In this document: positions 1 through 64,000 of the stretch, in pieces | Position numbering within the stretch: position 1 is the first letter of the stretch | Layout of the letters: each line of letters starts with the position of its first letter | From: an uncultured Candidatus Saccharibacteria bacterium | Lineage (GTDB): Bacteria; Patescibacteriota; Minisyncoccia; Phycocordibacterales; JAACPR01 | Length of the DNA stretch: 64,000 nt | Reading direction: 5' to 3' | NCBI GenBank assembly: GCA_964538855.1 | Contig: CAZIEY010000002.1 | Coordinates: forward strand, 153,007 to 217,006 | Made by a program: the position numbers and the translations under genes | Notes under the pieces: model-generated | Databases searched by the model: none | Told to the model about the DNA's origin: nothing | What the model saw: the letters and a program-made list of their open reading frames with translations, nothing else

Positions 1-58
1 TACACTCGCATTATTAAATTGCCTTTGCGAAAGAACGACGCTACCAAAATGGCTCAAA

Positions 59-421
59 TTGAATTTGTATAATTTTATGGAAAAAATCATTGACGCAAAA
101 AACAAAAAGATTGGACGAGTCGCAAGCGCGGTGGCGAAAATTCTCCTTGGTAAAGACCAACCTGATTTTCAGAATCACGTCGTAGCTGATGTAAAAGTAA
201 TCATCAACAATGCTTCTCTTTCTGATGTTTCTGACAAGAAAAAGGGAACTACTACATACGAACGATACAGCGGATACCCAGGCGGTATCAAAATGGAAAG
301 CATGTCTCGTGTAATCGAGAAGAAAGGTTTTGCCGAAGTTTACAAACAAGCCGTCTACGGTATGCTTCCTCCAAATCGATTGCGAAAGGAACGCATGAAG
401 AATTTAACAGTAAACGAATAA
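59..421 (+). CDS. rplM: 50S ribosomal protein L13
   Basis: 120-aa ORF; N-terminal KKIGRVASAVAKILLGK... pattern typical of L13; immediately followed by S9 (conserved rplM-rpsI pair). Confidence 0.9.
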   Translation: MNLYNFMEKIIDAKNKKIGRVASAVAKILLGKDQPDFQNHVVADVKVIINNASLSDVSDKKKGTTTYERYSGYPGGIKMESMSRVIEKKGFAEVYKQAVYGMLPPNRLRKERMKNLTVNE

Positions 422-425
422 TACG

Positions 426-830
426 ATGGCAAAATCAGCAGAAAAATACATTGAATCAGTAGGACGACGCAAAACTGCAATCGCTCGAGTACGACTTACT
501 CCGGCTGCAAAGCAAAATTTTGTGATCAACGGAAAATCTCTCAAAGATTTCTTTACAGTTGACGCCCTCGTACGAATCGTTGAAGACGCATTTAACGTCG
601 CTGGTCTTGAACAAAAATACGCCGTTTCAGCACACGTGCTCGGAGGTGGTATCAATGGTCAAGCCGAAGCAGTTCGCCTCGGAATCGCACGTTCATTGAT
701 TAAAATCAATCTCGAATTGCGAAAGAACCTCAAAAAGGCTGGTTACCTCAAGCGAGATCCTCGAATCAAGGAACGAAAGAAGCCTGGTTTGAAGAAAGCT
801 CGAAAGGCTCCGCAGTGGTCAAAGCGTTAG
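426..830 (+). CDS. rpsI: 30S ribosomal protein S9
   Basis: 134 aa; GRRKTAIARV...; basic C-terminus ...KKARKAPQWSKR characteristic of S9. Confidence 0.9.
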   Translation: MAKSAEKYIESVGRRKTAIARVRLTPAAKQNFVINGKSLKDFFTVDALVRIVEDAFNVAGLEQKYAVSAHVLGGGINGQAEAVRLGIARSLIKINLELRKNLKKAGYLKRDPRIKERKKPGLKKARKAPQWSKR

Positions 831-835
831 TAAAA

Positions 836-946
836 CTACTTCAAAATTTAAAAGTCCTAGGGTCGCATCACGCACGTTCAGCAATGAATGTGCGTTTTGT
901 GTTGATGCTCAACCAGACATTTTAAATTTCGAAGTAGTTTGACTAT
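836..946. terminator. Long near-perfect inverted repeat (21-bp arms aaactacttcaaaatttaaaa / ttttaaatttcgaagtagttt) enclosing two nested sub-hairpins; likely rpsI operon terminator or small structured RNA
   Basis: Arms at ~837-859 and ~922-946 are reverse complements (1 mismatch); inner stems cgcacgttc/gaatgtgcg and gcatca/tgatgc seen directly. Confidence 0.4.
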
Positions 947-1024
947 TACCAGAAGGCGGTAGTTCTAAAGAAATTCTAAAGTTTTTTCTTGCCTCTGAAT
1001 AATGCGTGATGTATTTTGAGGTAG

Positions 1025-1468
1025 ATGGATAAAGATTTCAATACATGGAATACTAAGAAACAAGCAATTAACAACAAAGCACCTAATCGAGATTTATTTT
1101 TTCATCCTGGAGAATTATGGGAATGTTCGTTTGGAATTAATATTGGGGTAGAAATTGATGGAAAGAATGAAGATTATCAAAGACCTGCTTTGATAATAAA
1201 AAAGTTTAATGGAGATATGTTATGGGTTTTACCGTTGACTACAAAATTTAAAAATACAAAGTATCATTACAAATTACCTAATTCAGATATTGATACATAC
1301 GTTGTTCTATCCCAAATAAGAACTATCAGTTCAAAGAGATTGTTGCGTAGAATTGGCAGAATTGCTTCCTCAGTTTTTGACAACATTATTAAAGAGCTTA
1401 CAAAGATTCTAAATGACGAAAGCCCCCTTGCGGGAGCTTTCTCGGAGGCCGAAGCCACTAATGAATAA
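1025..1468 (+). CDS. MazF/PemK-family mRNA interferase-like toxin with ~30-aa N-terminal extension; no cognate antitoxin ORF found
   Basis: Core GELWECSFGINIGVEIDGK..RPALIIKK...WVLPLTTKFK...YVVLSQIRTISSKRLLRRIG matches PemK/MazF layout (G-D/E-h-W..F.P..G.E..G.RP.hhh...hP.T); 147 aa. Confidence 0.6.
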   Translation: MDKDFNTWNTKKQAINNKAPNRDLFFHPGELWECSFGINIGVEIDGKNEDYQRPALIIKKFNGDMLWVLPLTTKFKNTKYHYKLPNSDIDTYVVLSQIRTISSKRLLRRIGRIASSVFDNIIKELTKILNDESPLAGAFSEAEATNE

Positions 1469-1520
1469 AATATAGCAGCTCAGAGAAAAAAGTCAACTTG
1501 ATATTTTGACTGTGTTTTGT

Positions 1521-1549
1521 TTGACACCTAATTTACAGGATGGTAATGT
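1521..1549 (+). promoter_or_regulatory. sigma70-like promoter ttgaca-N17-taatgt preceding structured non-coding region
   Basis: gtTTGACAcctaatttacaggatggTAATGTttg read directly. Confidence 0.35.
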
Positions 1550-1555
1550 TTGCAC

Positions 1556-1835
1556 GTTGAGCGCAAAACGAGAAGGCTACTGATCTGGGGGGGGAAACTC
1601 TCGGATTTAGATGGTTCGAATCCATCACTCGGTTCTGTGAGCAAGCTTGGTATGTATAGAATAGGCTGGGAGCCGATGAAGTGTCAGGTCACACTGACAT
1701 AGAGGCGTCAGTGGAATACCACTCTTACCAAGCTAAAATCTATTCTGTGATATGGCATGAATCACAGGATAAGCTCGAGGATTGCTCAACTTTGCGGCAC
1801 CCTTATCTCTTGCCTTGGGTGCCGTTTTTCTATAC
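1556..1835 (+). ncRNA. Candidate structured non-coding RNA of unknown class (contains canonical tRNA T-arm gatgg-TTCGAAT-ccatc, pseudoknot-like overlapping helices, terminal hairpin+T-run)
   Basis: 414-nt ORF-free gap between the toxin-like gene and grpE; GGTTCGAATCC at 1613-1623; helices tgtcag/ctgaca, cactgac/gtcagtg, agcttggta/taccaagct; bounded by promoter and terminator. Confidence 0.35.
1795..1832 (+). terminator. Rho-independent terminator cggcaccc-N15-gggtgccg followed by TTTTT
   Basis: 8-bp GC-rich stem and T-run seen directly; sits ~20 nt upstream of grpE -35. Confidence 0.5.
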
Positions 1836-1882
1836 TCCATACTTGGTTTGAAAACCCCGCTTTTTTTGCTATAATACCCCTC

Positions 1883-2434
1883 ATGACAGACGAAATTGTA
1901 TATGAAAACGGCGACGAAGCCACAAATTCATTCGGCACAACAGCCGACGACAAGGTCGCCACACTTAAAAAGCAATTAGAAGAAGCGCTCGCGCAGAAGC
2001 AGGAATATTTGGACGGCTGGCAACGCAGCAAGGCCGACTATATCAACCTCAAAAAACGCTCCGAGGAAGAGCGTGCGAACGTGCGTGACTACGCCACCGA
2101 GGATTTTGCATTGAGCATCATTCCCGTCATCGACAGCTTTGAAATGGCGTTCAAGAATGAGAAAGCTCTCGAAAATGTTCCAAAAGTCTGGACCGAGGGC
2201 GTGAAATACATTTTCAATCAATTAATCGCAGCACTCGCGGGGTACGACATCAAACCAATCGATCCACAGGGCGAAATGTACGATGTGAATAAACACACCG
2301 CTCAGGAAATGGTCAAAGTCGATTCAGAAGCCGACAACGGCAAAATCGTCGAGGTCATTCAAAAAGGCTACGAATTCAAAGGTAAGATGATTCGACATGC
2401 GGTGGTGAAGGTGGGGGAGATTAAAGAGTTGTAG
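1883..2434 (+). CDS. grpE: Nucleotide exchange factor GrpE
   Basis: Start chosen at MTDEIVYENG (ATG 6 nt after a perfect TATAAT at 1871-1876; upstream part of the long ORF looks non-coding); coiled-coil + C-terminal beta domain typical of GrpE. Confidence 0.85.
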   Translation: MTDEIVYENGDEATNSFGTTADDKVATLKKQLEEALAQKQEYLDGWQRSKADYINLKKRSEEERANVRDYATEDFALSIIPVIDSFEMAFKNEKALENVPKVWTEGVKYIFNQLIAALAGYDIKPIDPQGEMYDVNKHTAQEMVKVDSEADNGKIVEVIQKGYEFKGKMIRHAVVKVGEIKEL

Positions 2435-2444
2435 TAGTTAAAAT

Positions 2445-3092
2445 ATGAAAAAATTTCTACGCATATTATCTTATTTAGCTCTTGGGTTAATAGTACTCTG
2501 TCTTTGCTACGGATTTTTTCTTAATCTAACACTGAAAGAACACATTGGTGCCTCGAGTCAAGAATTTTACATATCAATGCGACAGACAGATGAATTTTAT
2601 AAGCATGGTCTGTGCTCAGACATTCTCATAGTTTACCCTTGGCAAAATCCATCTCATAATCCAACGCAGGATTATTCCTCAAAAACCCACTGTGAGATGG
2701 TAGATAAAGAAAATCCTTTTGACTTTACGTACGTAAAGTCCTGGGGAAATAAGAAAGATATATCTGCTTTTGGTTATACTACCCACCCATTTACTTTAGT
2801 TAAAAAACTTTTCTTTAATAATCCATCCTCTATTTGTATTGAAGGAGTTCAGCAACCACTTCATTTACAAGAAAATATTTACTCAACGGAGTGGTTTTCT
2901 GTCAGAGGTCTAGAATATTCAATCGTTATGACAGAATCAGATAAAAATGATTGGGTAGGTATTATTAAAAATTTATCAGCAAGTAACGACAAGCCCGCAA
3001 AAGCGTTTCTTGTTAAGAAAGATAGTTGTAATAACATTAACGAGTCGGATGTATTAAAAACATATCCAATCAAATTTAATACTAATTGGTAG
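2445..3092 (+). CDS. Hypothetical protein with N-terminal transmembrane/signal segment, inserted between grpE and dnaK
   Basis: 215-aa ORF, hydrophobic N-terminus LALGLIVLCLCYGFFL; no recognisable motif. Confidence 0.5.
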   Translation: MKKFLRILSYLALGLIVLCLCYGFFLNLTLKEHIGASSQEFYISMRQTDEFYKHGLCSDILIVYPWQNPSHNPTQDYSSKTHCEMVDKENPFDFTYVKSWGNKKDISAFGYTTHPFTLVKKLFFNNPSSICIEGVQQPLHLQENIYSTEWFSVRGLEYSIVMTESDKNDWVGIIKNLSASNDKPAKAFLVKKDSCNNINESDVLKTYPIKFNTNW

Positions 3093-3139
3093 TGATAAAA
3101 GCATCTTGATTTTCTCCACATTTACCATATAATACACCC

Positions 3140-3439
3140 ATGTTCGCCCTATCCGCACAGCAAAAATACTTCCAAAAAGAAGTCGTTCTGCCAAACGGCT
3201 CAAAGGCTATTGTCTTCTTCGAGCTCGTTGAAACTAACGGCCGAATTGTTGCTCGCGCTGTTAACGTTCAAATCATTTCCGAGGCTAAGGCGTCTGCATC
3301 TGTCGTCTACCTTCCGGTTTCAATTACTCGTGCAATTTTTGCACCGGTTGTTGCTTTCTATTCAAACTATGTTGCTCCAATTGTCGAAGAACTTTCTTTC
3401 ATCACAAGCCAACCAACTCGCGCGCCATCTCTCGCTTAA
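3140..3439 (+). CDS. Hypothetical protein (99 aa)
   Basis: ORF only; position between grpE and dnaK. Confidence 0.35.
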   Translation: MFALSAQQKYFQKEVVLPNGSKAIVFFELVETNGRIVARAVNVQIISEAKASASVVYLPVSITRAIFAPVVAFYSNYVAPIVEELSFITSQPTRAPSLA

Positions 3440-3494
3440 AATTTCGTAGCTTTTTATTAACAAAGCTTTTACAAATTTTAACCTAAATAAAAAT

Positions 3495-5387
3495 ATGGCA
3501 AAAATAATTGGTATTGACCTCGGTACTACTAACTCCGCGGTTGCATTCGTAGAAGGTGGCGAACCTCGCATCATTGAAAACGTCGAAGGAAATCGCACGA
3601 CACCTTCAATCGTAGGTATTACTCGAAATAATGAACGACTCGTTGGGCAAATCGCAAAACGACAAGCGGTGACAAATCCAAAAAACACTGTCTACGGTAT
3701 CAAACGATTCATTGGACACGCGTTCGACGAACCAGCTTTGGACAAAGACAAGAAAACCGTTCCATACGAAATCAAAAAGTCTGACACAAACGGTGTGCTC
3801 GTGAAAATGGGTGACAAAGAATATCGTCCAGAAGAAATTTCGGCGATGATTTTGACAAAGTTGAAGAATGACGCAGAAGCAAAGCTCGGTGAAAAAATTA
3901 CCGAAGCAGTTATTACCGTTCCTGCATACTTCAACGACTCACAACGCCAAGCTACAAAAGACGCGGGTAAAATCGCGGGGCTTGATGTAAAACGAATCAT
4001 CAATGAACCGACTGCGGCGGCTCTTGCGTACGGCTTCAACAAAAATAAAGACGAGAAAATCGTAGTGTACGACTTCGGAGGTGGAACATTCGATATTTCG
4101 GTGCTTGAAGTTGCTGACAACGTGATCGAAGTGAAATCGACAGACGGAGACTCACATATGGGTGGACGCGACATCGATCAGAAAATCATGCGATTCATCA
4201 TCGATGAATTCAAAAAGGATACTGGAATCGATGTGTCAAAAGACGCGCTCGCGTTGCAACGAATCGACGAAGCGGCTGAAAAAGCAAAAATGGAATTGTC
4301 GACTTCAATGGAAACAGAAGTTAACATTCCATTCATCGCGACTGGTCAAAATGGTCCGGAACACCTCGTCAAAAAAATAACTCGAGCAAAATTGGAGGAA
4401 CTTTCTGCAGAATTCATTGAACGATCTATCGAAATTACAAAGCGTGCGATGGCGGCTTCTCCTTTCAAAATCAACGAAATTAACGAAGTGATTTTGGTTG
4501 GTGGACAAACTCGTATGCCAAAAATTATCGAAGAAGTGAAAAAACTTTTCGGTAAGGAACCAAACAAGGGCGTAAACCCTGACGAAGTGGTGGCAATCGG
4601 TGCTGCAATTCAAGCCGGAATTTTGCAAGGTGACGTGAAAGACGTGCTCTTGCTCGACGTGATTCCACTTTCTCTTGGAATTGAAACAATGGGAGGTGTC
4701 GCGACAAAATTGATTGAGAAAAACAAAACGATTCCAACAACGGCTTCACAAGTTTTCTCTACCGCAGCCGACAATCAGACGCAAGTCGAAATCAACATTG
4801 TCCAGGGTGAACGCGCAATGGCGGCCGACAACAAATCGCTCGGACGATTCGTGCTCGATGGAATTCCACCAGCTCCACGCGGCGTGCCTCAAGTCGAAGT
4901 AACGTTTGATATCGACGCAAACGGAATTTTGAACGTAAAGGCGACTGACAAAGCTTCTAAAAAAGAACAAACCATTCGTATTGAAGCGAGCTCGTCTCTC
5001 TCAAAAGAAGAAATTGAAAAGATGAAAAAAGACGCCGAAATGCACGAAGCCGACGACAAGAAAAAGAAAGAAGTCATCGACGCGAAAAACATGGCGGAAC
5101 AAATGGCGTACACTGCGGAAAAAGCGCTCAAAGACGCAGGCGACAAAGTGCCAGCTGATATAAAAACTTCTGTTGAAGCGAAAATCAAAGAAGTTCGCGA
5201 AGTCGCGGCAAAAGATTCACTCGACGACATCAAAAAAGTTTCGACTGAACTTTCTACAGAAATGCAGAAAATCGGTGAATTCATGAGCAAGCAAAATGCT
5301 GAAGCTCCAAAAGCTGACGCAAAAGATGCTGGCACAACTGCCGATTCAGGAAACGTTCGCGACGCGGAAGCTGAAGATAAGAAATAA
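3495..5387 (+). CDS. dnaK: Chaperone DnaK (Hsp70)
   Basis: [17 protein letters not shown]..., [19 protein letters not shown] Hsp70 signatures; 630 aa. Confidence 0.95.
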
Positions 5388-5389
5388 TA

Positions 5390-6280
5390 ATGACAAAAGA
5401 CTTCTACAACATATTGGGCGTGACAAAATCTGCGAGCAAAGACGACATTAAAAAAGCGTATCGCAAATTAGCGCATGAACATCACCCGGATAAACCCGGC
5501 GGAAACGAGGCCAAGTTTAAAGAGATAAACGAGGCATATTCTGTGCTATCTGACGACACGAAACGTGGCCAATATGATCAATTCGGACAGACCTTTAACG
5601 GTGCCGGAGGTGGTCATGGTGCGGGTGGTTTCGGAGGCTTCGGTCAAGGTGGATTCGAGGGTTTTGATTTCTCGCAATTCACGAATGGCGCGGGAGGCGG
5701 TTTTGAATTCGACCTGAACGACATTTTGGGCGGTATGTTTGGAGGAGGGCGTCGTCGCCAGCGAAAAGGTGCGGATATTTCTATCGATATTGAAATCGAT
5801 TTCAAGGATTCGATTTTAGGTGTCTCTCGCGAAATAAATTTCGCGCGTAAAACCGGTGGCACAGAACATATCAAAGTAAATGTTCCACCTGGCATCGATA
5901 GTGGAGAAATGATTCGCTACACCGGCCGCGGTGAGCAAATTCCTGATGGTCAGCCGGGCGACTTGTACGTGCGCATTCACGTGAAGCCGCATAAAAGACT
6001 TCGCAAAGAGGGGTATCATTTAGTCACAGAAGAAAAAATCACGCTTTCAGAATCAATTTTGGGAGCGAAAAAAGATATTGAATCTGTTGATGGTGTTATC
6101 ACTGTGAAAATTCCAGAGGGAAGCAAACATGGCGAAGTATTGCGCGTACGTGGACGTGGCGTACCAGTATCGACTCGTGAAGTAGGAGACTTGCTCATCA
6201 AGATTTCCGTCGAATATCCAAAAAAGTTATCAAAGAAAGCAAAAGAAGCGATAGAGATATTGCAAAAAGAGGGGATGTAA
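5390..6280 (+). CDS. dnaJ: DnaJ/CbpA-like J-domain co-chaperone lacking the CxxCxGxG zinc-finger domain
   Basis: J domain with HPD (AHEHHPDK), Gly/Phe-rich linker, C-terminal substrate-binding domains; no Cys repeats; 296 aa. Confidence 0.8.
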
Positions 6281-6326
6281 ACAGGCTGTGGATGCAGAAA
6301 TGAACCGCCTGGAGTATAATTGAGAA

Positions 6327-6794
6327 ATGACGCACCTTGGGTTTTTAACAGTCGATATTATTGTGCTGGTTGCACTTTTTATTGGACTATTTCTCATCAC
6401 GTGGCACACAGAAAAAAGATTAATTATTTCATTAATCTTGTCTGCATACCCAACACTGCTCGTCTTCAAAAATTTTCCTTATCTCAAACTAGGAGCCGGA
6501 TTGCCCCAAGCAATCTGGTTTTTAGTTATATACGTCGTTATCTCGGGAATTACGTGGCGTTGCATTCACATGCGCCGAGTGTACAGTCACTTCAGAAAAA
6601 TCTTTGACTATAGCGTCCTGACCCTGTCCTATCTAGCCCTGATGATTTCAATCTCGACTCACGCAGCACCAGCACTTCAAAATATATACACGTTTAGCGG
6701 AATTTTCTCACGCTTTGTCGAAAGTCTCGATTTCGGTCTCATCCTCATCATCCCAATAATAGCCATCCTAATTACAAGTAAATCTGATTCCTAA
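6327..6794 (+). CDS. Hypothetical multi-pass membrane protein
   Basis: 155 aa, 4 predicted hydrophobic helices. Confidence 0.4.
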   Translation: MTHLGFLTVDIIVLVALFIGLFLITWHTEKRLIISLILSAYPTLLVFKNFPYLKLGAGLPQAIWFLVIYVVISGITWRCIHMRRVYSHFRKIFDYSVLTLSYLALMISISTHAAPALQNIYTFSGIFSRFVESLDFGLILIIPIIAILITSKSDS

Positions 6795-6795
6795 T

Positions 6796-7845
6796 ATGAA
6801 CTTATCAATCGCCATCTCCGTCATAATTTTAATCGTGATTGTCGCGAGTGTTTATATTATTTCTATCAACTTTATACATTCGCGAAGCAAGAAATTAGAC
6901 TTACGATTTAAAAGTATCTCCGTACAGTTACTCGCGATGACAGTATGGATTACTATTCTCAGCAATATTTTCTTCCCAAGAAATTTACTCATGATTGCTG
7001 ACCATGGTATTGGACTTGTTATTTTTGGAATTTCGCTCATAGTGGGAATTTTGCTCATTCGCAGCATGTTCCGCGAAGTAGAAATAGAAGCAGACGTCGA
7101 GAAATTAATTGGGAAACTCCATCGAAATAACATTCTTCTCAAAAAAGTTGACGTTCAGAAAAATGAATTCGTATCACTTGCATCGCATCAATTACGCGGA
7201 CCTCTCACGAATATTTACGGCTATATATCAATGATTTTGGATGGTGATTATGGCGAAGTTCCTGAACATTTACGTGAACCAATCAATCGAATTTTCAAGT
7301 CGAGCACATTTTTAGGCTTCCTCATCAATGACTTTTTAAATGTGAGCCGAATCGATAAAGGTGAAATGGAATACACTATTCAGGATTTTGATGTGAGCAC
7401 GATGCTCGATCAGCTCATGAAAGAATTTCAGTTGGTGGCGAAAACTGCACACCTCGATTTCATGCGCGAATTTAATGAGGCCGATAAAATAATGGTCAGA
7501 GCAGATCTCAATAAAACCAAGCAGATCATTTCTAATTTGCTTGATAATGCAATTAAATACACACCAAAAGGATACGTTGCGCTTGGATATAAAGTTGACT
7601 CAAAGAAAATAACTATTGCTATTCGAGACTCTGGTATTGGGCTCGGGACTTCAATGAAAGAAAACCTCTTCAAAAAATTCAGTCGCGACAAGGAGGCTTC
7701 AAAAGTCAATATTTCTGGATCTGGATTAGGTCTCTATGTAGCAGCGGTGATGATAAAGGGTATGGATGGTCGTATTTGGGCTGAATCTGCTGGTCCAGGC
7801 AAGGGCACCACATTCTATGTAGAGCTTCCTCTCGCTACCAAATAA
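6796..7845 (+). CDS. Membrane-bound sensor histidine kinase (orphan, no adjacent response regulator)
   Basis: Two N-terminal TM helices; H-box SLASHQLRGPLTNIYGY; N/G1/G2 boxes NLLDNAIKYT, DSGIGL, GSGLGLY. Confidence 0.8.
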   Translation: MNLSIAISVIILIVIVASVYIISINFIHSRSKKLDLRFKSISVQLLAMTVWITILSNIFFPRNLLMIADHGIGLVIFGISLIVGILLIRSMFREVEIEADVEKLIGKLHRNNILLKKVDVQKNEFVSLASHQLRGPLTNIYGYISMILDGDYGEVPEHLREPINRIFKSSTFLGFLINDFLNVSRIDKGEMEYTIQDFDVSTMLDQLMKEFQLVAKTAHLDFMREFNEADKIMVRADLNKTKQIISNLLDNAIKYTPKGYVALGYKVDSKKITIAIRDSGIGLGTSMKENLFKKFSRDKEASKVNISGSGLGLYVAAVMIKGMDGRIWAESAGPGKGTTFYVELPLATK

Positions 7846-7871
7846 GGCAATAATTTGATATTCTATAGGGT

Positions 7872-8846
7872 ATGAAAAAGACACTTGTATCAGGAGTTAA
7901 ACCGACAGGACGCCCTCATCTGGGTAATTATTTTGGGGCGATGAAACAATTTGTTGATCTGCAAAATGATTACAACGCTCATATTTTTATTGCTGATTTT
8001 CATGCACTAACAAGCGTTAGTAATGGTGCGGAGATGCGTCAATCAATAATCGATTTAGCTCTCGATTATTTAGCGATTGGTCTTGATCCGAAAAAAATGG
8101 TTTTATTTAAGCAATCAGATATTCCAGAAGTAACCGAGCTCGCTTGGATTTTTAGTTGCATCACAACTATGCCGTACTTAATGCGCGCTCATGCGTTCAA
8201 AGATGCTGAAGCAAAAAACAAAGAAGTGAATGTTGGTCTATTCAATTATCCGGTTCTCATGGCTGCTGATATTTTACTACCCGGAGCAGAAGTCGTGCCG
8301 GTTGGAAAAGATCAAAAACAACACGTTGAAATTGCTCGTGATATTGCCGAAAAGTTTAATCGAATATTTGGTGATACGTTCAAATTGCCGGAAGCAAAGA
8401 TTTTAGAATCCGTCGCTACTGTTCCAGGGACTGATGGTCAAAAGATGAGTAAGAGTTACAAAAATACCATCCCGCTTTTTGCTTCTGATGGAGAAATTCG
8501 TTCAGCAGTCATGAAGATTCCAACGGATTCAGCTGGAATTAATGATTCCAAAAATCCTGACGAGAGTATTCTATTCCAAATTCATTCATTAATTTTGGAT
8601 GAAAAAAACAAAGAAGAGTTACGCAATAAATTTATCAATGGAGGAGTTGGGTATAAAGATTTGAAGGAAGGTCTTATAAAAGATCTTGTTGAATTTATAT
8701 CTCCGATGCGTACTAGACGAGAAGCACTTGAAAAAGATATCTCAGGAGTATCAAAGATTTTACAGGAAGGTGGCCAGAAAATGCGAAATATAATTGAATC
8801 TAAAATGGTAGAGATTCGTCAAAAAGTCGGAAATAAACTTTACTAA
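7872..8846 (+). CDS. trpS: Tryptophanyl-tRNA synthetase
   Basis: GVKPTGRPHLGNYFG (HIGH-type) and KMSKS motifs; 324 aa. Confidence 0.9.
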   Translation: MKKTLVSGVKPTGRPHLGNYFGAMKQFVDLQNDYNAHIFIADFHALTSVSNGAEMRQSIIDLALDYLAIGLDPKKMVLFKQSDIPEVTELAWIFSCITTMPYLMRAHAFKDAEAKNKEVNVGLFNYPVLMAADILLPGAEVVPVGKDQKQHVEIARDIAEKFNRIFGDTFKLPEAKILESVATVPGTDGQKMSKSYKNTIPLFASDGEIRSAVMKIPTDSAGINDSKNPDESILFQIHSLILDEKNKEELRNKFINGGVGYKDLKEGLIKDLVEFISPMRTRREALEKDISGVSKILQEGGQKMRNIIESKMVEIRQKVGNKLY

Positions 8847-8850
8847 GAAG

Positions 8851-9585
8851 ATGAATGCAGGCACCTTTTCAATTAAAACGGAGGGTTTTGAGGGTCCGCT
8901 CGACCTGCTCCTTTCGCTTATAGAGAAGAGAAAATTACTTATTAACGATGTTTCACTCGCCAAAATTACTGACGATTACATCGAATTTATCAAGTCTTCC
9001 GATCATTATTCAATCAAAGACAATTCGCACTTCATTTTGATTGCATCAACGTTGCTATTGATCAAGTCTAAATCGCTTTTACCTAACCTTGAATTAACAT
9101 TGGAGGAACAGCACAGTATCGAAGACCTTGAAACTCGACTCAAGATTTTCAAAGTTATAAAAGATTCGGAACACCGCATCTCTGAAATGTTTGGAAACCA
9201 CCCATCTTTTTTTAGTGAAGGAGTTGTTTCTCAGGAAGCAGTATTTGCGCCTCCACAAAACTTGGATTTGAAGATGATTCAAAATACAATCGCGGCAGTT
9301 CTAAAAAGTCTTCCTAAAAAAGAGACGCTACCTGCGACTGTGGTGAAAAAAATAGTCAGTCTCGAGGAAACAATTGTGAAATTAACCGAACGAGTCCGTC
9401 AAAGTATCAATATGAGCTTCCGAGAGTTTTCAAATTTTGGAAAAGAAGATAAAATAAACATTGTTGTTAGTTTCTTGGCGATGCTTGAACTTGTAAAACA
9501 GGGTATTATAGAGACAAGTCAACATAATCATTTTGGAGATATTGAAATCCAAACCAAATCTGTCGAAACACCAAATTATTCTTAA
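8851..9585 (+). CDS. scpA: Segregation and condensation protein A
   Basis: FEGPLDLLLSLIEKRKL... N-terminal ScpA signature; followed by scpB. Confidence 0.8.
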   Translation: MNAGTFSIKTEGFEGPLDLLLSLIEKRKLLINDVSLAKITDDYIEFIKSSDHYSIKDNSHFILIASTLLLIKSKSLLPNLELTLEEQHSIEDLETRLKIFKVIKDSEHRISEMFGNHPSFFSEGVVSQEAVFAPPQNLDLKMIQNTIAAVLKSLPKKETLPATVVKKIVSLEETIVKLTERVRQSINMSFREFSNFGKEDKINIVVSFLAMLELVKQGIIETSQHNHFGDIEIQTKSVETPNYS

Positions 9586-9589
9586 TACC

Positions 9590-10153
9590 ATGCAACCAAA
9601 TTCATTAGCATCAAAAATCGAGAGTGTACTTTTTTACAAAGCCGAGCCAATGAAAATCAAAAATCTCGCGCAGATTTTGGGTGTTGATGAAAATCAAATC
9701 AGTGAAGCAATACAAATACTCTCTAATGATTTACAGGGCAGAGGATTGCGTGTTATTTCCAAAGATGACGCCGTGGTTCTCGTCACAAGTCCCGATAATT
9801 CCGACATCATCAAGAATCTACAAAAAGAGGAGCTTTCAAAAAATCTCAGTAAAGCAGCGCTCGAAACTTTATCAATCGTAATTTACAAAGGCCCTATTCG
9901 TCGCAGCGAAATTGATTACATTAGAGGTGTCAATTCTCAATTCAGTCTCCGACTCCTCCTTGTCCGCGGTTTGATTGAAAAAATAAGCGATCCAAACGAC
10001 GAACGTTCATATCTTTATAAGCCGAGCTTTGAATTGTTCGCACATCTGGGCATTCAAAAAATCGAGGACATTCCTGACTTTGCAAAAGTTGTGGCTGAAA
10101 TTGAATCTTTCAAAAATCAAAATACAGACAACGTAACCAATGAATCCAAATAG
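9590..10153 (+). CDS. scpB: Segregation and condensation protein B
   Basis: Start taken at MQPNSLASKIESVLFY (internal Met of ORF 9533..10153); tandem winged-helix ScpB-like, coupled to scpA. Confidence 0.7.
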   Translation: MQPNSLASKIESVLFYKAEPMKIKNLAQILGVDENQISEAIQILSNDLQGRGLRVISKDDAVVLVTSPDNSDIIKNLQKEELSKNLSKAALETLSIVIYKGPIRRSEIDYIRGVNSQFSLRLLLVRGLIEKISDPNDERSYLYKPSFELFAHLGIQKIEDIPDFAKVVAEIESFKNQNTDNVTNESK

Positions 10154-11072
10154 GCAAACAGATCAAAAACTATTTTCGATATTAGTATGGATTTTCCCCG
10201 TATTCTTTTTGTTGATATTGTTCATTGCAAGCTATAGCAACGTTGCAGAGGAACATTCTGAGAAACCTATTGCACTAAATCCAGTCAGAAACATGGAGCT
10301 AGAGGGTGATGCTCGCATTGTCGCACAGGCTTATATTGTAAAGGATATAAATACTGGAAATGTTTTGTTCCAAAAAAACGCTTCGCTTGCACTACCACTC
10401 GCGTCAATTACAAAGATTATGACAGCGTTAGTTGCCAAAAATATCGCAACACCCCTCACGCGCGTTCCGGTTACTGCGAGTGCACATGACCCAAGGGAAA
10501 AAGCTGATTTGTACGTGGGTGAATCTTTTTCTTTTAGTAAGATGTTGGATTACACATTGGTTGCTTCGTCGAATGACGGTGCGGCGGCGATTGCCCAGGC
10601 GGTTCAAAATATCTCACGCGAGACAAGCTTTGTAGATAAAATGAATACATTCGCACGTGATATCGGTATGACAAATTCTCGTTTTCTTAATCCGACAGGT
10701 CTTGATGAAAATCCTGGTCAGGCCGGTGCTTTCGGGTCAGCAGAAGATGTTGCACTTCTCATGGAATATACACTCAAAAATTTTCCAGAGACATTTGAAG
10801 CCACAAAAGAGATCAGCTTTAAGACTTCATCCAACATCGGTCTCATGCATCATGCCACAAATACCAACGAAATTGTAAGTGAGCTACCAAATGTGCTTGC
10901 CTCAAAAACAGGATTCACTGATATTGCGGGAGGGAATTTGGCAGTCATTATTGATCCAGCGTTAAATAGACCCGTAGTAATTGTCGTGCTTGGATCGACC
11001 CAGGAGGGCAGATTTGACGACGTAAAAAATCTTGCAAACAGTGTGAGTAAATATTTTTCACTTGTTGAGTAA
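10140..11072 (+). CDS. D-alanyl-D-alanine carboxypeptidase (S11, PBP5/6-like)
   Basis: SITK (SxxK), SSN (SxN) and KTGFT (KTG) active-site triad motifs; signal/TM at N-terminus. Confidence 0.75.
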   Translation: MNPNRQTDQKLFSILVWIFPVFFLLILFIASYSNVAEEHSEKPIALNPVRNMELEGDARIVAQAYIVKDINTGNVLFQKNASLALPLASITKIMTALVAKNIATPLTRVPVTASAHDPREKADLYVGESFSFSKMLDYTLVASSNDGAAAIAQAVQNISRETSFVDKMNTFARDIGMTNSRFLNPTGLDENPGQAGAFGSAEDVALLMEYTLKNFPETFEATKEISFKTSSNIGLMHHATNTNEIVSELPNVLASKTGFTDIAGGNLAVIIDPALNRPVVIVVLGSTQEGRFDDVKNLANSVSKYFSLVE

Positions 11073-11091
11073 AATATGCTACATTATATGA

Positions 11092-12168
11092 ATGACGTGG
11101 GATATTATTAAGATTCTTTTACCTATAACACTGACTTTTTTTATTGGAATTTTGATTACCCCAACAATTACAAACTTCCTCTACAAACACAAAATGTGGA
11201 AGAAAAAATCCGGGAAAATAACCACAGATGGTCGGGTCGCCACAATTTTTAACGAGCTTCACAAAGACAAAGAAGTCGGCACGCCACGAATGGGAGGAGT
11301 AGTCATCTGGAGTAGTGTAATTATATCAATCGGTCTCATTTTGATACTTTCGAAATTTCTCCCGGAAACTATTTTTGAGAAACTCGATTTTTTAAGTAGA
11401 AATCAAACTTGGATTCCGGTAGCAACGCTCATTTTGGGTGCACTATTCGGACTTGTCGATGATTGGCTTGAAATTAAAGGGTCGCACGATCAAAAAGCAG
11501 GTGGTCTATCATTTAAAAAAAGATTATTTGTTGTTGGTGTGATCGGTGTCGCGGTTTCAAGCTGGTTTTATTTTAAGTTAGGTATAGGTGCGATCAGTAT
11601 TCCTTTTTCTAACAATGATTTAATGCTCGGTGCATTAATAATCCCGTTTTTCACATTCATTATGATGGTTATTTATTCCGGCGGTGTTATCGATGGTCTC
11701 GATGGATTATCCGGAGGGGTCTTTGCAATCATTTATTCTGCATACGGAATTATCGCGTTTTCACTTGGGCAAATTAACTTGGCTGCATTTTGTGCGGCGA
11801 TTGTCGGTGCTACACTTGCATTCCTCTGGTTCAATATTCCTCCCGCTCGATTTTATATGTCAGAAACGGGTTCTATGGCACTTACAATTACGCTTGCGGT
11901 TGTTGCTTTTATGACCGATTCAATTGTAGGAGGTATAGGTATCGCCGTGTTGCCGATTATCGCTCTACCTCTCATCATCAGTATCGCCTCAACAGTAATT
12001 CAGCTCGTATCGAAAAAATTACGGAACGGTAAAAAAGTCTTCCTCGTCGCTCCACTCCATCATCATTTCGAAGCTCTCGGTTGGCCAGCATACAAAGTTA
12101 CTATGCGTTACTGGATATTCACCATGATTGTTGCTTTTATTGGAATCATCGTGACATTAATTTCATAA
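11092..12168 (+). CDS. mraY: Phospho-N-acetylmuramoyl-pentapeptide transferase MraY
   Basis: Polytopic membrane protein; DDxxD-like LVDDWLE and VAPLHHHFE motif. Confidence 0.9.
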   Translation: MTWDIIKILLPITLTFFIGILITPTITNFLYKHKMWKKKSGKITTDGRVATIFNELHKDKEVGTPRMGGVVIWSSVIISIGLILILSKFLPETIFEKLDFLSRNQTWIPVATLILGALFGLVDDWLEIKGSHDQKAGGLSFKKRLFVVGVIGVAVSSWFYFKLGIGAISIPFSNNDLMLGALIIPFFTFIMMVIYSGGVIDGLDGLSGGVFAIIYSAYGIIAFSLGQINLAAFCAAIVGATLAFLWFNIPPARFYMSETGSMALTITLAVVAFMTDSIVGGIGIAVLPIIALPLIISIASTVIQLVSKKLRNGKKVFLVAPLHHHFEALGWPAYKVTMRYWIFTMIVAFIGIIVTLIS

Positions 12169-12171
12169 ATT

Positions 12172-13272
12172 ATGGTCAAGGAAAAACCTGCCGACCTCAC
12201 ATTACTTGTCACCGTTGTACTACTTCTGGTCTCAGGACTCATTATTTTTTTCTCTGCTTCACTCGGACTTTTGGCTCGTGATGGAGCGAAATTTGGTTCG
12301 GTTGTTATAGGGCAAATTGGACTCGGACTGATTCTTGGGGGGTCATTTTCAATCATTATATCGCGCATTTCGTATAAATTTTGGGGTAAACAATCCTTTT
12401 GGGTTCTTCTCCTTGCAATCGCAGCAACACTCGCAGTTTTCATCCCAGGACTTGGATTTGAACACGGCGGCGCGCGACGATGGATCGCAATTGGAAATTA
12501 TTTAACTTTCCAACCTGCTGAATTTTTAAAAATCGCTTACATTATCTATTTATCTGCGTGGATAGCTAGTGTGAAAGAGGGTGTAAAAACCATGACTCAC
12601 GGATTCTTACCCTTCGTTATTTTATCTGCTATTTGTGGAGGAATTTTACTTGCACAACCTGATACTGACACCACCGTGCTCATGCTCGCTGCGGGATTCA
12701 CCCTTTATTTTGTATCTGGTGCAAACCTCAAACATATTTTAATCATATTCGCCGCAACAGCGTTTTTAATGCTCGGCTTGATCTTAACTCGTCCGTACCT
12801 TATGGCACGAGTTCAAACTTTTATTAATCCTAGTGCCGATTCGCTTGGTTCTGGATATCAAGTCCAACAATCTCTTATCGCGATTGGTTCGGGCGGTATT
12901 ACGGGTAGGGGTTTTGGTCAAAGTGTTCAAAAGTTCAACTATCTTCCTGAACCAATTGGCGACTCGGTTTTTGCGGTTTTTGCCGAAGAATTCGGCTTTA
13001 TTGGCACCACGCTGCTTCTGCTATTATTTGTTGTTTTTGCCGTACGAAGCATCAAAATCAGCTTTTCTATCAAGGACACATTCGGTGGACTACTACTACT
13101 CGGTCTTGGTATACTTATTACTGCGCAATCATTTTTGAATATGGCGGCTATGCTTGGAATATTCCCATTATCGGGTCTTCCGCTCATCTTCGTCAGCCAC
13201 GGTGGATCAGCATTATTCTTCTCGTTATGTGCAGTAGGAATCATGCTTAACATTTCGCGCTACAAAAACTAA
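12172..13272 (+). CDS. ftsW: SEDS-family peptidoglycan glycosyltransferase FtsW/RodA
   Basis: 10-TM SEDS layout, located mraY-ftsW-murG as in dcw clusters. Confidence 0.8.
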   Translation: MVKEKPADLTLLVTVVLLLVSGLIIFFSASLGLLARDGAKFGSVVIGQIGLGLILGGSFSIIISRISYKFWGKQSFWVLLLAIAATLAVFIPGLGFEHGGARRWIAIGNYLTFQPAEFLKIAYIIYLSAWIASVKEGVKTMTHGFLPFVILSAICGGILLAQPDTDTTVLMLAAGFTLYFVSGANLKHILIIFAATAFLMLGLILTRPYLMARVQTFINPSADSLGSGYQVQQSLIAIGSGGITGRGFGQSVQKFNYLPEPIGDSVFAVFAEEFGFIGTTLLLLLFVVFAVRSIKISFSIKDTFGGLLLLGLGILITAQSFLNMAAMLGIFPLSGLPLIFVSHGGSALFFSLCAVGIMLNISRYKN

Positions 13273-13275
13273 CCA

Positions 13276-14403
13276 ATGAAAATACTACTTACAGGTGGGG
13301 GTTCAGGCGGACATTTTTATCCGATTATTGCGGTTGCTGAATCTATTCGTGAAATTTGTAAAGAGAGAAAATTGCTCGATCCAAATCTTACTTTTTTTGG
13401 TCCGCATCCATATAACGAGCAGATGCTTTTCAATCATCAAATCTATTTTGAAAAAGTTTCAGCCGGCAAACAGCGAACGTATCGTTCTATTTTGAACTTC
13501 TTTGATATGTTTAAAACGGGTTGGGGAACACTTGTTGCGATTTGGAAAGTTTTCTGGCTTTACCCTGATGTTATTTTTAGTAAAGGAGGATACGGAAGTT
13601 TTCCTATCGTACTTGCGGGTCGTATCTTGGGTATTCCTATTGTCATTCACGAATCTGATAGTTACCCAGGTAGAGTAAACATGTGGGCTGGAAAATTCGC
13701 AGATCGAGTCGCTATTTCATACCCAGAAGCAAAAAAATATTTCCCCGCAGACAAAGTGGCGTGGACGGGTAACCCAGTACGCAAAGAAGTCGCACTCACT
13801 TCCGAACAAGGTGCCCGAGAATACCTTGGACTAGAAATTGGCGTCCCAACTATTCTTGTTCTCGGCGGATCGCTCGGTGCAAAAGTAATCAATGATGCAA
13901 TTATAGAAGTATTACCTGAGTTAGTGAAAAAATACCAAGTCATACATCAAACAGGAAACGACAATTTTTCAGAAATTAAAATCATATCAGATTTAGTACT
14001 TGATAATTCGCAGTTTAAAAACCGCTATCGACCATTTAATTACCTAGATGATTTGGCTATGCGCATGTCAGCTGGTGCGGCTGATCTCATCATTACACGC
14101 GCTGGATCAGCCTTGTTTGAAGTCTCTTTGTGGAAAATCCCAAGCATTGTAATTCCGATTACCAATTCAAACGGTAATCATCAATACAAAAATGCCTACA
14201 CATACGCACGGGCCGGTGCCGGAGTCGTCATCGAAGAAGCCAACTTAAACCGAGCGATCCTCATAACTGAAATTGAAAAAATTATGGGGGATACAACCTT
14301 ATATGAAAATATGAAGAAAAGTGCAGGGGAATTTGCTCGCCCAGATGCCGCGAGAACAATCGCAGAAGAAATTATCAAAACCGCCCTTAAACACGAAAAA
14401 TAA
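13276..14403 (+). CDS. murG: UDP-GlcNAc:lipid I N-acetylglucosaminyltransferase MurG
   Basis: MKILLTGGGSGGHFYP N-terminal G-loop; GT28 C-terminal domain. Confidence 0.85.
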   Translation: MKILLTGGGSGGHFYPIIAVAESIREICKERKLLDPNLTFFGPHPYNEQMLFNHQIYFEKVSAGKQRTYRSILNFFDMFKTGWGTLVAIWKVFWLYPDVIFSKGGYGSFPIVLAGRILGIPIVIHESDSYPGRVNMWAGKFADRVAISYPEAKKYFPADKVAWTGNPVRKEVALTSEQGAREYLGLEIGVPTILVLGGSLGAKVINDAIIEVLPELVKKYQVIHQTGNDNFSEIKIISDLVLDNSQFKNRYRPFNYLDDLAMRMSAGAADLIITRAGSALFEVSLWKIPSIVIPITNSNGNHQYKNAYTYARAGAGVVIEEANLNRAILITEIEKIMGDTTLYENMKKSAGEFARPDAARTIAEEIIKTALKHEK

Positions 14404-14404
14404 C

Positions 14405-15757
14405 ATGAACATGCTCGATATTTTCAAAAGTAAAAAAGTTGTAGTCAGATTTCCGCCATCACCGACCGGATATCTTCATGTTGGACGGGCTCGAACCATG
14501 CTTTTTAATTACCTTTTTGCTAAACAGCATGGAGGTAAAATTATTTTTCGGCTCGAAGATACCGACAAGGCGCGTTCAAAAGACGAATACGTACAAGATA
14601 TTATCGAGGGTTTAAAGTGGCTTGGAATTTCATATGACGAAGGCCCTTTCAAGCAATCTGAAAGAACTGAAATCTACAAAAAATATCTCCACAAAATGGT
14701 TGCGGATGGACGAGCCTACATTTCCCACGAACCGGAAGGTGAAAATAAAGAGGTTGTCCGTTTTAAAAATCCAAACAAAAAAGTGACTTTCACGGACTTG
14801 ATTAGAGGTGATATTACTATCGATACTACTGATCTTGGAGACTTTGTTATTGCACGTAACATCGACGATCCGCTGTACCACCTCACGGTAGTGGTGGATG
14901 ATTTTGAAATGGGAATCACACATATCATTCGAGGAGATGATGGTATTGCTAATACTCCAAGACAAATCCTCATTCAGGAAGCAATTGATGCGCCACGGCC
15001 TCTGTACGCGCACTTACCACTCATTCTCGCTGCCGACAAGTCAAAATTGTCAGGTCGTAAAGGTGCGGTGTCTGTTCGAGATTTTCGTGAAAAGGGATAC
15101 TTACCAGAAGCCTTCGTAAACTTCCTCGCACTGATCGGATGGAATCCTGGCACAGAGCAAGAAATTTTCAGCATGGATGAACTCATCAAAGATTTCGACA
15201 TCACAAAAATCTCAAAAGGTGGGGGAGTCTTCAACGAAGAAAAATTACAGTGGTTCAACCGCGAATATATTCGAAAGGTCAGCGACAAGATTTTTGTAGA
15301 AGAGGTCAAGAAGCGGCTCACACAATATAATCCGAGCGACGAAACTATTCTACGTCTCAAACACGTATTAATCGAACGCATGAGCGTATTCGACGATATC
15401 GCAACAATGGTTGCCGCAGGAGAGATTGAATATTATTTCCAAAAACCTTCCGATTTTCCAATTCACAACATCATCTGGAAAAAAAGTGATGCGACGACAA
15501 CACTGAAGCACCTCAAAAATGCGCTGGAAAAAATCTCAACCTTACCGGATCAATTTTCTGAAGAAACTGCTAAAAAGGCTTTGTGGGCATACGCCGAAGA
15601 ACACGGCAAAGGGGACGTTTTGTGGCCAATTCGATACTCACTTTCTGGCAAGGATCGTTCACCTGACCCATTTTCACTCATGGCTATTTTAGGAAAGAAA
15701 GAGACGATGGAACGCATCGAGTTTACTTATAAAAAATTGAATGAAACACAATCTTAA
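14405..15757 (+). CDS. gltX: Glutamyl-tRNA synthetase
   Basis: Start at MNMLDIF (ORF 14321.. overlaps murG); PSPTGYLHVG HIGH region, KLSGRKG KMSKS-variant. Confidence 0.85.
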   Translation: MNMLDIFKSKKVVVRFPPSPTGYLHVGRARTMLFNYLFAKQHGGKIIFRLEDTDKARSKDEYVQDIIEGLKWLGISYDEGPFKQSERTEIYKKYLHKMVADGRAYISHEPEGENKEVVRFKNPNKKVTFTDLIRGDITIDTTDLGDFVIARNIDDPLYHLTVVVDDFEMGITHIIRGDDGIANTPRQILIQEAIDAPRPLYAHLPLILAADKSKLSGRKGAVSVRDFREKGYLPEAFVNFLALIGWNPGTEQEIFSMDELIKDFDITKISKGGGVFNEEKLQWFNREYIRKVSDKIFVEEVKKRLTQYNPSDETILRLKHVLIERMSVFDDIATMVAAGEIEYYFQKPSDFPIHNIIWKKSDATTTLKHLKNALEKISTLPDQFSEETAKKALWAYAEEHGKGDVLWPIRYSLSGKDRSPDPFSLMAILGKKETMERIEFTYKKLNETQS

Positions 15758-17072
15758 GATTATTATTACTATTCTAAGTCTGGCTTTCGCGGTGATTTTT
15801 TGTGTCTCAGCATTCTATCCACAGAACGCATTCGCTCTCAACGAAGAAGAAGAGGCGGAACTTACATCAGAAATTAACTCGAAACGAGAGCAAATCGAAA
15901 AGTTAGACAAGGAAATTTCCGCACACCGAAACGCACTCAATTCAGCGAGTGGACGTGCATCAAATCTCCAAGGAACGATCAAGACACTCGAGGCAACAAA
16001 ATTAAAATTGCAGACTGATATCAAAAAAACACAAACCGAGATGGAGAAAACCGATCTCACCATCAAAAAACTCGGACTCGATATAATCGAAAAAGAATAT
16101 CTTCTTAAAAAAAATCGTGACGGGTTGTCCGAATCAGTACGTCGCGTCAACGAAATTGAATCCGTATCTACTATCGACAGATTTCTCGGGTATACCACAT
16201 TGTCTGAATTTTGGAGTGATTTTGAATTGACGGAAAAATTGCAAAAGCAGTTACACACCGAAGTTGAAACACTTAACAGGCTAACAAATGAATTAAAGGC
16301 TGCCGAACTCAACCAACGAAACGAGAAGAATAATTTAGTAGAGCAAGAAAAACAATTGTCCGGTCAAACAGTTGCGGTTCAATACACGCAAAATGAAAAA
16401 GCAACGCTCCTCGCTCAAACTAAAAACGAAGAATCAAATTACCAAAAACTTCTCGCGCAAAAATTAGCTGAAAAAAAAGCCGCCGAAGCCGAGATTTACG
16501 AAATTGAATCAAAGCTACATTACACAATTGATCCAAATGCATATCTTACACCTCGTCATGGCATTTTGGATTGGCCGGTCGCAGGTTTTCGCTTGACCCA
16601 ATATTTCGGCAACACTGGCTTTGCACGCAGTAATCCACAATTTTATTCAACAGGATTTCACAACGGAGTTGATCTCGCGGTACCACTTGGGACCGCAATT
16701 AAAGCACCGGCAGATGGGGTAGTAAAAGGATTTGGTAATACAGACTTATATCCAGGCTGTCGTTCGTGGGGAGGTTGGCTCATGATCAGTCATCCGACAG
16801 GTCTTTCAACCCTCTATGGTCACCTTTCATCTACAATCGTCAGTGTTGGTCAGCAAGTCAAAAAGGGTCAGGTGGTCGCATATAGTGGTAGTACAGGTAT
16901 CAGTACCGGTCCACATCTTCACTTTGGTACTTATATTTCTCAAGCCGTTGAAATTAAAAATTATAGGGAAGTCGCACCTTCATCAAAAGGTTGTGGTGCT
17001 TATAACGTAAACATCCCAATGGCATCTCACGAAGCATATCTAGACCCGTTAACATATCTTCCTGCCTTATAA
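15741..17072 (+). CDS. M23 (LytM) peptidoglycan endopeptidase with long N-terminal coiled coil (EnvC-like)
   Basis: Signal peptide; heptad-rich region; HNGVDLAVPLGT...D and HLHFG zinc-binding motifs. Confidence 0.8.
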   Translation: MKHNLKIIITILSLAFAVIFCVSAFYPQNAFALNEEEEAELTSEINSKREQIEKLDKEISAHRNALNSASGRASNLQGTIKTLEATKLKLQTDIKKTQTEMEKTDLTIKKLGLDIIEKEYLLKKNRDGLSESVRRVNEIESVSTIDRFLGYTTLSEFWSDFELTEKLQKQLHTEVETLNRLTNELKAAELNQRNEKNNLVEQEKQLSGQTVAVQYTQNEKATLLAQTKNEESNYQKLLAQKLAEKKAAEAEIYEIESKLHYTIDPNAYLTPRHGILDWPVAGFRLTQYFGNTGFARSNPQFYSTGFHNGVDLAVPLGTAIKAPADGVVKGFGNTDLYPGCRSWGGWLMISHPTGLSTLYGHLSSTIVSVGQQVKKGQVVAYSGSTGISTGPHLHFGTYISQAVEIKNYREVAPSSKGCGAYNVNIPMASHEAYLDPLTYLPAL

Positions 17073-17073
17073 A

Positions 17074-18120
17074 ATGTCGAAGTCAACATTCATCATTCGA
17101 AAATTATCCGATTCGGAACCTTGTGATGATTTTCTAATTAAGCATAATGCACCTTTTACACAATCGCTCATGTACGCTACATGGCATAGGAATTTAGGTC
17201 GAACTATTCATCGCTATACAATTGAAATTACTGGTAGCCCTGTGAAACAAATTGGCTATGTACAATTTGTTGAAGCTCCATTATTTTTTGGAAAAAAATA
17301 TGCATACGCGTCGTATGGTCCGATAATCGATCCAAAATATTTCACCGAAGTTCTACCTTTCATCAAATCCGAATTTACAAAAATCACGCAGGGAATTGGG
17401 GCAGCTTTTTTTCGACTAGACTTTACCCCAACTTTATCAGACGCAACCACCCTTCTCTGTAAAAAAACTTTTTTCAAATCCCCTCGCAAAACCTACAAAG
17501 GTGCTCATTTTCAAAACCGCGAAGAATGGTTCATGGACATACGACCAAACGAATCTGAGCTCTATAACAGTATTCATTCTAAACATCGATATTGCTTTCG
17601 TTCTGCTGAAAAAAAGAATTGCCAAGTTGCCATAATCACGGACCATTTCATGGATCATTTTGATACTTTCTGTGCATTAATGAAAGAAACCGCGTCTCGC
17701 AATTCATTCTATTTGCATTCCGAAGACTATTACCGCAGTATCTTTACAAGCCTCGAAACAAGCAAAAGTGGCTATTTAGTAACCACCACCGTGGATGGAA
17801 TCATTACAAACATCATGCTATTCGTTTATTATGGTCGCACAGTTATGTATGTATTCAGCGGCTCGATTAAAGATCAAAAAAATATTCCGTCCGGACATCT
17901 CGCACTATGGCACAGTATTAGACATGCAAAATCTCTCGGGCTCGAGCAATTTAATTTTGGCGGACTTTCAACAAAAGAATTTCCAGACCCATCAATGACG
18001 AACTTAACCCAGTTCAAAATGCGATTTGGAGGTCATCTAGTACGTCATTCAGACTTCTACGACTTGATTATCAATCCGTTTGTGTATGGATTATTTGTCT
18101 TGCGCAAGCTTTTTAGATGA
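17074..18120 (+). CDS. FemAB-family aminoacyl-tRNA-dependent peptidoglycan branch transferase (putative)
   Basis: 348 aa, tandem GNAT-like FemAB/FemX architecture, cell-wall gene neighbourhood; motif-level match only. Confidence 0.5.
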   Translation: MSKSTFIIRKLSDSEPCDDFLIKHNAPFTQSLMYATWHRNLGRTIHRYTIEITGSPVKQIGYVQFVEAPLFFGKKYAYASYGPIIDPKYFTEVLPFIKSEFTKITQGIGAAFFRLDFTPTLSDATTLLCKKTFFKSPRKTYKGAHFQNREEWFMDIRPNESELYNSIHSKHRYCFRSAEKKNCQVAIITDHFMDHFDTFCALMKETASRNSFYLHSEDYYRSIFTSLETSKSGYLVTTTVDGIITNIMLFVYYGRTVMYVFSGSIKDQKNIPSGHLALWHSIRHAKSLGLEQFNFGGLSTKEFPDPSMTNLTQFKMRFGGHLVRHSDFYDLIINPFVYGLFVLRKLFR

Positions 18121-18134
18121 TATAATCCTCCTAT

Positions 18135-18353
18135 ATGATTAAAGATACAAACAAAGGGTTCATACACATCATTTTCGTTTTAATCTTGGTTTTAGTAATT
18201 TTAGGTCTTGTTGGCCTTAATACAGGAAAAATTTGGACTGATTTGTTTTATCCATTATTTAGATTCATCGGAAATATTATCGTAAGCGTTGCAGATTTCT
18301 TAACTTCAATAATTAAATATTTATGGCAAATAGTTGTACAAGTTGGATCATAA
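18135..18353 (+). CDS. Small hypothetical membrane protein (72 aa)
   Basis: ORF with two hydrophobic segments; weak RBS. Confidence 0.3.
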   Translation: MIKDTNKGFIHIIFVLILVLVILGLVGLNTGKIWTDLFYPLFRFIGNIIVSVADFLTSIIKYLWQIVVQVGS

Positions 18354-18695
18354 ACTGCAGAGAAGTGGTTTGAGCAAAAAAATAACATAGTGGTCAAAGT
18401 AGGTGCATATGACAGGAGGAAATATCAAAACAATCGAATCGGCCTTATACAGACCGGTTTTATTTTGGCTAATATAGAGGCTTTATACTATATAGATAGT
18501 GTCGCAAAGATATATTGTGCGACATATATACAATCAACCCCAGCTAACATTTACGTGGGTACCGGTAAAAAAGAGAGATGAGTTTAGTGTGAGTAATTCT
18601 CCACCAATAAAATATTCTCACTCAGTTTAGTCACATACATTTATCTGCACACAAAATATTTGACCGACATGAAAAATAAAAAAGTATCGCCGTTA

Positions 18696-18724
18696 GGGAG
18701 GTCCAAAGTCCATTTGGTCCTCCC
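18696..18724. terminator. Hairpin ggagg(t)ccaaa-gtcca-tttgg(t)cctcc, probable terminator for the minus-strand gene 18826..19452
   Basis: 12-bp stem with one T:T mismatch read directly. Confidence 0.4.
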
Positions 18725-18825
18725 CTCACCCATTTACACAATAAAAGTTATCCACAGGCAAGTTTCACGCAAAAAGAAAAAGCCGCGCCCTACACTTTCG
18801 TGTAGTTAGCGGCCAAACTTGAGCT

Positions 18826-19452
18826 TCAAGCGATACGTCGCTTGACGTATTCTCGTTCACTCAACAATGTAGTCTCACCAGGCAACATATAATGTCTGTT
18901 AATTTCACAAAGGTCAATCCATCGTGCATTTGCCATAGCTGGATCCTGGGAACGGTATTCAAGATCGACTCCTAATGCGCCGCACAGCTCTCTCACTGTC
19001 TTCACCGCATTCGAAACAAAATCCAATCTTGAATCATATGGATAATAATAACGAAATACATCAGGACGTTCAGTTCCGGAAACAGAAACGAATCCAAGCG
19101 ACGACAAGTCAGACATTCGCACAAGTGCTCGGTCACACCAATTAAACAAGTGACCATCTTTTGCACCAGACCACGGTATCGAAAACCCGATCTTGCCGTG
19201 ACCTGGCGGATCCTTGAGAGGATTCGGTTGCATGCACTCGATGTGTCCCAAATGCATGTACGGATTTTCATTTTGTGGCAAACTAACATTATGCATGTGA
19301 GGAAACCACACTCCTTGCCCATCCCACCTCATCATTTCAAGAGTGACGATGGACGGCACAAGCCGATTTTGACCTCGAGGACCTCCAAAAAAGAAAGGTG
19401 CGAATGTTGCGCGGAAAATCCAAGACAATCCCTCGCGTCTTTTCATTTTCAT
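18826..19452 (-). CDS. Hypothetical protein, Trp/His-rich, higher GC than surroundings
   Basis: Start taken at MKMKRREG (GGGAGAG RBS 7 nt upstream); upstream 28 codons of the longer ORF are encoded by an 18-bp inverted repeat and are probably not coding. Confidence 0.45.
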   Translation of the reverse strand: MKMKRREGLSWIFRATFAPFFFGGPRGQNRLVPSIVTLEMMRWDGQGVWFPHMHNVSLPQNENPYMHLGHIECMQPNPLKDPPGHGKIGFSIPWSGAKDGHLFNWCDRALVRMSDLSSLGFVSVSGTERPDVFRYYYPYDSRLDFVSNAVKTVRELCGALGVDLEYRSQDPAMANARWIDLCEINRHYMLPGETTLLSEREYVKRRIA

Positions 19453-19465
19453 GACCGCTCTCCCA

Positions 19466-19512
19466 TTTTCATCCTTAGACACTTTACACCATGCAAAGTG
19501 TCTAAGGATGAA
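19466..19512. promoter_or_regulatory. Perfect 18-bp inverted repeat ttcatccttagacacttt-N9-aaagtgtctaaggatgaa in the leader of gene 18826..19452
   Basis: Read directly; 14 nt upstream of the RBS on the minus strand. Confidence 0.5.
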
Positions 19513-19554
19513 TCTATATATCAGATTACACTTCATAATAAATAAATCAATAGA

Positions 19555-19590
19555 AAAAAGCCGCCACCCTCGCGGATGTCGGCTTTTCCC
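19555..19590. terminator. Bidirectional terminator aaaagccg-N16-cggctttt
   Basis: 8-bp stem flanked by A-run/T-run; downstream of minus-strand gene 19622..20116. Confidence 0.5.
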
Positions 19591-19621
19591 TTGCCTTGCG
19601 ATTTCTCGCGCGGCGAACTAT

Positions 19622-20116
19622 TTAGATACTAACTGCAACTTCTCGCACCTTGTTCCAACACTTCGCTGAGTGAACCCAAGGGTCTGTACCGAATGTTTTG
19701 TACAAGTAACGACCATAGGCCATGTTACCTTCCAACGTATTCAAGTCTAAACCGAGTTTCTGTGCAGTCGCAAGGTGGTAATGTTCATTGATCTGCATCA
19801 CCCCAACATCGTCAGGGTTTGCTCGACCACGTAAAGCTGAACCATCTGGGTTAAACTGTACGAATCGAGATTCACAGAACGCGACATCGATGAGAACAGG
19901 AATATCTTGAAAATATTCTCGCACTCGTTCTTCTGTCGTAAGAGATTTTTTGTTTGTGTTAGGATCAGGCTTAACTGAAACTTCTACAGGAACATTTTGT
20001 GTTGTCGCAGGTGCATTTGTCGTAACTGGGTTACCAGAGATGACTGAGGCAAGCATTGTGAGTCCTAATGTAAGTTCAAAAATAAGTTTGATGTTAATGA
20101 CAATCTGCGTGTGCAA
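19622..20116 (-). CDS. Secreted lysozyme-like/lytic-transglycosylase-like protein (putative)
   Basis: Signal-peptide-like N-terminus; CESRF...GVMQINEHYH...AYGRYLY resembles the E-S...G-hMQI...AY-G motifs of SLT-type muramidases; motif-level only. Confidence 0.45.
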   Translation of the reverse strand: MHTQIVINIKLIFELTLGLTMLASVISGNPVTTNAPATTQNVPVEVSVKPDPNTNKKSLTTEERVREYFQDIPVLIDVAFCESRFVQFNPDGSALRGRANPDDVGVMQINEHYHLATAQKLGLDLNTLEGNMAYGRYLYKTFGTDPWVHSAKCWNKVREVAVSI

Positions 20117-20277
20117 CCGTATTACTCGTACGCAGTTTTAAGGTGACTTGTTTACAAGGCCTTAAAAACAAAAACTCAAAGGTTCTAAACCATTTGAGCA
20201 TGAGTATATGATAGCACAGATACCCCCTTGATGTCAATAGTAAAATGTGGGCTAATATGATAGTTATTCCGGCCTAT

Positions 20278-20658
20278 TTAGGGCTTTTTGCAATTTTTTG
20301 CAAGCGAAAGTCCGGACATTTCGGCATCTTCGACAGAGTCAAAATACATGCGATTTTCTGGCTTTATACGGCTCAAACCAGAGCAATTGGAGTAATAATA
20401 GACGGAACCAGTGACACTAGCCCCTATTTTGCCTGCCATATCCCCTTTTTCAGGGTCTAGAATGTCGAATTTTGGGCTGAAGACCCGCTTTTCGATACTT
20501 GGCGCAACCGCCGAAATAGTTGTTTTGTGGGCGTAAAATACCCCAAATCCAAGGCTTATCGAAAGAGCGAAAATCAGGGCTAAATAGATGGTTTTGACAA
20601 AGGAAGGATCAAACTTGATAAGGGGCTTGATTTTTTCCTTGATTTGTGCGAAACTCAT
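20278..20658 (-). CDS. Hypothetical membrane-anchored protein with C-terminal YYYSNC...FDSVEDAEMSGLSLAKNC module
   Basis: N-terminal TM helix; small Cys-containing C-terminal domain. Confidence 0.45.
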   Translation of the reverse strand: MSFAQIKEKIKPLIKFDPSFVKTIYLALIFALSISLGFGVFYAHKTTISAVAPSIEKRVFSPKFDILDPEKGDMAGKIGASVTGSVYYYSNCSGLSRIKPENRMYFDSVEDAEMSGLSLAKNCKKP

Positions 20659-20688
20659 GTGTATCTAATTTATTAATATTGAAAACAA

Positions 20689-20961
20689 ATGTCAACCGTT
20701 AAATCTGGAGGAACAGCTAAAAACCTGACCGACTCAAAGCCAAAGTATCTTGGTACTAAATTGCACGATGGAGAAACAGCTCAAATCGGTTCTATTATCG
20801 TTCGACAACGCGGTACACGAATTTTGCCTGGCGCAAACGTAGGTATGGGTAAAGACCACACATTATTTGCCCTCAAAGACGGTGTTGTAAAATTCACTCC
20901 TACTCGAAAGACAAATTTCGATGGACGAACAAAGAAAACAATTAAGGTCTCAGTAAACTAA
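20689..20961 (+). CDS. rpmA: 50S ribosomal protein L27
   Basis: [28 protein letters not shown] matches L27 core; 90 aa. Confidence 0.9.
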
Positions 20962-20967
20962 ACATAA

Positions 20968-21000
20968 AGAAAAACCGGTCTATGTGGACCGGTTTTTCTT
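20968..21000 (+). terminator. Rho-independent terminator aaaaaccggtc-N6-gaccggttttt after rpmA
   Basis: Stem and T-run read directly. Confidence 0.5.
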
Positions 21001-21012
21001 TATATAAAAAAG

Positions 21013-21038
21013 CATTGGCCAGTGGAAGCTGGCCAATG
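21013..21038 (-). terminator. Hairpin cattggccag-N6-ctggccaatg with T-run on minus strand
   Basis: Perfect 10-bp stem; downstream of small minus-strand ORF. Confidence 0.45.
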
Positions 21039-21059
21039 TAGAGGGTAATACACCAGTGA

Positions 21060-21203
21060 TCAGGTCTCGAGTCCGGCTCTCACTTCCCGGATTATTCGAC
21101 CGGTGTGGGGCAACCACACCAAAATGAATGCCACCAGTATAATCACCACAATTAAAACTTCCACCCAGTTCTCTAACTCAATCTTCTCTTCTGTCTGCTT
21201 CAT
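21060..21203 (-). CDS. Small membrane protein (47 aa; below ORF-track cutoff)
   Basis: MKQTEEKIELENWVEVLIVVIILVAFILVWLPHTGRIIREVRAGLET; strong RBS GGAGGA 5 nt upstream of ATG; own terminator. Confidence 0.4.
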   Translation of the reverse strand: MKQTEEKIELENWVEVLIVVIILVAFILVWLPHTGRIIREVRAGLET

Positions 21204-21314
21204 GGATTCCTCCTTGATTTGGCATTCTGTACCAAATCTTTATAAAAAGACTAAACTTTTTTAAAGATTTGTCAATATAATATATTCTTCATCAGACAGA
21301 TATGCATACACATC

Positions 21315-21758
21315 TTACTTCCCCACCACCTCCAAATTCACCTTCACGCTCTTTTTATTGAAAGTAATTTCAACAGGATGCGCACCAGTTGACTTGATGT
21401 GAGAATCGTAATTCACCCAGTCCTTATCAATAGAGACTTTTAATTGTGAGGCAATTACAGACACAATATCGATAAGGGGAATTGCCGCGAACAAGTGACC
21501 TTTGTCATTCGCCTTTTCAGAAATAGTAACAGTCGCACCTTTGATGCTTTCGAGCATCTGATGAATCGCGTTATTTTTTTGTTCGGTCGCCTGCGCAATT
21601 TTACCTTTTTGAGCTTCCACATTTTTGAGTTCGCCAGGTGTCAAAATTTTTGCCATGCCTTTCGGGATGAGCATATTTCGAACATATCCTTCTGACAAAT
21701 CTTTTACATCACCTCGTTGTCCAACGCGCGCTACGTTTTTGAGCAATAATACTTTCAT
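21315..21758 (-). CDS. rplI: 50S ribosomal protein L9
   Basis: MKVLLLKNVARVGQRGDVKDLSEGYVRNMLIPKGMA N-terminal L9 signature. Confidence 0.85.
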   Translation of the reverse strand: MKVLLLKNVARVGQRGDVKDLSEGYVRNMLIPKGMAKILTPGELKNVEAQKGKIAQATEQKNNAIHQMLESIKGATVTISEKANDKGHLFAAIPLIDIVSVIASQLKVSIDKDWVNYDSHIKSTGAHPVEITFNKKSVKVNLEVVGK

Positions 21759-21780
21759 ATGTGTGAGGGTTAATCTACTG

Positions 21781-22992
21781 TTACATTCCCTTCAAAATCT
21801 TGAGGGCTTCATCGAATTGATAATCCATTAATTTCGTGTCTTTCGGCGCTGTTTCAGGTACCTTTTCTATCAAATAATCAGGAGTAAGTCCACCATCTGA
21901 AATAGATTTTCCAGTTGGAGTTAACCATCGTGCAATCGTCACCTTGAGAGAGGTTTCTGGGCTAATTTCGACTAATTCTTGCACAGATCCTTTGCCGAAT
22001 GTTTTTGTTCCTACTAATTTTGCAATACCGTGTTCCTGTAGTGCACCTGCCAAAATTTCAGAGGCCGAAGCCGACCCTTTGTTCACAAGCACAACCATTT
22101 TCAAATTATTGTTGAAAATATTTTGCCCATCGCTGCGGAAGTCTTTTTTACTGTCGCCGAAATCTTCGGAAACAATCACTTTGCCTGTTGGCACAAACCA
22201 ACTTGCCATATCAACAGCAGCGTCCAAATATCCACCAGGGTTACCACGCAAATCGAGAATCAGACGGCTTTTTTTAGAAAGTACAAATTCACGCAGAGCT
22301 TTGCGAAATTCACTGCTTGATTGAGAACCAAAACTATAGAGCGAGATAACAAAAACCCCGTCTGAACGCAATTCCGTTTTAATATTCGGAATGACAATCT
22401 TTTCGCGAGTGATCTTAACTTCACGTTCTTCTTTTTCACCTTCACGGAAAATAGTGAGAGTTACCACGGTACCAAGCGGGCCGCGAATCTTGCTCACACC
22501 TTGTTCAATGGTCATACCTTCGGTAGAAACTCCGTCAATTTTAAGAACATGATCCCCAGTCATCATGCCAGCACGTTCTGCCGGAGAATCTTTGAGAGGA
22601 GCGACCACAACAAAGAAGTCGTCTTCGATTCCGACTTCCATACCAATTCCTTCAAAATTACCCTCGAGACTTTCTTCGAAATCTTTTTTCTCTTTTGGTG
22701 GGAAAAATGTAGTGTGAGGATCACCAAGTGAATCCACGAGACCTGAAATGGCACCCCAGACTTTTTCCTGATTTGAAACTGCGGTTGTGCTCGACGCTGC
22801 AATGAATTTTTCATCCAATAGCTGCCACACTTTCCAAAAATCACTGAGATCTGCATTTTCAACTTTGTCCAAATTCGCCGAGAATGCAAAATTATTATTG
22901 CTATTCCCTACAAAATATCCGCAAAAGAAAATCAGCCCAATCAGAATAAGACTCACTCCGGCAAAAGACAGGTTTTTGGTAAATGTTTTCAT
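21781..22992 (-). CDS. Carboxyl-terminal processing protease (S41, CtpA/Prc-like) with PDZ domain
   Basis: N-terminal TM; PDZ segment; LVNKGSASASEILAGALQE...TFGKGSVQ S41 catalytic region. Confidence 0.85.
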   Translation of the reverse strand: MKTFTKNLSFAGVSLILIGLIFFCGYFVGNSNNNFAFSANLDKVENADLSDFWKVWQLLDEKFIAASSTTAVSNQEKVWGAISGLVDSLGDPHTTFFPPKEKKDFEESLEGNFEGIGMEVGIEDDFFVVVAPLKDSPAERAGMMTGDHVLKIDGVSTEGMTIEQGVSKIRGPLGTVVTLTIFREGEKEEREVKITREKIVIPNIKTELRSDGVFVISLYSFGSQSSSEFRKALREFVLSKKSRLILDLRGNPGGYLDAAVDMASWFVPTGKVIVSEDFGDSKKDFRSDGQNIFNNNLKMVVLVNKGSASASEILAGALQEHGIAKLVGTKTFGKGSVQELVEISPETSLKVTIARWLTPTGKSISDGGLTPDYLIEKVPETAPKDTKLMDYQFDEALKILKGM

Positions 22993-23037
22993 ACGAGAAT
23001 AAGTATATCAAAAAAATAAAAAGCATGTGGTATACTT

Positions 23038-23967
23038 TTGTGGATGATCTCTACCTATAAACATGGGAATATTGTGTGGACCGACTTGGAAAATCCGAGC
23101 GCCGAAGAAATTCGCAAAATTTCTGAAAAATATGCATTCGACCCTCTCGTGGCGAATGATTTACTCACACCAACGATGCGTCCACACGTTGATTTGCACG
23201 GTGATCACATCTATTTGATACTTCACTTCCCCATTGTCGATTCTCATATAAGTTCCGACCATCGCACTCGCATGCACGAAGTCGATTTTGTGATCGGCCG
23301 AAATTACATTATTACAAATCGTTATTCAAACCTCGACTCATTTTTTGAATTTTCAAAGATTTTTGAAGTTGATTCAGTACTCGACAAATCGCAGATGTCC
23401 GAACACGCAGGTTTTGTGTTTTTCTACTTGATCAAGCATCTTTACCACGATCTCTTCAATCGCCTCGAAAATTTACGTGGAAAATTACACGATTTCGAAG
23501 AAAAGATTTTCGACGGACGTGAACGTGAAATGGTCTTCAAATTATCTGAAATTAATCGTCAATTAATCAATTTCAAATCCGCCCTATCGATGCACGAAGA
23601 TGTATTAAAATCTTTTGTCGTTGTTGGCGAAAACTTTTTTGGCGTAGAATTTAAACACTATCTAAAGAGCATCCTCGGTGAATATTTGAAAGTACAAGGC
23701 GAACTTCGTAACGTCAAAGAATATTTAAACGAACTACGCGAAACAAACGACTCTCTTTTGACCACAAAACAAAATGAAATTATGAAGAATTTGACCGTTA
23801 TTTCGTTTATCGTGCTTCCGTTGTCGCTTGTGACAGCGCTTTTCCAGATGAACGCAAAAACCACCCCTATCATCGGCAGTGAATATGACTTCCTCAAAAT
23901 TATTGGTATTATGTGTATAACGCTCATCGCTGCGTTCAGTTTTTTGAAGTACAAGAGATGGTTTTAG
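23038..23967 (+). CDS. CorA-family divalent cation transporter (putative)
   Basis: ~310 aa soluble N-domain plus two C-terminal TM helices with FQMN (GMN-like) motif at the first TM. Confidence 0.55.
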   Translation: MWMISTYKHGNIVWTDLENPSAEEIRKISEKYAFDPLVANDLLTPTMRPHVDLHGDHIYLILHFPIVDSHISSDHRTRMHEVDFVIGRNYIITNRYSNLDSFFEFSKIFEVDSVLDKSQMSEHAGFVFFYLIKHLYHDLFNRLENLRGKLHDFEEKIFDGREREMVFKLSEINRQLINFKSALSMHEDVLKSFVVVGENFFGVEFKHYLKSILGEYLKVQGELRNVKEYLNELRETNDSLLTTKQNEIMKNLTVISFIVLPLSLVTALFQMNAKTTPIIGSEYDFLKIIGIMCITLIAAFSFLKYKRWF

Positions 23968-23985
23968 AGGTACGGAATTCTACAC

Positions 23986-25389
23986 ATGAAGATTTTTCTC
24001 ACCAATACATTAGGAGGTAAAAAAGAGGAATTCGTCCCTATTCGCAAGGGTCGAGTCGGTATTTACCATTGCGGACCGACAGTGTATTCCGAACAGCATC
24101 TTGGGAATTTGACCGGATTTATTTATACGGATGTATTGCGACGGCTTTTTGAATACACCAGGAATCGCGTGACAGAAGTCATCAATATTACGGACGTTGG
24201 TCACATCGTTGATGATGCCGATGTTGGCGAAGATAAAATGGAAAAAGCCGCCAAAAAAACTGGGCTCAAGGCAGCCGATATTGCACGAGATATTACTGAA
24301 AAATATCTCTCGGACCTGAAAGCGGTAAATATTCCTATTGAAAGAATTAAATTTCCACGGGCAACCGATCATATTACTGAGCAAATTGAAATTATTAAAA
24401 TTCTTGAAAAAAACCTGCTTACATATCACACATCTGACGGAATCTATTTTGATACGGCGCGTTTTCCTGCGTATGGACGACTCGGAAATATTAACATCGA
24501 GGGTTTGCGCGAAGGAGCTCGTGTTGAATCAACCGGCGAGAAACGTAATCCAACTGATTTCGCCTTGTGGAAATTTTCTACACCGGGCGAAAAACGCCAG
24601 CAAGAATGGCCTTCTCCTTGGGGTGTTGGTTTCCCTGGTTGGCACATTGAATGCTCGGCGATGGCTCGAAAATATTTGGGTGAGACATTCGATATTCACA
24701 TTGGCGGGATCGAACATATTCCAATTCACCATAATAACGAAATCGCTCAATCTGAGGGCGCGTACGGTAAACCTCTTGCAAAATATTGGTTGCACAATAA
24801 TCACCTGCAGTTGAATGGCGCCAAGGTTTCAAAGTCTGATGGTAATGTGATTTATTTGCGGGAATTGCTCGTGAAAAATATTCCAGCGTATGCATTTCGT
24901 TACTGGATTTTGACTGCTCATTACCGAGCCGAGAAAAATTTTACTTGGGAAGCAATCGCTGCGGCACAAAGTGCAGTTGAGAAAATGATTAATTTCATTG
25001 CAAAAACAAAATCTGGTTTTCTATTCAATCCAATTCACAAAGCGACTATGCAAAAGTTTCTCGATGCAGTTGCTGACGACCTCGGCACACCTCGCGCAAT
25101 TGCAGTGCTGTGGGAAATGATGAAGGATGCAACAATTTCCGACACAATAAAACGTGCAACATTAATTAAAGCTGACGAAATTTTAGGTATTGGACTTTTG
25201 ACTGCTTCACGAATACCTAAAGCGAAAAGCGCAGATATTCCTGCTGAAATTATTGCACTTGCCGAAGCCCGCGAAGTTGCTCGAAAAAATAAGGATTTTA
25301 AAAAAGCAGATGAGTTGCGGGGTGAAATTGCAAAGAAAGGATTTGAAGTTTTGGATACTCAAGATGGGTTTAGGATTATAAAAAAGTAA
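23986..25389 (+). CDS. cysS: Cysteinyl-tRNA synthetase
   Basis: HCGPTVYSEQHLGN (HIGH), KVSKSDGN (KMSKS), Zn-binding Cys/His pattern. Confidence 0.9.
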   Translation: MKIFLTNTLGGKKEEFVPIRKGRVGIYHCGPTVYSEQHLGNLTGFIYTDVLRRLFEYTRNRVTEVINITDVGHIVDDADVGEDKMEKAAKKTGLKAADIARDITEKYLSDLKAVNIPIERIKFPRATDHITEQIEIIKILEKNLLTYHTSDGIYFDTARFPAYGRLGNINIEGLREGARVESTGEKRNPTDFALWKFSTPGEKRQQEWPSPWGVGFPGWHIECSAMARKYLGETFDIHIGGIEHIPIHHNNEIAQSEGAYGKPLAKYWLHNNHLQLNGAKVSKSDGNVIYLRELLVKNIPAYAFRYWILTAHYRAEKNFTWEAIAAAQSAVEKMINFIAKTKSGFLFNPIHKATMQKFLDAVADDLGTPRAIAVLWEMMKDATISDTIKRATLIKADEILGIGLLTASRIPKAKSADIPAEIIALAEAREVARKNKDFKKADELRGEIAKKGFEVLDTQDGFRIIKK

Positions 25390-25887
25390 ACCCCCGGCCA
25401 AATTGGTTGGCTGAGGGGTGGGGCTCCTGATTCACAGGAGTATTCCCTTTGGGCATTTCAGACGCGGCTCAGATATTTTTTACAGCTTACCGCGTAAACT
25501 TCTAGTTTATACATCACTCTGTGAGAATAAACCCTCACTTCATGAATTGTCCAGTGTAGCAGGATTAAAAAGAACATTCAGATCGACTTAGTACCATCGT
25601 GAAATACCTGCTCCATCCACGATAGCCACTAAGCTTTTTCTATGACTGCCATCGAACCATTCTTACCCTAAGTGCCTCCAATAAATTGCACATACGGGGT
25701 AAAACCAGTTAACCAGACTAAGTACATAGAGACCTTCAACAAGTAGGATATCATATATAAAAATATTGTCAAGTATTTTACACTTAGTCCTTATTTATCC
25801 CCCTCTTACCCACTTTTTGACCACATTTGCATAAAAACTTTATTTTTTCTTTATGTTATTCTATATGTACTTTGAATAAAACACGAA

Positions 25888-27276
25888 ATGGCTGATAACA
25901 ATAAAAACAACGTCGCAAAACATCTTCTGAAAGTTCCCCCGCACAGCCTCGAGGGTGAAATGGCAGTACTCGGTTCGATTATGTTACGCACCGATTCAAT
26001 GAACGAAATTCTCGACCTTATCAATCCAGATTCATTTTATTCTGGTCGACACAAGATAATTTATGAGACAATTTTGAAACTATTCGCAGATGGAAAACCA
26101 GTCGATTTAATTTCTGTTTCAGAAAAGCTCAAAGATTCAAATAGACTTGATCAGGTTGGTGGGCGTAGTTATTTGGCAGAAATCACGGACGCAGTGCCTT
26201 CTTCGGCAAATATTAAATATTATGCAGACATCGTGCAGACCAAGGCAACACTGCGTGCTTTGATTGAAGCTTCGGAAAAAATCTCGGCGATGGGCTATAA
26301 TGAAATAGACGCAATAGAAAATATCTTAGATGAAGCAGAGAAAAAGATTTTTAACGTAACTAATAAAAATGATGCGCGCACCTTGGTTTCAATCAAAGAA
26401 ACACTTGGCGGGGCCTGGGAACGCATCGATCATTTGCATAAAAACAAGGACGAAATTCGCGGAGTCAAAACCGGCTTTAAAGGGCTTGATAACCTGCTCG
26501 CGGGTTTGCAAAAATCTGACTTGATCATTTTGGCGGCCCGTCCATCAGTCGGTAAAACATCGCTCGCGCTCGACATTGCCCGTCACGTTGGTATTCGAGA
26601 AAAAGTTCCTGTCATCATTTTCTCTCTCGAAATGAGTGCGCAACAATTGATTGACCGTATGCTTGCTGCAGAAGCATCTGTTAATGCCTGGAAATTGCGT
26701 ACAGGTAACCTGACGAATGAAGAAGACTTCGACCGCATTCGCGACACATTAGGTGTACTATCCGAAGCGCCAATTTTCGTGGATGACAAGCCTGGTAACA
26801 ACATCATTTCGATGCGTTCAACGGCACGAAAATTGAAAAGTGAAAAAGGTATTGGTCTAATTGTGGTTGACTATCTCCAACTCATGGTACCAACAAATTC
26901 TCGCAACAACGACAACGTCGTACAACAAGTAACGGAAATTTCACGCTCACTCAAATCGCTCGCTCGCGAATTGGATGTGCCGGTGCTTGCCTTGTCCCAA
27001 TTGTCTCGTGCCGTCGAACAACGTGGAGGTAAACCTCGCCTTTCTGACCTTCGCGATTCTGGTTCTATCGAACAAGACGCCGACGTGGTGGCCTTTATTC
27101 ACCGCGAGGACAAATACAAAGACCAAGCCGAGCGAACCAATATCGCTGAAATTTTGATCGAAAAGCACAGAAATGGTCCGACGGGTTCTGTGCAGCTGTT
27201 CTTCGACGATACCAAATCAACTTTCCGCGATGTTGACAAGAGTGAGTATGGGAATAATAACGTCGATAATTTTTAA
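25888..27276 (+). CDS. dnaB: Replicative DNA helicase DnaB
   Basis: N-terminal DnaB domain, Walker A ARPSVGKT, RecA-like C-domain. Confidence 0.9.
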   Translation: MADNNKNNVAKHLLKVPPHSLEGEMAVLGSIMLRTDSMNEILDLINPDSFYSGRHKIIYETILKLFADGKPVDLISVSEKLKDSNRLDQVGGRSYLAEITDAVPSSANIKYYADIVQTKATLRALIEASEKISAMGYNEIDAIENILDEAEKKIFNVTNKNDARTLVSIKETLGGAWERIDHLHKNKDEIRGVKTGFKGLDNLLAGLQKSDLIILAARPSVGKTSLALDIARHVGIREKVPVIIFSLEMSAQQLIDRMLAAEASVNAWKLRTGNLTNEEDFDRIRDTLGVLSEAPIFVDDKPGNNIISMRSTARKLKSEKGIGLIVVDYLQLMVPTNSRNNDNVVQQVTEISRSLKSLARELDVPVLALSQLSRAVEQRGGKPRLSDLRDSGSIEQDADVVAFIHREDKYKDQAERTNIAEILIEKHRNGPTGSVQLFFDDTKSTFRDVDKSEYGNNNVDNF

Positions 27277-27285
27277 GCCCTCATC

Positions 27286-27894
27286 ATGGACCTCATCAAC
27301 GAATTAGCTGAATATTTTCGTAAATTTCCTGGCATCGGGCCAAAACAAGCTCAGCGTTTTGTGTATCATTTATTGAAGCAGGACACGTATACTTTGCAGA
27401 AAATTTCGGGTGCCATTGCAGGAATAAAGAAAAACGTGCGCACATGTGCCGGCTGTTTCCGATTTTTTATGGTGCGTCAGGACGAGAAAAAATGTTCAAT
27501 TTGTTCGAGTAAAAATCGCTCGCACACGACACTGATGATCGTGGCGAATGATTCTGATGTTGAATCAATGGAACGGTCCGCCGCGTTTGATGGGCAATAT
27601 TTTGTGCTCGGAGGACTAGTGCCTATTTTAAATAAAAATCCAGAAGAAAAAGTGCGCCTCAACGAGTTGCGAAAATTAGTCGAGACTTCTCCTGATTTGC
27701 GCGAAATTATTATCGCAGTCAATGCAAATCCCGAGGGTGAACACACATTGAATATTGTGCGCACCAAAATCGCGGACGTCGCCGAAAAAATCGGTGCAAA
27801 AATCACAACGCTTGGCCGCGGACTTTCAACAGGTGCGGAAATTGAATATACAGATTCGGAGACGATTAAAAATGCGCTGAGGAATAGGTTTTAA
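27286..27894 (+). CDS. recR: Recombination protein RecR
   Basis: HhH FPGIGPKQAQR, C4 zinc finger CAGC...CSIC, Toprim domain. Confidence 0.9.
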   Translation: MDLINELAEYFRKFPGIGPKQAQRFVYHLLKQDTYTLQKISGAIAGIKKNVRTCAGCFRFFMVRQDEKKCSICSSKNRSHTTLMIVANDSDVESMERSAAFDGQYFVLGGLVPILNKNPEEKVRLNELRKLVETSPDLREIIIAVNANPEGEHTLNIVRTKIADVAEKIGAKITTLGRGLSTGAEIEYTDSETIKNALRNRF

Positions 27895-27906
27895 ATACAA
27901 AGTTAT

Positions 27907-28599
27907 ATGCAATACATTAAGAAAGGAGCAGTACCTTCATTAGAATTAAGTGACCTTATTTTAGAAGAAATAGACAATATTATCGAAGAAAAACAATCTG
28001 AATATCGTATACATAAAAACAGTGAGAAGATAACTTTTAGTTCCTTAAAAGAACTAAAAAAATCTCAATATTTTGATACTGATACCACAAAAGTAGAAAT
28101 AGACATAAAAAATAATATTACTTCTGGTATTAGAATCTCTATAGTAATTGAATTGGACTGGTTATCTAACGGTTACTATGAAATTACTTCTTATGATGAG
28201 GGAGCGTTAAAAGAGGTGGAAAGAAAAATTATAACTATTTTTAATAAGTTCAAGAATAGTTATCAACCGATTTTTTATCCATTTAAAAGCTATCCTAATG
28301 CTTTTATTAATACCGTGGTTATATTAGTATCTTTTCTAGCAGCATATTTTATTCAGCCAGTCTTTTTTAAGGAATACAATAAAACAGTTTTAATTTTTCA
28401 AAGTATTTTTTTATGGTTTTATCCTTTTCTGGTAATAAAAAGTTACATTAAGTATGCTTATCCCTATTACCAATTCTTCTCTATCGAGAAAAAACCATTT
28501 AAAAATATAGTGCGTAAAGTAGTAACGTTTGTAATACTATTTGCTTTCACACTTATTAGTGACAATGTTAGAGAATTTATTTTGAAAATAATCAAATAA
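27907..28599 (+). CDS. Hypothetical membrane protein
   Basis: 230 aa, low-GC, several hydrophobic helices in C-terminal half. Confidence 0.4.
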   Translation: MQYIKKGAVPSLELSDLILEEIDNIIEEKQSEYRIHKNSEKITFSSLKELKKSQYFDTDTTKVEIDIKNNITSGIRISIVIELDWLSNGYYEITSYDEGALKEVERKIITIFNKFKNSYQPIFYPFKSYPNAFINTVVILVSFLAAYFIQPVFFKEYNKTVLIFQSIFLWFYPFLVIKSYIKYAYPYYQFFSIEKKPFKNIVRKVVTFVILFAFTLISDNVREFILKIIK

Positions 28600-28626
28600 A
28601 AAACCACCTCAACGGGTGGTTTTTTA
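28598..28626. terminator. Bidirectional terminator aaaaaccacc-N6-ggtggtttttt between convergent genes
   Basis: Read directly. Confidence 0.55.
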
Positions 28627-28627
28627 T

Positions 28628-28984
28628 TTATTTAATCGCTGTAATTTTTACGAGCATTTTTGGTTGCTTGTGACCGTTTTTCTTGAAGTATCGAGATTTT
28701 TGTCGGTACTTGATAACAATGACTTTCTTTTCTTTAAAAGATTCTACGAGGTCGGCTGATACAGTTGCGCCGGCTACAAGTGGCATACCGATAGTTACAT
28801 CAGATGCACTGCCTTTCATCAAAACCTGATCAAATGTAATTTTGTCGTTTTTTACTGCTGAAGCGTCCAATTTTTCAATCGCAAGTGAATCACCAACACG
28901 TACAACGTATTGTTTACCGCCTGTTTTGATAATGGCGAAATCACCTTCATTTGCAACGTTTTTTTCTGTAGTTTTTGTAGCCAT
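28628..28984 (-). CDS. rplU: 50S ribosomal protein L21
   Basis: Start at MATKTT...; FAIIKTGGKQYVVRVGD matches L21 N-terminus. Confidence 0.8.
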   Translation of the reverse strand: MATKTTEKNVANEGDFAIIKTGGKQYVVRVGDSLAIEKLDASAVKNDKITFDQVLMKGSASDVTIGMPLVAGATVSADLVESFKEKKVIVIKYRQKSRYFKKNGHKQPKMLVKITAIK

Positions 28985-29083
28985 ATAATGTATTTTTGTA
29001 AGTTCCCCTATTTTACACGAAAAGTGGAATTTAGCAAGCGTCAAATCAGTGAATTCCCTTACGTACTTTTATATTGATTAATA

Positions 29084-29431
29084 TTAAATTCCAAAATAAA
29101 ACACAGCGAATAATAGCATAGGTACATAATAAAGCATCAAAAGGACAATTGGTGCTAGTGGTAAAAATATACATATTCGATAGATGACTGCCACTTGGCC
29201 ATACTTATTGTTGATATGAAATATAAAAGAACTTATTAAACTAATACAAACCAATATTGGATACGACGTGAGTATTCTCATTAAAACTATCTGATTGAAT
29301 TCGTGAGGTTGTGTCGAGCTATCGAATGCGACCATCGCAGCAAGCATCACGTAAATCGCAAATGGTAATAGTATTAAATAAAATATTCCAAGATACCGCG
29401 CCCATACATTTTGTTTTATCTTTTCCAACAT
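29084..29431 (-). CDS. Hypothetical membrane protein (115 aa)
   Basis: Four hydrophobic segments. Confidence 0.4.
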   Translation of the reverse strand: MLEKIKQNVWARYLGIFYLILLPFAIYVMLAAMVAFDSSTQPHEFNQIVLMRILTSYPILVCISLISSFIFHINNKYGQVAVIYRICIFLPLAPIVLLMLYYVPMLLFAVFYFGI

Positions 29432-29473
29432 ATTATTATTTATAGGCTACTCTAGTAATTAACACTTATTAAA

Positions 29474-30559
29474 TTACTCAACCTCCGGCTTCTCCACCAA
29501 AATCGGCTCAATCCCAATCTGATTTTCAGTAATACGCGCCACGTCTTTATCAATCTTTTTGAGTTCGTGATGAGCCTTGTTGTAATGACCGACCGTCACA
29601 CCGAGCGACTTGCCGAGCGCCGATAAAAATTTCTCGTATGAACCGACATGCGCACCCAATTCCGCCACGCGCTTAATAATATCTTTAGTCTTCTCTTCAA
29701 TTTGAAGCGCCTTCAAACCCTGCAACACCGTCTGTAAATATGCCAAAAATGAGGTCGGTGACACGATAATGACTTTGTATTTTCGCGCAGCAATTTCAAT
29801 CATGTTTTCACCTTCGTCGAGTCCTCTTGTACCAATTTTATTCACGAGCAAATCGTAATAAATCGCTTCGTGCGGAATGAACATAAATGCAAATTCCAAA
29901 GTGTTGCGCGCCGGCTGAATGTATTTTGAAGTTTCTTTGATGCGCTCCTTGAGGTCGTTAATAAACATTTTTTCGAGCTCTTCGCGGCGGGCTTGATCCT
30001 GTTCTTTGATAAAACGATTGTAATTTTCGAGGCTGAATTTTGAATCAACCGGAATGATTTTCCCTTTCACAAACACAACTGCGTCCACGATTAAATCACT
30101 GCCAGTATTTTCATCCTTGCCCAAATTGTATTGCATCGCGTAACTTTCTGGCGGGAGCACATTTTTCAAAACTGTTTCGAGGAAATATTCACCCAAAACG
30201 CCGCGTTGTTTTGGATTCTTTAAAATGTCTTGAAGCGATTTCAATTGATCCGCGAACCCGACGACTTGTTTATTCGTCTCGTCCAATTTCGTGAGGCGTT
30301 CCGTGATGTCTTTTATGACACGATATGATTCGCCTGCCTGATATTTGAGCGATTCTTGCATTTCCTTGGCGCTCATACCCAATTTTTGATCAACGTTGCG
30401 CCCCATATCGTTCAGTTGCTGAAGGAGAAGCTGCATCGACGACGTCACCGCTGCCGAATTGTCCACCGGTTTATCTTTTCTGGCTTGCCAAAATGCAAAA
30501 ATTAAAAATGCGTTCATAAGGACGATTACGACGGCGAGGATGATGAGTGTGGTTGTCAT
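29474..30559 (-). CDS. rmuC: DNA recombination protein RmuC
   Basis: N-terminal TM, long coiled coil, QRGVLGEYFLE (RGxxGExxL) motif typical of RmuC. Confidence 0.7.
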   Translation of the reverse strand: MTTTLIILAVVIVLMNAFLIFAFWQARKDKPVDNSAAVTSSMQLLLQQLNDMGRNVDQKLGMSAKEMQESLKYQAGESYRVIKDITERLTKLDETNKQVVGFADQLKSLQDILKNPKQRGVLGEYFLETVLKNVLPPESYAMQYNLGKDENTGSDLIVDAVVFVKGKIIPVDSKFSLENYNRFIKEQDQARREELEKMFINDLKERIKETSKYIQPARNTLEFAFMFIPHEAIYYDLLVNKIGTRGLDEGENMIEIAARKYKVIIVSPTSFLAYLQTVLQGLKALQIEEKTKDIIKRVAELGAHVGSYEKFLSALGKSLGVTVGHYNKAHHELKKIDKDVARITENQIGIEPILVEKPEVE

Positions 30560-30680
30560 TTGTTTTTTGATTATATCAAAATTGACGGGGTCTGTCTTTT
30601 GAAGTAGTCTGATAATTAGGAGTTAGGAAAACATCGTGTTTTCCCCTTTCAACATCCCGAGTTCAATCAGGAGACTCACC

Positions 30681-31133
30681 ATGAACCGCATCATTTTTCT
30701 ACCCGCAAGTTCAGACACTGAAACTCGTTTAAGCCAGGCCGCTTACTATGATTTGGGTGTTTGCCTCGAAAAAATTAGGCCGCTTCTGCCAGACCACGAT
30801 CCAGACAGTTCTCTGGTCATGGTCCTTCGTGGAACTCACCCAATGTCAAAGAAAACTGCTGACATTGTGTCCGTGGCTTTTGAAATCTCAAAGGACCCCA
30901 GAGCACGGTTCGATGAGACTGGTAAACCAACGTTCTCGAATTGGTATGACAGTCTTATGAGAGTTGGAAATGTTAAAATAGTGCTGGTGGTTATACAGCT
31001 AGAACACATTCGGACATTTGCTGAATACACAGCTCGACGTTCACTTGGAAATGACGACTTGAGAATCCGTGGGGATATCAGGACTGATCAAATAATTGTT
31101 CTGGACCCCGAGCGACCTAGCGTTGTAATCTAA
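30681..31133 (+). CDS. Hypothetical protein (locally elevated GC ~48 %)
   Basis: Start at MNRIIF with AGGAG RBS; followed by terminator gacacccc-N-ggggtgtc-TTTTT. Confidence 0.4.
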   Translation: MNRIIFLPASSDTETRLSQAAYYDLGVCLEKIRPLLPDHDPDSSLVMVLRGTHPMSKKTADIVSVAFEISKDPRARFDETGKPTFSNWYDSLMRVGNVKIVLVVIQLEHIRTFAEYTARRSLGNDDLRIRGDIRTDQIIVLDPERPSVVI

Positions 31134-31282
31134 ATGGTAATAATTAAAAATCATTGTCTTACCTTTTGACACCCCGACTTATACACAAAGGGGTGTCGTT
31201 TTTGTTTAATTGACCACATATTTTTTTCAAATTATACTAATGATGTTTAGAATAAATTTCTTATTAAAGCTTTAAATAAAAC

Positions 31283-31614
31283 ATGCAAACACCAGCACAA
31301 GTTCCGCACATTGGTTTTTATCGACATTACAAACACAATCCGACTCAGAGCGTCAATAATTATACTTACGAAGTACTTGGAACAGGTCTCCACACTGAAA
31401 TTGACGGTGCTTTTTTGTGGTATATCGCCCATTATATGAGGAGTCGTCTGCGTATCAAGCTGGGAAACTTTTCACTCTCCGTCCTCTCGATATGTGGAAT
31501 GAGAATGTGACTAAAGACGGCACAACTTTTCCAAGATTTACTAAGATTACCGACCAAAAAATTATTTCACAGCTCATCGCAAACCGAGACAAAATGTACT
31601 CTCATGTGATATAA
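31283..31614 (+). pseudogene. DUF1653-family gene interrupted by a frameshift inside a T6 homopolymer (31413-31418)
   Basis: Frame 2 encodes HIGFYRHYKHNP...YEVLG...TEIDGAF, frame 1 continues VYRPLYEESS...LRPLDMW; both halves match the DUF1653 consensus (YRHYKG...VVYR.LY...W.RP). Confidence 0.6.
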
Positions 31615-31647
31615 TTGAACGCACTTAACAATATAATTTCAGAACAC

Positions 31648-32103
31648 ATGTCACTATACGAAACAATTAAAACCGATTTGAAAGAAGCTATGAAAGCAAA
31701 GGACGCCGCTCGATTAAACGTGGTGCGCGGGATTTTGTCGGCTTTTACTAACGAATTAGTGGCAACTGGAAAAACTCCTCAGGACGCAGTCGATGATGAG
31801 CTCGCCCTCAAAGTCCTGACTCGAGCCGCAAAACAACGAAAGGACGCGATCGAACAATTTGAAGCAGGTGGCCGTGCAGACCTCGCTGAAAATGAAAAAG
31901 TAGAACTCGCCATGCTCGAAAAATATCTCCCTCAATTAATGAGTGAAACTGACATCAAAAAAATCGTTGACGCCAAAAAGACAGAAATGGGTGTGACTGA
32001 CAAAGCTAAAGCTGGCCAATTTGTGGGCGCCCTCATGAAGGAATTAAAAGGCAAGGCCGACGGAATGCTCGTCAAAAAGATTGTTGACGCGTCGTTTGAA
32101 TAG
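31648..32103 (+). CDS. GatB/YqeY-domain protein
   Basis: LKEAMKAKD..RL.V.R.ILSA...E...........DDE...VL....KQRKD...........L...E..E...L..YLP pattern. Confidence 0.7.
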   Translation: MSLYETIKTDLKEAMKAKDAARLNVVRGILSAFTNELVATGKTPQDAVDDELALKVLTRAAKQRKDAIEQFEAGGRADLAENEKVELAMLEKYLPQLMSETDIKKIVDAKKTEMGVTDKAKAGQFVGALMKELKGKADGMLVKKIVDASFE

Positions 32104-32121
32104 TTTTTGAGCCTGATATTT

Positions 32122-32931
32122 TTAAGCTAATTTACGAAGTTCGAGACACATAAAAAGCGGGAATTCTTTCCGAGCGCGATTTTCTGCTTCGGCACGAACA
32201 CCAACTTCACTTGTTTTATGAGAAATCCATTCTTCGATTTTTGAAATAGCGAGTCCGTGTTTATGAAAGGTTTTTGAATATACTTGGAGAGGCCGATGAA
32301 ATGATGTGGTGATTTCCTTATTTGAAAGACTACCCGGATTCATGTCGATTGCGATTTCTTCCTCTGAGAGATATTTTTTCATCACACGTGTCTGGGTTTT
32401 TGATTTCTCATCAAACATCCAGTCACTTTGTTTTGGAATTCGAAATGCGGGATGATTCAGAACGATATATGCTCGTCCTTTTGGCGAAAGAAGGCGCGAC
32501 ACATTTGTAATTACTGCATCCATATTACGCATATTTTGAAGTGCTAAAATAATTGTTATCACGTCAAAAGTTCGGTTGGGTAAAATCGTCGCATCATCTG
32601 CAGATGCCACAATATAATTAATATTCTGATTTTTTTGTTTCGCAAGCGCGATCAATTCACCCCCCAAATCAATTCCAAATAGATTCTCTGGTTTTGTTCG
32701 AGCCGAAAACTTTTCCAAGAAAAAACCCTGTCCGCAGCCAAGCTCGAGCATAGTTTCACCTTGCTTTAAAGCCACCAAACGATCTAGATTTGGCGCTACA
32801 ACCATCGAATGGTAACTATCCTTATCTTCGAGATGTTTATCGTACCAGTGGGCAACACTGCCCCAATCTGTGGCTTTGGAATGAGACTTTTGAATGGCTT
32901 GTTTGAGCTGTCGGCGACCTTTTTTAAACAT
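32122..32931 (-). CDS. Class I SAM-dependent methyltransferase
   Basis: Start at MFKKGRRQ (longer ORF would overlap the next gene); LELGCGQGFF motif I, acidic motif II, DVITII. Confidence 0.7.
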   Translation of the reverse strand: MFKKGRRQLKQAIQKSHSKATDWGSVAHWYDKHLEDKDSYHSMVVAPNLDRLVALKQGETMLELGCGQGFFLEKFSARTKPENLFGIDLGGELIALAKQKNQNINYIVASADDATILPNRTFDVITIILALQNMRNMDAVITNVSRLLSPKGRAYIVLNHPAFRIPKQSDWMFDEKSKTQTRVMKKYLSEEEIAIDMNPGSLSNKEITTSFHRPLQVYSKTFHKHGLAISKIEEWISHKTSEVGVRAEAENRARKEFPLFMCLELRKLA

Positions 32932-32962
32932 TGAATTATTATAACACGCTTTGAGTGTTAAA

Positions 32963-33535
32963 TCAATATTTGATTCTAATTCCCCATGTATTGGCTTCTT
33001 CTGTACGTTCGCGGCGGGATATACTGAACTGCCACACTGAAAAAGCAATCGCGACCCAAAGATACCAAAAACGATAGTGAACCCAAAATTCCGGCGTGAA
33101 AAATATTCGCACGATTTCGTTTGCTCCGGCCGAAACGAGCATAAAAATCCCCCACCTGCGCGTTGTAATGAACCAACCTCGATCAGAGATTGCGAACAAA
33201 TCACTAAAGATTTTCTTGAGTGGATCTTTGCCCATCGCGAGAGAACCGAGCAGTAGTACTCCAACCACTGCGTTGTACAGCGTATTCTCGAAAATAATAT
33301 ATTCCGGATTATCAAAAATGACGGTCAGCGATCCAAAGCCTGCCGTCAAAATTGTGACAATAATTGGAAACCACATAATGCGTCGCTCTACAATCAAACT
33401 CGCAACCGTCACAATTGCAGTCGTGACAACCAACACAATTGTGGCTTTGATAAAGTCCACAAAATAAAATGCTGCGAAAAATGCCAAAATTGGCCCAAAG
33501 TCAGACGCGAAGATGAAGAGGACCTTATGAAGCAT
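32963..33535 (-). CDS. YciB/IspZ-like intracellular septation membrane protein (putative)
   Basis: 190 aa, 5 TM helices, N-terminal FIFASDFGPILAFF; family assignment by similarity of layout only. Confidence 0.4.
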   Translation of the reverse strand: MLHKVLFIFASDFGPILAFFAAFYFVDFIKATIVLVVTTAIVTVASLIVERRIMWFPIIVTILTAGFGSLTVIFDNPEYIIFENTLYNAVVGVLLLGSLAMGKDPLKKIFSDLFAISDRGWFITTRRWGIFMLVSAGANEIVRIFFTPEFWVHYRFWYLWVAIAFSVWQFSISRRERTEEANTWGIRIKY

Positions 33536-33538
33536 TAT

Positions 33539-33955
33539 TTATTTTTTTAATTTCATCTGAGCCTCTATATTTTGCTGATTTTTTAGACTTTTCTCTAAAC
33601 CAGATCGCTTTAATTCAAGTTTTTTAGTCTCATTAGTAACCTGACTAATTTCTGATTCAATTTTTTGCAAATCACTGGTTTTTACATTTAATTGACTTTG
33701 AACTTTTTCTATATCGGATTGAATAGCTTTCAATTCTTTGTCTATATCTAATTGAATTCTTCTCAACTCTTCACCTCTATCTCTCTGTTTTTCTTTGTAT
33801 TTTGTTGAAATTTTATCCACCTCTCTCTTTAAAAAATCTACGGCTTTTTCTAATTCATTTTCCTCACCCTTAAATCTTTCTAAGTTGGAATATTCCTGAT
33901 GTAAGGCATTAGAAATTTGTGCCAATTCTTGCGTTATTTGTTGTGATGATGACAT
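33539..33955 (-). CDS. Hypothetical coiled-coil protein
   Basis: Heptad-rich, charged 138-aa ORF. Confidence 0.4.
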   Translation of the reverse strand: MSSSQQITQELAQISNALHQEYSNLERFKGEENELEKAVDFLKREVDKISTKYKEKQRDRGEELRRIQLDIDKELKAIQSDIEKVQSQLNVKTSDLQKIESEISQVTNETKKLELKRSGLEKSLKNQQNIEAQMKLKK

Positions 33956-33971
33956 ATTTTTATTACATTAA

Positions 33972-34973
33972 TTACTTCTTCGGTTCACCATGTGCATGCG
34001 AACCAGCGTCTACTTCGTAATTTGTGTTCTGGGCTTCGAAGAAATTCACAAGTTCGAGCACATCTGTCGCACCCGTCATCCATTTTGCTGGATTCGTTAC
34101 ATTATACTCTTTTTCAAGACCGAGTTCTTCGAGACGACGGTCAGCCACATATTTCACGTATTGGTTTACGTAATCTGCGTTTAATCCCAAAATTCCGTTC
34201 GGGAACAAGTCGTGGTTATATGCCACTTCTTTTTCAACTCCTTCGACAATGATCCGGCGAATTTCTGCGGCGAATTCCTCGGTCAAAAGGTCTGCATTTT
34301 CTTCGAGCACATTGTGCACCAAATTGATTCCGAATTTGAGGTGGAGAGATTCGTCACGCAACACCCAGTTGATCATTGAACCGAAATTTCGCAATTGATT
34401 TCGTTGTCGGAATGAAAGAGCCACCATAAATCCAGAATAGAACCAAATTCCCTCCATCACAATGTTTGTTGCAACGAGATTTCGAATAAAATCCTTTTTA
34501 CCGTCCACCGAATTAATATCAAGCGTGGTTTCTGTCATTCGCTTTAGATATTTAATGATGTATTCCTCTTTAGCTTTCATCGAAGGAACTTCGAGGTGAA
34601 TATTGAATACTTTTTCTCGGTCGAGTGGGAAGGTTTGCAAGACATATTCGAATGATACGCAGTGATTTGCTTCTTCAAACATTTGCTTTGCCAAATACAG
34701 GTGACATTCTGGTGATTTGAGGTACGGGTAAATACCAAGTGCAATCGAACGATTCACAATCAATTCAGCTGGATTGAAAAACGCCATCAGAAATTTCACT
34801 GCGTGTTTTTCGTCTTCGGTCATTTTTTCCCAATCTTGCAAGTCTTCTTTGAGTGCAATTTCGTGTGGGAACCATGTATTACGCACAGCTTGTTGATACA
34901 AGTCGTATGCCCATTGATAACGAATTGGATGAAGATTCATATCCTCTGGTGATGCTTTTCCGATGATTGACAT
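33972..34973 (-). CDS. nrdB: Ribonucleoside-diphosphate reductase beta subunit (di-iron R2)
   Basis: Ferritin-like E..H iron ligands (EEANHC..., EGIWFYSGF), radical Tyr region. Confidence 0.85.
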   Translation of the reverse strand: MSIIGKASPEDMNLHPIRYQWAYDLYQQAVRNTWFPHEIALKEDLQDWEKMTEDEKHAVKFLMAFFNPAELIVNRSIALGIYPYLKSPECHLYLAKQMFEEANHCVSFEYVLQTFPLDREKVFNIHLEVPSMKAKEEYIIKYLKRMTETTLDINSVDGKKDFIRNLVATNIVMEGIWFYSGFMVALSFRQRNQLRNFGSMINWVLRDESLHLKFGINLVHNVLEENADLLTEEFAAEIRRIIVEGVEKEVAYNHDLFPNGILGLNADYVNQYVKYVADRRLEELGLEKEYNVTNPAKWMTGATDVLELVNFFEAQNTNYEVDAGSHAHGEPKK

Positions 34974-35007
34974 AGTTTTTATTTTAATCTAATAAGGGGA
35001 ATTAATT

Positions 35008-37542
35008 TTACTGGCAACTGTCGCATTGTGCAAGCAGTGCTGGATCAGTTGGGCAAGTTTTAGCTCCTGCAATAATAACCTTTGGTTTTGGTGTGACTGC
35101 TGATACAACTGGCTGTGATTCTATTGTTTGAGTTTCTGCGACAGTTACTGATGGAACGGCTTTTTTGAGTGAACCGAAACCGACACGACCCATTTTAGCT
35201 GATTTGTTTACAGTGACATTTGATTGTTCAGCTGTGTGACGCGGCTTCATGTGGAGATAGTATGTGGTTTTGACACCCTTTTCCCAAGCAGTCATATAAA
35301 TCTTCATGATTTCATCCATATCGCGCACATCGAGGTACATATTTCGAGAAATTCCCTGATCAATCCATTTCTGCGCGCGAGCGGCGACCTCGATAAAGGC
35401 ATAAGGAGAAGTTCCGAAAGAAGTTTTGTAGACGCGTTTGATATAATCTGGAATTTCAGCAATGTCAGAAATATCACCTTGGAATTCAACAATCTTGTCT
35501 TTGACTGCATCCCAAAGTCCGAGATTCACCAAATCTTTTACTAAGTTGTGGTTAATGTCCAAATATTTTCCGGAAATTTTATTTCGAGAAAATACCTGTG
35601 CGAATCGTGGGTCCATACCAGGCACAGTTCCCGCCAAAATTCCAATGTTTGCGTTTGGCGCAGTTGCCATCAAGGTTGCATGTCGCATTCCCTTTTTTAC
35701 TTTTTCTCTCAAAACATCCCAATTCAAACCGCGGTGTTTGCTTTTTACATCGACAGTGAGAGGTTCTCCACGATCTGACGCAAGTCTTTCGAGTGTATCG
35801 ACTGGCACCATACCTTTTGACCAACCAGAACCCTTGAAATGCATGTAACTTCCACGAGATTCCGCAAGATTTGCACTTTCATCGATGGCCATATAGCTGA
35901 TGAATTCGAAAACTCGGTCAGTGAAATCGTAGGCAGCCTCGCTTTCATATGCAAGACCAATTCGTTCAAACGCATCGGCAAGCCCCATCACACCTAAACC
36001 AATCGCGCGATTTTCCTTGTCAGATTTTACCGCCTCTGGAACTGGCAAAAGATTGATATCAATGAGGTTATCAAGCTGTCGAATCGCCATACGCACAGTT
36101 TCCTCGAGCTTGCCCCACTGAATTTCTTTGTTCACGACATGGTTTGCAAGGTTCAATGATGCCAAGTTACAAACTGCGATATTATCTTTGTCTTGTGGCA
36201 AACAAATTTCTGTACAAAGGTTCGACATGTGAATTGTCCCTGTGTTGTTGTTGAGGGCTCGCAAGTTGATGCTGTCTTTCCATGTAATCCAAGGGTGAGA
36301 AGTAGTTTGAAGTGCAGTTAAAATTTGCTTGAAGATTTCGACTGCTGGAACTTTGCGATACACACGTAATTTTTTCTCATCAGCCATTTTAACGTATTCG
36401 TTGTATCGCTTGCTGAATGCAGCACCGTACAATTCACCGAGGTCGGCGACTTCTACTGGATCAAACATGTACCAATCTTCGCGATTTTTAACACGTTTCA
36501 TAAATTCATCTGAAATGAAGGCTGCGGTGTTTGCAGTTCGCATTCTGAGATAATCGTCGCCGGCGTTGTGTTTCCAGTCAATGAATTCTTGGAAATCGAG
36601 ATGCCAAGTTTCCATGTAAAAACAAAGCGCACCTTTTTTCTTGCCACCACGCTGAATAGCACGAATCGCAGTATCGACAATTTTTGCAAACGGTGTCGGA
36701 CCAGTTGAAATTCCGTTATTTGATTTAAGTGGAGATCCTGCCGCGCGCAATTTTGAAACCGAAAGACCAATACCGCCCGAACCTTTTGATAAAAGCATCA
36801 CGTCAGACACGGTTTTTGCGATGTGCGACATATCGTCATGCATTTCAAGCAAGAAACAATTTGAAAGACAAGGGGTTTTTGTTCCTGCGCCAAGATTTGT
36901 TGATCCACCAGCCACATAATCAAGACGAGACATTTTGTCGTAGAATTTTTTCGCCCAGAGTGTCGGATTTTCCTCGTTATATGACAAACCCATCGCAACG
37001 CGCATAAAGAAAAATTGAGGAGTTTCAAGGGGTTCTTGTTTTATTGATCGCAAAGAGTATCTATCGATCAAAGTGGAAAGACCTGCATACTGAAACAATT
37101 CATCTCGATCGATATTGAGAGCTGTGGCAAGTGCCTTCAAATCGAATTTCTCCATCATAAGAGGAGAAAGTCGACCCGCCTCCACACCCTTTTTAATATA
37201 TTCCGGAAAGGCTAATTTATGGGTCTTTTTAAGGTCTGCATAGTCGTCTTTGTTATACTCTGGTAATACTTTTCGATAGATAGTCTTTAAAAGAAGGCGT
37301 GTCGCGACTTTATCATAACCAATATCGTCTTTGATGTTTTGCAAAGCCGCATTTATGGTCGCCGCATCAATTTCATCAGTTGTAATCCCATCATACAAAG
37401 TGATTTGAGTCTCGGTAGCAATTTGGGTTACCATCGAAATTGGGTTCATCAGACCCTTGCAAGCTCGTTCGAGCGACTTGTTAATGAGATCTGCGTTAAA
37501 AGGCTCGCGTGTACCGTTGTTCTTTGTAATTGATATAGCCAT
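35008..37542 (-). CDS. nrdA: Ribonucleoside-diphosphate reductase alpha subunit with N-terminal ATP-cone
   Basis: Start at MAISITKNNGTREPF (ATP-cone); NLCTEI, CNLASLNL active-site Cys motifs; C-terminal CxxC tail. Confidence 0.9.
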   Translation of the reverse strand: MAISITKNNGTREPFNADLINKSLERACKGLMNPISMVTQIATETQITLYDGITTDEIDAATINAALQNIKDDIGYDKVATRLLLKTIYRKVLPEYNKDDYADLKKTHKLAFPEYIKKGVEAGRLSPLMMEKFDLKALATALNIDRDELFQYAGLSTLIDRYSLRSIKQEPLETPQFFFMRVAMGLSYNEENPTLWAKKFYDKMSRLDYVAGGSTNLGAGTKTPCLSNCFLLEMHDDMSHIAKTVSDVMLLSKGSGGIGLSVSKLRAAGSPLKSNNGISTGPTPFAKIVDTAIRAIQRGGKKKGALCFYMETWHLDFQEFIDWKHNAGDDYLRMRTANTAAFISDEFMKRVKNREDWYMFDPVEVADLGELYGAAFSKRYNEYVKMADEKKLRVYRKVPAVEIFKQILTALQTTSHPWITWKDSINLRALNNNTGTIHMSNLCTEICLPQDKDNIAVCNLASLNLANHVVNKEIQWGKLEETVRMAIRQLDNLIDINLLPVPEAVKSDKENRAIGLGVMGLADAFERIGLAYESEAAYDFTDRVFEFISYMAIDESANLAESRGSYMHFKGSGWSKGMVPVDTLERLASDRGEPLTVDVKSKHRGLNWDVLREKVKKGMRHATLMATAPNANIGILAGTVPGMDPRFAQVFSRNKISGKYLDINHNLVKDLVNLGLWDAVKDKIVEFQGDISDIAEIPDYIKRVYKTSFGTSPYAFIEVAARAQKWIDQGISRNMYLDVRDMDEIMKIYMTAWEKGVKTTYYLHMKPRHTAEQSNVTVNKSAKMGRVGFGSLKKAVPSVTVAETQTIESQPVVSAVTPKPKVIIAGAKTCPTDPALLAQCDSCQ

Positions 37543-37826
37543 AATATTAATTATTTTTCTTTTAAAAACCATTTCGATGTTGCACAGAGAGCGAATCAAA
37601 CTCCGCCCAGTTTCCCAGGTTTTGTGTGTCGATTTTTGCTTCTCGAATTGATTTGTTCGTTAATTGTAACTCCGATAAAAAGAATGAAAATGTGGATAAC
37701 TTTTTGGAATACCTTTTGAGGCAAGCGTCAACCGTGTCGCAAAATATTTTTTAAAAAATAAACAAAAAACCCGCTATTATGCGAGTCTTTTGTAACTAAT
37801 AAGTATCTCTAAACCAGTTTTATTTT

Positions 37827-39110
37827 CTATTCTTTATTTTCTTTTCTAAAGAAGAATAGAAACCACGCAACAAAAACTACAAACAACGCGAGAATCGTTG
37901 AAAATATTTTGTGGTCTGTGATAAACGCAAACGACGACACGTTTGCTAATTGATTTGCTCGATCCAATGAGCTTGTACCTGTAGTAGTACTTACAATGAT
38001 TTCCGCACTAGTTGTTACTGTGCTCGTTGCGGTGCTTGTTCCACTAACTTCCCCTGAAACAGTGATTCGAGGAGAGTTATTTGAAATTCGATTAGGTGTC
38101 GCTGTTACCGGATTAATTGGAGTCTGATTTTCTCGTACAGTTGTTACAACATTATTATCATTGCTATTGTTGTTATTACGAGAAGAACTACTTCGCCCGC
38201 TTCCACTTCTGCTAGAAGAACTTTCTTCATCTTTAACAGTAGTTGAACAAGTAGCGTCTATGACAACTTGACCATCAGAAGATGTAACGTCTACTGTAGC
38301 GGTTTTAGTGCCTTCTGTAGTATAAGTTTTCTTTATTGTAGTAGCTGAACCAGATAAATTATCTGTTCCATCCCAATTATAAGTATACGGAGCATCACCA
38401 CCAGACACTGAAACCGACCAAACAACTTCTTCATCAGTCTCTACCTTGCTATTGTCTGCTGAACATGAAGCGGTCAACTCTGCTGCGGCAGCCTCTACGG
38501 TTGCGGAAGCACAATTGAATGAACCTGTAACTACCTGACCGTCAGATGAACTGAGGTTTGAAACAGTACCGGTTTTTACTCCTGCAGTTGTATAAGTAAT
38601 TTTAGTCTTTTCTGTAGTACCAGAAAGACCATCAGTTCCAACGAGAGTGAATCCATATGGAGCAACTCCACCTTTTAATTTAACTGTCCAAGTAGTTTCG
38701 TATCCTGTATTTGAAACAACTTCGTTAGGAGTACAAGAATCAAATTCGAGGGGTGCAATCACAGTGAGACGTGGTGAACATTCTGCGATAGCAACAGTAA
38801 ATGCAGCATCAGTGACGGTTAATTTTGCGCCGTATGAACCAGCGGCTGTGTATGTCTTTGATGCATTTTCAGAACTTCCCGAAATTGGGTTGTTTTGTGA
38901 TCCGAGACTTGAAGCTGACCAAGAGTATGTGTATGGGGCTTCACCACCTGAAACATTAGATTTCCAAGTAACTGTATCGCCAACATAGGCAGAGTCGACC
39001 TCTGCGTTACAAGAAACAGAAAGATCCGCTGTCTGCGCGTTCACCTGTGCAATTGGCGCAATAAGCGCAAATGCCACGATTACAAGCAATTTTGATACGA
39101 ATTTGTTCAT
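37827..39110 (-). CDS. Surface protein with three PKD/Ig-like repeats, Ser/Thr-rich stalk and C-terminal TM anchor
   Basis: Signal peptide; three ~55-aa repeats (W..VSGG.APYTY.W...LSG....K.YT..G.KT.TV...SSDGQVV); low-complexity S/T/N region; C-terminal hydrophobic helix + RKENKE. Confidence 0.7.
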   Translation of the reverse strand: MNKFVSKLLVIVAFALIAPIAQVNAQTADLSVSCNAEVDSAYVGDTVTWKSNVSGGEAPYTYSWSASSLGSQNNPISGSSENASKTYTAAGSYGAKLTVTDAAFTVAIAECSPRLTVIAPLEFDSCTPNEVVSNTGYETTWTVKLKGGVAPYGFTLVGTDGLSGTTEKTKITYTTAGVKTGTVSNLSSSDGQVVTGSFNCASATVEAAAAELTASCSADNSKVETDEEVVWSVSVSGGDAPYTYNWDGTDNLSGSATTIKKTYTTEGTKTATVDVTSSDGQVVIDATCSTTVKDEESSSSRSGSGRSSSSRNNNNSNDNNVVTTVRENQTPINPVTATPNRISNNSPRITVSGEVSGTSTATSTVTTSAEIIVSTTTGTSSLDRANQLANVSSFAFITDHKIFSTILALFVVFVAWFLFFFRKENKE

Positions 39111-39140
39111 ATATTGAATGAATTTATAATTTATTAATTA

Positions 39141-39182
39141 AAGCAGTACCCTATCATATAAATAAACGTATGTCAATAGTAT
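39141..39182 (-). promoter_or_regulatory. Promoter ttgaca-N17-tagggt (minus strand) for the PKD-repeat gene; same motif recurs at 39762-39805
   Basis: Minus-strand reading TTGACAtacgtttatttatatgaTAGGGTactg; twin copy TTGACAaccacaacaaagtatgaTAGGGTgctg. Confidence 0.4.
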
Positions 39183-39278
39183 TGTTCGATTAAATTAAAG
39201 TGGGGTGAGTATAAAAAGAAAGAACCGCCGCGTCCGGTGAAGGATAGCGACGGTTCGGTGGACCCCAGTGCCTCTCGG

Positions 39279-39704
39279 CTACTGGGGGGTTGCGGTGGTA
39301 AGCGGGGTTTTTACCCGAAACACCGCGCGGTTCGCAGGAAAACGAACCGTTTCGACGGTCCAAACAATGGTAGTTCCCGAAAAGGAAACCCCCACAATCT
39401 GGCCTGAAGTAGGTGCCTGGAACGGCCCCGTTGGATCGGTTGCCCGTTCCAACTTGTACGTCCCAGTCACTGTTCCGTAATCGTAGGAAATCATCATGAG
39501 ACTTCCCGAACCCCTGGCGATTTTCACACGACCGGGCTCTGCTGTGGCACCAGTAAGATAGAAAGGCAACAGCGGCCGCGGAGCGTCGTTGATCACCACA
39601 GTTTCAGGTGACCACAACACCACCCCCTCCTGCTGTTCTCCCGCGAAGGAAGATACGAGGCAGAAAAAGGAAAGGATAATCGAAGACAGAACAAGTCGAT
39701 TCAT
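39279..39704 (-). CDS. Secreted hypothetical protein encoded in GC-rich (~57 %) island
   Basis: Signal peptide MNRLVLSSIILSFFCLVSSFA; codon/GC usage unlike flanking genes. Confidence 0.5.
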   Translation of the reverse strand: MNRLVLSSIILSFFCLVSSFAGEQQEGVVLWSPETVVINDAPRPLLPFYLTGATAEPGRVKIARGSGSLMMISYDYGTVTGTYKLERATDPTGPFQAPTSGQIVGVSFSGTTIVWTVETVRFPANRAVFRVKTPLTTATPQ

Positions 39705-39761
39705 AGAAAGAACTCCTCATGCCGTCGTCGAGATACACTTGTACCCCATACAACAACAGAA

Positions 39762-39805
39762 CAGCACCCTATCATACTTTGTTGTGGTTGTCAAATATAA
39801 AAATC
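39762..39805 (-). promoter_or_regulatory. Second copy of ttgaca-N17-tagggt promoter motif, upstream of 39279..39704
   Basis: See 39141-39182. Confidence 0.4.
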
Positions 39806-39833
39806 CTTCATTCAAAATTTAATAAAAATAGAA

Positions 39834-39862
39834 GAGCCCACGGAAACGTGTTCCGTGGGCTC
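39834..39862 (-). terminator. Terminator gagcccacggaa-acgtg-ttccgtgggctc (12-bp perfect stem) for gene 39880..40470
   Basis: Read directly; T-rich on minus strand after stem. Confidence 0.5.
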
Positions 39863-39879
39863 CGAGCATGCGCAGTTTC

Positions 39880-40470
39880 TCAGGCTGCGCAATAGCGAGC
39901 TCTCTCCTTCCTGCGGTGATTGTACTCTGCTTTGCTTCCACGATGATTGTGGGCAGCGGAGACTTCCTTAGCGACTGCAACGGCAAGAATGATTGAACCT
40001 TTTACCCCTTCTTGCCATTTTACAAGAACTGCACCTTGTCCCAACACCCAAGCAGAACCGTGGGTGTTCCCATGCCTCTTGAATGCAGAGGATACCTGGT
40101 CAGCATTCTCCCTTAGTGGAGTGACCAGGATTTTCTCACCGCCCTCCATCGTAACAATGGACTGGAATTCAATTCCTTGACCATCCCTACGTTGGTGACG
40201 CCGAAAGACCACCTCCGTACCCGACAGATCAGGGATTCGGTACTTGATCGTGACAAGGATACGATGTTGGGATTCGTACACAGGAAGTTCCCCCGTTTTT
40301 TTACACAGGTACAACCCCTCCTCTTCAACAGGGATTCCGGGTTGACGAAGGTTTATCCGAAACTTAGTGTCCGGATAATAACCCGATGTGGCTCCCCACT
40401 TTGGGTTTCCCTTCTTAGATGATCCGATTTGGGTCATCCGAAGAACGAGTCCATCTTTGAGAGAGAACAT
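39880..40470 (-). CDS. Hypothetical protein in GC-rich island
   Basis: Start at MFSLKDG with GAGGAGG RBS; no recognisable motif. Confidence 0.45.
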   Translation of the reverse strand: MFSLKDGLVLRMTQIGSSKKGNPKWGATSGYYPDTKFRINLRQPGIPVEEEGLYLCKKTGELPVYESQHRILVTIKYRIPDLSGTEVVFRRHQRRDGQGIEFQSIVTMEGGEKILVTPLRENADQVSSAFKRHGNTHGSAWVLGQGAVLVKWQEGVKGSIILAVAVAKEVSAAHNHRGSKAEYNHRRKERARYCAA

Positions 40471-40579
40471 GAACGACTTCCTCCTCAGGTTAGATTGTAA
40501 TTGGCAGCTCAAAGAGCTCCTCGTCTGATTTAATCATAGAATGAGGAGCTAAGTCAATTAAAATTGACTAGTGGAGAAA

Positions 40580-40696
40580 CTATCGCTTCTTTGATCGTCG
40601 GGCCGCAAGCATCGCCTTTTTAATAGCGAGTCGCTTTTTGGTTTTTCGAGAACGAGAAGTTTTGTTCTTGATGTCTTGTGCTGCTCTTTTTGCCAT
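40580..40696 (-). CDS. Small highly basic protein (38 aa, MAKRAAQDIKNKTSRSRKTKKRLAIKKAMLAARRSKKR); possible ribosomal-like or nucleic-acid-binding peptide
   Basis: ORF below track cutoff, different frame from listed 40558..40767 ORF; composition only. Confidence 0.25.
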   Translation of the reverse strand: MAKRAAQDIKNKTSRSRKTKKRLAIKKAMLAARRSKKR

Positions 40697-40768
40697 ACAA
40701 GTAAGTATACCTTAATTTTAAAAAAAGGCGAATTTTTTATTACAAACGTGCGAACACAACCTTTCAAA

Positions 40769-41935
40769 CTATATTTTTACAATTACACCAGCGTCAGCAT
40801 CTAATAATATCGCATCACCATCTTTAAGTACTCTTGTTGCATTCTTTGTACCAACCACGCAAGGAATTTTGTACTCTCGACTTATTAATGCTGCATGAGA
40901 CATCAGCCCACCTTCATCGGTAATCACACCAGATACTTTCGCAAACCCCATAGCGAGATGAGGGGACGTCATAGGTGCCACAATAATATCCCCTCGTTTT
41001 AATTGATCAATGAACGTATTGTAACCTTTTTCAGATAATAACGCTGGGACAATTTTAGCAGTACCCTGTACTTTTCCGGGATATACACTTTTCCCTTTTA
41101 TGCAATCAGTAGGTGCATTTTCAAAATCATTAATTTTTCTGATATCGTCCTCAGAAAGCTCTGTGATGGTAACATCGTCTTTATTAACATGTATTTCCAG
41201 ACCAAAACCTTCCATTCTTTTATTTAAGACCTCGACATTAACAGAGCCACCTACAACAAGTAAATCTTCTAATTCATGTAACGACATATTAGCCACCTGA
41301 GGAATAGTGTATTTTTTTCTAGTACTGACCACTGATATCAAACGGGCGATATCTGATGATAAATTTTCTGTGATCTGTTTCGCTTCGAATCTCATTCTTG
41401 AAACGTATCTAATCACATTAAACAAGTCTTGATATTTTTCTAATCCATATTTCATAAAACCTTTTTCTGATGATAATATGTCCGCCAATATCGCATCTAT
41501 ATTTGTATTACTTTGAGTATCTAACACAATAGTTCTCGCCTTATTTTCAAGATGTTGCACCAAATGCGGTTCAGTGAGACGATACACGGAAATAAACTTT
41601 CCAAACAAAACTATGACCTCTCTAAAGAAATTATATATTTGTGTGTTAGAGATTTTCTCAAAATCTAATTTCGAAAATGTTGTATGAAACGTAGCGATGT
41701 CATTTCTCACTTTTGCAAAATCAATTTCAATATTCAATATTTTTTGAGGATCATCAATCAGATTACTAGTTAAAACACGCACTGCCTCTATTTCATCATC
41801 GGTCGCATACGCGGACAAAACACCTTGGCGATACACAAAATAACCACTATGAAAGAAGTAGTGTTTCCCGGTGGTTTCAGTAGCCCACAAATAATCTATA
41901 AAACTTTCTCTCCATAAAAAATGCGGAGTTTTCAT
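40769..41935 (-). CDS. PEP-utilising-enzyme family protein (C-terminal phosphohistidine swivel domain) with unknown N-terminal domain
   Basis: C-terminus GGLMSHAALISREYKIPCVVG matches PEP-utilizers mobile-domain His motif. Confidence 0.6.
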   Translation of the reverse strand: MKTPHFLWRESFIDYLWATETTGKHYFFHSGYFVYRQGVLSAYATDDEIEAVRVLTSNLIDDPQKILNIEIDFAKVRNDIATFHTTFSKLDFEKISNTQIYNFFREVIVLFGKFISVYRLTEPHLVQHLENKARTIVLDTQSNTNIDAILADILSSEKGFMKYGLEKYQDLFNVIRYVSRMRFEAKQITENLSSDIARLISVVSTRKKYTIPQVANMSLHELEDLLVVGGSVNVEVLNKRMEGFGLEIHVNKDDVTITELSEDDIRKINDFENAPTDCIKGKSVYPGKVQGTAKIVPALLSEKGYNTFIDQLKRGDIIVAPMTSPHLAMGFAKVSGVITDEGGLMSHAALISREYKIPCVVGTKNATRVLKDGDAILLDADAGVIVKI

Positions 41936-41954
41936 GGTGATAGTATATCAAATG

Positions 41955-42515
41955 TTAACCCAATAATGCATGAAGTTCATCAAATCGCACAGCACATGCT
42001 TCACCGAATTTAAAGAGGTCTGCTCGCACTACTTCTACTAATTTTTCTTCTCGCAGTTTGTCTGGGTTTTTACTATAAAAACAATCGGCGTAACACACAA
42101 TTTTTTCTTCGATAGAAAGTGGCAACATGTCGCGTGCTGGAATTGGCAATTTCTGCGCGATAATTTCATCTTTGGCCAAGCCCGAACCCGTATGTCGATC
42201 CGCGACCAACGCATGACGCGGTAACCCTTCTGCTTCGAGCAATTCTCGACCCAAGTATCCGTGCGCAATATATGGCTCGGTGCCGTGACAAAAAATGCTC
42301 GGGGTATTGGTTTTGAAAATACCGATGTCGTGCAGTAGACTGGCTTCTTCGATAAAATTTCTGTCGGGATTTAAATGTGCGACGCGGTCTGCAATTTCGA
42401 GAGCTTTTGCACGGACCATTTCAACATGTGTAGTTAAAATAAGTTTGCATTCTGGATTGTCCGCATAATATTTTTCGATGAGAGCGTAGCATTGTGCGAG
42501 GTTTGGTTGTGACAT
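41955..42515 (-). CDS. HD-domain metal-dependent phosphohydrolase
   Basis: H...HD (LLHDIGIF) and downstream His/Asp ligands; start at MSQPNL. Confidence 0.6.
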   Translation of the reverse strand: MSQPNLAQCYALIEKYYADNPECKLILTTHVEMVRAKALEIADRVAHLNPDRNFIEEASLLHDIGIFKTNTPSIFCHGTEPYIAHGYLGRELLEAEGLPRHALVADRHTGSGLAKDEIIAQKLPIPARDMLPLSIEEKIVCYADCFYSKNPDKLREEKLVEVVRADLFKFGEACAVRFDELHALLG

Positions 42516-42531
42516 AGTTACATAATACACG

Positions 42532-42771
42532 TTACCAACCAGAAGTCCAAAAAAGTAATCCAGCAGTCCAAATAACAGTGCCCACGAATGCAATTATTGT
42601 ACTATTTCTTAGTACTTTATTTTGAAAAGCGACAGCAACTCTGTTAAGCCAACCAAGCGTTATCACCCAGCCCACATACAATATAAACTCATTATTTATA
42701 AAAACAGAAATTCCGAAAAATAAAATTAACGAAGCTATTGGCAAAATATACGCGTAAAATTTATTCACCAA
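42532..42771 (-). CDS. Small two-TM membrane protein
   Basis: 79-aa hydrophobic ORF. Confidence 0.3.
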   Translation of the reverse strand: MVNKFYAYILPIASLILFFGISVFINNEFILYVGWVITLGWLNRVAVAFQNKVLRNSTIIAFVGTVIWTAGLLFWTSGW

Positions 42772-42775
42772 AATA

Positions 42776-43456
42776 TTATACCACGCTAGGTTTAGCTAGT
42801 ACTCCATCAATTTTCTCCATCTCCAACTTCGTCCTCTCCCAATCCACCGGCGTCATTGAACGTAACTTTTTCTGATCGATGTCTATATCAAATACCATAT
42901 CTCTCAATTTCCACTTCCGGATTATTCCAGCGGCTTCGTATTTCGCGCTTAAGGCAAGCATCATTTCGCCAGCCTCTGCTTCGAGGTTCGCTAAATCTGC
43001 GGACGAGTAACCTTTTTCTTTCAAAAACCTGATGTCGTTATTAACCCACCGAATGCCCGCAACGCGTTCCATGACAATTAAGTAGGCGCCAGACTGTTCG
43101 ATTTTAGCAATTGGTCGTGGTGCAGGCAGACCGAGTTTTTGTAAAATCTCCATCACTTTATATTCGTAAAATGGATCAGCGTGTTTCTTTATTTGAGCTT
43201 TCTCGGTGTTAACTCTTTTAGCAACAGCAGCCAATGTTTGACCTGCAGAATTTGTCCAAACAGGTAAATCTTTCACCGCATTCGGATCTTCGTCGATGAC
43301 ACCGCTTGCGTCGTAGGTAGCTTTCCCCGATTTTATATTCACGCCTTTTTCGTTGAAATATGCGAGTGGATCGGCTATAAATTCCTCAGGCAAAAAATCA
43401 ACGAGAGTGGGTTCGATTTCAATTTTAGGAAACTGGGAAGGAGTTTCAGGATTCAT
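42776..43456 (-). CDS. Hypothetical protein, possibly atypical kinase-like fold
   Basis: YEYKVMEILQKLGL...YLIVMERVAG resembles kinase N-lobe/hinge; its last 19 codons are duplicated at 46174-46236. Confidence 0.4.
   Translation of the reverse strand: MNPETPSQFPKIEIEPTLVDFLPEEFIADPLAYFNEKGVNIKSGKATYDASGVIDEDPNAVKDLPVWTNSAGQTLAAVAKRVNTEKAQIKKHADPFYEYKVMEILQKLGLPAPRPIAKIEQSGAYLIVMERVAGIRWVNNDIRFLKEKGYSSADLANLEAEAGEMMLALSAKYEAAGIIRKWKLRDMVFDIDIDQKKLRSMTPVDWERTKLEMEKIDGVLAKPSVV
42813..42870. repeat. Copy A of 57-nt direct repeat (32-nt identical core ttctccatctccaacttcgtcctctcccaatc)
   Basis: Identical core at 46179-46210; flanks ~70 % identical. Confidence 0.6.
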
Positions 43457-43519
43457 AAATGAAGTATGCTACACATTCGGGGATGTAGATGACGATTTTG
43501 TAGGATTTCATGTAAATTA

Positions 43520-44089
43520 TTATATTACCTCCTCCAATAACTCCGGAAATTCCCTTGTCTTCATGTCGCCAAAACAGAAATGTCCGTAATTTTTGAACTC
43601 GACTGTCTTTATGCCTTGCACAGTTTCAGCGAGAATATTTGCGCTCTGTACCACATCTTTTTCGTCGTTGGTCGAAGTAAAAACCGTCACACCTTTTGTC
43701 TTTTTTACCAATTCAGGATCAATTTGCAACCCATCAAATATGGTCACATCAAATTCTCTTAGTGGATTAATCCAAGGAGCGACGAGTACCACCTTACCGA
43801 CTTTGATATTTGGTGTTTCTGATAAGTACCTGACGATAAAACCCGCTCCGCACGAATGTCCCACGAGCGCTGTATCTTCATTCAAAGTAAATTGTTCGAA
43901 CACTTTTTTCCAAGTTTCATACACCGGATTGTACGGCTCAGGCATTTCTGGTGTTTGTGTTAAAATCCCGCGTATATTTAACTGCTGTTGGAGCCAAGGT
44001 ATCCAATGACAATTGGACTGACTATCAGACTTTGCATCGAAATAGGTCTCCTTATCCGGCATTCCATGAAGTATGATAGCGGTTTTCAT
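43520..44089 (-). CDS. Alpha/beta-hydrolase (serine esterase-like)
   Basis: GHSCG (GxSxG) nucleophile elbow; 189 aa. Confidence 0.65.
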   Translation of the reverse strand: MKTAIILHGMPDKETYFDAKSDSQSNCHWIPWLQQQLNIRGILTQTPEMPEPYNPVYETWKKVFEQFTLNEDTALVGHSCGAGFIVRYLSETPNIKVGKVVLVAPWINPLREFDVTIFDGLQIDPELVKKTKGVTVFTSTNDEKDVVQSANILAETVQGIKTVEFKNYGHFCFGDMKTREFPELLEEVI

Positions 44090-44196
44090 ATACCATATGT
44101 TAACAAAAGGTTACAAGACCCACAATGATTTCATAATTTCCACCTTCTAGTATCAACATGTGCTTATTAAGAGGAAATAACGACGAAGTTGCAATT

Positions 44197-45279
44197 TTAA
44201 ATCTGTCTAAGCGCCGGTCGATACCCAGTCGCATCGCCGTTTTTGTTAAATCCGTACGTACCTAAAACTCCGTCGAAATCTGTCAGAGTGTGAAGGTAAT
44301 TTTGTATCGTCTCCGAATCTATGCTTTTTGTATCGTCAATAGCTCGCTTTAATACATAGACCGAATCATATGTAACAGAAACTGCAAAATCAAAAGTGGG
44401 CTGACCAAATCGTTCCTTGTAAGTTGAAAATATTTTTTCTTTTTTACTAGTATTAGGGATTTCAGGATCTGCCGGATATGTCATACCCTTTGCGAAAGGA
44501 ATATTCCGTATTTCTGGTATGCTGCCCACATAATTCCCGTAGATCGCCCCTTTATATTTTCTTTGTTCAAGTTGATTCAAAATAGCTATTGCACTCCCCG
44601 ATTCGTTTGCATTTATAAATATAGCTTGCGGATTGTGACTCATTATCTTTTGCACCTGTGTCCGCACATCTGTCGAATGTGGCAAAGCATCCTCGCTGTA
44701 CAGAGTGCCCGTATAATGTTTTTTAAAAGCCTCTTTCATTCCTGCAGAATAATCCCCGAGTTCAGTAATAATACCTACGGATGTATATTTTGTATTCATA
44801 TCTTCGGCAATAATCTGCGCCGAGTCTTCATCAGAGTGTGAATTACGAAAAACATATTCACTCATGCCAGATATCTGAGGATTTGTAGACCATACTGCAA
44901 TGAGATTTATTTTGGCACGATCGGCAATCTCTCCTGCTGCCAAAGTTTCTGCCGAGCAAGACGACATAAGGAAATTTACACGATCAATAGAGATAAGTTT
45001 TTGCGCCGCAATCGAAGCTGTTTTCGCATCACATTTTCCGTCTTCGTAAATTACTTCCAGTCGTTTACCCAGAGTATCCCCTGCGGAATTAATTTCTTCA
45101 ATCGCTAATTCCATAGCATGCTTCTCTTCAATTCCCCATGATGCACCGAAACCCGTAAGTGGGGCGATAAAACCAATTTTAATTGATTCATTATTTGTGG
45201 TTTTAGAACTGTTAATACCAACTGCTGCGGCAATAGTAATAATTGCTACAAAAACCCATATTTTGTGGTTTATTTTCAT
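44197..45279 (-). CDS. ABC transporter substrate-binding protein, LivJ/Leu-Ile-Val-binding family (orphan)
   Basis: Signal/TM anchor, type I periplasmic-binding fold length and motifs (IGFIAPLTG...); no adjacent permease/ATPase. Confidence 0.75.
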   Translation of the reverse strand: MKINHKIWVFVAIITIAAAVGINSSKTTNNESIKIGFIAPLTGFGASWGIEEKHAMELAIEEINSAGDTLGKRLEVIYEDGKCDAKTASIAAQKLISIDRVNFLMSSCSAETLAAGEIADRAKINLIAVWSTNPQISGMSEYVFRNSHSDEDSAQIIAEDMNTKYTSVGIITELGDYSAGMKEAFKKHYTGTLYSEDALPHSTDVRTQVQKIMSHNPQAIFINANESGSAIAILNQLEQRKYKGAIYGNYVGSIPEIRNIPFAKGMTYPADPEIPNTSKKEKIFSTYKERFGQPTFDFAVSVTYDSVYVLKRAIDDTKSIDSETIQNYLHTLTDFDGVLGTYGFNKNGDATGYRPALRQI

Positions 45280-45414
45280 ACAACATAAACCCTATCAACA
45301 AAACAAAATATGTTTAGTAGGTATCGACATGTATACAATAAAAGGTCTATTATATCCATATACAAAGCCATACTATTGTTGACTGTGGTACAACAACATG
45401 TTAGCGTATTTTAT

Positions 45415-46173
45415 ATGAATAGCCCGCTTACCACCCTAGGCTTTACTGATAATGAAATCGACGTATACGTTGCTGTGCTTAAGTTTGGCAAAATTTCCTA
45501 CAGTGACGTGTCTAAACATACACATCTCAATAGAACCACAACATACGGAATTGTCCGCTCCCTCATCAAAAAAGGCTTGATTCACGAAGACATCGGTTCT
45601 ACCAAGAAATACTTGGTCGCCTCAGAACCCCGCGAGCTTTTATCACATTTGGAAATCGAACAAAAAGAATTAGACAACAAAAAATCTCTTGCGCTAAAAG
45701 CAGTGGAGGAACTTTCTCATATCGAGAAAACCAATAAACATTTTGCACCTCGAATTCGATTTATAGAAGAAGACAAAATCGAGAAATTTCTCTTTACACA
45801 ATCCGCGAAATGGAATAACTCGATACATATGTACGATAAAAAATGGTGGGGATTCCAAGACGCTTCTTCGATCAAGACCTACAAAAAGTGGCTCACGCAA
45901 TGGCAAAAGGAACCCAGTTCAAAAGGGATCGGCGCGCGGCTCATCACTAATTTGTCTGAGACTGAAAAATCTCTTCAGAATAATCATAGTGACCGAATCA
46001 TCAAATTTTGGGATGCGGACGAAGAGCGATTTGATTCGACATTGTGGGTAGCCGGAGATTACGTCATTACAATTGTCAGCACACACAACCCACACTACCT
46101 CATCGAAACTCACGACCCAATCATGGCGAATAACTTGCGAGGAGTGTTTAAGCAGTTGTGGAAGAGGTTGTAA
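45415..46173 (+). CDS. TrmB-like winged-helix transcriptional regulator (putative)
   Basis: Start at MNSPLTTLGFTDNEIDVYVAVLKFGKISYSDVS...TTYGIVRSLIKKGLI = TrmB N-terminal wHTH pattern. Confidence 0.45.
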   Translation: MNSPLTTLGFTDNEIDVYVAVLKFGKISYSDVSKHTHLNRTTTYGIVRSLIKKGLIHEDIGSTKKYLVASEPRELLSHLEIEQKELDNKKSLALKAVEELSHIEKTNKHFAPRIRFIEEDKIEKFLFTQSAKWNNSIHMYDKKWWGFQDASSIKTYKKWLTQWQKEPSSKGIGARLITNLSETEKSLQNNHSDRIIKFWDADEERFDSTLWVAGDYVITIVSTHNPHYLIETHDPIMANNLRGVFKQLWKRL

Positions 46174-46178
46174 TTTTA

Positions 46179-46237
46179 TTTCTCCATCTCCAACTTCGTC
46201 CTCTCCCAATCAACAGACGTCAGCGATCTTACTTTTC
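46179..46237. repeat. Copy B of 57-nt direct repeat; encodes remnant ...RSLTSVDWERTKLEMEK* (minus strand) matching C-terminus of gene 42776..43456
   Basis: Translation of minus strand gives KVRSLTSVDWERTKLEMEK-stop vs RSMTPVDWERTKLEMEK in the intact gene. Confidence 0.6.
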
Positions 46238-47296
46238 AATAAAGATTCCGTCTCTAAACACTTTTTGAGTAAAATCCCCCACTCTAGTTCCATTATGATC
46301 AAATCTAATTACACCCGAAAAACCTTCGTAATTGATGGTCGATAAATTACTCTTCCATGTAAGTACATTTGAATTATATGTTTTATTAATAAGACCTATC
46401 AAATCATATGCGTAATCCGCAGCAAATGCAGGTTTGCTGTTATATTGTCTTTCATATAGATTTGAAAATGTATCGTTCTGTCTCTTGAAGAATACAGAAA
46501 TACAGCCATCAAAGGGCTCATCCCCTATCGATTCAATATATGGAATTATAGTAACCTCCATATCTGGATTGCAAAATATCTTTTGTGTAGAATCTTTCAT
46601 TAAATACCATTTACTCAGAAATGGAACGCCAATTTCTGGGGTGGCCAGCACGGACACGGCTTGATACTCTTTATTACTTGCAATCAATGTAGCCATTCTC
46701 GACACATCACTTTTGCCTCCTATAACAAAAATCGAACTACTTGCAACATCGAAAGATTCTGAGAATCTAGACGCTGCATTTTTAAAAGTACCAGAATCTT
46801 GATAGACAAGAGCAACATTCGAGAAGTATGTAGAGACAACACGCCCGAGCTCCGTATACAAAGTTGAGGCGGATGGCATTATTTGAAAAATAGTATCATC
46901 AAAAGATTCACTTGGTTCAGCAATTTGAAATACTATAATAGGACTATCTTTAATGAGTGGTGCAATAGCATCCGCTGTTGTCGGTGATGTGTTTATTATC
47001 AAATTTACTTTATCAAGATTTATAAGCTTTAGATAAGCCGCAACTCCTTTTTTGGGGTCAAAACCATCATCCTCATAAATAATTGTATAAGGTACTTTTA
47101 ATTGATTATTCGCAAGCTCCAAGGCATTTCTAATACCATCACCTATAACAGCTTGCTCCCCGGAAAGTGGTAAAATTACTCCTATCTTAATTTTGTCCAA
47201 ATTTTTATTATTTGAAAATACCGCAACAAAAAGAGCGTTAATTACTATAATCAAACCGACTACAACTAATATCTTTTTATTTCTCATATATAGCAA
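46229..47296 (-). CDS. ABC transporter substrate-binding protein, LivJ family (orphan)
   Basis: As 44197..45279; N-terminal TM anchor. Confidence 0.75.
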   Translation of the reverse strand: MLYMRNKKILVVVGLIIVINALFVAVFSNNKNLDKIKIGVILPLSGEQAVIGDGIRNALELANNQLKVPYTIIYEDDGFDPKKGVAAYLKLINLDKVNLIINTSPTTADAIAPLIKDSPIIVFQIAEPSESFDDTIFQIMPSASTLYTELGRVVSTYFSNVALVYQDSGTFKNAASRFSESFDVASSSIFVIGGKSDVSRMATLIASNKEYQAVSVLATPEIGVPFLSKWYLMKDSTQKIFCNPDMEVTIIPYIESIGDEPFDGCISVFFKRQNDTFSNLYERQYNSKPAFAADYAYDLIGLINKTYNSNVLTWKSNLSTINYEGFSGVIRFDHNGTRVGDFTQKVFRDGIFIEK

Positions 47297-47357
47297 TTAT
47301 AATGCCTGAGTTTATAAGATTGAATTTTTGTACATTTTATGTACACTAGCACTATAT

Positions 47358-48017
47358 ATGGATATCCACGAAATACATAAAACCGAGCAAGAGATACTGA
47401 AAATACTCTCTACTCAACGGAAAGCGGTGAATATAAGTCAGTTAGCTTTTAGAATTAACATATCGCGAACAAGTATATACAATGCGATTAGAAAGTTACT
47501 TATCAAAAAATTTATAGTAAAAGATGGTCATGGGTATAGGCTTAACAAACACATCAGTTCATCCCCTCTCTCGATATACACAGATTCCAATGTTCTAATA
47601 AAAAAATTAATGGGAGAGCTTTTGACTTTAAAAAAGGGTGAGATAATTTATTCTATAGAAGCCGATAGTGAGATTGAGACTCTTGTGAAAGATAGGGTTT
47701 GGTTTTCGAAATGGCAAGATACAGTAATTAAAAATGGAATAGTATTAAAAGGTGTTGGATCTGCTAACGGGCTTTTGTTACTAAAAAACATACTTACTGA
47801 AAAAGAAAAATCTAAAATAAAAGAAAGAAGCGGGAGTGCGAGATTTATTCCGACAGAAATAAATACGCACATTAATTTAATCGTTTTTAAAAACTCAACT
47901 GTGTTATTTTCGAGGAAGCTTAATATTTTCCAAAGAATAGACAACAAAGATATATCTGATACATTCAGAATTATTCTAGACTCCCTCTACCTAAGCGGAA
48001 CTAGTGATGTGATCTAA
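47358..48017 (+). CDS. Winged-helix (TrmB/MarR-like) regulator-like protein
   Basis: Start at MDIHEIHK; EQEILKILSTQRKAVNISQLAFRINISRTSIYNAIRKL wHTH; architecture parallels 45415..46173. Confidence 0.4.
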   Translation: MDIHEIHKTEQEILKILSTQRKAVNISQLAFRINISRTSIYNAIRKLLIKKFIVKDGHGYRLNKHISSSPLSIYTDSNVLIKKLMGELLTLKKGEIIYSIEADSEIETLVKDRVWFSKWQDTVIKNGIVLKGVGSANGLLLLKNILTEKEKSKIKERSGSARFIPTEINTHINLIVFKNSTVLFSRKLNIFQRIDNKDISDTFRIILDSLYLSGTSDVI

Positions 48018-48072
48018 TTAATATATTTATTAGGTGATGATTTTGTAGGATTTTATATGTATAAATTATAAA

Positions 48073-48720
48073 TTAAAAAGAGGCGGTTATATAACCCCAC
48101 ACATTTTTAATATTTTTGTCCTTCTCCCAATATGCAGCGATCTTTTGTCGCATTTCTGCATGTTGAGGATACCCTTTATCAACCACTCCTTCAGGCAGCA
48201 AATCTTTGCATTCCACATTTAACAAAACTGTCAGAGCCTCTTTTATGTCATTATATTTTTGATGTCCGAGCCTTTCTTCTTGATCAGAACCTAATCCATA
48301 CCATGTATAGAAGTGCCACAATTCATGCATTGTAGTTTGTATAGCTTGCGAGGATTGAAGAGAAACATAAAAGAAATTATTTTCGATACTGTACGGACAT
48401 CGACTGTTAATTGTCAGATACGCAGTAAGATCTTGTGGAAGCACAACTCCGAAAATTGCTTCTGCCCTCTTTTGAAATTCAGACGAAATACGTTCCCAGT
48501 CAGCTTGAGATGCCGCAATTCGATTTTTAATATCGATATGATTTTCGGTGATATATTCATCAATAAATACACCGACTGATTCTGTGGTTGGATTCTCTCC
48601 GTATTTTTGAACAAGCTGTGTGTATTGCTTGGTTGGGTTTTGTGAGTGACTTGAGCTTTTACCTTTGTTAAGAAGACACCAGATGTCCTTGTCTCTGTCG
48701 TATGTAAAATTGATGCGCAT
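48073..48720 (-). CDS. Hypothetical protein with HExxH motif (putative zinc metallopeptidase)
   Basis: TMHELWHFYTW. Confidence 0.35.
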   Translation of the reverse strand: MRINFTYDRDKDIWCLLNKGKSSSHSQNPTKQYTQLVQKYGENPTTESVGVFIDEYITENHIDIKNRIAASQADWERISSEFQKRAEAIFGVVLPQDLTAYLTINSRCPYSIENNFFYVSLQSSQAIQTTMHELWHFYTWYGLGSDQEERLGHQKYNDIKEALTVLLNVECKDLLPEGVVDKGYPQHAEMRQKIAAYWEKDKNIKNVWGYITASF

Positions 48721-48756
48721 ATGAAAAGTATATCAAAATCTGTCCTCAACCGCCCA

Positions 48757-49476
48757 TTACATCGTCTTATCAAACTCCCCTTTTACATAACTCAAAAACC
48801 TAAACAACAACTCGTTGCTTGGCTTGTAATCATTGCGACGCAATTGATGTTCGTCTTGAACATATTTCAAGTTCTTGTATTTTTCTAATTCGTCTTTACT
48901 GTTTTGAATCATTCCTTCGATGCTCTCTGGGGTGAATTCGAAATGGCATTGGAAGCCGTACATTTTAGGTGAATATTTCACAATCTGTCGTGGACAACCT
49001 TCGCTCGTTGCAAGTATTTCTGATGTCGCAGTCAGCCCCGGCATATCACCGTGCCAGTGTCCGACCAAACATGTCGATGGAAATGTGCCGATGATCGGGT
49101 CTTTTTTTCCTTGTTCGGTTAGACTCAACATAAACAAACCGATTTCTTTGTTTGGACTATGTTCAAATCGAGCACCTAATGCTTCACCTATTAATTGAGC
49201 ACCCAAACACACGCCGAGTAAAAATTTGTCCTGTGCAATGACTTGTTGAATAAATCGAATTTCTTTCGCAGCGTCGAAATGTGGACATTCAGCGAACGTT
49301 GTAGATGGAGACTGCGGCCCACCCATCACAATCAAAAAATCAATCTCGTTAATGTTATTTGGAAAGTCCTCATTCTGATATATTTTTGTATACGAAACTT
49401 TGCAATTATTTTTCAAAGCCCAATCCACGATTGCGCCTGGTGCTTCGAAACTTTCGTGCATGATGATGTGGATTTT
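48757..49476 (-). CDS. Type 1 glutamine amidotransferase-like protein
   Basis: Start at MKIHIIMHE; LIVMGGPQSP and GVCLGAQLIGEALG (Cys nucleophile elbow). Confidence 0.6.
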   Translation of the reverse strand, partial: KIHIIMHESFEAPGAIVDWALKNNCKVSYTKIYQNEDFPNNINEIDFLIVMGGPQSPSTTFAECPHFDAAKEIRFIQQVIAQDKFLLGVCLGAQLIGEALGARFEHSPNKEIGLFMLSLTEQGKKDPIIGTFPSTCLVGHWHGDMPGLTATSEILATSEGCPRQIVKYSPKMYGFQCHFEFTPESIEGMIQNSKDELEKYKNLKYVQDEHQLRRNDYKPSNELLFRFLSYVKGEFDKTM

Positions 49477-49489
49477 CATGAGCAATATA

Positions 49490-50065
49490 TTAAAACGTTT
49501 TAAACTCCCCATCCCTAAGAGTACAAATCTCCAAGCTTTCTTTGTACTCGGATAGTTTATTGAGCAATGCACCCCAATCAATAACGAGCCCTTCATTATA
49601 ATCTGATTTCCAATGAGGAATAAATTTTATCGGCAATACGCCAAATCCTTCTCCAAGTCTGCTTGTTTTTCCAACACCGAAATATTTTGAGAGCATACTC
49701 GCCCCACCCGAACTTGCTACAACTGTTTTGTCAGCAAGCATATCGATCCACCCTGGAATGGCCTGTAATACGCTCATAATATCTTCTGGTCGAGAGCCTT
49801 GAAAAAATATAACGTCATTTTCTTTAACTTGTTGAGCAAATTTTTCTTGTGAAGCGAGTTCGACTTGGACCGAATCAATGTATTGCGAAAAAAATTGTTG
49901 ATCATCAGAAAATTTCTGATCCCAAGTTTCGAGTGGTCTTCCAAATAAACAATCAAGCAGTTTAATCGGCTGATGAGCAATATCCTTAGTGATTTCCTTA
50001 CAAAATGCAGCGCCACCGTCAGGAGCTTTGTAGTAGTAACCGCCGGAGAGAATAAACTTTGTCAT
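49490..50065 (-). CDS. Peptidase S51 (dipeptidase E/cyanophycinase-like) family protein
   Basis: ILSGGYYY...VVASSGGASM... layout of S51/GATase1-like fold. Confidence 0.5.
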   Translation of the reverse strand: MTKFILSGGYYYKAPDGGAAFCKEITKDIAHQPIKLLDCLFGRPLETWDQKFSDDQQFFSQYIDSVQVELASQEKFAQQVKENDVIFFQGSRPEDIMSVLQAIPGWIDMLADKTVVASSGGASMLSKYFGVGKTSRLGEGFGVLPIKFIPHWKSDYNEGLVIDWGALLNKLSEYKESLEICTLRDGEFKTF

Positions 50066-50111
50066 GCGAAAATTATATCATAGAAGCACCTTCACGATTA
50101 CATAAGGTGTC

Positions 50112-50726
50112 TTAATCTAAATACCCCTCAATCTCCCCCGGACTCTCCGCAAATCCCGCCACGAATTTTTCCATTCCAGAAAAATGTGACTTGTCTTGAT
50201 ATCCGTACGTCACCAAAATAATTCGCATGCCGAAATCTTTTGCATCAAGCACGTCGCCAACTGTATCAGTGATAAATGTCGCGTCATTACCACAGACATT
50301 ATAATCGCGTAAAATCTTTTCGAACTTCACTTTTTTATCTTTGGATGTTTCAGTGCCGTAAATCACGTCGAAATAATCAATTCTATTTTTGACGAGAAAC
50401 TTTTTTGTCGAGTCCGCATCCGCCGAAGTATTAATGACCAAAGTATGACCGTCCGCATGAAGCTTTTGTATAAGCGTATCTATCCCCGCAAATATCGGCA
50501 ACTCGTTTTTAGTTGGAAAATAAACTTCATTCATCCATCGTTCTTTTTCTTCTTTTGATTGAGCCGACGGCCCCATTTTCGCAATTTCCTCGTGAATATT
50601 TCCATTGAAAAAAGCCTTGTGCTGTTCTGGCTTTAAATCAGACCAGTCACGCAGATTCATTTCGTATGAGTGTCTCCAACTGTCTGCGATGACTCCGTCG
50701 AAGTCGAAGATGATGAGTTTTTTCAT
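50112..50726 (-). CDS. HAD-superfamily hydrolase
   Basis: MKKLIIFDFDGVIADS (DxD motif I), downstream motif II/III pattern. Confidence 0.7.
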   Translation of the reverse strand: MKKLIIFDFDGVIADSWRHSYEMNLRDWSDLKPEQHKAFFNGNIHEEIAKMGPSAQSKEEKERWMNEVYFPTKNELPIFAGIDTLIQKLHADGHTLVINTSADADSTKKFLVKNRIDYFDVIYGTETSKDKKVKFEKILRDYNVCGNDATFITDTVGDVLDAKDFGMRIILVTYGYQDKSHFSGMEKFVAGFAESPGEIEGYLD

Positions 50727-50989
50727 AAATAATTATATATTAATACTTCATCTTACACTTACCTAACCAAAACACCACACTCTTGCAAGTGTTTGCTATG
50801 TACAATAATATCTTTCTGTAAAGATCTAAAGTACATCCAACACAAATGAAAAAAATAGCCATACTAAATTCTACAACTTCAAGGAAAAATTCTTAGGAAA
50901 AAACAACATGGCTAAATTTTAGCTTGTTTTTATTGGTAAATATAGTATAAATTCAACCTAGTGGACCATTCAAAAATAACACTACCTAC

Positions 50990-52417
50990 ATGTCTAATAG
51001 CAACAATACTACTAACAATATTTTACATTTTATAAAAAATATATATTCGATAGAAGACAGTATTTTTGATATTCTAGATAAATTTATTGGATTTATTCTA
51101 ATCATTATGTGGATGTCCATATGTAGCTACTGGACATACACTATTCTACCGAAATTCAATATATATCCCTCTAATATTTTATTACAACTTATCATTCTCA
51201 ATATAGTTTTATCATTTATTTTTTGGAGATTTGTTCTCAGAAAGGTAAACAAATTTAAAGATGGAGAAATAGGTATACTGATTTCACTAGTAAAACCAGA
51301 AAGTGAGGAAAGAATTTTAATCAATAAAGAATTAAGATTAATTAAAAATTCGCTTCAAACCCTAGCAAATCGAGAAAACGTAAGTCACACCATAAAAATA
51401 CGAATCCTTCCGGACAGATTATGTCCTAAAAATAAAGATGCTGCATATAGTTTAAGAGATAAATACAAATCTGATCTTATTATTTGGGGTGATATTGAAC
51501 ATGGCAATATGAATGGTAAGGCTCATACAGCTTTTTCAAATACATGTTTTTCTTATGCTTTACCATTAACTCAAGAAAATACACAAAAATTTACCAATAA
51601 TTTAAGCAGAATTTTAAAAAAGAGTAAGTGGTTAATTAGAGAAAGTGAAAATCTAAATGATCGAAATACGTTAGTGAGAAATCTAGAAAAGTTCTCATCT
51701 TATATAATAGGTTTTGCTTACTGTAGAAAAGATCCCAATATTGCATTATCTTTTTTAAAGAAAAGCTTTTTTGATTTTAAGAAAGAAGCCCAAGATATTG
51801 ATAATGCAGTCGCAATATCAAATCTAAGGACTATTATATTAGATATATTATCGTGGAGAAATAAGCAGCTGGAACTATGGCCATCAAGTAAGATTTTACC
51901 GAAAGAGGTTGAAAAATGTAAACAAATAATTGCGGAATTTGAGAGTGTGGGACTGGACACAGAAGCGAATAACACCAAGGCAGTAATGTACGTTGCTGCA
52001 GGCGAGCTCGGATTGGCAAAAAATGCTCTGGCACAAATATCAAACAAAGTAATAAAAAAGGACGCTAGTATTTCGTTTAATTACGCCTATATTTTTTATT
52101 CAGAGGGTAACATTATTGAAGGAACTAGATTTCTGTTGAGGTCTATTAAAATACTAAAACAAAACTCTTCTAACCTAATTGAACAATCTCCTAACTTGGC
52201 CAGATGGTATCAAGATCAACTTCAAACCTACCCAGAGAAGATATATCTAAACTTCCCCTTGGGAATAATATATTATGATCTGATGGGAGATAAAAAACTA
52301 GCAAAAGATTGCTTAAAAATTGCTCTGGATTATTGTTTAGAAAAAATTGGAGAAGATGGTATATGGATAAAAATAAAATATAATATAGAAAAGAGATTAA
52401 GAAAAACGGGTAGGTAA
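50990..52417 (+). CDS. Hypothetical membrane-anchored protein, very AT-rich, helical-repeat-like C-terminal region
   Basis: 475 aa; two N-terminal TM helices; GC ~28 %. Confidence 0.4.
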   Translation: MSNSNNTTNNILHFIKNIYSIEDSIFDILDKFIGFILIIMWMSICSYWTYTILPKFNIYPSNILLQLIILNIVLSFIFWRFVLRKVNKFKDGEIGILISLVKPESEERILINKELRLIKNSLQTLANRENVSHTIKIRILPDRLCPKNKDAAYSLRDKYKSDLIIWGDIEHGNMNGKAHTAFSNTCFSYALPLTQENTQKFTNNLSRILKKSKWLIRESENLNDRNTLVRNLEKFSSYIIGFAYCRKDPNIALSFLKKSFFDFKKEAQDIDNAVAISNLRTIILDILSWRNKQLELWPSSKILPKEVEKCKQIIAEFESVGLDTEANNTKAVMYVAAGELGLAKNALAQISNKVIKKDASISFNYAYIFYSEGNIIEGTRFLLRSIKILKQNSSNLIEQSPNLARWYQDQLQTYPEKIYLNFPLGIIYYDLMGDKKLAKDCLKIALDYCLEKIGEDGIWIKIKYNIEKRLRKTGR

Positions 52418-52468
52418 ATTTCATCTCTGAAATAATGCCTCTCCACTAGGTTCCTCTCCCCATAGCAG

Positions 52469-53587
52469 CTAAATACTCACAAACAATCCATTCTCCACCT
52501 TTCGAATCTGATATTCACGTTGCGCTTGGCAGTCTGTATCAAAACTCTTGGCTTTTCCGGTGATGAGTGGGTAATCAGTAAGGTTCGATATATAGTTTCC
52601 GACTTCTTGAGGAGATTCTCCGACGACTTTTATTGCATCGAGGGCAAGTTTTACACCATCATAATACGCTGCTGTCGGAAGACTTGGATGTGTGCCGAAT
52701 TGTTCGAGGTAAGCCTGCTTGTATGCTTTCACACTCGGTGTATCACTATTGCTTGGTTCAGATTGATAGTTCCAGTCTACAAATACAATTCCATTCGCAA
52801 GCTTCTTGTCCTGGAGTACAGGATTCTGGATAGTATTATAGTCACTGTAAATTGGTTTATTCCAACCAAGATTAGAAATTTGTTGAAGCATAGTTTGGGC
52901 AGTATTTGCAGCATTTACCGTGATCAAGGCTCCAGTTGTACTCATAACTGTCTTTAATTTTGTGATGTTAGTCCTGAAATCTGAAGTTGCCGCGTCGAAT
53001 GGTTCCGAAGCAGTGACAGTTCCACCTAGTGCAACATACACCTTGGTAAATTCATCTGATATTCCTTTACCGAATTCATTATTCGGCATGAGAAGCGCAG
53101 TTGTTTTAATATTTGAATTAATCAATTGCTGAGCAAGCGCAGGGCCGATATCTTTTGCGGTCATAGTTGTACGACATGACAACGTATTATTATCTATGAA
53201 CGCTGGGGTTGTTGCTCCTGAAGAAATAATAAAGTTACCATCAGTGATTGCAACGGGACGCACCGCAGCTGCTACAGGACTGTATTCAACAACAAAGAAT
53301 TTCACACCTCTAGTTTTAAGTGCTTGATATGCATCAAGACCTTTTTTCGCATCGGAAGCGGTATCTTCGATCAGTAGTTCTACTGGCTGACCATTAATAC
53401 CGCCAGCATCATTTATATTCTTTACCGCAAGTTCAGCACTTTGTTTCTGAAATTCACCGTATGCCGCAAGAGGACCAGTGAGCGTGTAAAGAGCTCCAAT
53501 CTTGAGTGGTGTTTCGGAAGTGTTGTTCTTCCATCCCATGACGAAAATGACGATAATAACGACTACTACAAGAAGGTATTTTTTCAT
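52469..53587 (-). CDS. ABC transporter substrate-binding protein, LivJ family (orphan)
   Basis: Third paralogous SBP. Confidence 0.75.
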   Translation of the reverse strand: MKKYLLVVVVIIVIFVMGWKNNTSETPLKIGALYTLTGPLAAYGEFQKQSAELAVKNINDAGGINGQPVELLIEDTASDAKKGLDAYQALKTRGVKFFVVEYSPVAAAVRPVAITDGNFIISSGATTPAFIDNNTLSCRTTMTAKDIGPALAQQLINSNIKTTALLMPNNEFGKGISDEFTKVYVALGGTVTASEPFDAATSDFRTNITKLKTVMSTTGALITVNAANTAQTMLQQISNLGWNKPIYSDYNTIQNPVLQDKKLANGIVFVDWNYQSEPSNSDTPSVKAYKQAYLEQFGTHPSLPTAAYYDGVKLALDAIKVVGESPQEVGNYISNLTDYPLITGKAKSFDTDCQAQREYQIRKVENGLFVSI

Positions 53588-53688
53588 ATTTGTTATAGCT
53601 TAGTGCTAGGTTAATTGTAGCAAATTTAAATCCAACATAAAATGCTTGCACATAGTCACAGCTGATCAAAACAAGCAATTCGAGGCAT

Positions 53689-55008
53689 TTAAGAACAAAA
53701 CATCTGCTCACTTAATTCTAATCCTTTCTGAAGCAAATCGATGTGCATATTTTCTTCTGCTCCGTGCATATTACTGTCATTACAACCTAAAGGAATTAAG
53801 ATGGTATCAATACCAAGAATTTCTTTAAAGTCAGCGACAATAGGAATACCTCCGCCAACATTTTTAATAATTGGTTTTTTACCGTAAATTCTTTCTTGGT
53901 GTTTCATAATTCTTTGAATCTCGGGAGATGAGACATCCACTTTAACGGGTGGTGAAAATTTACTCATCGATATTGTATAATCTACGGTATCAGGCGCATT
54001 CTTTTCCACGTACTCTCTAAACATTTTTTCAAATGATTCTATAGTCTGTGACGCAACCAATCTCACATTAATCTTGGCGATGGTCTCGGCAGGTATAATG
54101 TTACTGTACCCTTCACCTGTGTAACCACTCGATAGGCCACTGATCTCAATAGCTGGCCACACACCAACCATTGTATGAAAATCATGAATACCAATTGTCT
54201 TTTTTGCTCCAGTTACTTCGAGTGGATTATTTATTTCAAGCATTGCTTTATTTTTCGCACACTTTTCTGGACTGATTGGATCAACTGAATCGTAAAAACC
54301 ATCTATATTCACAGAGCCGTCGGTTGATAACATCTTTGCTAAAAATGTCGCCATTTCTTTTGCTGAATTTGGTATACCACTTCCATACACACCAGAATGA
54401 AGATTATTTTTTGCTGTTTTGAAAGTAAGCGTTATGTTTCCTCCACCACGAAGCGACTCTTCAACACAAGGCGTGTCTCCCAAGATTTCTCCGTCTGAAA
54501 TAATAATTTCGTCACATTGTAATTCATCGACATGTTTTCTCACTAACTCTGCTATGTCGGGATTCTGAGTTTCCTCATTTCCTTCAATCAAAAATTTTAA
54601 ATTGCATCCGAGGTTGCCGTTTTTGATGAGCTTCAATGCGGTAAAAATATGAATGAGATTCTGTGCTTTATTATCCATTACACCACGACCTATTAAACGC
54701 TTATTTTCTTCACGAAGCACAAAAGGATCAGCTTTCCAACCAGATTCCAATAAGGCAGGTTGTACGTCATAGTGCCCATATATTAGCTTTGTCTTCATAT
54801 TATCAGATTGGTGATAACGGGCAAAAACCACGGGATTTGTATTCGGGCCCTGGAGAATTGAAACCGTAAAGCCATTACTTTCGAATAAAGACTTGAGAAA
54901 AGTAACAGTGGCATTAATACCATCGACAAAAGCTCTATCTGTAGATACGCTTTTGTGGCCAACATACTCCTTGAGTAAGTTGACAAATTCAGTGAAATTG
55001 AAATTCAT
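53689..55008 (-). CDS. M20-family metallopeptidase (dipeptidase/ArgE-DapE-like)
   Basis: GHYDVQPA, GRGVMDNKAQ metal-binding motifs; dimerisation insert. Confidence 0.75.
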   Translation of the reverse strand: MNFNFTEFVNLLKEYVGHKSVSTDRAFVDGINATVTFLKSLFESNGFTVSILQGPNTNPVVFARYHQSDNMKTKLIYGHYDVQPALLESGWKADPFVLREENKRLIGRGVMDNKAQNLIHIFTALKLIKNGNLGCNLKFLIEGNEETQNPDIAELVRKHVDELQCDEIIISDGEILGDTPCVEESLRGGGNITLTFKTAKNNLHSGVYGSGIPNSAKEMATFLAKMLSTDGSVNIDGFYDSVDPISPEKCAKNKAMLEINNPLEVTGAKKTIGIHDFHTMVGVWPAIEISGLSSGYTGEGYSNIIPAETIAKINVRLVASQTIESFEKMFREYVEKNAPDTVDYTISMSKFSPPVKVDVSSPEIQRIMKHQERIYGKKPIIKNVGGGIPIVADFKEILGIDTILIPLGCNDSNMHGAEENMHIDLLQKGLELSEQMFCS

Positions 55009-55013
55009 AGTAA

Positions 55014-56114
55014 TTATTCTACCATTACATAGGAACCGCCCCGAATCTGGCGAAGTTCTGTATCTTGAAAAGATTGCTGACCGTACTCATTAAATTTTAT
55101 TACGTTTGAATAACCAACATAATTATCGACAGAATTTAGATAATTTTTGATATCTTCTCCATTTTTAGCTCCAGATTTTATTGCATCAATAACAAGCATA
55201 GTCATATCATAAGATGTTGCAGCACTAATTGCTGATGGTAAAGTTCCGAAACGCTTCAAATATTTATCGTTGAATTCTGATGTTTTTACGTACACCTTGT
55301 CGGCTGGATAATATATTCCATCTCCAATGCTTGCTCCTGCCTGATTAGACAACAATGATTGAATGGAGCCAACTGGCATGAAGATTGGTAAGTTAATTCC
55401 GAGTTCTTTTGTTTGTCTCGCAAAAACCTCTGGCTTACTGCCACCTGATATAACAGCGTAGATAACATCAGCGTCGCTATTTTTTAATTTAAGCAATTCT
55501 GTTCGATAATCAGAAATTCCCTCGTTTGTCTTTGATTCAAAAACAATACTAAGGTCTTTATAATTATCTTTTACTTCCTGCTTGACGACCGCCGCCAAAT
55601 TATCTGACCAAGAGCTCACGTTCGAATAGAGAGCAACTTTTTTATGTCCAGATTTAACCATGTAATCCAAGACCTCTTTAACTTGAAATCTTTCGCTGGC
55701 TGTTGCTGAAAAATAATATGGTAATTTAGACCACTCGAATTCGCTTGCCATCCAAGGAGAAATGACTGGAACATTCGCGGTATTTCCAATAGGTGCGGCA
55801 ACTTCACCCCACTCTGCCCATTCTGGACCAATAATTACGTCCACACCGTCTACGTTGATCAATTTTCTAGTCGCAGTAACTGTTTTAGAAATATCTGACT
55901 GAGTATCTTCCAAAACATAATCAACATCTAGACCGGAATCCTCTATCGCCATGATAAAACCATTACGAGAAGATTCTCCAGCAAATGACACAAATCCAGT
56001 TTGACCAAACAATCCACCAATTTTTATCGTGTTATTTGTTTCAGTGGGCTTGTTCAAAGATACTGCCAAAATGATTATCGCAATTACTACTACTGGCCAA
56101 ATTATTTTTTTCAT
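55014..56114 (-). CDS. ABC transporter substrate-binding protein, LivJ family (orphan)
   Basis: Fourth paralogous SBP. Confidence 0.75.
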   Translation of the reverse strand: MKKIIWPVVVIAIIILAVSLNKPTETNNTIKIGGLFGQTGFVSFAGESSRNGFIMAIEDSGLDVDYVLEDTQSDISKTVTATRKLINVDGVDVIIGPEWAEWGEVAAPIGNTANVPVISPWMASEFEWSKLPYYFSATASERFQVKEVLDYMVKSGHKKVALYSNVSSWSDNLAAVVKQEVKDNYKDLSIVFESKTNEGISDYRTELLKLKNSDADVIYAVISGGSKPEVFARQTKELGINLPIFMPVGSIQSLLSNQAGASIGDGIYYPADKVYVKTSEFNDKYLKRFGTLPSAISAATSYDMTMLVIDAIKSGAKNGEDIKNYLNSVDNYVGYSNVIKFNEYGQQSFQDTELRQIRGGSYVMVE

Positions 56115-56199
56115 ATAGAAATGATTGTATCAAAATAGGGACTAAATACAATGTGAGCCTAGTCGAGATGCGACCCAAAGGTTCATTGACCCACAAGGC

Positions 56200-56394
56200 T
56201 TATTTAGGCTCTTTCTGACCTTCTGGTCGACCCTTCTCGAGAGTAGCTTTCTCTGCATACAAATGAGGATTTTGTTTCCTATCTTGATCCAGTAACCATT
56301 GAAATACTGCGACCACTCTGTCACTTTCTTCTTTAGTCCAGTTTCTAAGATTTTTCTTGTTTTCTTGATTCATAAAAAGTGACAAAAGTGACAT
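56200..56394 (-). CDS. Small hypothetical protein (64 aa) at distal end of LexA-led operon
   Basis: ORF begins with tandem gtcactttt repeat; WTKEESDRVVAVFQWLLDQ. Confidence 0.3.
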   Translation of the reverse strand: MSLLSLFMNQENKKNLRNWTKEESDRVVAVFQWLLDQDRKQNPHLYAEKATLEKGRPEGQKEPK

Positions 56395-56416
56395 TCGTAC
56401 ACTTTTTCCATATTAG

Positions 56417-57112
56417 CTATAAGTCTAAACCATATTTTTTAATCGCCTCTCGAAAACTCCTTGCCACCAAAATCAAATCGGGGTGACACTTGTTAATCAT
56501 ACGGTCACTACCACAAAAACATTTTCTCCCGTCAAATTGACCGTTCATTACGGATTCAACCAAATTCCATTGTTTACTTACTTTTAGTCGCTTAAGACAA
56601 GCAAGAACTTGTGGTTCTTTACTATCACTATTCTTGAACGATTGCAGAATGCCGACTACATCGTGGTCATACGCAAGCCAAGGCCATTTTTTGTACTCAT
56701 CAAAATAAGATTGGGCATATAAAAATGGTATCACTAAACGTTCAAAGTATTCGAGAAAACTATAGCCTCGTGTAAAAATATCATCCTCTTCAGAAGGACC
56801 CGCTAAACACGCTCGTCCATCTCCAGTGTCAAAAAAATGACGTTTCGGTATCCACTTGTTTTTATCTGTATAAACCCAGCATTTAGGCATTCTACGACTC
56901 TCACTATTTTTAGTGATTTTTATCTTGTATTCCCCACTAATAACCAGACCCTCGTAATCGATGTTTGGGTCCATGAAAGCAGTAAACATATTTGTGACTT
57001 TATCGTAGACAGAAGTAAACCGGACAGTACCTTCAATAGTGTCCTCACCCTCATTTATTTTTAAATCAGGTAAAGTTTCAGCGAGCCATTGAATTTCGAT
57101 TTTAGTTATCAT
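56417..57112 (-). CDS. Unrecognised Cys-rich protein (~230 aa) encoded immediately downstream of the candidate CD-NTase; possible novel CBASS accessory/effector
   Basis: Start at MITKIEIQ; Cys pairs RACLAG and KCFCGSDRMINKCHPD; overlaps the NTase gene stop by ~10 nt. Confidence 0.45.
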   Translation of the reverse strand: MITKIEIQWLAETLPDLKINEGEDTIEGTVRFTSVYDKVTNMFTAFMDPNIDYEGLVISGEYKIKITKNSESRRMPKCWVYTDKNKWIPKRHFFDTGDGRACLAGPSEEDDIFTRGYSFLEYFERLVIPFLYAQSYFDEYKKWPWLAYDHDVVGILQSFKNSDSKEPQVLACLKRLKVSKQWNLVESVMNGQFDGRKCFCGSDRMINKCHPDLILVARSFREAIKKYGLDL

Positions 57113-58019
57113 TATTATAAGACCATTGGCGTGGTGGTGTATATGAACCACCGATTGTATACCCGGCAGTTACCGCACTCGCACTCTTACTATTTCCTGA
57201 ATTGTTCTGTTTAATATTACTTTCAAATAGTACTTTCCAAGATTCTATCTCATTTGAATCTTGTATAGTTTTAAGAACCATTTTCGCTGCTTGAGAAATG
57301 TTTCTTTTTTCAGAATCATCAACAAGTTGAGAAACGATATTATTCGTGTTGGCAGGGTCTATAATTCGCGATGACGCAAAGTTATCACGAAAAGCTTCAA
57401 GCACCTTAATGAATCCCTTCTCGAGATCGCCCTTATTCTGATAACCCGAAAGAGTTTGCACAACAAACAATTCGAGAATAAAGGTCTTTATCTTGATGTT
57501 ATTTCGATGTGCCCAAAGTTTAATCAGACGAATAATCGACACACATCCACTATCGACAATATGATCGATATGTATTTTAAGATTGGTCTGCATTCTCTCC
57601 TTGTCTCCTTGTGCGACATGAAGAAATACATCCTTAGTGTCTGTGATAAAGCGTCCCGGTACAACATCAATATGGAAATCACCTGGTGCATCAGCACCCT
57701 TTAGATCGAGAATTCTTTCTGCCGAAGCCTTGTGCGTAAGGAGGTACTTCTTAGAAAGTCGAGTTGCTACGTCTTCACGGATTTCTTTCAATGACCGTTC
57801 GTCAGAACTTGGAAAGTAACAGACGATATCAAGATCGTATCGATCACAAATCATTGTGCCTTTCTCTCTAGATCCTGCATATTTTATAACAGGATCATCA
57901 CCGAATTCTTCACGGAGAAAAGCGGTTACTTCGTTCTTATGGGACTGCAAAGCTTCCTCCTGTTTTTCAGACAGATCTTGTGAAGCGAGCAGGTTTTCTA
58001 GGTATTTGCTTGGTGTCAT
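57102..58019 (-). CDS. Pol-beta-superfamily nucleotidyltransferase of SMODS/CD-NTase type (candidate cyclic-oligonucleotide synthase)
   Basis: YAGSREKGTMICDRYDLDIVCYF = G-S-x11-DhDh; third acidic residue in HIDVVPG; 305 aa; translationally coupled to HNH-fusion gene. Confidence 0.55.
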   Translation of the reverse strand: MTPSKYLENLLASQDLSEKQEEALQSHKNEVTAFLREEFGDDPVIKYAGSREKGTMICDRYDLDIVCYFPSSDERSLKEIREDVATRLSKKYLLTHKASAERILDLKGADAPGDFHIDVVPGRFITDTKDVFLHVAQGDKERMQTNLKIHIDHIVDSGCVSIIRLIKLWAHRNNIKIKTFILELFVVQTLSGYQNKGDLEKGFIKVLEAFRDNFASSRIIDPANTNNIVSQLVDDSEKRNISQAAKMVLKTIQDSNEIESWKVLFESNIKQNNSGNSKSASAVTAGYTIGGSYTPPRQWSYNNDN

Positions 58020-58023
58020 AAAT

Positions 58024-59199
58024 TTAATTAATAGTTAATGCTAACTCGTACCCTTCTCTGATTCGATCGTATACATGCAACTGCGGACTAACATCTTTTA
58101 GTAGTTCTCGTCCGCAAACTATCGCAACTGGGGCAGGTATTGCAGCGAAAAGATGAAGTTCACTCTTTGTTCCATGCTCCACTTCGATTGAACGCAAGAT
58201 ACTTTGGTACTTTCTTTGGAATGTATGAAGACTCTCTCTTGCTGTTATGAGCGACCGATTCGGATCTTTGCCTAATGGCGTAATTTCGTAGATAGTAAAC
58301 TCATCGTTTATATGTTCAGGTAGTTGATCCAAGACAATCTTGCTACTCAACGAGAGAAGTAAGGCGATCTTTTTCTGATTACTACCTTTCTGAATGCATT
58401 GCGATTCGAACTGTACAGATTCTTCTTTGCGCCATCGCCATCCCGCAGGATTATCTCTGTGATGTTGGTAAAAATCTGCAGCAATCTTATCCCCCAACGC
58501 ATTACCTAGATGAATGAGTATGGGTATCCTTGCAAGTGAAAATACTGATATGTGTCCAATATGTCCACTTTCTATCGCAGGAACTACCTGACGATTCACA
58601 ATTTCGTTCACTTTAGCTATAGCCATCTTCCAAAAATCAGTGTTTACTTCTTGCGGTAGAGACTGAAGATCTATCTCAATTGCCCGCTCGTCCCCCAAGT
58701 AGCGAGGATATCTACCAGTATCAAGCACTGCGGTTCGTATCTCTTCGTTTGAGATTGAAACACTATCCCCTCGAATATTACCCATGATCCGAAGCACTAC
58801 CGTCTCATGCTCAACACCAAGACTTGTAAGGTACTTAATACGAGCTTCGTGCTCGTTCTTGTATCTCATTAGAAGCTCTTTTGGATATTCATCAACTTTA
58901 TCAATCACAGCATGACATTTTGTGCAAAGAAGCATAAGGTTTGAAGCTTTATTTCGTTCTGTGATCGGGAGAGGATCGTCGCCTCGTGGACCTCCTTTTG
59001 ATCGAGCGACTATGTGTGCGATATTCGAGAGTTTTACCTCTTGAGTCGTAAGAGCATCTTCCAATAAATAGGTATTACACCCATGGAATTCACACCTACC
59101 TCCTGCATGCGTCCACAACTCAAATACAACAGGATCAGTACCACTGATACTCGGTGCTTTAGATAAATTTCGACTTTTCTTTGCACGCTTTCTGGACAT
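58024..59199 (-). CDS. HNH endonuclease fused to ~250-aa C-terminal domain (Cap5-like HNH-SAVED effector, putative)
   Basis: CEFHGC...AHIVARSKGGPRGDDP...NLMLLCTKCH = HNH bba-Me motif; size (391 aa) and domain order match Cap5; SAVED assignment is inference. Confidence 0.5.
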   Translation of the reverse strand: MSRKRAKKSRNLSKAPSISGTDPVVFELWTHAGGRCEFHGCNTYLLEDALTTQEVKLSNIAHIVARSKGGPRGDDPLPITERNKASNLMLLCTKCHAVIDKVDEYPKELLMRYKNEHEARIKYLTSLGVEHETVVLRIMGNIRGDSVSISNEEIRTAVLDTGRYPRYLGDERAIEIDLQSLPQEVNTDFWKMAIAKVNEIVNRQVVPAIESGHIGHISVFSLARIPILIHLGNALGDKIAADFYQHHRDNPAGWRWRKEESVQFESQCIQKGSNQKKIALLLSLSSKIVLDQLPEHINDEFTIYEITPLGKDPNRSLITARESLHTFQRKYQSILRSIEVEHGTKSELHLFAAIPAPVAIVCGRELLKDVSPQLHVYDRIREGYELALTIN

Positions 59200-59201
59200 A
59201 A

Positions 59202-59411
59202 TTATTTTTTCTTCCTGTTATATGGGGATTGATTTGTTGGCCGTAAACTAATACCGAGTTCCGACGCCTTATTTCGAACTCCACCCACAGGTCTACCAAG
59301 TTTAAAGCCAATCACACGAGTCGGTGTATTATCTTTCGATAATGATTTGAGTTGTTTCACCTCGTTAGGTGTCCACTCTTTTCCAGCATTCCTAATGTAT
59401 TTTTGTACCAT
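59202..59411 (-). CDS. Small GcrA-N-terminal-like DNA-binding domain protein
   Basis: WTPNEVKQLKSLSKDNTPTRVIGFKLGRPVGGVRNKASELGI parallels GcrA WTDERVELLKKLW.EGLSASQIAAELGGVSRNAVIGKVHRLGL. Confidence 0.3.
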   Translation of the reverse strand: MVQKYIRNAGKEWTPNEVKQLKSLSKDNTPTRVIGFKLGRPVGGVRNKASELGISLRPTNQSPYNRKKK

Positions 59412-59418
59412 AATTTTA

Positions 59419-60066
59419 TTAATTAACGTTTTTAATAATTCCTACAACCTTACCACTCAACCTAAAATCGTCACCTTCATGAATAAATATTGGAAGATAT
59501 TTATGAGTTGAGTCAGCCTCCAATACAATGATTTTATTTTTAGGTTCAAACTTATACCGCTTAATGGTCGCCAATCCATCAATAACAGCCACGACGATGT
59601 CTCCATTTTTGTAGTTTTTATACTCACTGTCGACTAGTATAAAATCCCCGCTTTCAATTACTTTACCAGGTTCAACTTCTGCAAGATTCATACTGTCACC
59701 GTCAGCAATCAACGCATATAGATCTTTCTTGTTTCGTGGTAAAATAGATGTAGAAACTTTAAGATATTGTTCAACATTAGGCTCTGCAAAGATTGAAGCA
59801 GGACCACAATTTGCAGACCCTACTACAGGGAGAGAGTAAATGGGGCTTGTTGATGCTTTTGCATATCCCCTTTTAACCAATCTGATGATTTTCTCATCCA
59901 AATTCATTTGGATTAAGCCGTCTTTTTCAAGTTGCTGTAAATGATATTTGGCTGTCTGCGGCTTATCTTTTGCACCGATCATTTCAGCAATTTTTCTAAG
60001 ACTATACGATCCGAAATCATCGTGCGTTGCTATAAGGTCTAAAATTTGTTGTTGTATCCTGTGCAT
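59419..60066 (-). CDS. lexA: LexA repressor (wHTH + S24 autopeptidase)
   Basis: N-terminal LexA DNA-binding fold (QQILDLIATHDD...KYHLQQLEKDGLI), cleavage-site region, ADGDSM Ser motif, catalytic Lys in ATIKRY. Confidence 0.8.
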   Translation of the reverse strand: MHRIQQQILDLIATHDDFGSYSLRKIAEMIGAKDKPQTAKYHLQQLEKDGLIQMNLDEKIIRLVKRGYAKASTSPIYSLPVVGSANCGPASIFAEPNVEQYLKVSTSILPRNKKDLYALIADGDSMNLAEVEPGKVIESGDFILVDSEYKNYKNGDIVVAVIDGLATIKRYKFEPKNKIIVLEADSTHKYLPIFIHEGDDFRLSGKVVGIIKNVN

Positions 60067-60145
60067 ATTTAAAGTATAGCATATTTCAGAGTAAAATGCA
60101 ACTAATAATTTGACATTTTACACCCGCTTTTGATATTATTACATC
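60067..60145. promoter_or_regulatory. Divergent promoter region: minus-strand ttgcat-N17-tatact ending 6 nt before lexA ATG (leaderless?), plus-strand ttgaca-N18-tattat, and inverted repeat gtaaaatg-N17-cattttac
   Basis: Read directly. Confidence 0.35.
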
Positions 60146-60505
60146 ATGGAGATTCAGATCCAAAATTCAAAAGCATCCTCTCTCAATTTTCCAAAAAGAA
60201 AGTCGAGAAATAAATGCGAAGAGAAATGGAATGACTCCGAAAATCAGAAAATATTTCTAGACGAACAAGAGTTCTATATAGACGAGTCTGGTATTGATGT
60301 AATTGCAAAATTTAAACTACCACCCTATCTCAAAGAAAAGATAGTGCGAGGAGAAGTTAATATCAACGGAACATTTTTCCCAGAAGAAACAAATCGTGAA
60401 CTAGAAGATTTGCTCGATACGCAAGAAAAGCTTTTGCTAAATGGTAAAACAGCACAACAAGTAGATTTCGACAAATTACTGGAAACAGGACTCTTGAGAT
60501 TATAG
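60146..60505 (+). CDS. Hypothetical acidic protein (119 aa)
   Basis: ORF only. Confidence 0.4.
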   Translation: MEIQIQNSKASSLNFPKRKSRNKCEEKWNDSENQKIFLDEQEFYIDESGIDVIAKFKLPPYLKEKIVRGEVNINGTFFPEETNRELEDLLDTQEKLLLNGKTAQQVDFDKLLETGLLRL

Positions 60506-60655
60506 AAATAATGGAATTAGTGCCGCTTAAATAAAATTAACCCGCCTGATTTCATACAGAAAGCCTAAGTACATCATTTTTGGTGTATTAAGTCTTCGTA
60601 TGAAGTTCGGCTTTTTGTTTTATCTGTTTTTATTATTTAACTAATATAAAACATA

Positions 60656-61939
60656 ATGAAAAAACTAGTTTGGAGCACAGTTCAAAAGAAAGTAGATGAC
60701 CTTATTCCCCAAAAGATAAACCCTCGTATTATCAATGACAAACAAATGTCAGATCTTAAGAGAAGTTTACAAAAGTATAACTTGGTGGAAATACCTGCAG
60801 TTGATCTCAACGGAAAAATTCTTGCGGGACACCAGCGCATCAAAGCACTGAAGATATTAGGTCGTGGTGATGAATTAATAGATGTAAGGGTCCCCAACCG
60901 CAAACTTACTGAAAAAGAATCGAATGAATACCTGATAGCATCCAACAAACTCGGCGGTGACTGGGATTTTGAAGCACTCAAATCTTTCGATCTTGATGCG
61001 CTTGAATTTGCAGGATTTGATGAGGTTGAAATCGGCAAATTCATGGATGATGACAAGGAAGTGATAGAAGAAGATTTTGATGTAGAAAAAGAATTGAAGA
61101 AGATAAAGAAACCAATAACAAAGCTTGGTGATATTATCACGCTTGGGAAACATCGAATCTTGTGCGGAGATTCTACACGCAAAGAAAATCTTACAAAACT
61201 ATTCGGGAAAGAAAAAGCATCAATGATATATTCAGATCCAGTGTATAACATAGATATCAATTACGACGGAGGTATTAGTGGCAACAAAGACTACGGCGGA
61301 AATGTAAACGACACAAGAACTTTTGATGAATACAAAAAATTCTTGAAAGATAGTATGGAAGCAGGACTTGCGGTATCCAATAAAGATATTCACACCTTCT
61401 ATTGGTGTGATCAAGTATATATAGGCGTGGTGCAGGATCTATATAGATCCCTCGGTATTGTAAACAAGCGGGTATGCTTATGGATAAAGAACAACCAAAA
61501 TCCAGTCCCTAGTGTTGCATTCAACAAAGTTTACGAACCCTCAGTATATGGTGTCCGAGGAAAACCGTATCTAGCAAATATCAACAATCTTAATGAAGTG
61601 CTCAATAAGGAATTAAGTACTGGTAACAACTTGTTTGATGAGATTAATGATATCTGGATGACGAAAAGACTATCAGCACAGGATTACACGCATGCAACTT
61701 CAAAACCCTACCAACTACACGAGAAAGCAATAAAACGCTGCACTAAACCAAACGACCTCATCCTCGATAGTTTTCTCGGATCGGGCAGTACTCTCATTGC
61801 AGCCGAAACTCTAGGTCGAAGAGTATATGGGTGTGAATTAGAACCTCAATTCTGCGATCTCATTATACGAAGATATGAAAAGCTAACTGGTAAAAAAGCC
61901 GCAATCAAACACCATGAAGAAAAACAAAGTTCAGAATAA
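60656..61939 (+). CDS. ParB-like nuclease domain fused to beta-class N6A/N4C DNA methyltransferase
   Basis: N-terminal ParB/Srx fold with AGHQRIKAL; motif IV SDPVYN (DPPY-type) precedes motif I DSFLGSGST; typical phage/plasmid orphan MTase layout. Confidence 0.75.
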   Translation: MKKLVWSTVQKKVDDLIPQKINPRIINDKQMSDLKRSLQKYNLVEIPAVDLNGKILAGHQRIKALKILGRGDELIDVRVPNRKLTEKESNEYLIASNKLGGDWDFEALKSFDLDALEFAGFDEVEIGKFMDDDKEVIEEDFDVEKELKKIKKPITKLGDIITLGKHRILCGDSTRKENLTKLFGKEKASMIYSDPVYNIDINYDGGISGNKDYGGNVNDTRTFDEYKKFLKDSMEAGLAVSNKDIHTFYWCDQVYIGVVQDLYRSLGIVNKRVCLWIKNNQNPVPSVAFNKVYEPSVYGVRGKPYLANINNLNEVLNKELSTGNNLFDEINDIWMTKRLSAQDYTHATSKPYQLHEKAIKRCTKPNDLILDSFLGSGSTLIAAETLGRRVYGCELEPQFCDLIIRRYEKLTGKKAAIKHHEEKQSSE

Positions 61940-62345
61940 ATTCCTTGATGAATTGGAAAAAACACCGATTATCCAGTATGCATGTGAAAAATGCGGAATA
62001 TCAAGAAATACATACTACCGATGGATTAAAGAAGATAGTTTTTTCAGGTTACAAGTAGACGACCGCATAAGTCTTGGTGTTGATAGAATAAATGATTTCG
62101 CCGAAAATAATATCCTTTCTGGTATTAAACGAGGTGATTTCAGATCAACTATATATTGGCTTAGTCATAGGAATAGAAACTATGTAAAGCCATTGAAAGT
62201 TATTATGCACCCAGACGACTCGGATACCCAGAGAATTCGATTGGAATTTGCAAAACGGAGAGCAAAAGAAATGCAGGAGCGGTGGTTTAGACATAAACCA
62301 AATCAAGAGATCAGTGATCCAAATCACCCACTTGACCCCAAATGA
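61914..62345 (+). CDS. HTH protein, phage terminase-small-subunit-like (putative)
   Basis: ACEKCGISRNTYYRWIKED helix-turn-helix; overlaps MTase gene end. Confidence 0.3.
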   Translation: MKKNKVQNKFLDELEKTPIIQYACEKCGISRNTYYRWIKEDSFFRLQVDDRISLGVDRINDFAENNILSGIKRGDFRSTIYWLSHRNRNYVKPLKVIMHPDDSDTQRIRLEFAKRRAKEMQERWFRHKPNQEISDPNHPLDPK

Positions 62346-62381
62346 TGCGCTATATCCTATTCAGACAATATAGATGTAGTT

Positions 62382-62546
62382 TTAGTCTTTTGCGACTGCC
62401 CATACAAGTGCCACGATCCATCCAATGACCGTCCAACCAGCTGTGATATTTAACACTAGTATTGCTTCTGAATTCTTCTTGTGACGAGAATAACCAATAA
62501 TTGACGGCAACATGTACCCAATCAGCATCCCGAAAAATAATTCCAT
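62382..62546 (-). CDS. Superinfection-immunity-like mini membrane protein (54 aa)
   Basis: MELFFGMLIGYMLPSIIGYSRHKKNSEAILVLNITAGWTVIGWIVALVWAVAKD; LN..AGWT.IGW..ALVWA pattern of prophage Imm/superinfection-immunity family. Confidence 0.4.
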   Translation of the reverse strand: MELFFGMLIGYMLPSIIGYSRHKKNSEAILVLNITAGWTVIGWIVALVWAVAKD

Positions 62547-62650
62547 AATTTTATTTAGAGACTTAATATTTATAATGTAAGTAATTTATGATTATCTTAA
62601 TCTCAAGATAGGTAAAATAAAAACCATCTTTAATGCGAGATGAGTCGTAC

Positions 62651-63220
62651 TTACCTTTGTTCAACAGTACCGTCTGTATAAACCAGAGTCTCGACTTCCC
62701 ATTCGTAATTCATCTTTGCTAAATCAATATTTCTGAGTTCTATATCACTGTCGATAAATTGATTGTATTCAAGATATACTGAATACAACTTAACTTCTGA
62801 AATTTTTAATCCATCATCATAAGAAATACCAATTGACTTGATATGATCACCGAATAAATCTTGGATACGAATAGTTCCCTTAACCCCGTCCAATTCCTTA
62901 CCAGAATTATTAGTAAGTTCAAGCGACATACTAATTGAATCTTGATAGTCTCCGTCCGTAAAACCTTTTTTTAAAATCTTAAGATCTACTTTTTTTGATA
63001 AGTCAGTAGTATTACTTACCTCAGGTGCACTCCGTTCTTCTGAATTATTAGTTTGCACATCAGACTGCGTATTAATCACATCGGAAAACGTATCTCGAAT
63101 GGCTTTCTGCAATTGATATGTTTTATATTCCATACCCGCCCAAAACACCAACGCCAATAGTATACACACCGGAATAATCCACTCACGTTTACTTTGTAAA
63201 AATATTTTTAATTTTTCCAT
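62651..63220 (-). CDS. Hypothetical membrane-anchored protein (189 aa)
   Basis: N-terminal TM; preceded by attenuator-like leader. Confidence 0.45.
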   Translation of the reverse strand: MEKLKIFLQSKREWIIPVCILLALVFWAGMEYKTYQLQKAIRDTFSDVINTQSDVQTNNSEERSAPEVSNTTDLSKKVDLKILKKGFTDGDYQDSISMSLELTNNSGKELDGVKGTIRIQDLFGDHIKSIGISYDDGLKISEVKLYSVYLEYNQFIDSDIELRNIDLAKMNYEWEVETLVYTDGTVEQR

Positions 63221-63225
63221 GAAAT

Positions 63226-63364
63226 GTTCGTCGCGATTTATTTTATAAATTCCTAAAGATGAGACACAAAAATCCCATCACTAGGAAGACCCGAAGGTCT
63301 CTACACCAGTTTCCCGATGTAACGCGACGAACGCCCTAATGATGGGGTTTTTAAGTTCGTCGCG
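63226..63364 (-). promoter_or_regulatory. Attenuator/riboswitch-like leader with mutually exclusive helices: X1/X2 (cgcgacgaac, two copies) vs Y (gttcgtcgcg), and a 17-bp terminator helix enclosing a UUCG-capped hairpin
   Basis: Plus-strand: gttcgtcgcg 63226-35 and 63355-64; inverse cgcgacgaac 63323-32; terminator arms 63268-85 / 63334-52 with T-runs both sides; gaccUUCGggtc inner hairpin (minus-strand sense). Confidence 0.4.
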
Positions 63365-63553
63365 ATTTTGACCATATCCTTTGAAATTTCAAAGGGGTTA
63401 GGTCCAATTAATATGTAATTGTCAGGATTAAATGATACAACAAAAGCATCGTTTAATCCAGTTTAGATTATATCGCTGAACACTCTCTTTGCTAAGACTT
63501 GGTGACGACCACACTACGCTTTTCCGTGTTTGCATAGATATATTAAAAAATGT

Positions 63554-63582
63554 ATAGCCCCTGAAGTTCATCCAGGGGCTAT
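63554..63582 (-). terminator. Terminator atagcccctg-N9-caggggctat overlapping stop of histidine-phosphatase gene
   Basis: Perfect 10-bp stem, T-run on minus strand. Confidence 0.5.
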
Positions 63583-63999
63583 GAGGGATTGATCACTGAC
63601 GTCTTCCTTACCCACTCAAATGCAGGAGTCAGGAAAAACATTTCTTCAAGATGAAACCCTCCGCTTTCACCCTGAAGATAACGAACTATTTGGCAATTTC
63701 TAATATAATTATCTCCACCGATAAAATCTATGTAATTGCTCGGTGGAGTTTTATGGTGTATCACTCTAACGGCTTGTATAGGTCCGCCGTGCGTAACAAC
63801 CAAAATCTTCTTACCTGCATAAACCCTGTGGGCGTTACGCAGAAATAAATTCATTCTCTCCCTAACAGATTGCATAGACTCGCCATTCAACGGCTTCCAA
63901 TCAATACCGTCTTCGCTCTTAGCGATGCCCGCATCTTCAAATGCTCTTTCCCTTTCTGGATATGGAAGTAGCTCATAACCACCCCAATCCCGTTCACGT
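63579..63999 (-). CDS. Histidine phosphatase (phosphoglycerate-mutase-like) family protein, N-terminus beyond window
   Basis: LVVTHGGPIQAV (HGG) C-terminal motif; reading frame stays open upstream to the window edge (...REAFEDAGIAKSEDGIDWKPLNGES...). Confidence 0.6.
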   Translation of the reverse strand, partial: RERDWGGYELLPYPERERAFEDAGIAKSEDGIDWKPLNGESMQSVRERMNLFLRNAHRVYAGKKILVVTHGGPIQAVRVIHHKTPPSNYIDFIGGDNYIRNCQIVRYLQGESGGFHLEEMFFLTPAFEWVRKTSVINPS

Positions 64000-64000
64000 A

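Follow-up and report, generated by a model that had tools for sequence, protein, structure and literature searches.

Phage satellites of the SaPI/PICI kind and the P4/P2 hotspots are small elements that carry an integrase, a repressor divergent from its operon, a small terminase of their own and variable anti-phage cargo, and are devoid of virion structural genes. In phage lambda, cI, rexA and rexB are arranged behind PRM with the divergent PR next to them. Methyltransferases with a ParB-like domain fused to an N6_N4 domain (PHROG 498; phi1207.3 Orf32) are encoded in phages just upstream of the terminase genes. The LOOT RNA (Weinberg et al. 2017, PMC5737381) is listed in the literature searched solely as an orphan RNA from metagenomes, and a search there for a phage satellite of Patescibacteria found none.

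Here, we present the analysis of an island at 56.2–63.5 kb of the window, i.e. of the whole 64-kb stretch of DNA under analysis. With a probability of roughly 0.6, the island belongs to a family of phage-derived integrative elements that recurs among Patescibacteria (candidate phyla radiation, CPR) and for which a satellite-like mechanism is proposed. Synteny and protein clusters were derived from 21 genome or assembly loci and 77 IMG/VR loci (all-vs-all blastp, tblastn), the latter having come from an alignment-based scan where a single-protein-pattern scan had found none.

Gene content of the island and its putative divergent switch

The window genes flanking the island code for substrate-binding proteins, an M20 peptidase and a histidine phosphatase. 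The features of the island are given below with window coordinates and strand.

56200–56394, minus: 64-aa ORF at the far end of the cargo, the sole left-side sequence in common with relative L019
56417–57151, minus: CBASS accessory E2-like protein, cargo (PADLOC E2, 1.5e-23)
57102–58019, minus: CBASS CD-NTase, cargo (Pfam SMODS, 3.6e-6; PADLOC cyclase PDLC00803, 3.8e-70)
58024–59199, minus: HNH-SAVED endonuclease effector, cargo (Pfam SAVED, 9e-36, and HNH_2; PADLOC effector, 5e-118)
59202–59411, minus: 69-aa backbone protein, cluster C6 (phrog_323 regulator tail, 1.8e-9)
59419–60066, minus: LexA/CI-like repressor with wHTH and S24 autopeptidase (Peptidase_S24, 7.2e-20; phrog_4 repressor, 6.7e-23)
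60067–60145, no strand: divergent promoter and putative operator region, 79 bp (promoter scan; alignment of 8 loci)
60146–60505, plus: 119-aa ORF that opens the rightward operon (homologues in L019 and L024)
60656–61939, plus: predicted ParB-like::beta-class methyltransferase (MTase), 427 aa, backbone marker gene (Pfam, PHROG, PADLOC)
61914–62345, plus: TerS-like HTH protein, 143 aa (TerS PHROGs, gene position)
62382–62546, minus: Imm_superinfect 2-TM mini-protein (Imm), 54 aa (PF14373, 8.8e-19; phrog_1039, 1.7e-18)
62651–63220, minus: 189-aa protein with N-terminal TM segment, first gene after LOOT (ORF list)
63226–63239, minus: 14-nt copy of a LOOT stem strand (exact match)
63265–63285, minus: LOOT 3' extension (duplex energies; absent from the Rfam model)
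63286–63404, minus: LOOT RNA (Rfam RF03000; 77.7 bits, E 6.4e-13)
63467–63495, minus: promoter-like site TTAGCA-17-TATAAT, ~60 nt upstream of LOOT (consensus match only)

By their ORF coordinates, the operon genes around the switch overlap or are spaced by 2–7 nt. The sequence-only reading, an earlier account of the same DNA, had placed a divergent promoter here, and the 79-bp gap does contain a rightward promoter, TTGACA(60110)-18-TATTAT(60139), which matches at 11/12 positions with a TG and ends 6 nt before the ATG of the 119-aa ORF; the mRNA of that gene is probably leaderless. An inverted repeat (GTAAAATG/CATTTTAC) overlaps the -35 element of this promoter, a leftward extended -10 element adjoins the ATG of the repressor, and all 8 loci of the promoter alignment A6 have ATTTGACATTTTACAC unchanged; 60067–60145 is a putative operator region.

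The repressor has the GDSM...K motifs along with its S24 domain and is 57–75% identical in 8 related loci. Its score against the lexA model TIGR00498 (89.7 bits, 1.9e-25) lies below the cutoff of 110.95, hence it is not a LexA equivalog by that model. The repressor gene opens the leftward operon, which runs on into CBASS, and the 69-aa protein always directly follows the LexA-like gene (76–80% identical in L007–L009 and L018). The CBASS genes for CD-NTase, HNH-SAVED effector and E2 are contiguous in one operon of the E2-only accessory type (PADLOC), which, by analogy, is probably under SOS-type control by the element-borne repressor. The lambda immunity region is alike in having an S24 self-cleaving repressor divergent from the lytic-side promoter and defence genes co-transcribed downstream. 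It differs in that the cargo here is CBASS and interchangeable between copies, that no Cro-like HTH is recognised in the first rightward gene, and that the operator is putative. The master repressor divergent from its operon, as in satellites, is likewise found, with the 79-bp conserved promoter region in common.

The 427-aa protein had been read as a fusion of a ParB nuclease domain with a DNA methyltransferase in which motif IV comes before motif I. The methyltransferase part of this assignment stands: residues 189–403 match Pfam N6_N4_Mtase (PF01555; 6.3e-30, 105.2 bits against a cutoff of 26.7), phrog_498 is matched over the whole length (1.9e-87), and motif IV SDPVY (~residue 194) precedes motif I DSFLGSGST (~residue 371), both motifs being kept in 14 homologues. 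In a PDB search the best solved relatives were the adenine MTases CcrM, DpnA and MboIIA, with CcrM as the nearest, and PADLOC calls a type II MTase (PDLC03229, 5e-59); the enzyme is of the beta class and, judged from its sequence, probably has an N6-adenine target. The ParB part found a counterpart in PHROG profiles (phrog_620, 1.3e-24, residues 8–144, and eight other ParB/nuclease PHROGs), but not in Pfam or the PDB. Pfam ParBc did not match the N-terminal 158 aa even at E<=1, and PDB sequence searches with the MTase or its N-terminus yielded no ParB structure, so the ParB-like assignment, visible to PHROG profiles only, is putative. The phage PHROG 498 enzymes share domain architecture and location just ahead of the terminase genes with the window MTase, to which they are 31–34% identical over 95–99% of the length. 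The CPR clade is much more uniform (73–89% across hosts) than these phage relatives, and its motif IV is SDPVY where theirs is DPPY. In phages phi1207.3 and vB_Gva_AB1 the ParB-MTase homologue lies ~2 kb upstream of terS/terL, which points to phage ancestry; among 50,697 phage records, no blastn match to 60146–62560 was obtained.

The gene for the 143-aa HTH protein overlaps the MTase stop by 26 nt. Its likeness to a terminase small subunit, suggested earlier, is retained in weak matches to TerS PHROGs (1.9e-7 to 4e-4) and in gene position, homologues being found directly upstream of TerL in at least 14 loci (L007–L012, L022–24, L033, L042, L052, L066, L071), but not in Pfam, whose HTH matches are all sub-threshold. 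The AF2 model (13-sequence alignment) has a pLDDT of only 65 and the fold matches are consequently weak, with Sf6 TerS as the top PDB match (E 1.8) and phage TerS models likewise; the PDB sequence search with the HTH profile gave nothing meaningful. Gene position and the weak profile and fold matches thus weakly suggest a TerS. The 119-aa ORF, which the sequence-only reading leaves unmentioned, has no match in Pfam, PHROG, PADLOC or NCBIfam; homologues occupy the same position in L019 (56%) and L024 (44%), and in other relatives the gene is swapped for unrelated ORFs (C4, C9) or missing.

At the far end of the cargo, the 64-aa ORF is without a Pfam match and resembles L019 by blastn (74% over 144 bp) and tblastn (55% over 54 aa, E 1.6e-14). 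The window had been described as showing no integrase or tRNA attachment site, in agreement with our count of 0 tRNA in 64 kb and with tblastn queries for the serine recombinase and TerL, neither of which was found there (best E 0.24). No att sites are identifiable for the window copy, the PHROG scan of the island proteins revealed no gene for capsid, portal, tail or lysis, and a replication-module family (primase/replicase) was recognised neither in the window proteins scanned nor in the backbone clusters.

The element family across Patescibacteria

In the family as a whole, the layout runs from cargo through a small protein, a LexA-like or XRE repressor, the conserved divergent promoter, a small ORF, the ParB-MTase, the HTH protein and sometimes TerL to a large serine recombinase, over roughly 10–15 kb. 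The recombinase is present in 17/17 non-redundant close relatives with enough downstream flank (16 and L247), 0.1–2.2 kb after the HTH or TerL gene; it has Resolvase, Recombinase and Zn_ribbon_recom domains and is CcrB/XisF-like. The TerL of the relatives matches phrog_38 (3.2e-84) and the NCBIfam terminase large subunit, and the subtype without TerL has a small membrane-protein gene led by LOOT between its HTH and recombinase genes. The host labels are Saccharibacteria, Woesebacteria, Falkowbacteria and Parcubacteria, and the island-type architecture is seen in many independent genomes at 65–89% MTase identity.

Behind the repressor, the relatives carry Gabija, CBASS with a 4TM effector, Pycsar-like, PDC-S06 and STAND systems, while L155 repeats the CBASS layout of the window with an E2-like homologue (67% identical) in the same position. 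The claimed defence-island character is borne out by this variety: CBASS, Imm_superinfect and MTase occur together in the window and the same slot is variable among the relatives. The PHROG scan found no structural genes after the recombinase in L033 and L066 or in the scanned genes of the L009 left flank. Host-type Pfam genes appear within ~6–10 kb in the left flanks of L001, L019 and L020, and the remaining flanks hold host-type Pfam families or have no match. The structural proteins of CPR phages may be so divergent that PHROGs miss them.

The phage or integrative context proposed from the window alone can therefore be upheld in one respect, a mobile and phage-derived origin, as the backbone recurs with a recombinase and often with TerL. 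A prophage, on the other hand, is not supported by the gene content, because the island is without structural genes. Presence of these genes in distant relatives without mobile hallmarks, which would speak against such an origin, was not encountered; they lie at different chromosomal sites and always with mobile hallmarks.

From host to host, the backbone proteins vary far less than a housekeeping gene: identity of the host M20 peptidase drops to 45–50% within ~25 matches, whereas the MTase is found in >120 clusters at 73–89% identity in CPR metagenomes. On one contig, an MTase of 77% and an M20 peptidase of 47% identity are ~100 kb apart, and this disparity within one genome indicates that the element moves horizontally. 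In the closest relative (M20 97%) the syntenic site is free of the island; in another, with M20 at 85%, an element is placed on the opposite side of M20. Delimiting the island by related genomes, as had been proposed, succeeded on the left, where synteny with the closest relative ends at window 55026, but not on the right, where the empty-site comparison could not place the flank because the histidine phosphatase is missing from the 21-kb relative loci. On the right, window 63226–64000 is 94% identical to L151, where host genes lie beyond the junction.

The window copy lost, or never had nearby, TerL and the recombinase. Because recombinase, TerL and att site are all missing from the window, mobility of this copy is unproven, and the island is probably immobilised. 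In L142 and L188 the recombinase is 4.5–9 kb from LOOT, and a recombinase beyond the window edge is possible.

Like SaPI/PICI satellites and the P4/P2 hotspots, the family combines small size, an integrase, a repressor divergent from its operon, a candidate small terminase of its own (TerS-like here) and variable anti-phage cargo in the absence of virion structural genes. Unlike PICI, it has a large serine recombinase rather than a tyrosine integrase, TerL in many copies and a ParB-like::MTase in its core, no primase/replicase or capsid-remodelling genes are recognised, and the host phylum is Patescibacteria; the window copy further differs in being without an integrase at one end.

The LOOT-led membrane-protein operon

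LOOT is a full-length match in the window (model positions 1–121, with a gathering score of 46.4 for comparison) and leads the operon of the 189-aa protein and Imm, in which Imm is the second gene. The 54-aa Imm had been likened to superinfection-immunity proteins, and the Pfam match (PF14373, 67.6 bits against a cutoff of 27.9) confirms this along with the PHROG one; on sequence comparison, its gene is outside the conserved backbone and part of the LOOT-led operon. A 54% Imm homologue directly follows LOOT in L161, a 32% homologue of the 189-aa protein follows it in L201, and an N-terminal TM segment is found in 48/63 of the ORFs downstream of LOOT. The RNA recurs beside the recombinase in relatives, often divergent from it. 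Set against the orphan description, LOOT here has a defined context, as the 5' leader of a variety of genes for membrane proteins.

Two covarying features lie outside the Rfam model. One is a 14-nt sequence (AAATCGCGACGAAC) that repeats the 5' strand of the LOOT central stem exactly and ends 5 nt before the ATG of the 189-aa protein; the other, the 3' extension (CCUAGUGAUGGGAUUUUU), pairs with the apical part of the central hairpin. For the extension duplex, the own-locus energy is -25.8 vs -14.2 kcal/mol cross-locus, and 57/69 loci beat 95% of controls. The region of the promoter-like site upstream is 94% conserved in L151.

LOOT as a DNA-level att/attC-like site was also considered and rejected as the primary reading, because its strand is constant relative to the downstream ORF, G·U pairs occur on the LOOT strand in the 3' helices of the window and L004 (hand inspection, two loci), and it has GNRA-type loops and a predicted promoter of its own.

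Competing origins, proposed mechanism and significance

Three other origins were weighed against the integrative element. The island might be a decayed temperate prophage, its MTase-TerS block the leftover of an early/late junction from which TerL, portal, heads, tails and integrase were deleted. ParB-MTase, terS and terL, with TerL followed by the portal, are indeed the standard order in real phages, the window copy is without TerL and integrase, and IMG/VR has 20–66 kb viral contigs with 41–47% MTase relatives. Yet many independent genomes share the compact arrangement in which a serine recombinase directly follows TerL and the portal is missing, something that random decay would not yield, and next to the core the relatives have defence or host genes rather than structural ones; we regard a prophage remnant as unlikely. 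Considerably less probable is vertical inheritance of chromosomal genes, whereby an orphan CcrM-type MTase, an HTH regulator and a host LexA would merely adjoin CBASS. The very strong conservation of the MTase with CcrM as nearest solved relative, the match of the LexA-like protein to the lexA model and the window devoid of a recombinase fit this idea. Against it stand the sub-cutoff score of that same match, the replacement of the repressor by an XRE HTH in L001, L019 and L020, the contrast of MTase and M20 identities within one genome at a different locus, the unoccupied syntenic site of the closest relative, and the adjacent recombinase in all 17 non-redundant relatives, with TerL in many.

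A self-contained restriction-modification or defence system, with the MTase as modification enzyme, the HTH protein as controller and the 119-aa ORF or the ParB-like domain as nuclease, is the least plausible origin and in our view scarcely credible. The PADLOC type II call, the occurrence of nucleases among ParB-like domains and a neighbourhood rich in defence genes speak for it; however, the 119-aa protein matches no restriction endonuclease family in any of the four collections searched and its gene is exchanged or missing in relatives, and the HTH protein is homologous to proteins encoded directly before TerL and matches TerS profiles.

For the integrative element family, a satellite-like mechanism of repressor cleavage, induction and packaging can be envisaged by analogy. 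At rest, the repressor would shut the rightward promoter and drive its own operon, whereby expression of the defence cargo would resemble that of rexAB downstream of lambda cI. Upon DNA damage or infection by a phage, the repressor would undergo RecA-type self-cleavage and the rightward genes would be turned on. The MTase would then methylate element DNA (probably m6A) against restriction, and the TerS-like protein would mark it for packaging by a terminase, either the element's own TerL in full copies or that of a helper phage in TerL-less ones, while the serine recombinase would excise and integrate the element. The family has no capsid genes and would need a helper phage, as satellites do. 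The window copy, having no recombinase, would most likely now be a fixed defence island, with mobilisation perhaps possible in trans only. The LOOT leader would control translation or termination of the 189-aa and Imm membrane proteins, which plausibly act in superinfection exclusion.

A bolder version, which we offer only tentatively, makes the family the first mobile defence elements of a phage-satellite kind from CPR bacteria: serine-recombinase elements with their own TerS, with or without TerL, and a protective MTase, carried in helper-phage capsids from one ultra-small host to another, distantly related one, and with LOOT as built-in riboregulator. The RNA would then work as an alternative-pairing switch that exposes or hides the start codon of an exchangeable membrane-protein (exclusion) cassette beside the recombinase, an arrangement formally reminiscent of an integron platform.

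To our knowledge, almost nothing is known on how CPR bacteria, with genomes of <1 Mb, acquire or exchange anti-phage systems. The element is common to Saccharibacteria, Microgenomates and Parcubacteria at 65–89% protein identity, and its backbone is a marker gene set for finding further cargo. LOOT, an orphan since 2017, gains a concrete genomic role and a testable mechanism. Overall, one recurrent element type that keeps its switch and exchanges what sits in its defence slot would account for the spread of CBASS, Gabija, Pycsar-like and other systems among these groups.

Genes on both sides of the divergent promoter

The sequence-only reading had listed three genes of phage or integrative-element type across the promoter, and ORF calling within 60146-62560 recovered them all together with a fourth, the 119-aa ORF. 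To the right of the HTH gene lies a second minus-strand unit, which runs back toward it and consists, in order, of a promoter-like site, the structured RNA LOOT, a 189-aa membrane-anchored protein and the 54-aa mini-protein Imm; beyond the unit come a terminator and a gene for a histidine phosphatase, which extends past the window edge.

Features of the rightward module and of the LOOT unit (window coordinates)
60146-60505, plus: 119-aa ORF (ORF call)
60656-61939, plus: 427-aa ParB-like::DNA methyltransferase, MTase (ORF call)
61914-62345, plus: 143-aa HTH protein, start overlapping the preceding stop (ORF call)
62382-62546, minus: 54-aa Imm (ORF call)
63286-63404, minus: LOOT (RF03000), full length, 77.7 bits (Rfam)
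63495-63467, minus: promoter-like site, first in the LOOT unit

Pfam places the 427-aa protein among the beta-class N6_N4 DNA methyltransferases (6.3e-30), the phage family phrog_498 matches it over its full length (1.9e-87), and its nearest solved relatives in PDB sequence searches are the adenine methyltransferases CcrM, DpnA and MboIIA. The proposed order of motif IV (SDPVY) before motif I (DSFLGSGST) holds, both being kept in 14 homologues. The proposed ParB fusion finds backing in PHROGs, where nine families annotated as ParB-like match the first ~145 residues (best 1.3e-24), and none from the Pfam ParBc model or PDB sequence searches. Motif IV, at residues ~193-198, carries V where the second proline is expected; the related loci L005 and L008 have L and P there.

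For the 143-aa protein, suggested to resemble a small terminase subunit (TerS), HTH matches in Pfam are all sub-threshold and TerS matches in PHROGs are weak (1.9e-7). Its AF2 model is of low confidence (pLDDT 65), with Sf6 TerS as a weak top PDB fold match (E 1.8) and several TerS fold matches in BFVD (E 1e-3 to 5e-2). Gene position is the better support for this identity, since homologues stand directly before the large subunit (TerL) and therefore occupy the exact TerS position in at least 14 loci. The 54-aa protein is, as supposed, of the superinfection-immunity type, a clear member of Imm_superinfect (PF14373; 67.6 bits vs a cutoff of 27.9).

Leftward from a 79-bp gap, genes 2-7 nt apart or overlapping form a tight operon. 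It opens with a LexA/CI-like repressor carrying an S24 peptidase domain, followed by a 69-aa protein; the remaining three products, an HNH-SAVED effector, a CD-NTase and an E2-like protein, make up a CBASS system (Pfam, PADLOC). A near-consensus promoter (TTGACA-18-TATTAT, with TG) within the gap stops 6 nt short of the 119-aa ATG; its 16-nt stretch ATTTGACATTTTACAC is unchanged in an alignment of eight loci, and an inverted repeat in the region overlaps the -35.

A recurrent element family of CPR bacteria

At 73-89% identity the MTase has homologues in over 120 clusters, every one of them from CPR/Patescibacteria assemblies, as against 31-34% at most for characterised phages. The loci retrieved comprised 15 genome, 8 assembly and 77 IMG/VR loci, among which clustering and tblastn yielded one common layout: variable minus-strand cargo, a 69-71-aa protein, a LexA-like repressor (swapped for an XRE HTH in L001, L019 and L020), the conserved divergent promoter, a small ORF (119-aa, 132-aa or 294-aa type), the ParB-MTase, the HTH homologue, in one subtype a 488-aa TerL (phrog_38, 3.2e-84; NCBIfam), and finally a 427-480-aa large serine recombinase. 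The latter carries Resolvase, Recombinase and zinc-ribbon domains, is CcrB/XisF-like and is present in 17/17 close relatives, counted without redundancy, whose downstream sequence is long enough, the window being the exception. Element-bearing contigs L010 and L016-L018 are binned as 'uncultured Gammaproteobacteria' and L013 as 'Nanoarchaeia', which probably means that a CPR mobile element was mis-binned, or else reflects a wider host range.

The earlier interpretation as a prophage could draw on real phages, in which a homologous MTase lies ~2 kb ahead of terS and terL. However, TerL is followed by the portal gene in phage vB_Gva_AB1 and by the recombinase in the CPR elements, downstream of which stand methyltransferases, helicases, a kinase or type I R-M-like genes. 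On the left side of the cargo, genes of host-type Pfam families are reached within ~6-10 kb in L001, L019 and L020, and a scan of the left-flank genes of L009 gave no PHROG structural match. The family is therefore compact (~10-15 kb) and without recognisable virion genes, and the prophage interpretation is not upheld. No replication module was found. The region belongs instead to a recurrent family of satellite-like elements in CPR bacteria, as a member apparently without a recombinase, and no such family came up in the literature searched.

The broader claim of a mobile defence island was right in spirit. Behind the repressor, the slot is occupied by CBASS in the window and, in the same layout, in metagenome locus L155 (cyclase 74%, E2 67% identical); elsewhere it holds CBASS with a 4TM effector (L015), a Pycsar-like system (L004), Gabija (L001), a 1612-aa STAND protein (L020), PDC-S06 (L019), or helicases or RusA plus unknown proteins. 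The M20 peptidase adjoining the island, a housekeeping gene product, falls to 45-50% identity within ~25 database matches; on ERZ19028761 scaffold_9 it is 47% identical vs 77% for the MTase, the two lying ~100 kb apart on one contig, with the MTase again accompanied by the HTH gene, LOOT and recombinase. In the closest relative, L099 (M20 97%), the island is absent and synteny ends at window 55026, while in a relative with M20 at 85% an element is present on the opposite side of M20. Differing insertion sites and the mismatch between MTase and M20 therefore speak against stable synteny without mobile-element hallmarks.

Several smaller observations concern the flanks. A 64-aa ORF at the far cargo end is the sole left-side sequence that the window has in common with L019 (window 56257-56396 vs 5993-6132, 74% DNA identity), lies inside the cargo there, and could represent a conserved boundary of the cargo slot. 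A 475-aa ORF at 50990-52417 (plus), with 29% GC and no Pfam match, fills a segment missing from L099, both flanks being 87-90% identical to that locus, which makes it a second variable spot. Three paralogous Peripla_BP_6 substrate-binding proteins occur on the minus strand (44197-45279, 52469-53587 and 55014-56114), and the island-side copy, beyond the synteny break, has no L099 orthologue. An 88-bp stretch (window 842-929 vs L099 1080-1167, 87.5% identity) lies ~9 kb from M20 in L099 vs 53 kb in the window, which indicates rearrangement between close relatives.

LOOT RNA as a part of the elements

The context of LOOT is an unexpected extra result, the literature searched recording it only as an orphan metagenomic RNA. 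It is found in every TerL-less relative but L020 and L029, always encoded on the other strand from the MTase operon; carriers are the window, L001, L004-6, L019, L025, L054, L100, L102, L123, L247 and 64 metagenome loci (L125-L204). In most of the TerL-less loci it sits between its small membrane-protein gene and a recombinase gene that points away from it, while L019 differs in having it 55 nt past the recombinase gene. A LOOT-first pattern scan gave three true copies in IMG/VR, all near an MTase-HTH-TerL or recombinase module, and the 64 in metagenomes. The fetched DNA of 25/64 metagenome copies contains a serine recombinase, ~12 of these being close homologues placed 90-190 bp upstream of LOOT and divergent; the HTH gene accompanies 13/64 and TerL 8/64. 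Downstream ORFs form 44 sequence clusters among 63 loci, with an N-terminal TM segment in 48/63, and include homologues of Imm (L161) and of the 189-aa protein (L201). LOOT is a recurrent part of the elements; it always precedes a small ORF, usually a membrane-anchored one, and frequently stands 90-190 bp from a large serine recombinase gene of divergent orientation.

Two covarying features lie beyond the Rfam model. In the first, 20 nt directly 3' of LOOT (window 63265-63285, minus) pair with the apical portion of its central hairpin, with duplex energies of -25.8 kcal/mol within loci vs -14.2 across loci, and 57/69 loci exceed 95% of controls (p = 4e-36); this strongly covarying 3'-extension helix takes in an A-run/U-run and might act as a pseudoknot or as a terminator alternative. 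Moreover, the 5' strand of the central stem recurs 1-10 nt ahead of the downstream gene's start codon, the window having at 63226-63239 (minus) an exact 14-nt copy of LOOT positions 37-50, 5 nt before the 189-aa ATG. Such repeats of at least 10 nt occur in 21/67 loci vs 2.5% of cross-locus controls, and duplex energies differ (p = 2e-7); about a third of LOOT loci keep the rule with differing sequences. The 3' strand of the stem therefore has two possible pairing partners, one inside LOOT and the other the translation-initiation region, an alternative that is the signature of a putative cis-acting switch. Between L151 (5119-5893) and the window (63226-64000), homology breaks exactly at the repeat, and in L151 a different gene, for a 336-aa membrane protein, follows LOOT, which suggests cassette-like replacement.

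The window copy and a proposed switch

As the sequence-only reading had stated for an integrase and a tRNA attachment site, the 64-kb window contains no tRNA, nor, by tblastn, anything resembling the relatives' recombinase or TerL. L151, 94% identical over 63226-64000, shares the histidine phosphatase and LOOT junction, and upstream of it has five further ORFs whose translations, read by eye, resemble an ABC-type ATPase, a sugar epimerase and a possible glycosyltransferase. No recombinase lies within 5 kb in L151, and thus the window copy is most likely recombinase-less and fixed, although in L142 and L188 recombinases are present 4.5-9 kb from LOOT. Backbone genes are broken in some relatives: in L155 (oriented coordinates 3543-4184) a stop splits the LexA-like gene, and in L001 (12811-14128) the recombinase is divided between 120-aa and 324-aa ORFs, suggesting ongoing copy decay, or sequencing errors.

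By analogy with lambda cI-rexAB and the SaPI/PICI satellites, the repressor would hold the rightward module off while the cargo is co-expressed. Its SOS-type self-cleavage would then release the rightward genes: the MTase would protect the DNA and TerS, alone or together with TerL, would set packaging specificity, with the recombinase also switched on in complete copies. Because capsid genes are absent, the element family would need a helper phage.

Follow-up and report, generated by a model that had tools for sequence, protein, structure and literature searches.

The locus studied here raises the question of what kind of RNA element stands in front of a 189-aa ORF on the minus strand of the window (the whole 64,000-nucleotide stretch of DNA that we analyzed), and how that element might bear on the expression of the gene. 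A sequence-only reading had described an attenuator-like leader in which one segment, Y, could pair either with an upstream segment, X1, or with a downstream copy of it, X2. The three exact 10-mers are all present: X1 (CGCGACGAAC) recurs as X2 at 63235-63226, Y (GTTCGTCGCG) is the reverse complement of both, and these sites are the sole exact matches of the 10-mer on either strand of the 64 kb, in which about 0.1 exact matches would be expected by chance according to our own arithmetic. The direct repeat formed by X1 and X2 in reality spans 14 nt (AAATCGCGACGAAC, at 63368-63355 and 63239-63226), and the spacing between the end of X2 and the ATG (63220) of the ORF, given by that reading as 4 nt, measures 5 nt.

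The same reading had placed Y within the loop of a 17-bp helix. This helix does exist in front of a U-run, between 63351-63335 (AAAACCCCAUCAUUAGG, in L3) and 63285-63269 (CCUAGUGAUGGGAUUUU, in the 3' tail), and leads into UUUUU (63272-63268); it consists of 15 Watson-Crick pairs, one G-U pair and one C-A mismatch rather than 17 regular pairs. Enclosed by it, as had been noticed, are Y and a UUCG-capped hairpin, together with a GAAA-capped hairpin. A 161-nt stretch folds at -57.1 kcal/mol (z = -5.26), and none of 200 shuffled sequences folded as well. Because homologous loci show the three pairings again with other sequences, they are not products of chance.

Identity of the element

An Rfam scan, a check that the sequence-only reading had also proposed, identified the element as a member of a known family, LOOT (RF03000), the sole family found at gathering threshold when the whole window was scanned. 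The core in the window is full length, spanning model positions 1-121 of 121, with a score of 77.7 bits against a gathering threshold of 46.4 (E = 8e-15). Scanning 62900-63700 with all Rfam families at E <= 10 returned LOOT and a chance microRNA match and nothing else, and no tRNA- or tmRNA-like element was found at the locus. LOOT originates from the 224-motif survey of Weinberg et al. (2017). It has been described as having about 43 base pairs and six helices with unusual cross-covariation (PMC7657543), two covarying pairs were added to it in Rfam 15 (PMC11701678), and its Rfam type is 'Gene; sRNA'. In the literature searched, LOOT had a structure and strong covariation, and neither a functional study nor a host or regulatory context was found for it.

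The copy in the window has the P1 and P2 helices with CCUAA...AUGG, the A-rich linker, the long P3, the GAAA-capped P4 and the terminal P5 hairpin with a stable tetraloop (AGACC-UUCG-GGUCU) that characterize RF03000. Its P5 loop is UUCG, compared to GNAA in the Rfam consensus, and UUCG occurs in other copies too. Compared to about 8 bp in the consensus, the inner extension on top of P3 has 3 bp in the window, with non-canonical marks in the model alignment. The 5' domain formed by P1 and P2 is missing from the feature outlined by the sequence-only reading. The X1:Y pairing, which had been taken for an antiterminator, is real, but it is the conserved P3 stem of LOOT and not an ad hoc alternative. 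At its other end the RF03000 model stops at P5, without the tail, the U-run, the near-copy of L3 that we call L3', and X2, all of which are found here (Table 1).

Table 1. Coordinates of the LOOT element and its surroundings in the window, from upstream to downstream on the minus strand.
Feature	Position	Strand	Basis or remark
Distal promoter-like site	63467..63495	-	TTAGCA, 17-nt spacer, TATAAT; consensus 10/12; block kept in close relatives
Proximal promoter-like site	63432..63460	-	TGGATT (63460-63455), 17-nt spacer, TATCAT (63437-63432)
LOOT core, P1-P5	63286..63404	-	RF03000
P1/P2 domain	63370..63404	-	Covariation; letters upper-case in Rfam consensus
X1, 5' strand of P3	63355..63364	-	Rfam alignment
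L3, loop of P3 and 5' strand of the long-range helix	63335..63351	-	Duplex energy, covariation
Y, 3' strand of P3, complementary to X1 and X2	63323..63332	-	Rfam alignment, 10-mer search
P4 hairpin, GAAA tetraloop at 63313-63310	63302..63321	-	Covariation; GAAA upper-case in consensus
P5 hairpin, UUCG loop at 63295-63292	63286..63301	-	Other copies GNRA or UUCG
3' tail and U-run (63272-63268), terminator-like end	63268..63285	-	Covariation; outside the Rfam model
L3', near-copy of L3, pairs back with the tail and leaves the U-run in the loop	63249..63265	-	Duplex of -16.8 kcal/mol
X2 with A-rich flank, 14-nt repeat of 63368-63355	63226..63239	-	Survey of Y:downstream duplexes
189-aa ORF with N-terminal membrane segment, presumed regulated gene	62651..63220	-	ORF list
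54-aa superinfection immunity protein gene	62382..62546	-	PF14373, E = 8.8e-19

Relatives and conserved helices

Relatives were found with a pattern made from the conserved letters of the LOOT model. Two scans of IMG/VR with such patterns yielded 41 and 19 chance matches and one true LOOT, located on a viral contig (L042). The pattern was tightened before the collection of species-representative genomes was scanned, in which at least 120 loci matched it. Among the pattern matches listed, 111 of 122 had a P3 with an uninterrupted run of 7 or more pairs, in most cases 10-11, and all 19 copies sampled from the listed loci scored above the Rfam threshold (55.9-98.5 bits). Approximately 73 of the roughly 112 listed loci were from named CPR/Patescibacteria lineages, with Parcubacteria/Paceibacterota, Saccharibacteria, Microgenomates, Gracilibacteria, Doudna-, Taylor- and Magasanikbacteria and others among the listed hosts; of the ~110 further copies gathered, nearly all come from genomes of CPR/Patescibacteria. 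Since the pattern forced CCTAA, ATGG, AAAA, GT and GAAA, the invariance of these letters in the set is by construction; P3, the tail, L3' and X2 were left unconstrained.

Pair counts were taken from a structure-blind MAFFT alignment of 102 distinct copies from the listed loci. In these copies the whole structure was 82.1% paired, compared to 62.1% in shuffles and 36-50% when partners were slid against each other. P1 (89.7% paired) and P2 (91.7%) showed double changes, and in P4 (90.9%) all eight of the eight pairs changed on both sides. The L3:tail helix before the U-run is missing from the Rfam model and is conserved and covarying: it was 86.4% paired in the 102 copies, with changes on both sides in 16 of 17 pairs (for example, one pair was C-G in 56 copies, U-A in 40, U-G in 6 and unpaired in none). 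Across the listed loci, the L3:tail duplex had a mean energy of -22.3 kcal/mol versus -11.3 kcal/mol for shuffled L3, and a U-run followed the tail in 106 of 111. Covariation across independent LOOT loci is seen for X1:Y, for L3:tail with its U-run and for the X2 copy near the ATG, so that this anatomy is under selection; the sequence-only reading had proposed such a test.

The bases that Rfam assigns to the inner P3 hairpin pair with the 3' tail instead. In the 102 listed copies the inner hairpin was 58.3% paired, little above the 52.9% of shuffled sequences, and on this ground we rejected it as an antiterminator formed within L3. G-U pairs are frequent throughout (for example, U-G at alignment columns 85-174 in 75 of the 102 listed sequences and at columns 82-177 in 50), which indicates a strand-specific RNA signal and not a symmetry of the DNA.

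Median linker lengths in the listed loci are 7 nt from X1 to the L3:tail helix and 2 nt from that helix to Y. These lengths fit an H-type pseudoknot with coaxially stacked helices, in which P3 and L3:tail may form together, although the nested energy model treats the two as exclusive. The L3:tail helix resembles a terminator and closes a loop of ~50 nt that contains two hairpins; a simple terminator scan did not call it.

A second long-range contact is suggested by the internal loop between P1 and P2, where CCUAAC (63402-63397) faces UAUGG (63376-63372). The 11-nt GAAA-tetraloop receptor motif is 5'-CCUAAG...UAUGG-3', which the LOOT loop resembles, and we take the GAAA loop on P4 to be its partner in a candidate contact. 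LOOT shares with the tetraloop/11-nt receptor pair the CCUAAC...UAUGG element and a GAAA loop on P4 (the GAAA being fixed by our search pattern), and differs at position 6/7, which is A/C or C/U compared to the classic G-U. The strength and selectivity of the tetraloop/11-nt receptor interaction have been described (PMC2275092).

Downstream copies, promoter-like sites and cargo genes

Sequences beyond the U-run repeat parts of the LOOT core. In the listed loci, the tail often finds a partner in the first ~20 nt past the U-run (L3'), with a mean of -11.6 kcal/mol versus -9.2 kcal/mol in a cross-locus control that is inflated by related loci. Duplexes of -12 kcal/mol or lower were formed by tail and L3' in 49% of the listed loci versus 19% of controls, and 92% of the listed loci bearing X2 reached -10 kcal/mol or lower. 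For Y, a duplex of -12 kcal/mol or lower was found within the 200 nt downstream in 27 of 95 listed loci, compared to 0 of 95 within the 200 nt upstream and 2.8% of cross-locus pairs (Fisher p = 8e-14 for the downstream enrichment). X2 is present in about 28 of the 95 listed loci (~30%), L108 and L156 having been missed by the thresholds.

Each of 15 different X1 sequence types in the listed loci is matched by its own X2, which lies 19-46 nt past the U-run and, in nearly all listed X2 loci, 0-7 nt ahead of the ATG. Where X2 departs from X1, pairing with Y is kept (A to G in L064, giving G-U) or improved (U-G to C-G in L154). The upstream order is X1 then L3 and the downstream order is L3' then X2, so that the downstream copies nest with the segment from Y to the tail; this reversal points to selection on RNA pairing and argues against duplication. 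In the listed close relatives L087, L152, L157, L101, L147 and L170, homology extends from the promoter through X2 and ends at the ATG. The ORFs of these relatives differ despite the shared leader.

Listed loci lacking X2 with an ATG at least 30 nt past the U-run gave -12.0 kcal/mol for their own LOOT and -11.0 kcal/mol for a foreign one, and a general complementarity between start region and LOOT in X2-less listed loci was rejected as being no higher than control. The start-hiding alternative pairing is found in the window and in ~30% of the listed loci. We also rejected a target-site duplication or the remnant of a second LOOT as the origin of the repeats, based on the position of P1/P2 outside them, their permuted order and the lack of a second LOOT copy in the 19 listed loci examined.

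In 96 of 103 listed loci, an ORF of at least 40 aa on the same strand begins no more than 150 nt past the U-run, the median distance from U-run to ORF start being 43.5 nt, and in 27 of these 96 the ATG is less than 30 nt past the U-run. In several loci (L042, L063, L068 and L097) the ATG is only 3-13 nt from the start of the U-run. In L042, whose tail contains GGGGAG 6 nt ahead of the AUG, the start region would be covered by the long helix itself.

In 60 of 94 listed loci the best promoter-like -10 hexamer falls in a cluster 35-21 nt before P1 (binomial p = 3e-30), a TGGAyT-17-TATyAT arrangement recurs in relatives, and the predicted start of the window transcript is ~20 nt before P1. Between the 3' end of LOOT and the ATG, no clustered promoter signal was found in 67 listed loci, of which 26 were without a candidate and the others had lower-scoring, scattered ones. 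With a cluster of promoter signals before LOOT and none between LOOT and the ATG, the downstream genes most likely rely on transcripts that pass through LOOT.

Other accounts of the region between the upstream gene and the ORF were set aside. An internal promoter at the U-run (TTGnnn, 16-18 nt, TATTAG-like) was rejected as a general explanation, since its hexamers lack the final T and show no positional clustering. A plain terminator of the upstream gene does not fit, as a separate terminator at 63582-63554 serves the His_Phos gene and the LOOT helix lies ~300 nt beyond it, behind the promoter-like sites. A leader peptide was rejected on inspection by eye: the frame that begins at the conserved AUG in the receptor motif has 24 codons in the window and only 8 in L083 and L085.

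The downstream genes are enriched for membrane and secreted proteins. An N-terminal hydrophobic segment (in the first 70 residues) was predicted for 68% of downstream ORFs in the listed loci versus 22% of 732 control ORFs, which were the other ORFs of the same loci (p = 1e-18). Their Pfam matches are mixed, including trypsin-like and subtilisin proteases, DUF805, tRNA_anti-like OB folds, peptidoglycan-binding and SH3 domains, Ltp lipoprotein, DUF4352, secreted nuclease, pilin, DndB and others, and by Pfam they share no common pathway in the listed loci. The median length of the downstream proteins listed is 171.5 aa, and most exceed 100 aa; given these sizes, the 189 aa of the ORF in the window and the lack of an antisense element in the Rfam scans, we rejected a type I toxin-antitoxin locus, which would be expected to pair a hydrophobic toxin of less than about 60 aa with an antisense RNA gene. 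The 189-aa protein itself had no family match in Pfam, PHROG or PADLOC, an exact look-up found nothing on record, and a distant blastn search of the region against phage records gave no match; homologs of the protein stand behind LOOT in L101 and L087. The 54-aa superinfection immunity gene probably shares a transcription unit with the 189-aa ORF, judging from strand and position.

A large serine recombinase lies beside LOOT in 10 of 85 listed loci, mostly divergent from it, with tRNA genes beyond the recombinase in some. Upstream neighbors in the listed loci include six N6/N4 DNA methylases (three with a ParB N-terminal domain), reverse transcriptases, HamA, PemK and IrrE-like proteins. The ParB-methylase of the window and an overlapping 143-aa helix-turn-helix gene with weak terminase-small-subunit matches recur in ~19 other listed LOOT loci, L156 shares the whole block with the window, CBASS genes included, and L042 carries a large terminase. 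From such neighbors, which are typical of mobile and defense islands, we conclude that LOOT resides on mobile, phage-like or defense islands, where it fronts cargo genes.

Proposed mechanism and alternatives

Alternative folds of the leader are nearly equal in energy. For the 205-nt leader of the window, the minimum-energy fold (-68.6 kcal/mol) nests Y:X2 with tail:L3', a fold that keeps P3 and forms tail:L3' with X2 largely free has -66.0 kcal/mol, and L3:tail without P3 has -64.5 kcal/mol. An RNA that ends at the U-run has the L3:tail fold as its best nested structure (-56.2 kcal/mol).

We give an even chance to a reading in which LOOT is the promoter-proximal leader of a small cargo operon on a CPR mobile or defense island, with a choice between terminator-forming and start-masking folds; the operon would comprise the genes of the 189-aa membrane protein and the superinfection immunity protein. 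Transcription would start ~20 nt before P1, and the RNA would fold into P1/P2, P3 (X1:Y), P4 and P5, after which L3 would pair with the 3' tail. As this last helix directly precedes the U-run, a polymerase stop is expected there, and most polymerases would terminate, setting free a LOOT RNA about 155 nt long. In transcripts that read through, the segment from Y to the tail would be captured by L3' and X2 in a fully nested fold, which would bury the region ahead of the ATG and leave the gene untranslated, whereas a LOOT fold that holds Y would leave the start region free. The balance would be set by something that stabilizes or destabilizes the LOOT fold, such as a ligand, a protein or folding kinetics. 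Because the native fold would act both as a terminator (off) and as the state with a free start (on), a kinetic or ligand component must be assumed, and we infer that such a trigger exists.

Several observations weigh against this leader-switch reading. About 70% of the listed loci are without X2, the downstream genes have no common pathway, which is unusual for a ligand-sensing riboswitch, the loop of the terminator is unusually large, and Rfam classes LOOT as an sRNA gene. The riboswitch or attenuator suggested by the sequence-only reading is partly borne out, in its anatomy, its position in a leader and its start-hiding pairing, and less well by the functional heterogeneity of the genes behind it and the restriction of X2 to ~30% of listed loci. 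LOOT shares with riboswitch platforms a structured 5'-leader domain, a helix before a U-run that uses part of this domain, an alternative pairing that covers the start, and near-isoenergetic folds. It differs in that its regulon is not coherent, though enriched for membrane and secreted proteins, in that its terminator stem closes the large two-hairpin loop and may coexist with P3 as a pseudoknot, and in that the strand which would mask the start belongs to the conserved domain itself, at a distance of ~90 nt from the target.

The same scarcity of X2 (absent in 70% of listed loci) and the same mixture of downstream genes would be expected if LOOT were a stand-alone structured RNA, for example a protein-binding one, with the helix and U-run serving simply as its terminator and with L3' and X2 silencing accidental read-through or arising as local by-products. 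The Rfam type, the compact architecture with its tetraloop-receptor-like motif and probable pseudoknot, and the compactness of CPR genomes, in which a nearby same-strand gene is expected anyway, all fit this explanation. It is nonetheless an unlikely one in our estimate, because X2 keeps its place at the start codon and covaries with X1 and Y across 15 types of sequence, N-terminal hydrophobic segments are enriched threefold downstream, and in L042, L063, L068 and L097 the ATG follows so closely on the U-run, with no promoter signal between, that expression would have to come through LOOT.

Marginally less probable still is that LOOT is released as a small RNA that acts in trans, as an antisense RNA on read-through or separately started transcripts of its own operon, in the manner of C4. 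C4 RNA of P1/P7 (immI) comes from the front of a phage operon, where it is processed from a larger transcript, and its loops occlude a ribosome-binding site further down (PMC5320573). LOOT likewise stands at the front of a unit of a mobile element, in a phage-like context with a superinfection immunity gene downstream, and it has its own promoter signal, a terminator-like end and segments complementary to target-like copies at a downstream start codon. Citron and Schuster (1990) reportedly described upstream copies (a1 and b1) of the C4 target sites (a2 and b2), a parallel to X1/L3 and X2/L3' of LOOT. The two RNAs have no sequence or structure homology, and no likeness to the Rfam C4 family was found at E <= 10. 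Moreover, C4 has exposed loops and is excised by RNase P, whereas in LOOT the complementary segments are strands of helices and the 3' end looks like a terminator. Y and the tail are buried in LOOT helices of 10 bp and 12-17 bp, an intramolecular exchange within the read-through transcript would be kinetically far easier, and the 64 kb contain no further exact copy of the 10-mer.

It is very improbable that the repeats act at the level of DNA, as sites for a recombinase or for attachment or as a target-site duplication, and not as RNA structure: a serine recombinase does lie beside some copies (the 10 of 85 listed loci above), tRNA genes are near some, and X1 is repeated directly as X2 at a distance of 128 nt, but the helices are rich in G-U pairs that would be C-A mismatches on the other strand, compensatory changes keep pairing and not sequence, P1/P2 lies outside the repeats so that they do not bound the conserved unit, the downstream copies are permuted (L3' then X2), and the presence of X2 does not follow that of a recombinase.

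Returning to the leader-switch reading, a further likeness is to hok/sok-type toxin mRNAs, in which long-range pairing within the mRNA hides the start and alternative folds succeed one another, both while the mRNA is being transcribed and afterwards. In both cases the start region of a membrane-protein gene would be hidden by long-range pairing. LOOT differs in that no antisense gene was seen, in that the listed proteins have a median of 171.5 aa and belong to many families, and in that its leader is a conserved RNA with tertiary structure.

Extending the proposal from the window to the family, we suggest, with somewhat less than even confidence, that LOOT is a widespread cis-acting switch of CPR mobile elements and not a free-standing sRNA: a pseudoknotted leader with tertiary structure whose 3' half is swapped between its 5' half, in a transcription-ending fold, and downstream decoys, in a start-masking fold, so that membrane and secreted cargo is gated by a signal. 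The 3' extension, the copy at the start codon, the link to membrane cargo and the setting in CPR mobile elements appear to be undescribed in the literature searched. LOOT, an orphan since 2017, gains from this comparison a host group (CPR/Patescibacteria genomes and one viral contig), a genomic setting (mobile and defense islands beside serine recombinases and ParB-methylase/terminase-small-subunit-like genes), a corrected architecture and a proposed mechanism tied to the adjacent gene. If the mechanism is true, LOOT would rank among the first regulatory RNA switches reported from CPR bacteria, a mostly uncultured and little understood group, and it would show how mobile elements of these bacteria keep membrane-protein cargo silent or inducible. 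In a lineage for which hardly any RNA regulation is known, LOOT would then represent either a riboswitch-like orphan class or a self-antisense timer.

Transcription signals and genes flanking LOOT

Upstream of the structured RNA LOOT (Rfam RF03000), two promoter-like sites are arranged in tandem and are both kept in close relatives. The upstream histidine-phosphatase gene, which is truncated by the window end, has a compact terminator of its own, thus ruling out LOOT as the terminator of that gene. On the other side, a superinfection immunity gene follows the 189-aa membrane-segment ORF at a distance of 104 nt and is probably part of the same LOOT-led unit.

On the opposite strand, the terminator scan identified a terminator-like hairpin at 63333-63348 (+), with the sequence GCCCTAATGATGGGGT followed by a T-run. 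Because it is the complement of L3 (the loop of LOOT helix P3) and its A-run, this hairpin is probably just a side effect of the LOOT sequence. A weak mir-2788 match on the same strand (63326-63408 (+)) was rejected as a chance hit; it scored 17.3 bits (E = 0.94), the gathering score being 62.

Features of the LOOT neighbourhood, in window coordinates
Feature	Position	Strand	Remarks
E2-like protein	56417-57151	-	CBASS operon member
CD-NTase cyclase	57102-58019	-	CBASS operon member
SAVED-HNH (Cap5-type) effector	58024-59199	-	CBASS operon member
ParB_N + N6/N4 DNA methylase fusion (427 aa), overlapping 143-aa helix-turn-helix ORF	60656-62345	+	
Superinfection immunity protein, 54 aa	62382-62546	-	PF14373, E = 8.8e-19
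Promoter-like site, proximal of tandem pair	63432-63460	-	
Promoter-like site, distal of tandem pair	63467-63495	-	
Histidine-phosphatase gene terminator, 12 bp + U-run	63554-63582	-	

Covariation in the receptor-like motif

Two positions covary across the alignment of LOOT copies: column 8 (window 63397), which is position six of CCUAAN, and column 38 (window 63376), immediately before AUGG. They occur as A/C or C/U combinations, where the classic tetraloop receptor has G-U. A protonated wobble is possible for the A/C pair, and the covariation hints at a receptor variant.

Defence and mobile-element genes near LOOT

The window carries a type II CBASS defence operon (56417-59199 (-)), and one other LOOT locus (L156) is syntenic with it, sharing the CBASS block, the ParB-methylase and LOOT. 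In the window, the helix-turn-helix ORF has weak matches to terminase small subunits (PHROGs), and no large terminase follows the gene pair. Among the matches listed, about 19 other loci also have the pair no more than 8 kb from LOOT, in convergent or divergent orientation relative to it. This suggests a phage satellite or degraded prophage.

In two related loci, a 328-aa reverse transcriptase (RVT_1; L101 5364-6347 and L114 2436-3419) is encoded upstream on the LOOT strand, its gene ending 81 nt before LOOT.

In about 10 of 85 loci, among the matches listed (L066, L085, L107, L118, L137, L140, L170, L092 and L125 being named), a large serine recombinase gene sits upstream of LOOT in divergent orientation. 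Some of these loci have tRNA genes on the far side of the recombinase, as at L066 979-1227. LOOT may delimit an integrative element on one side.
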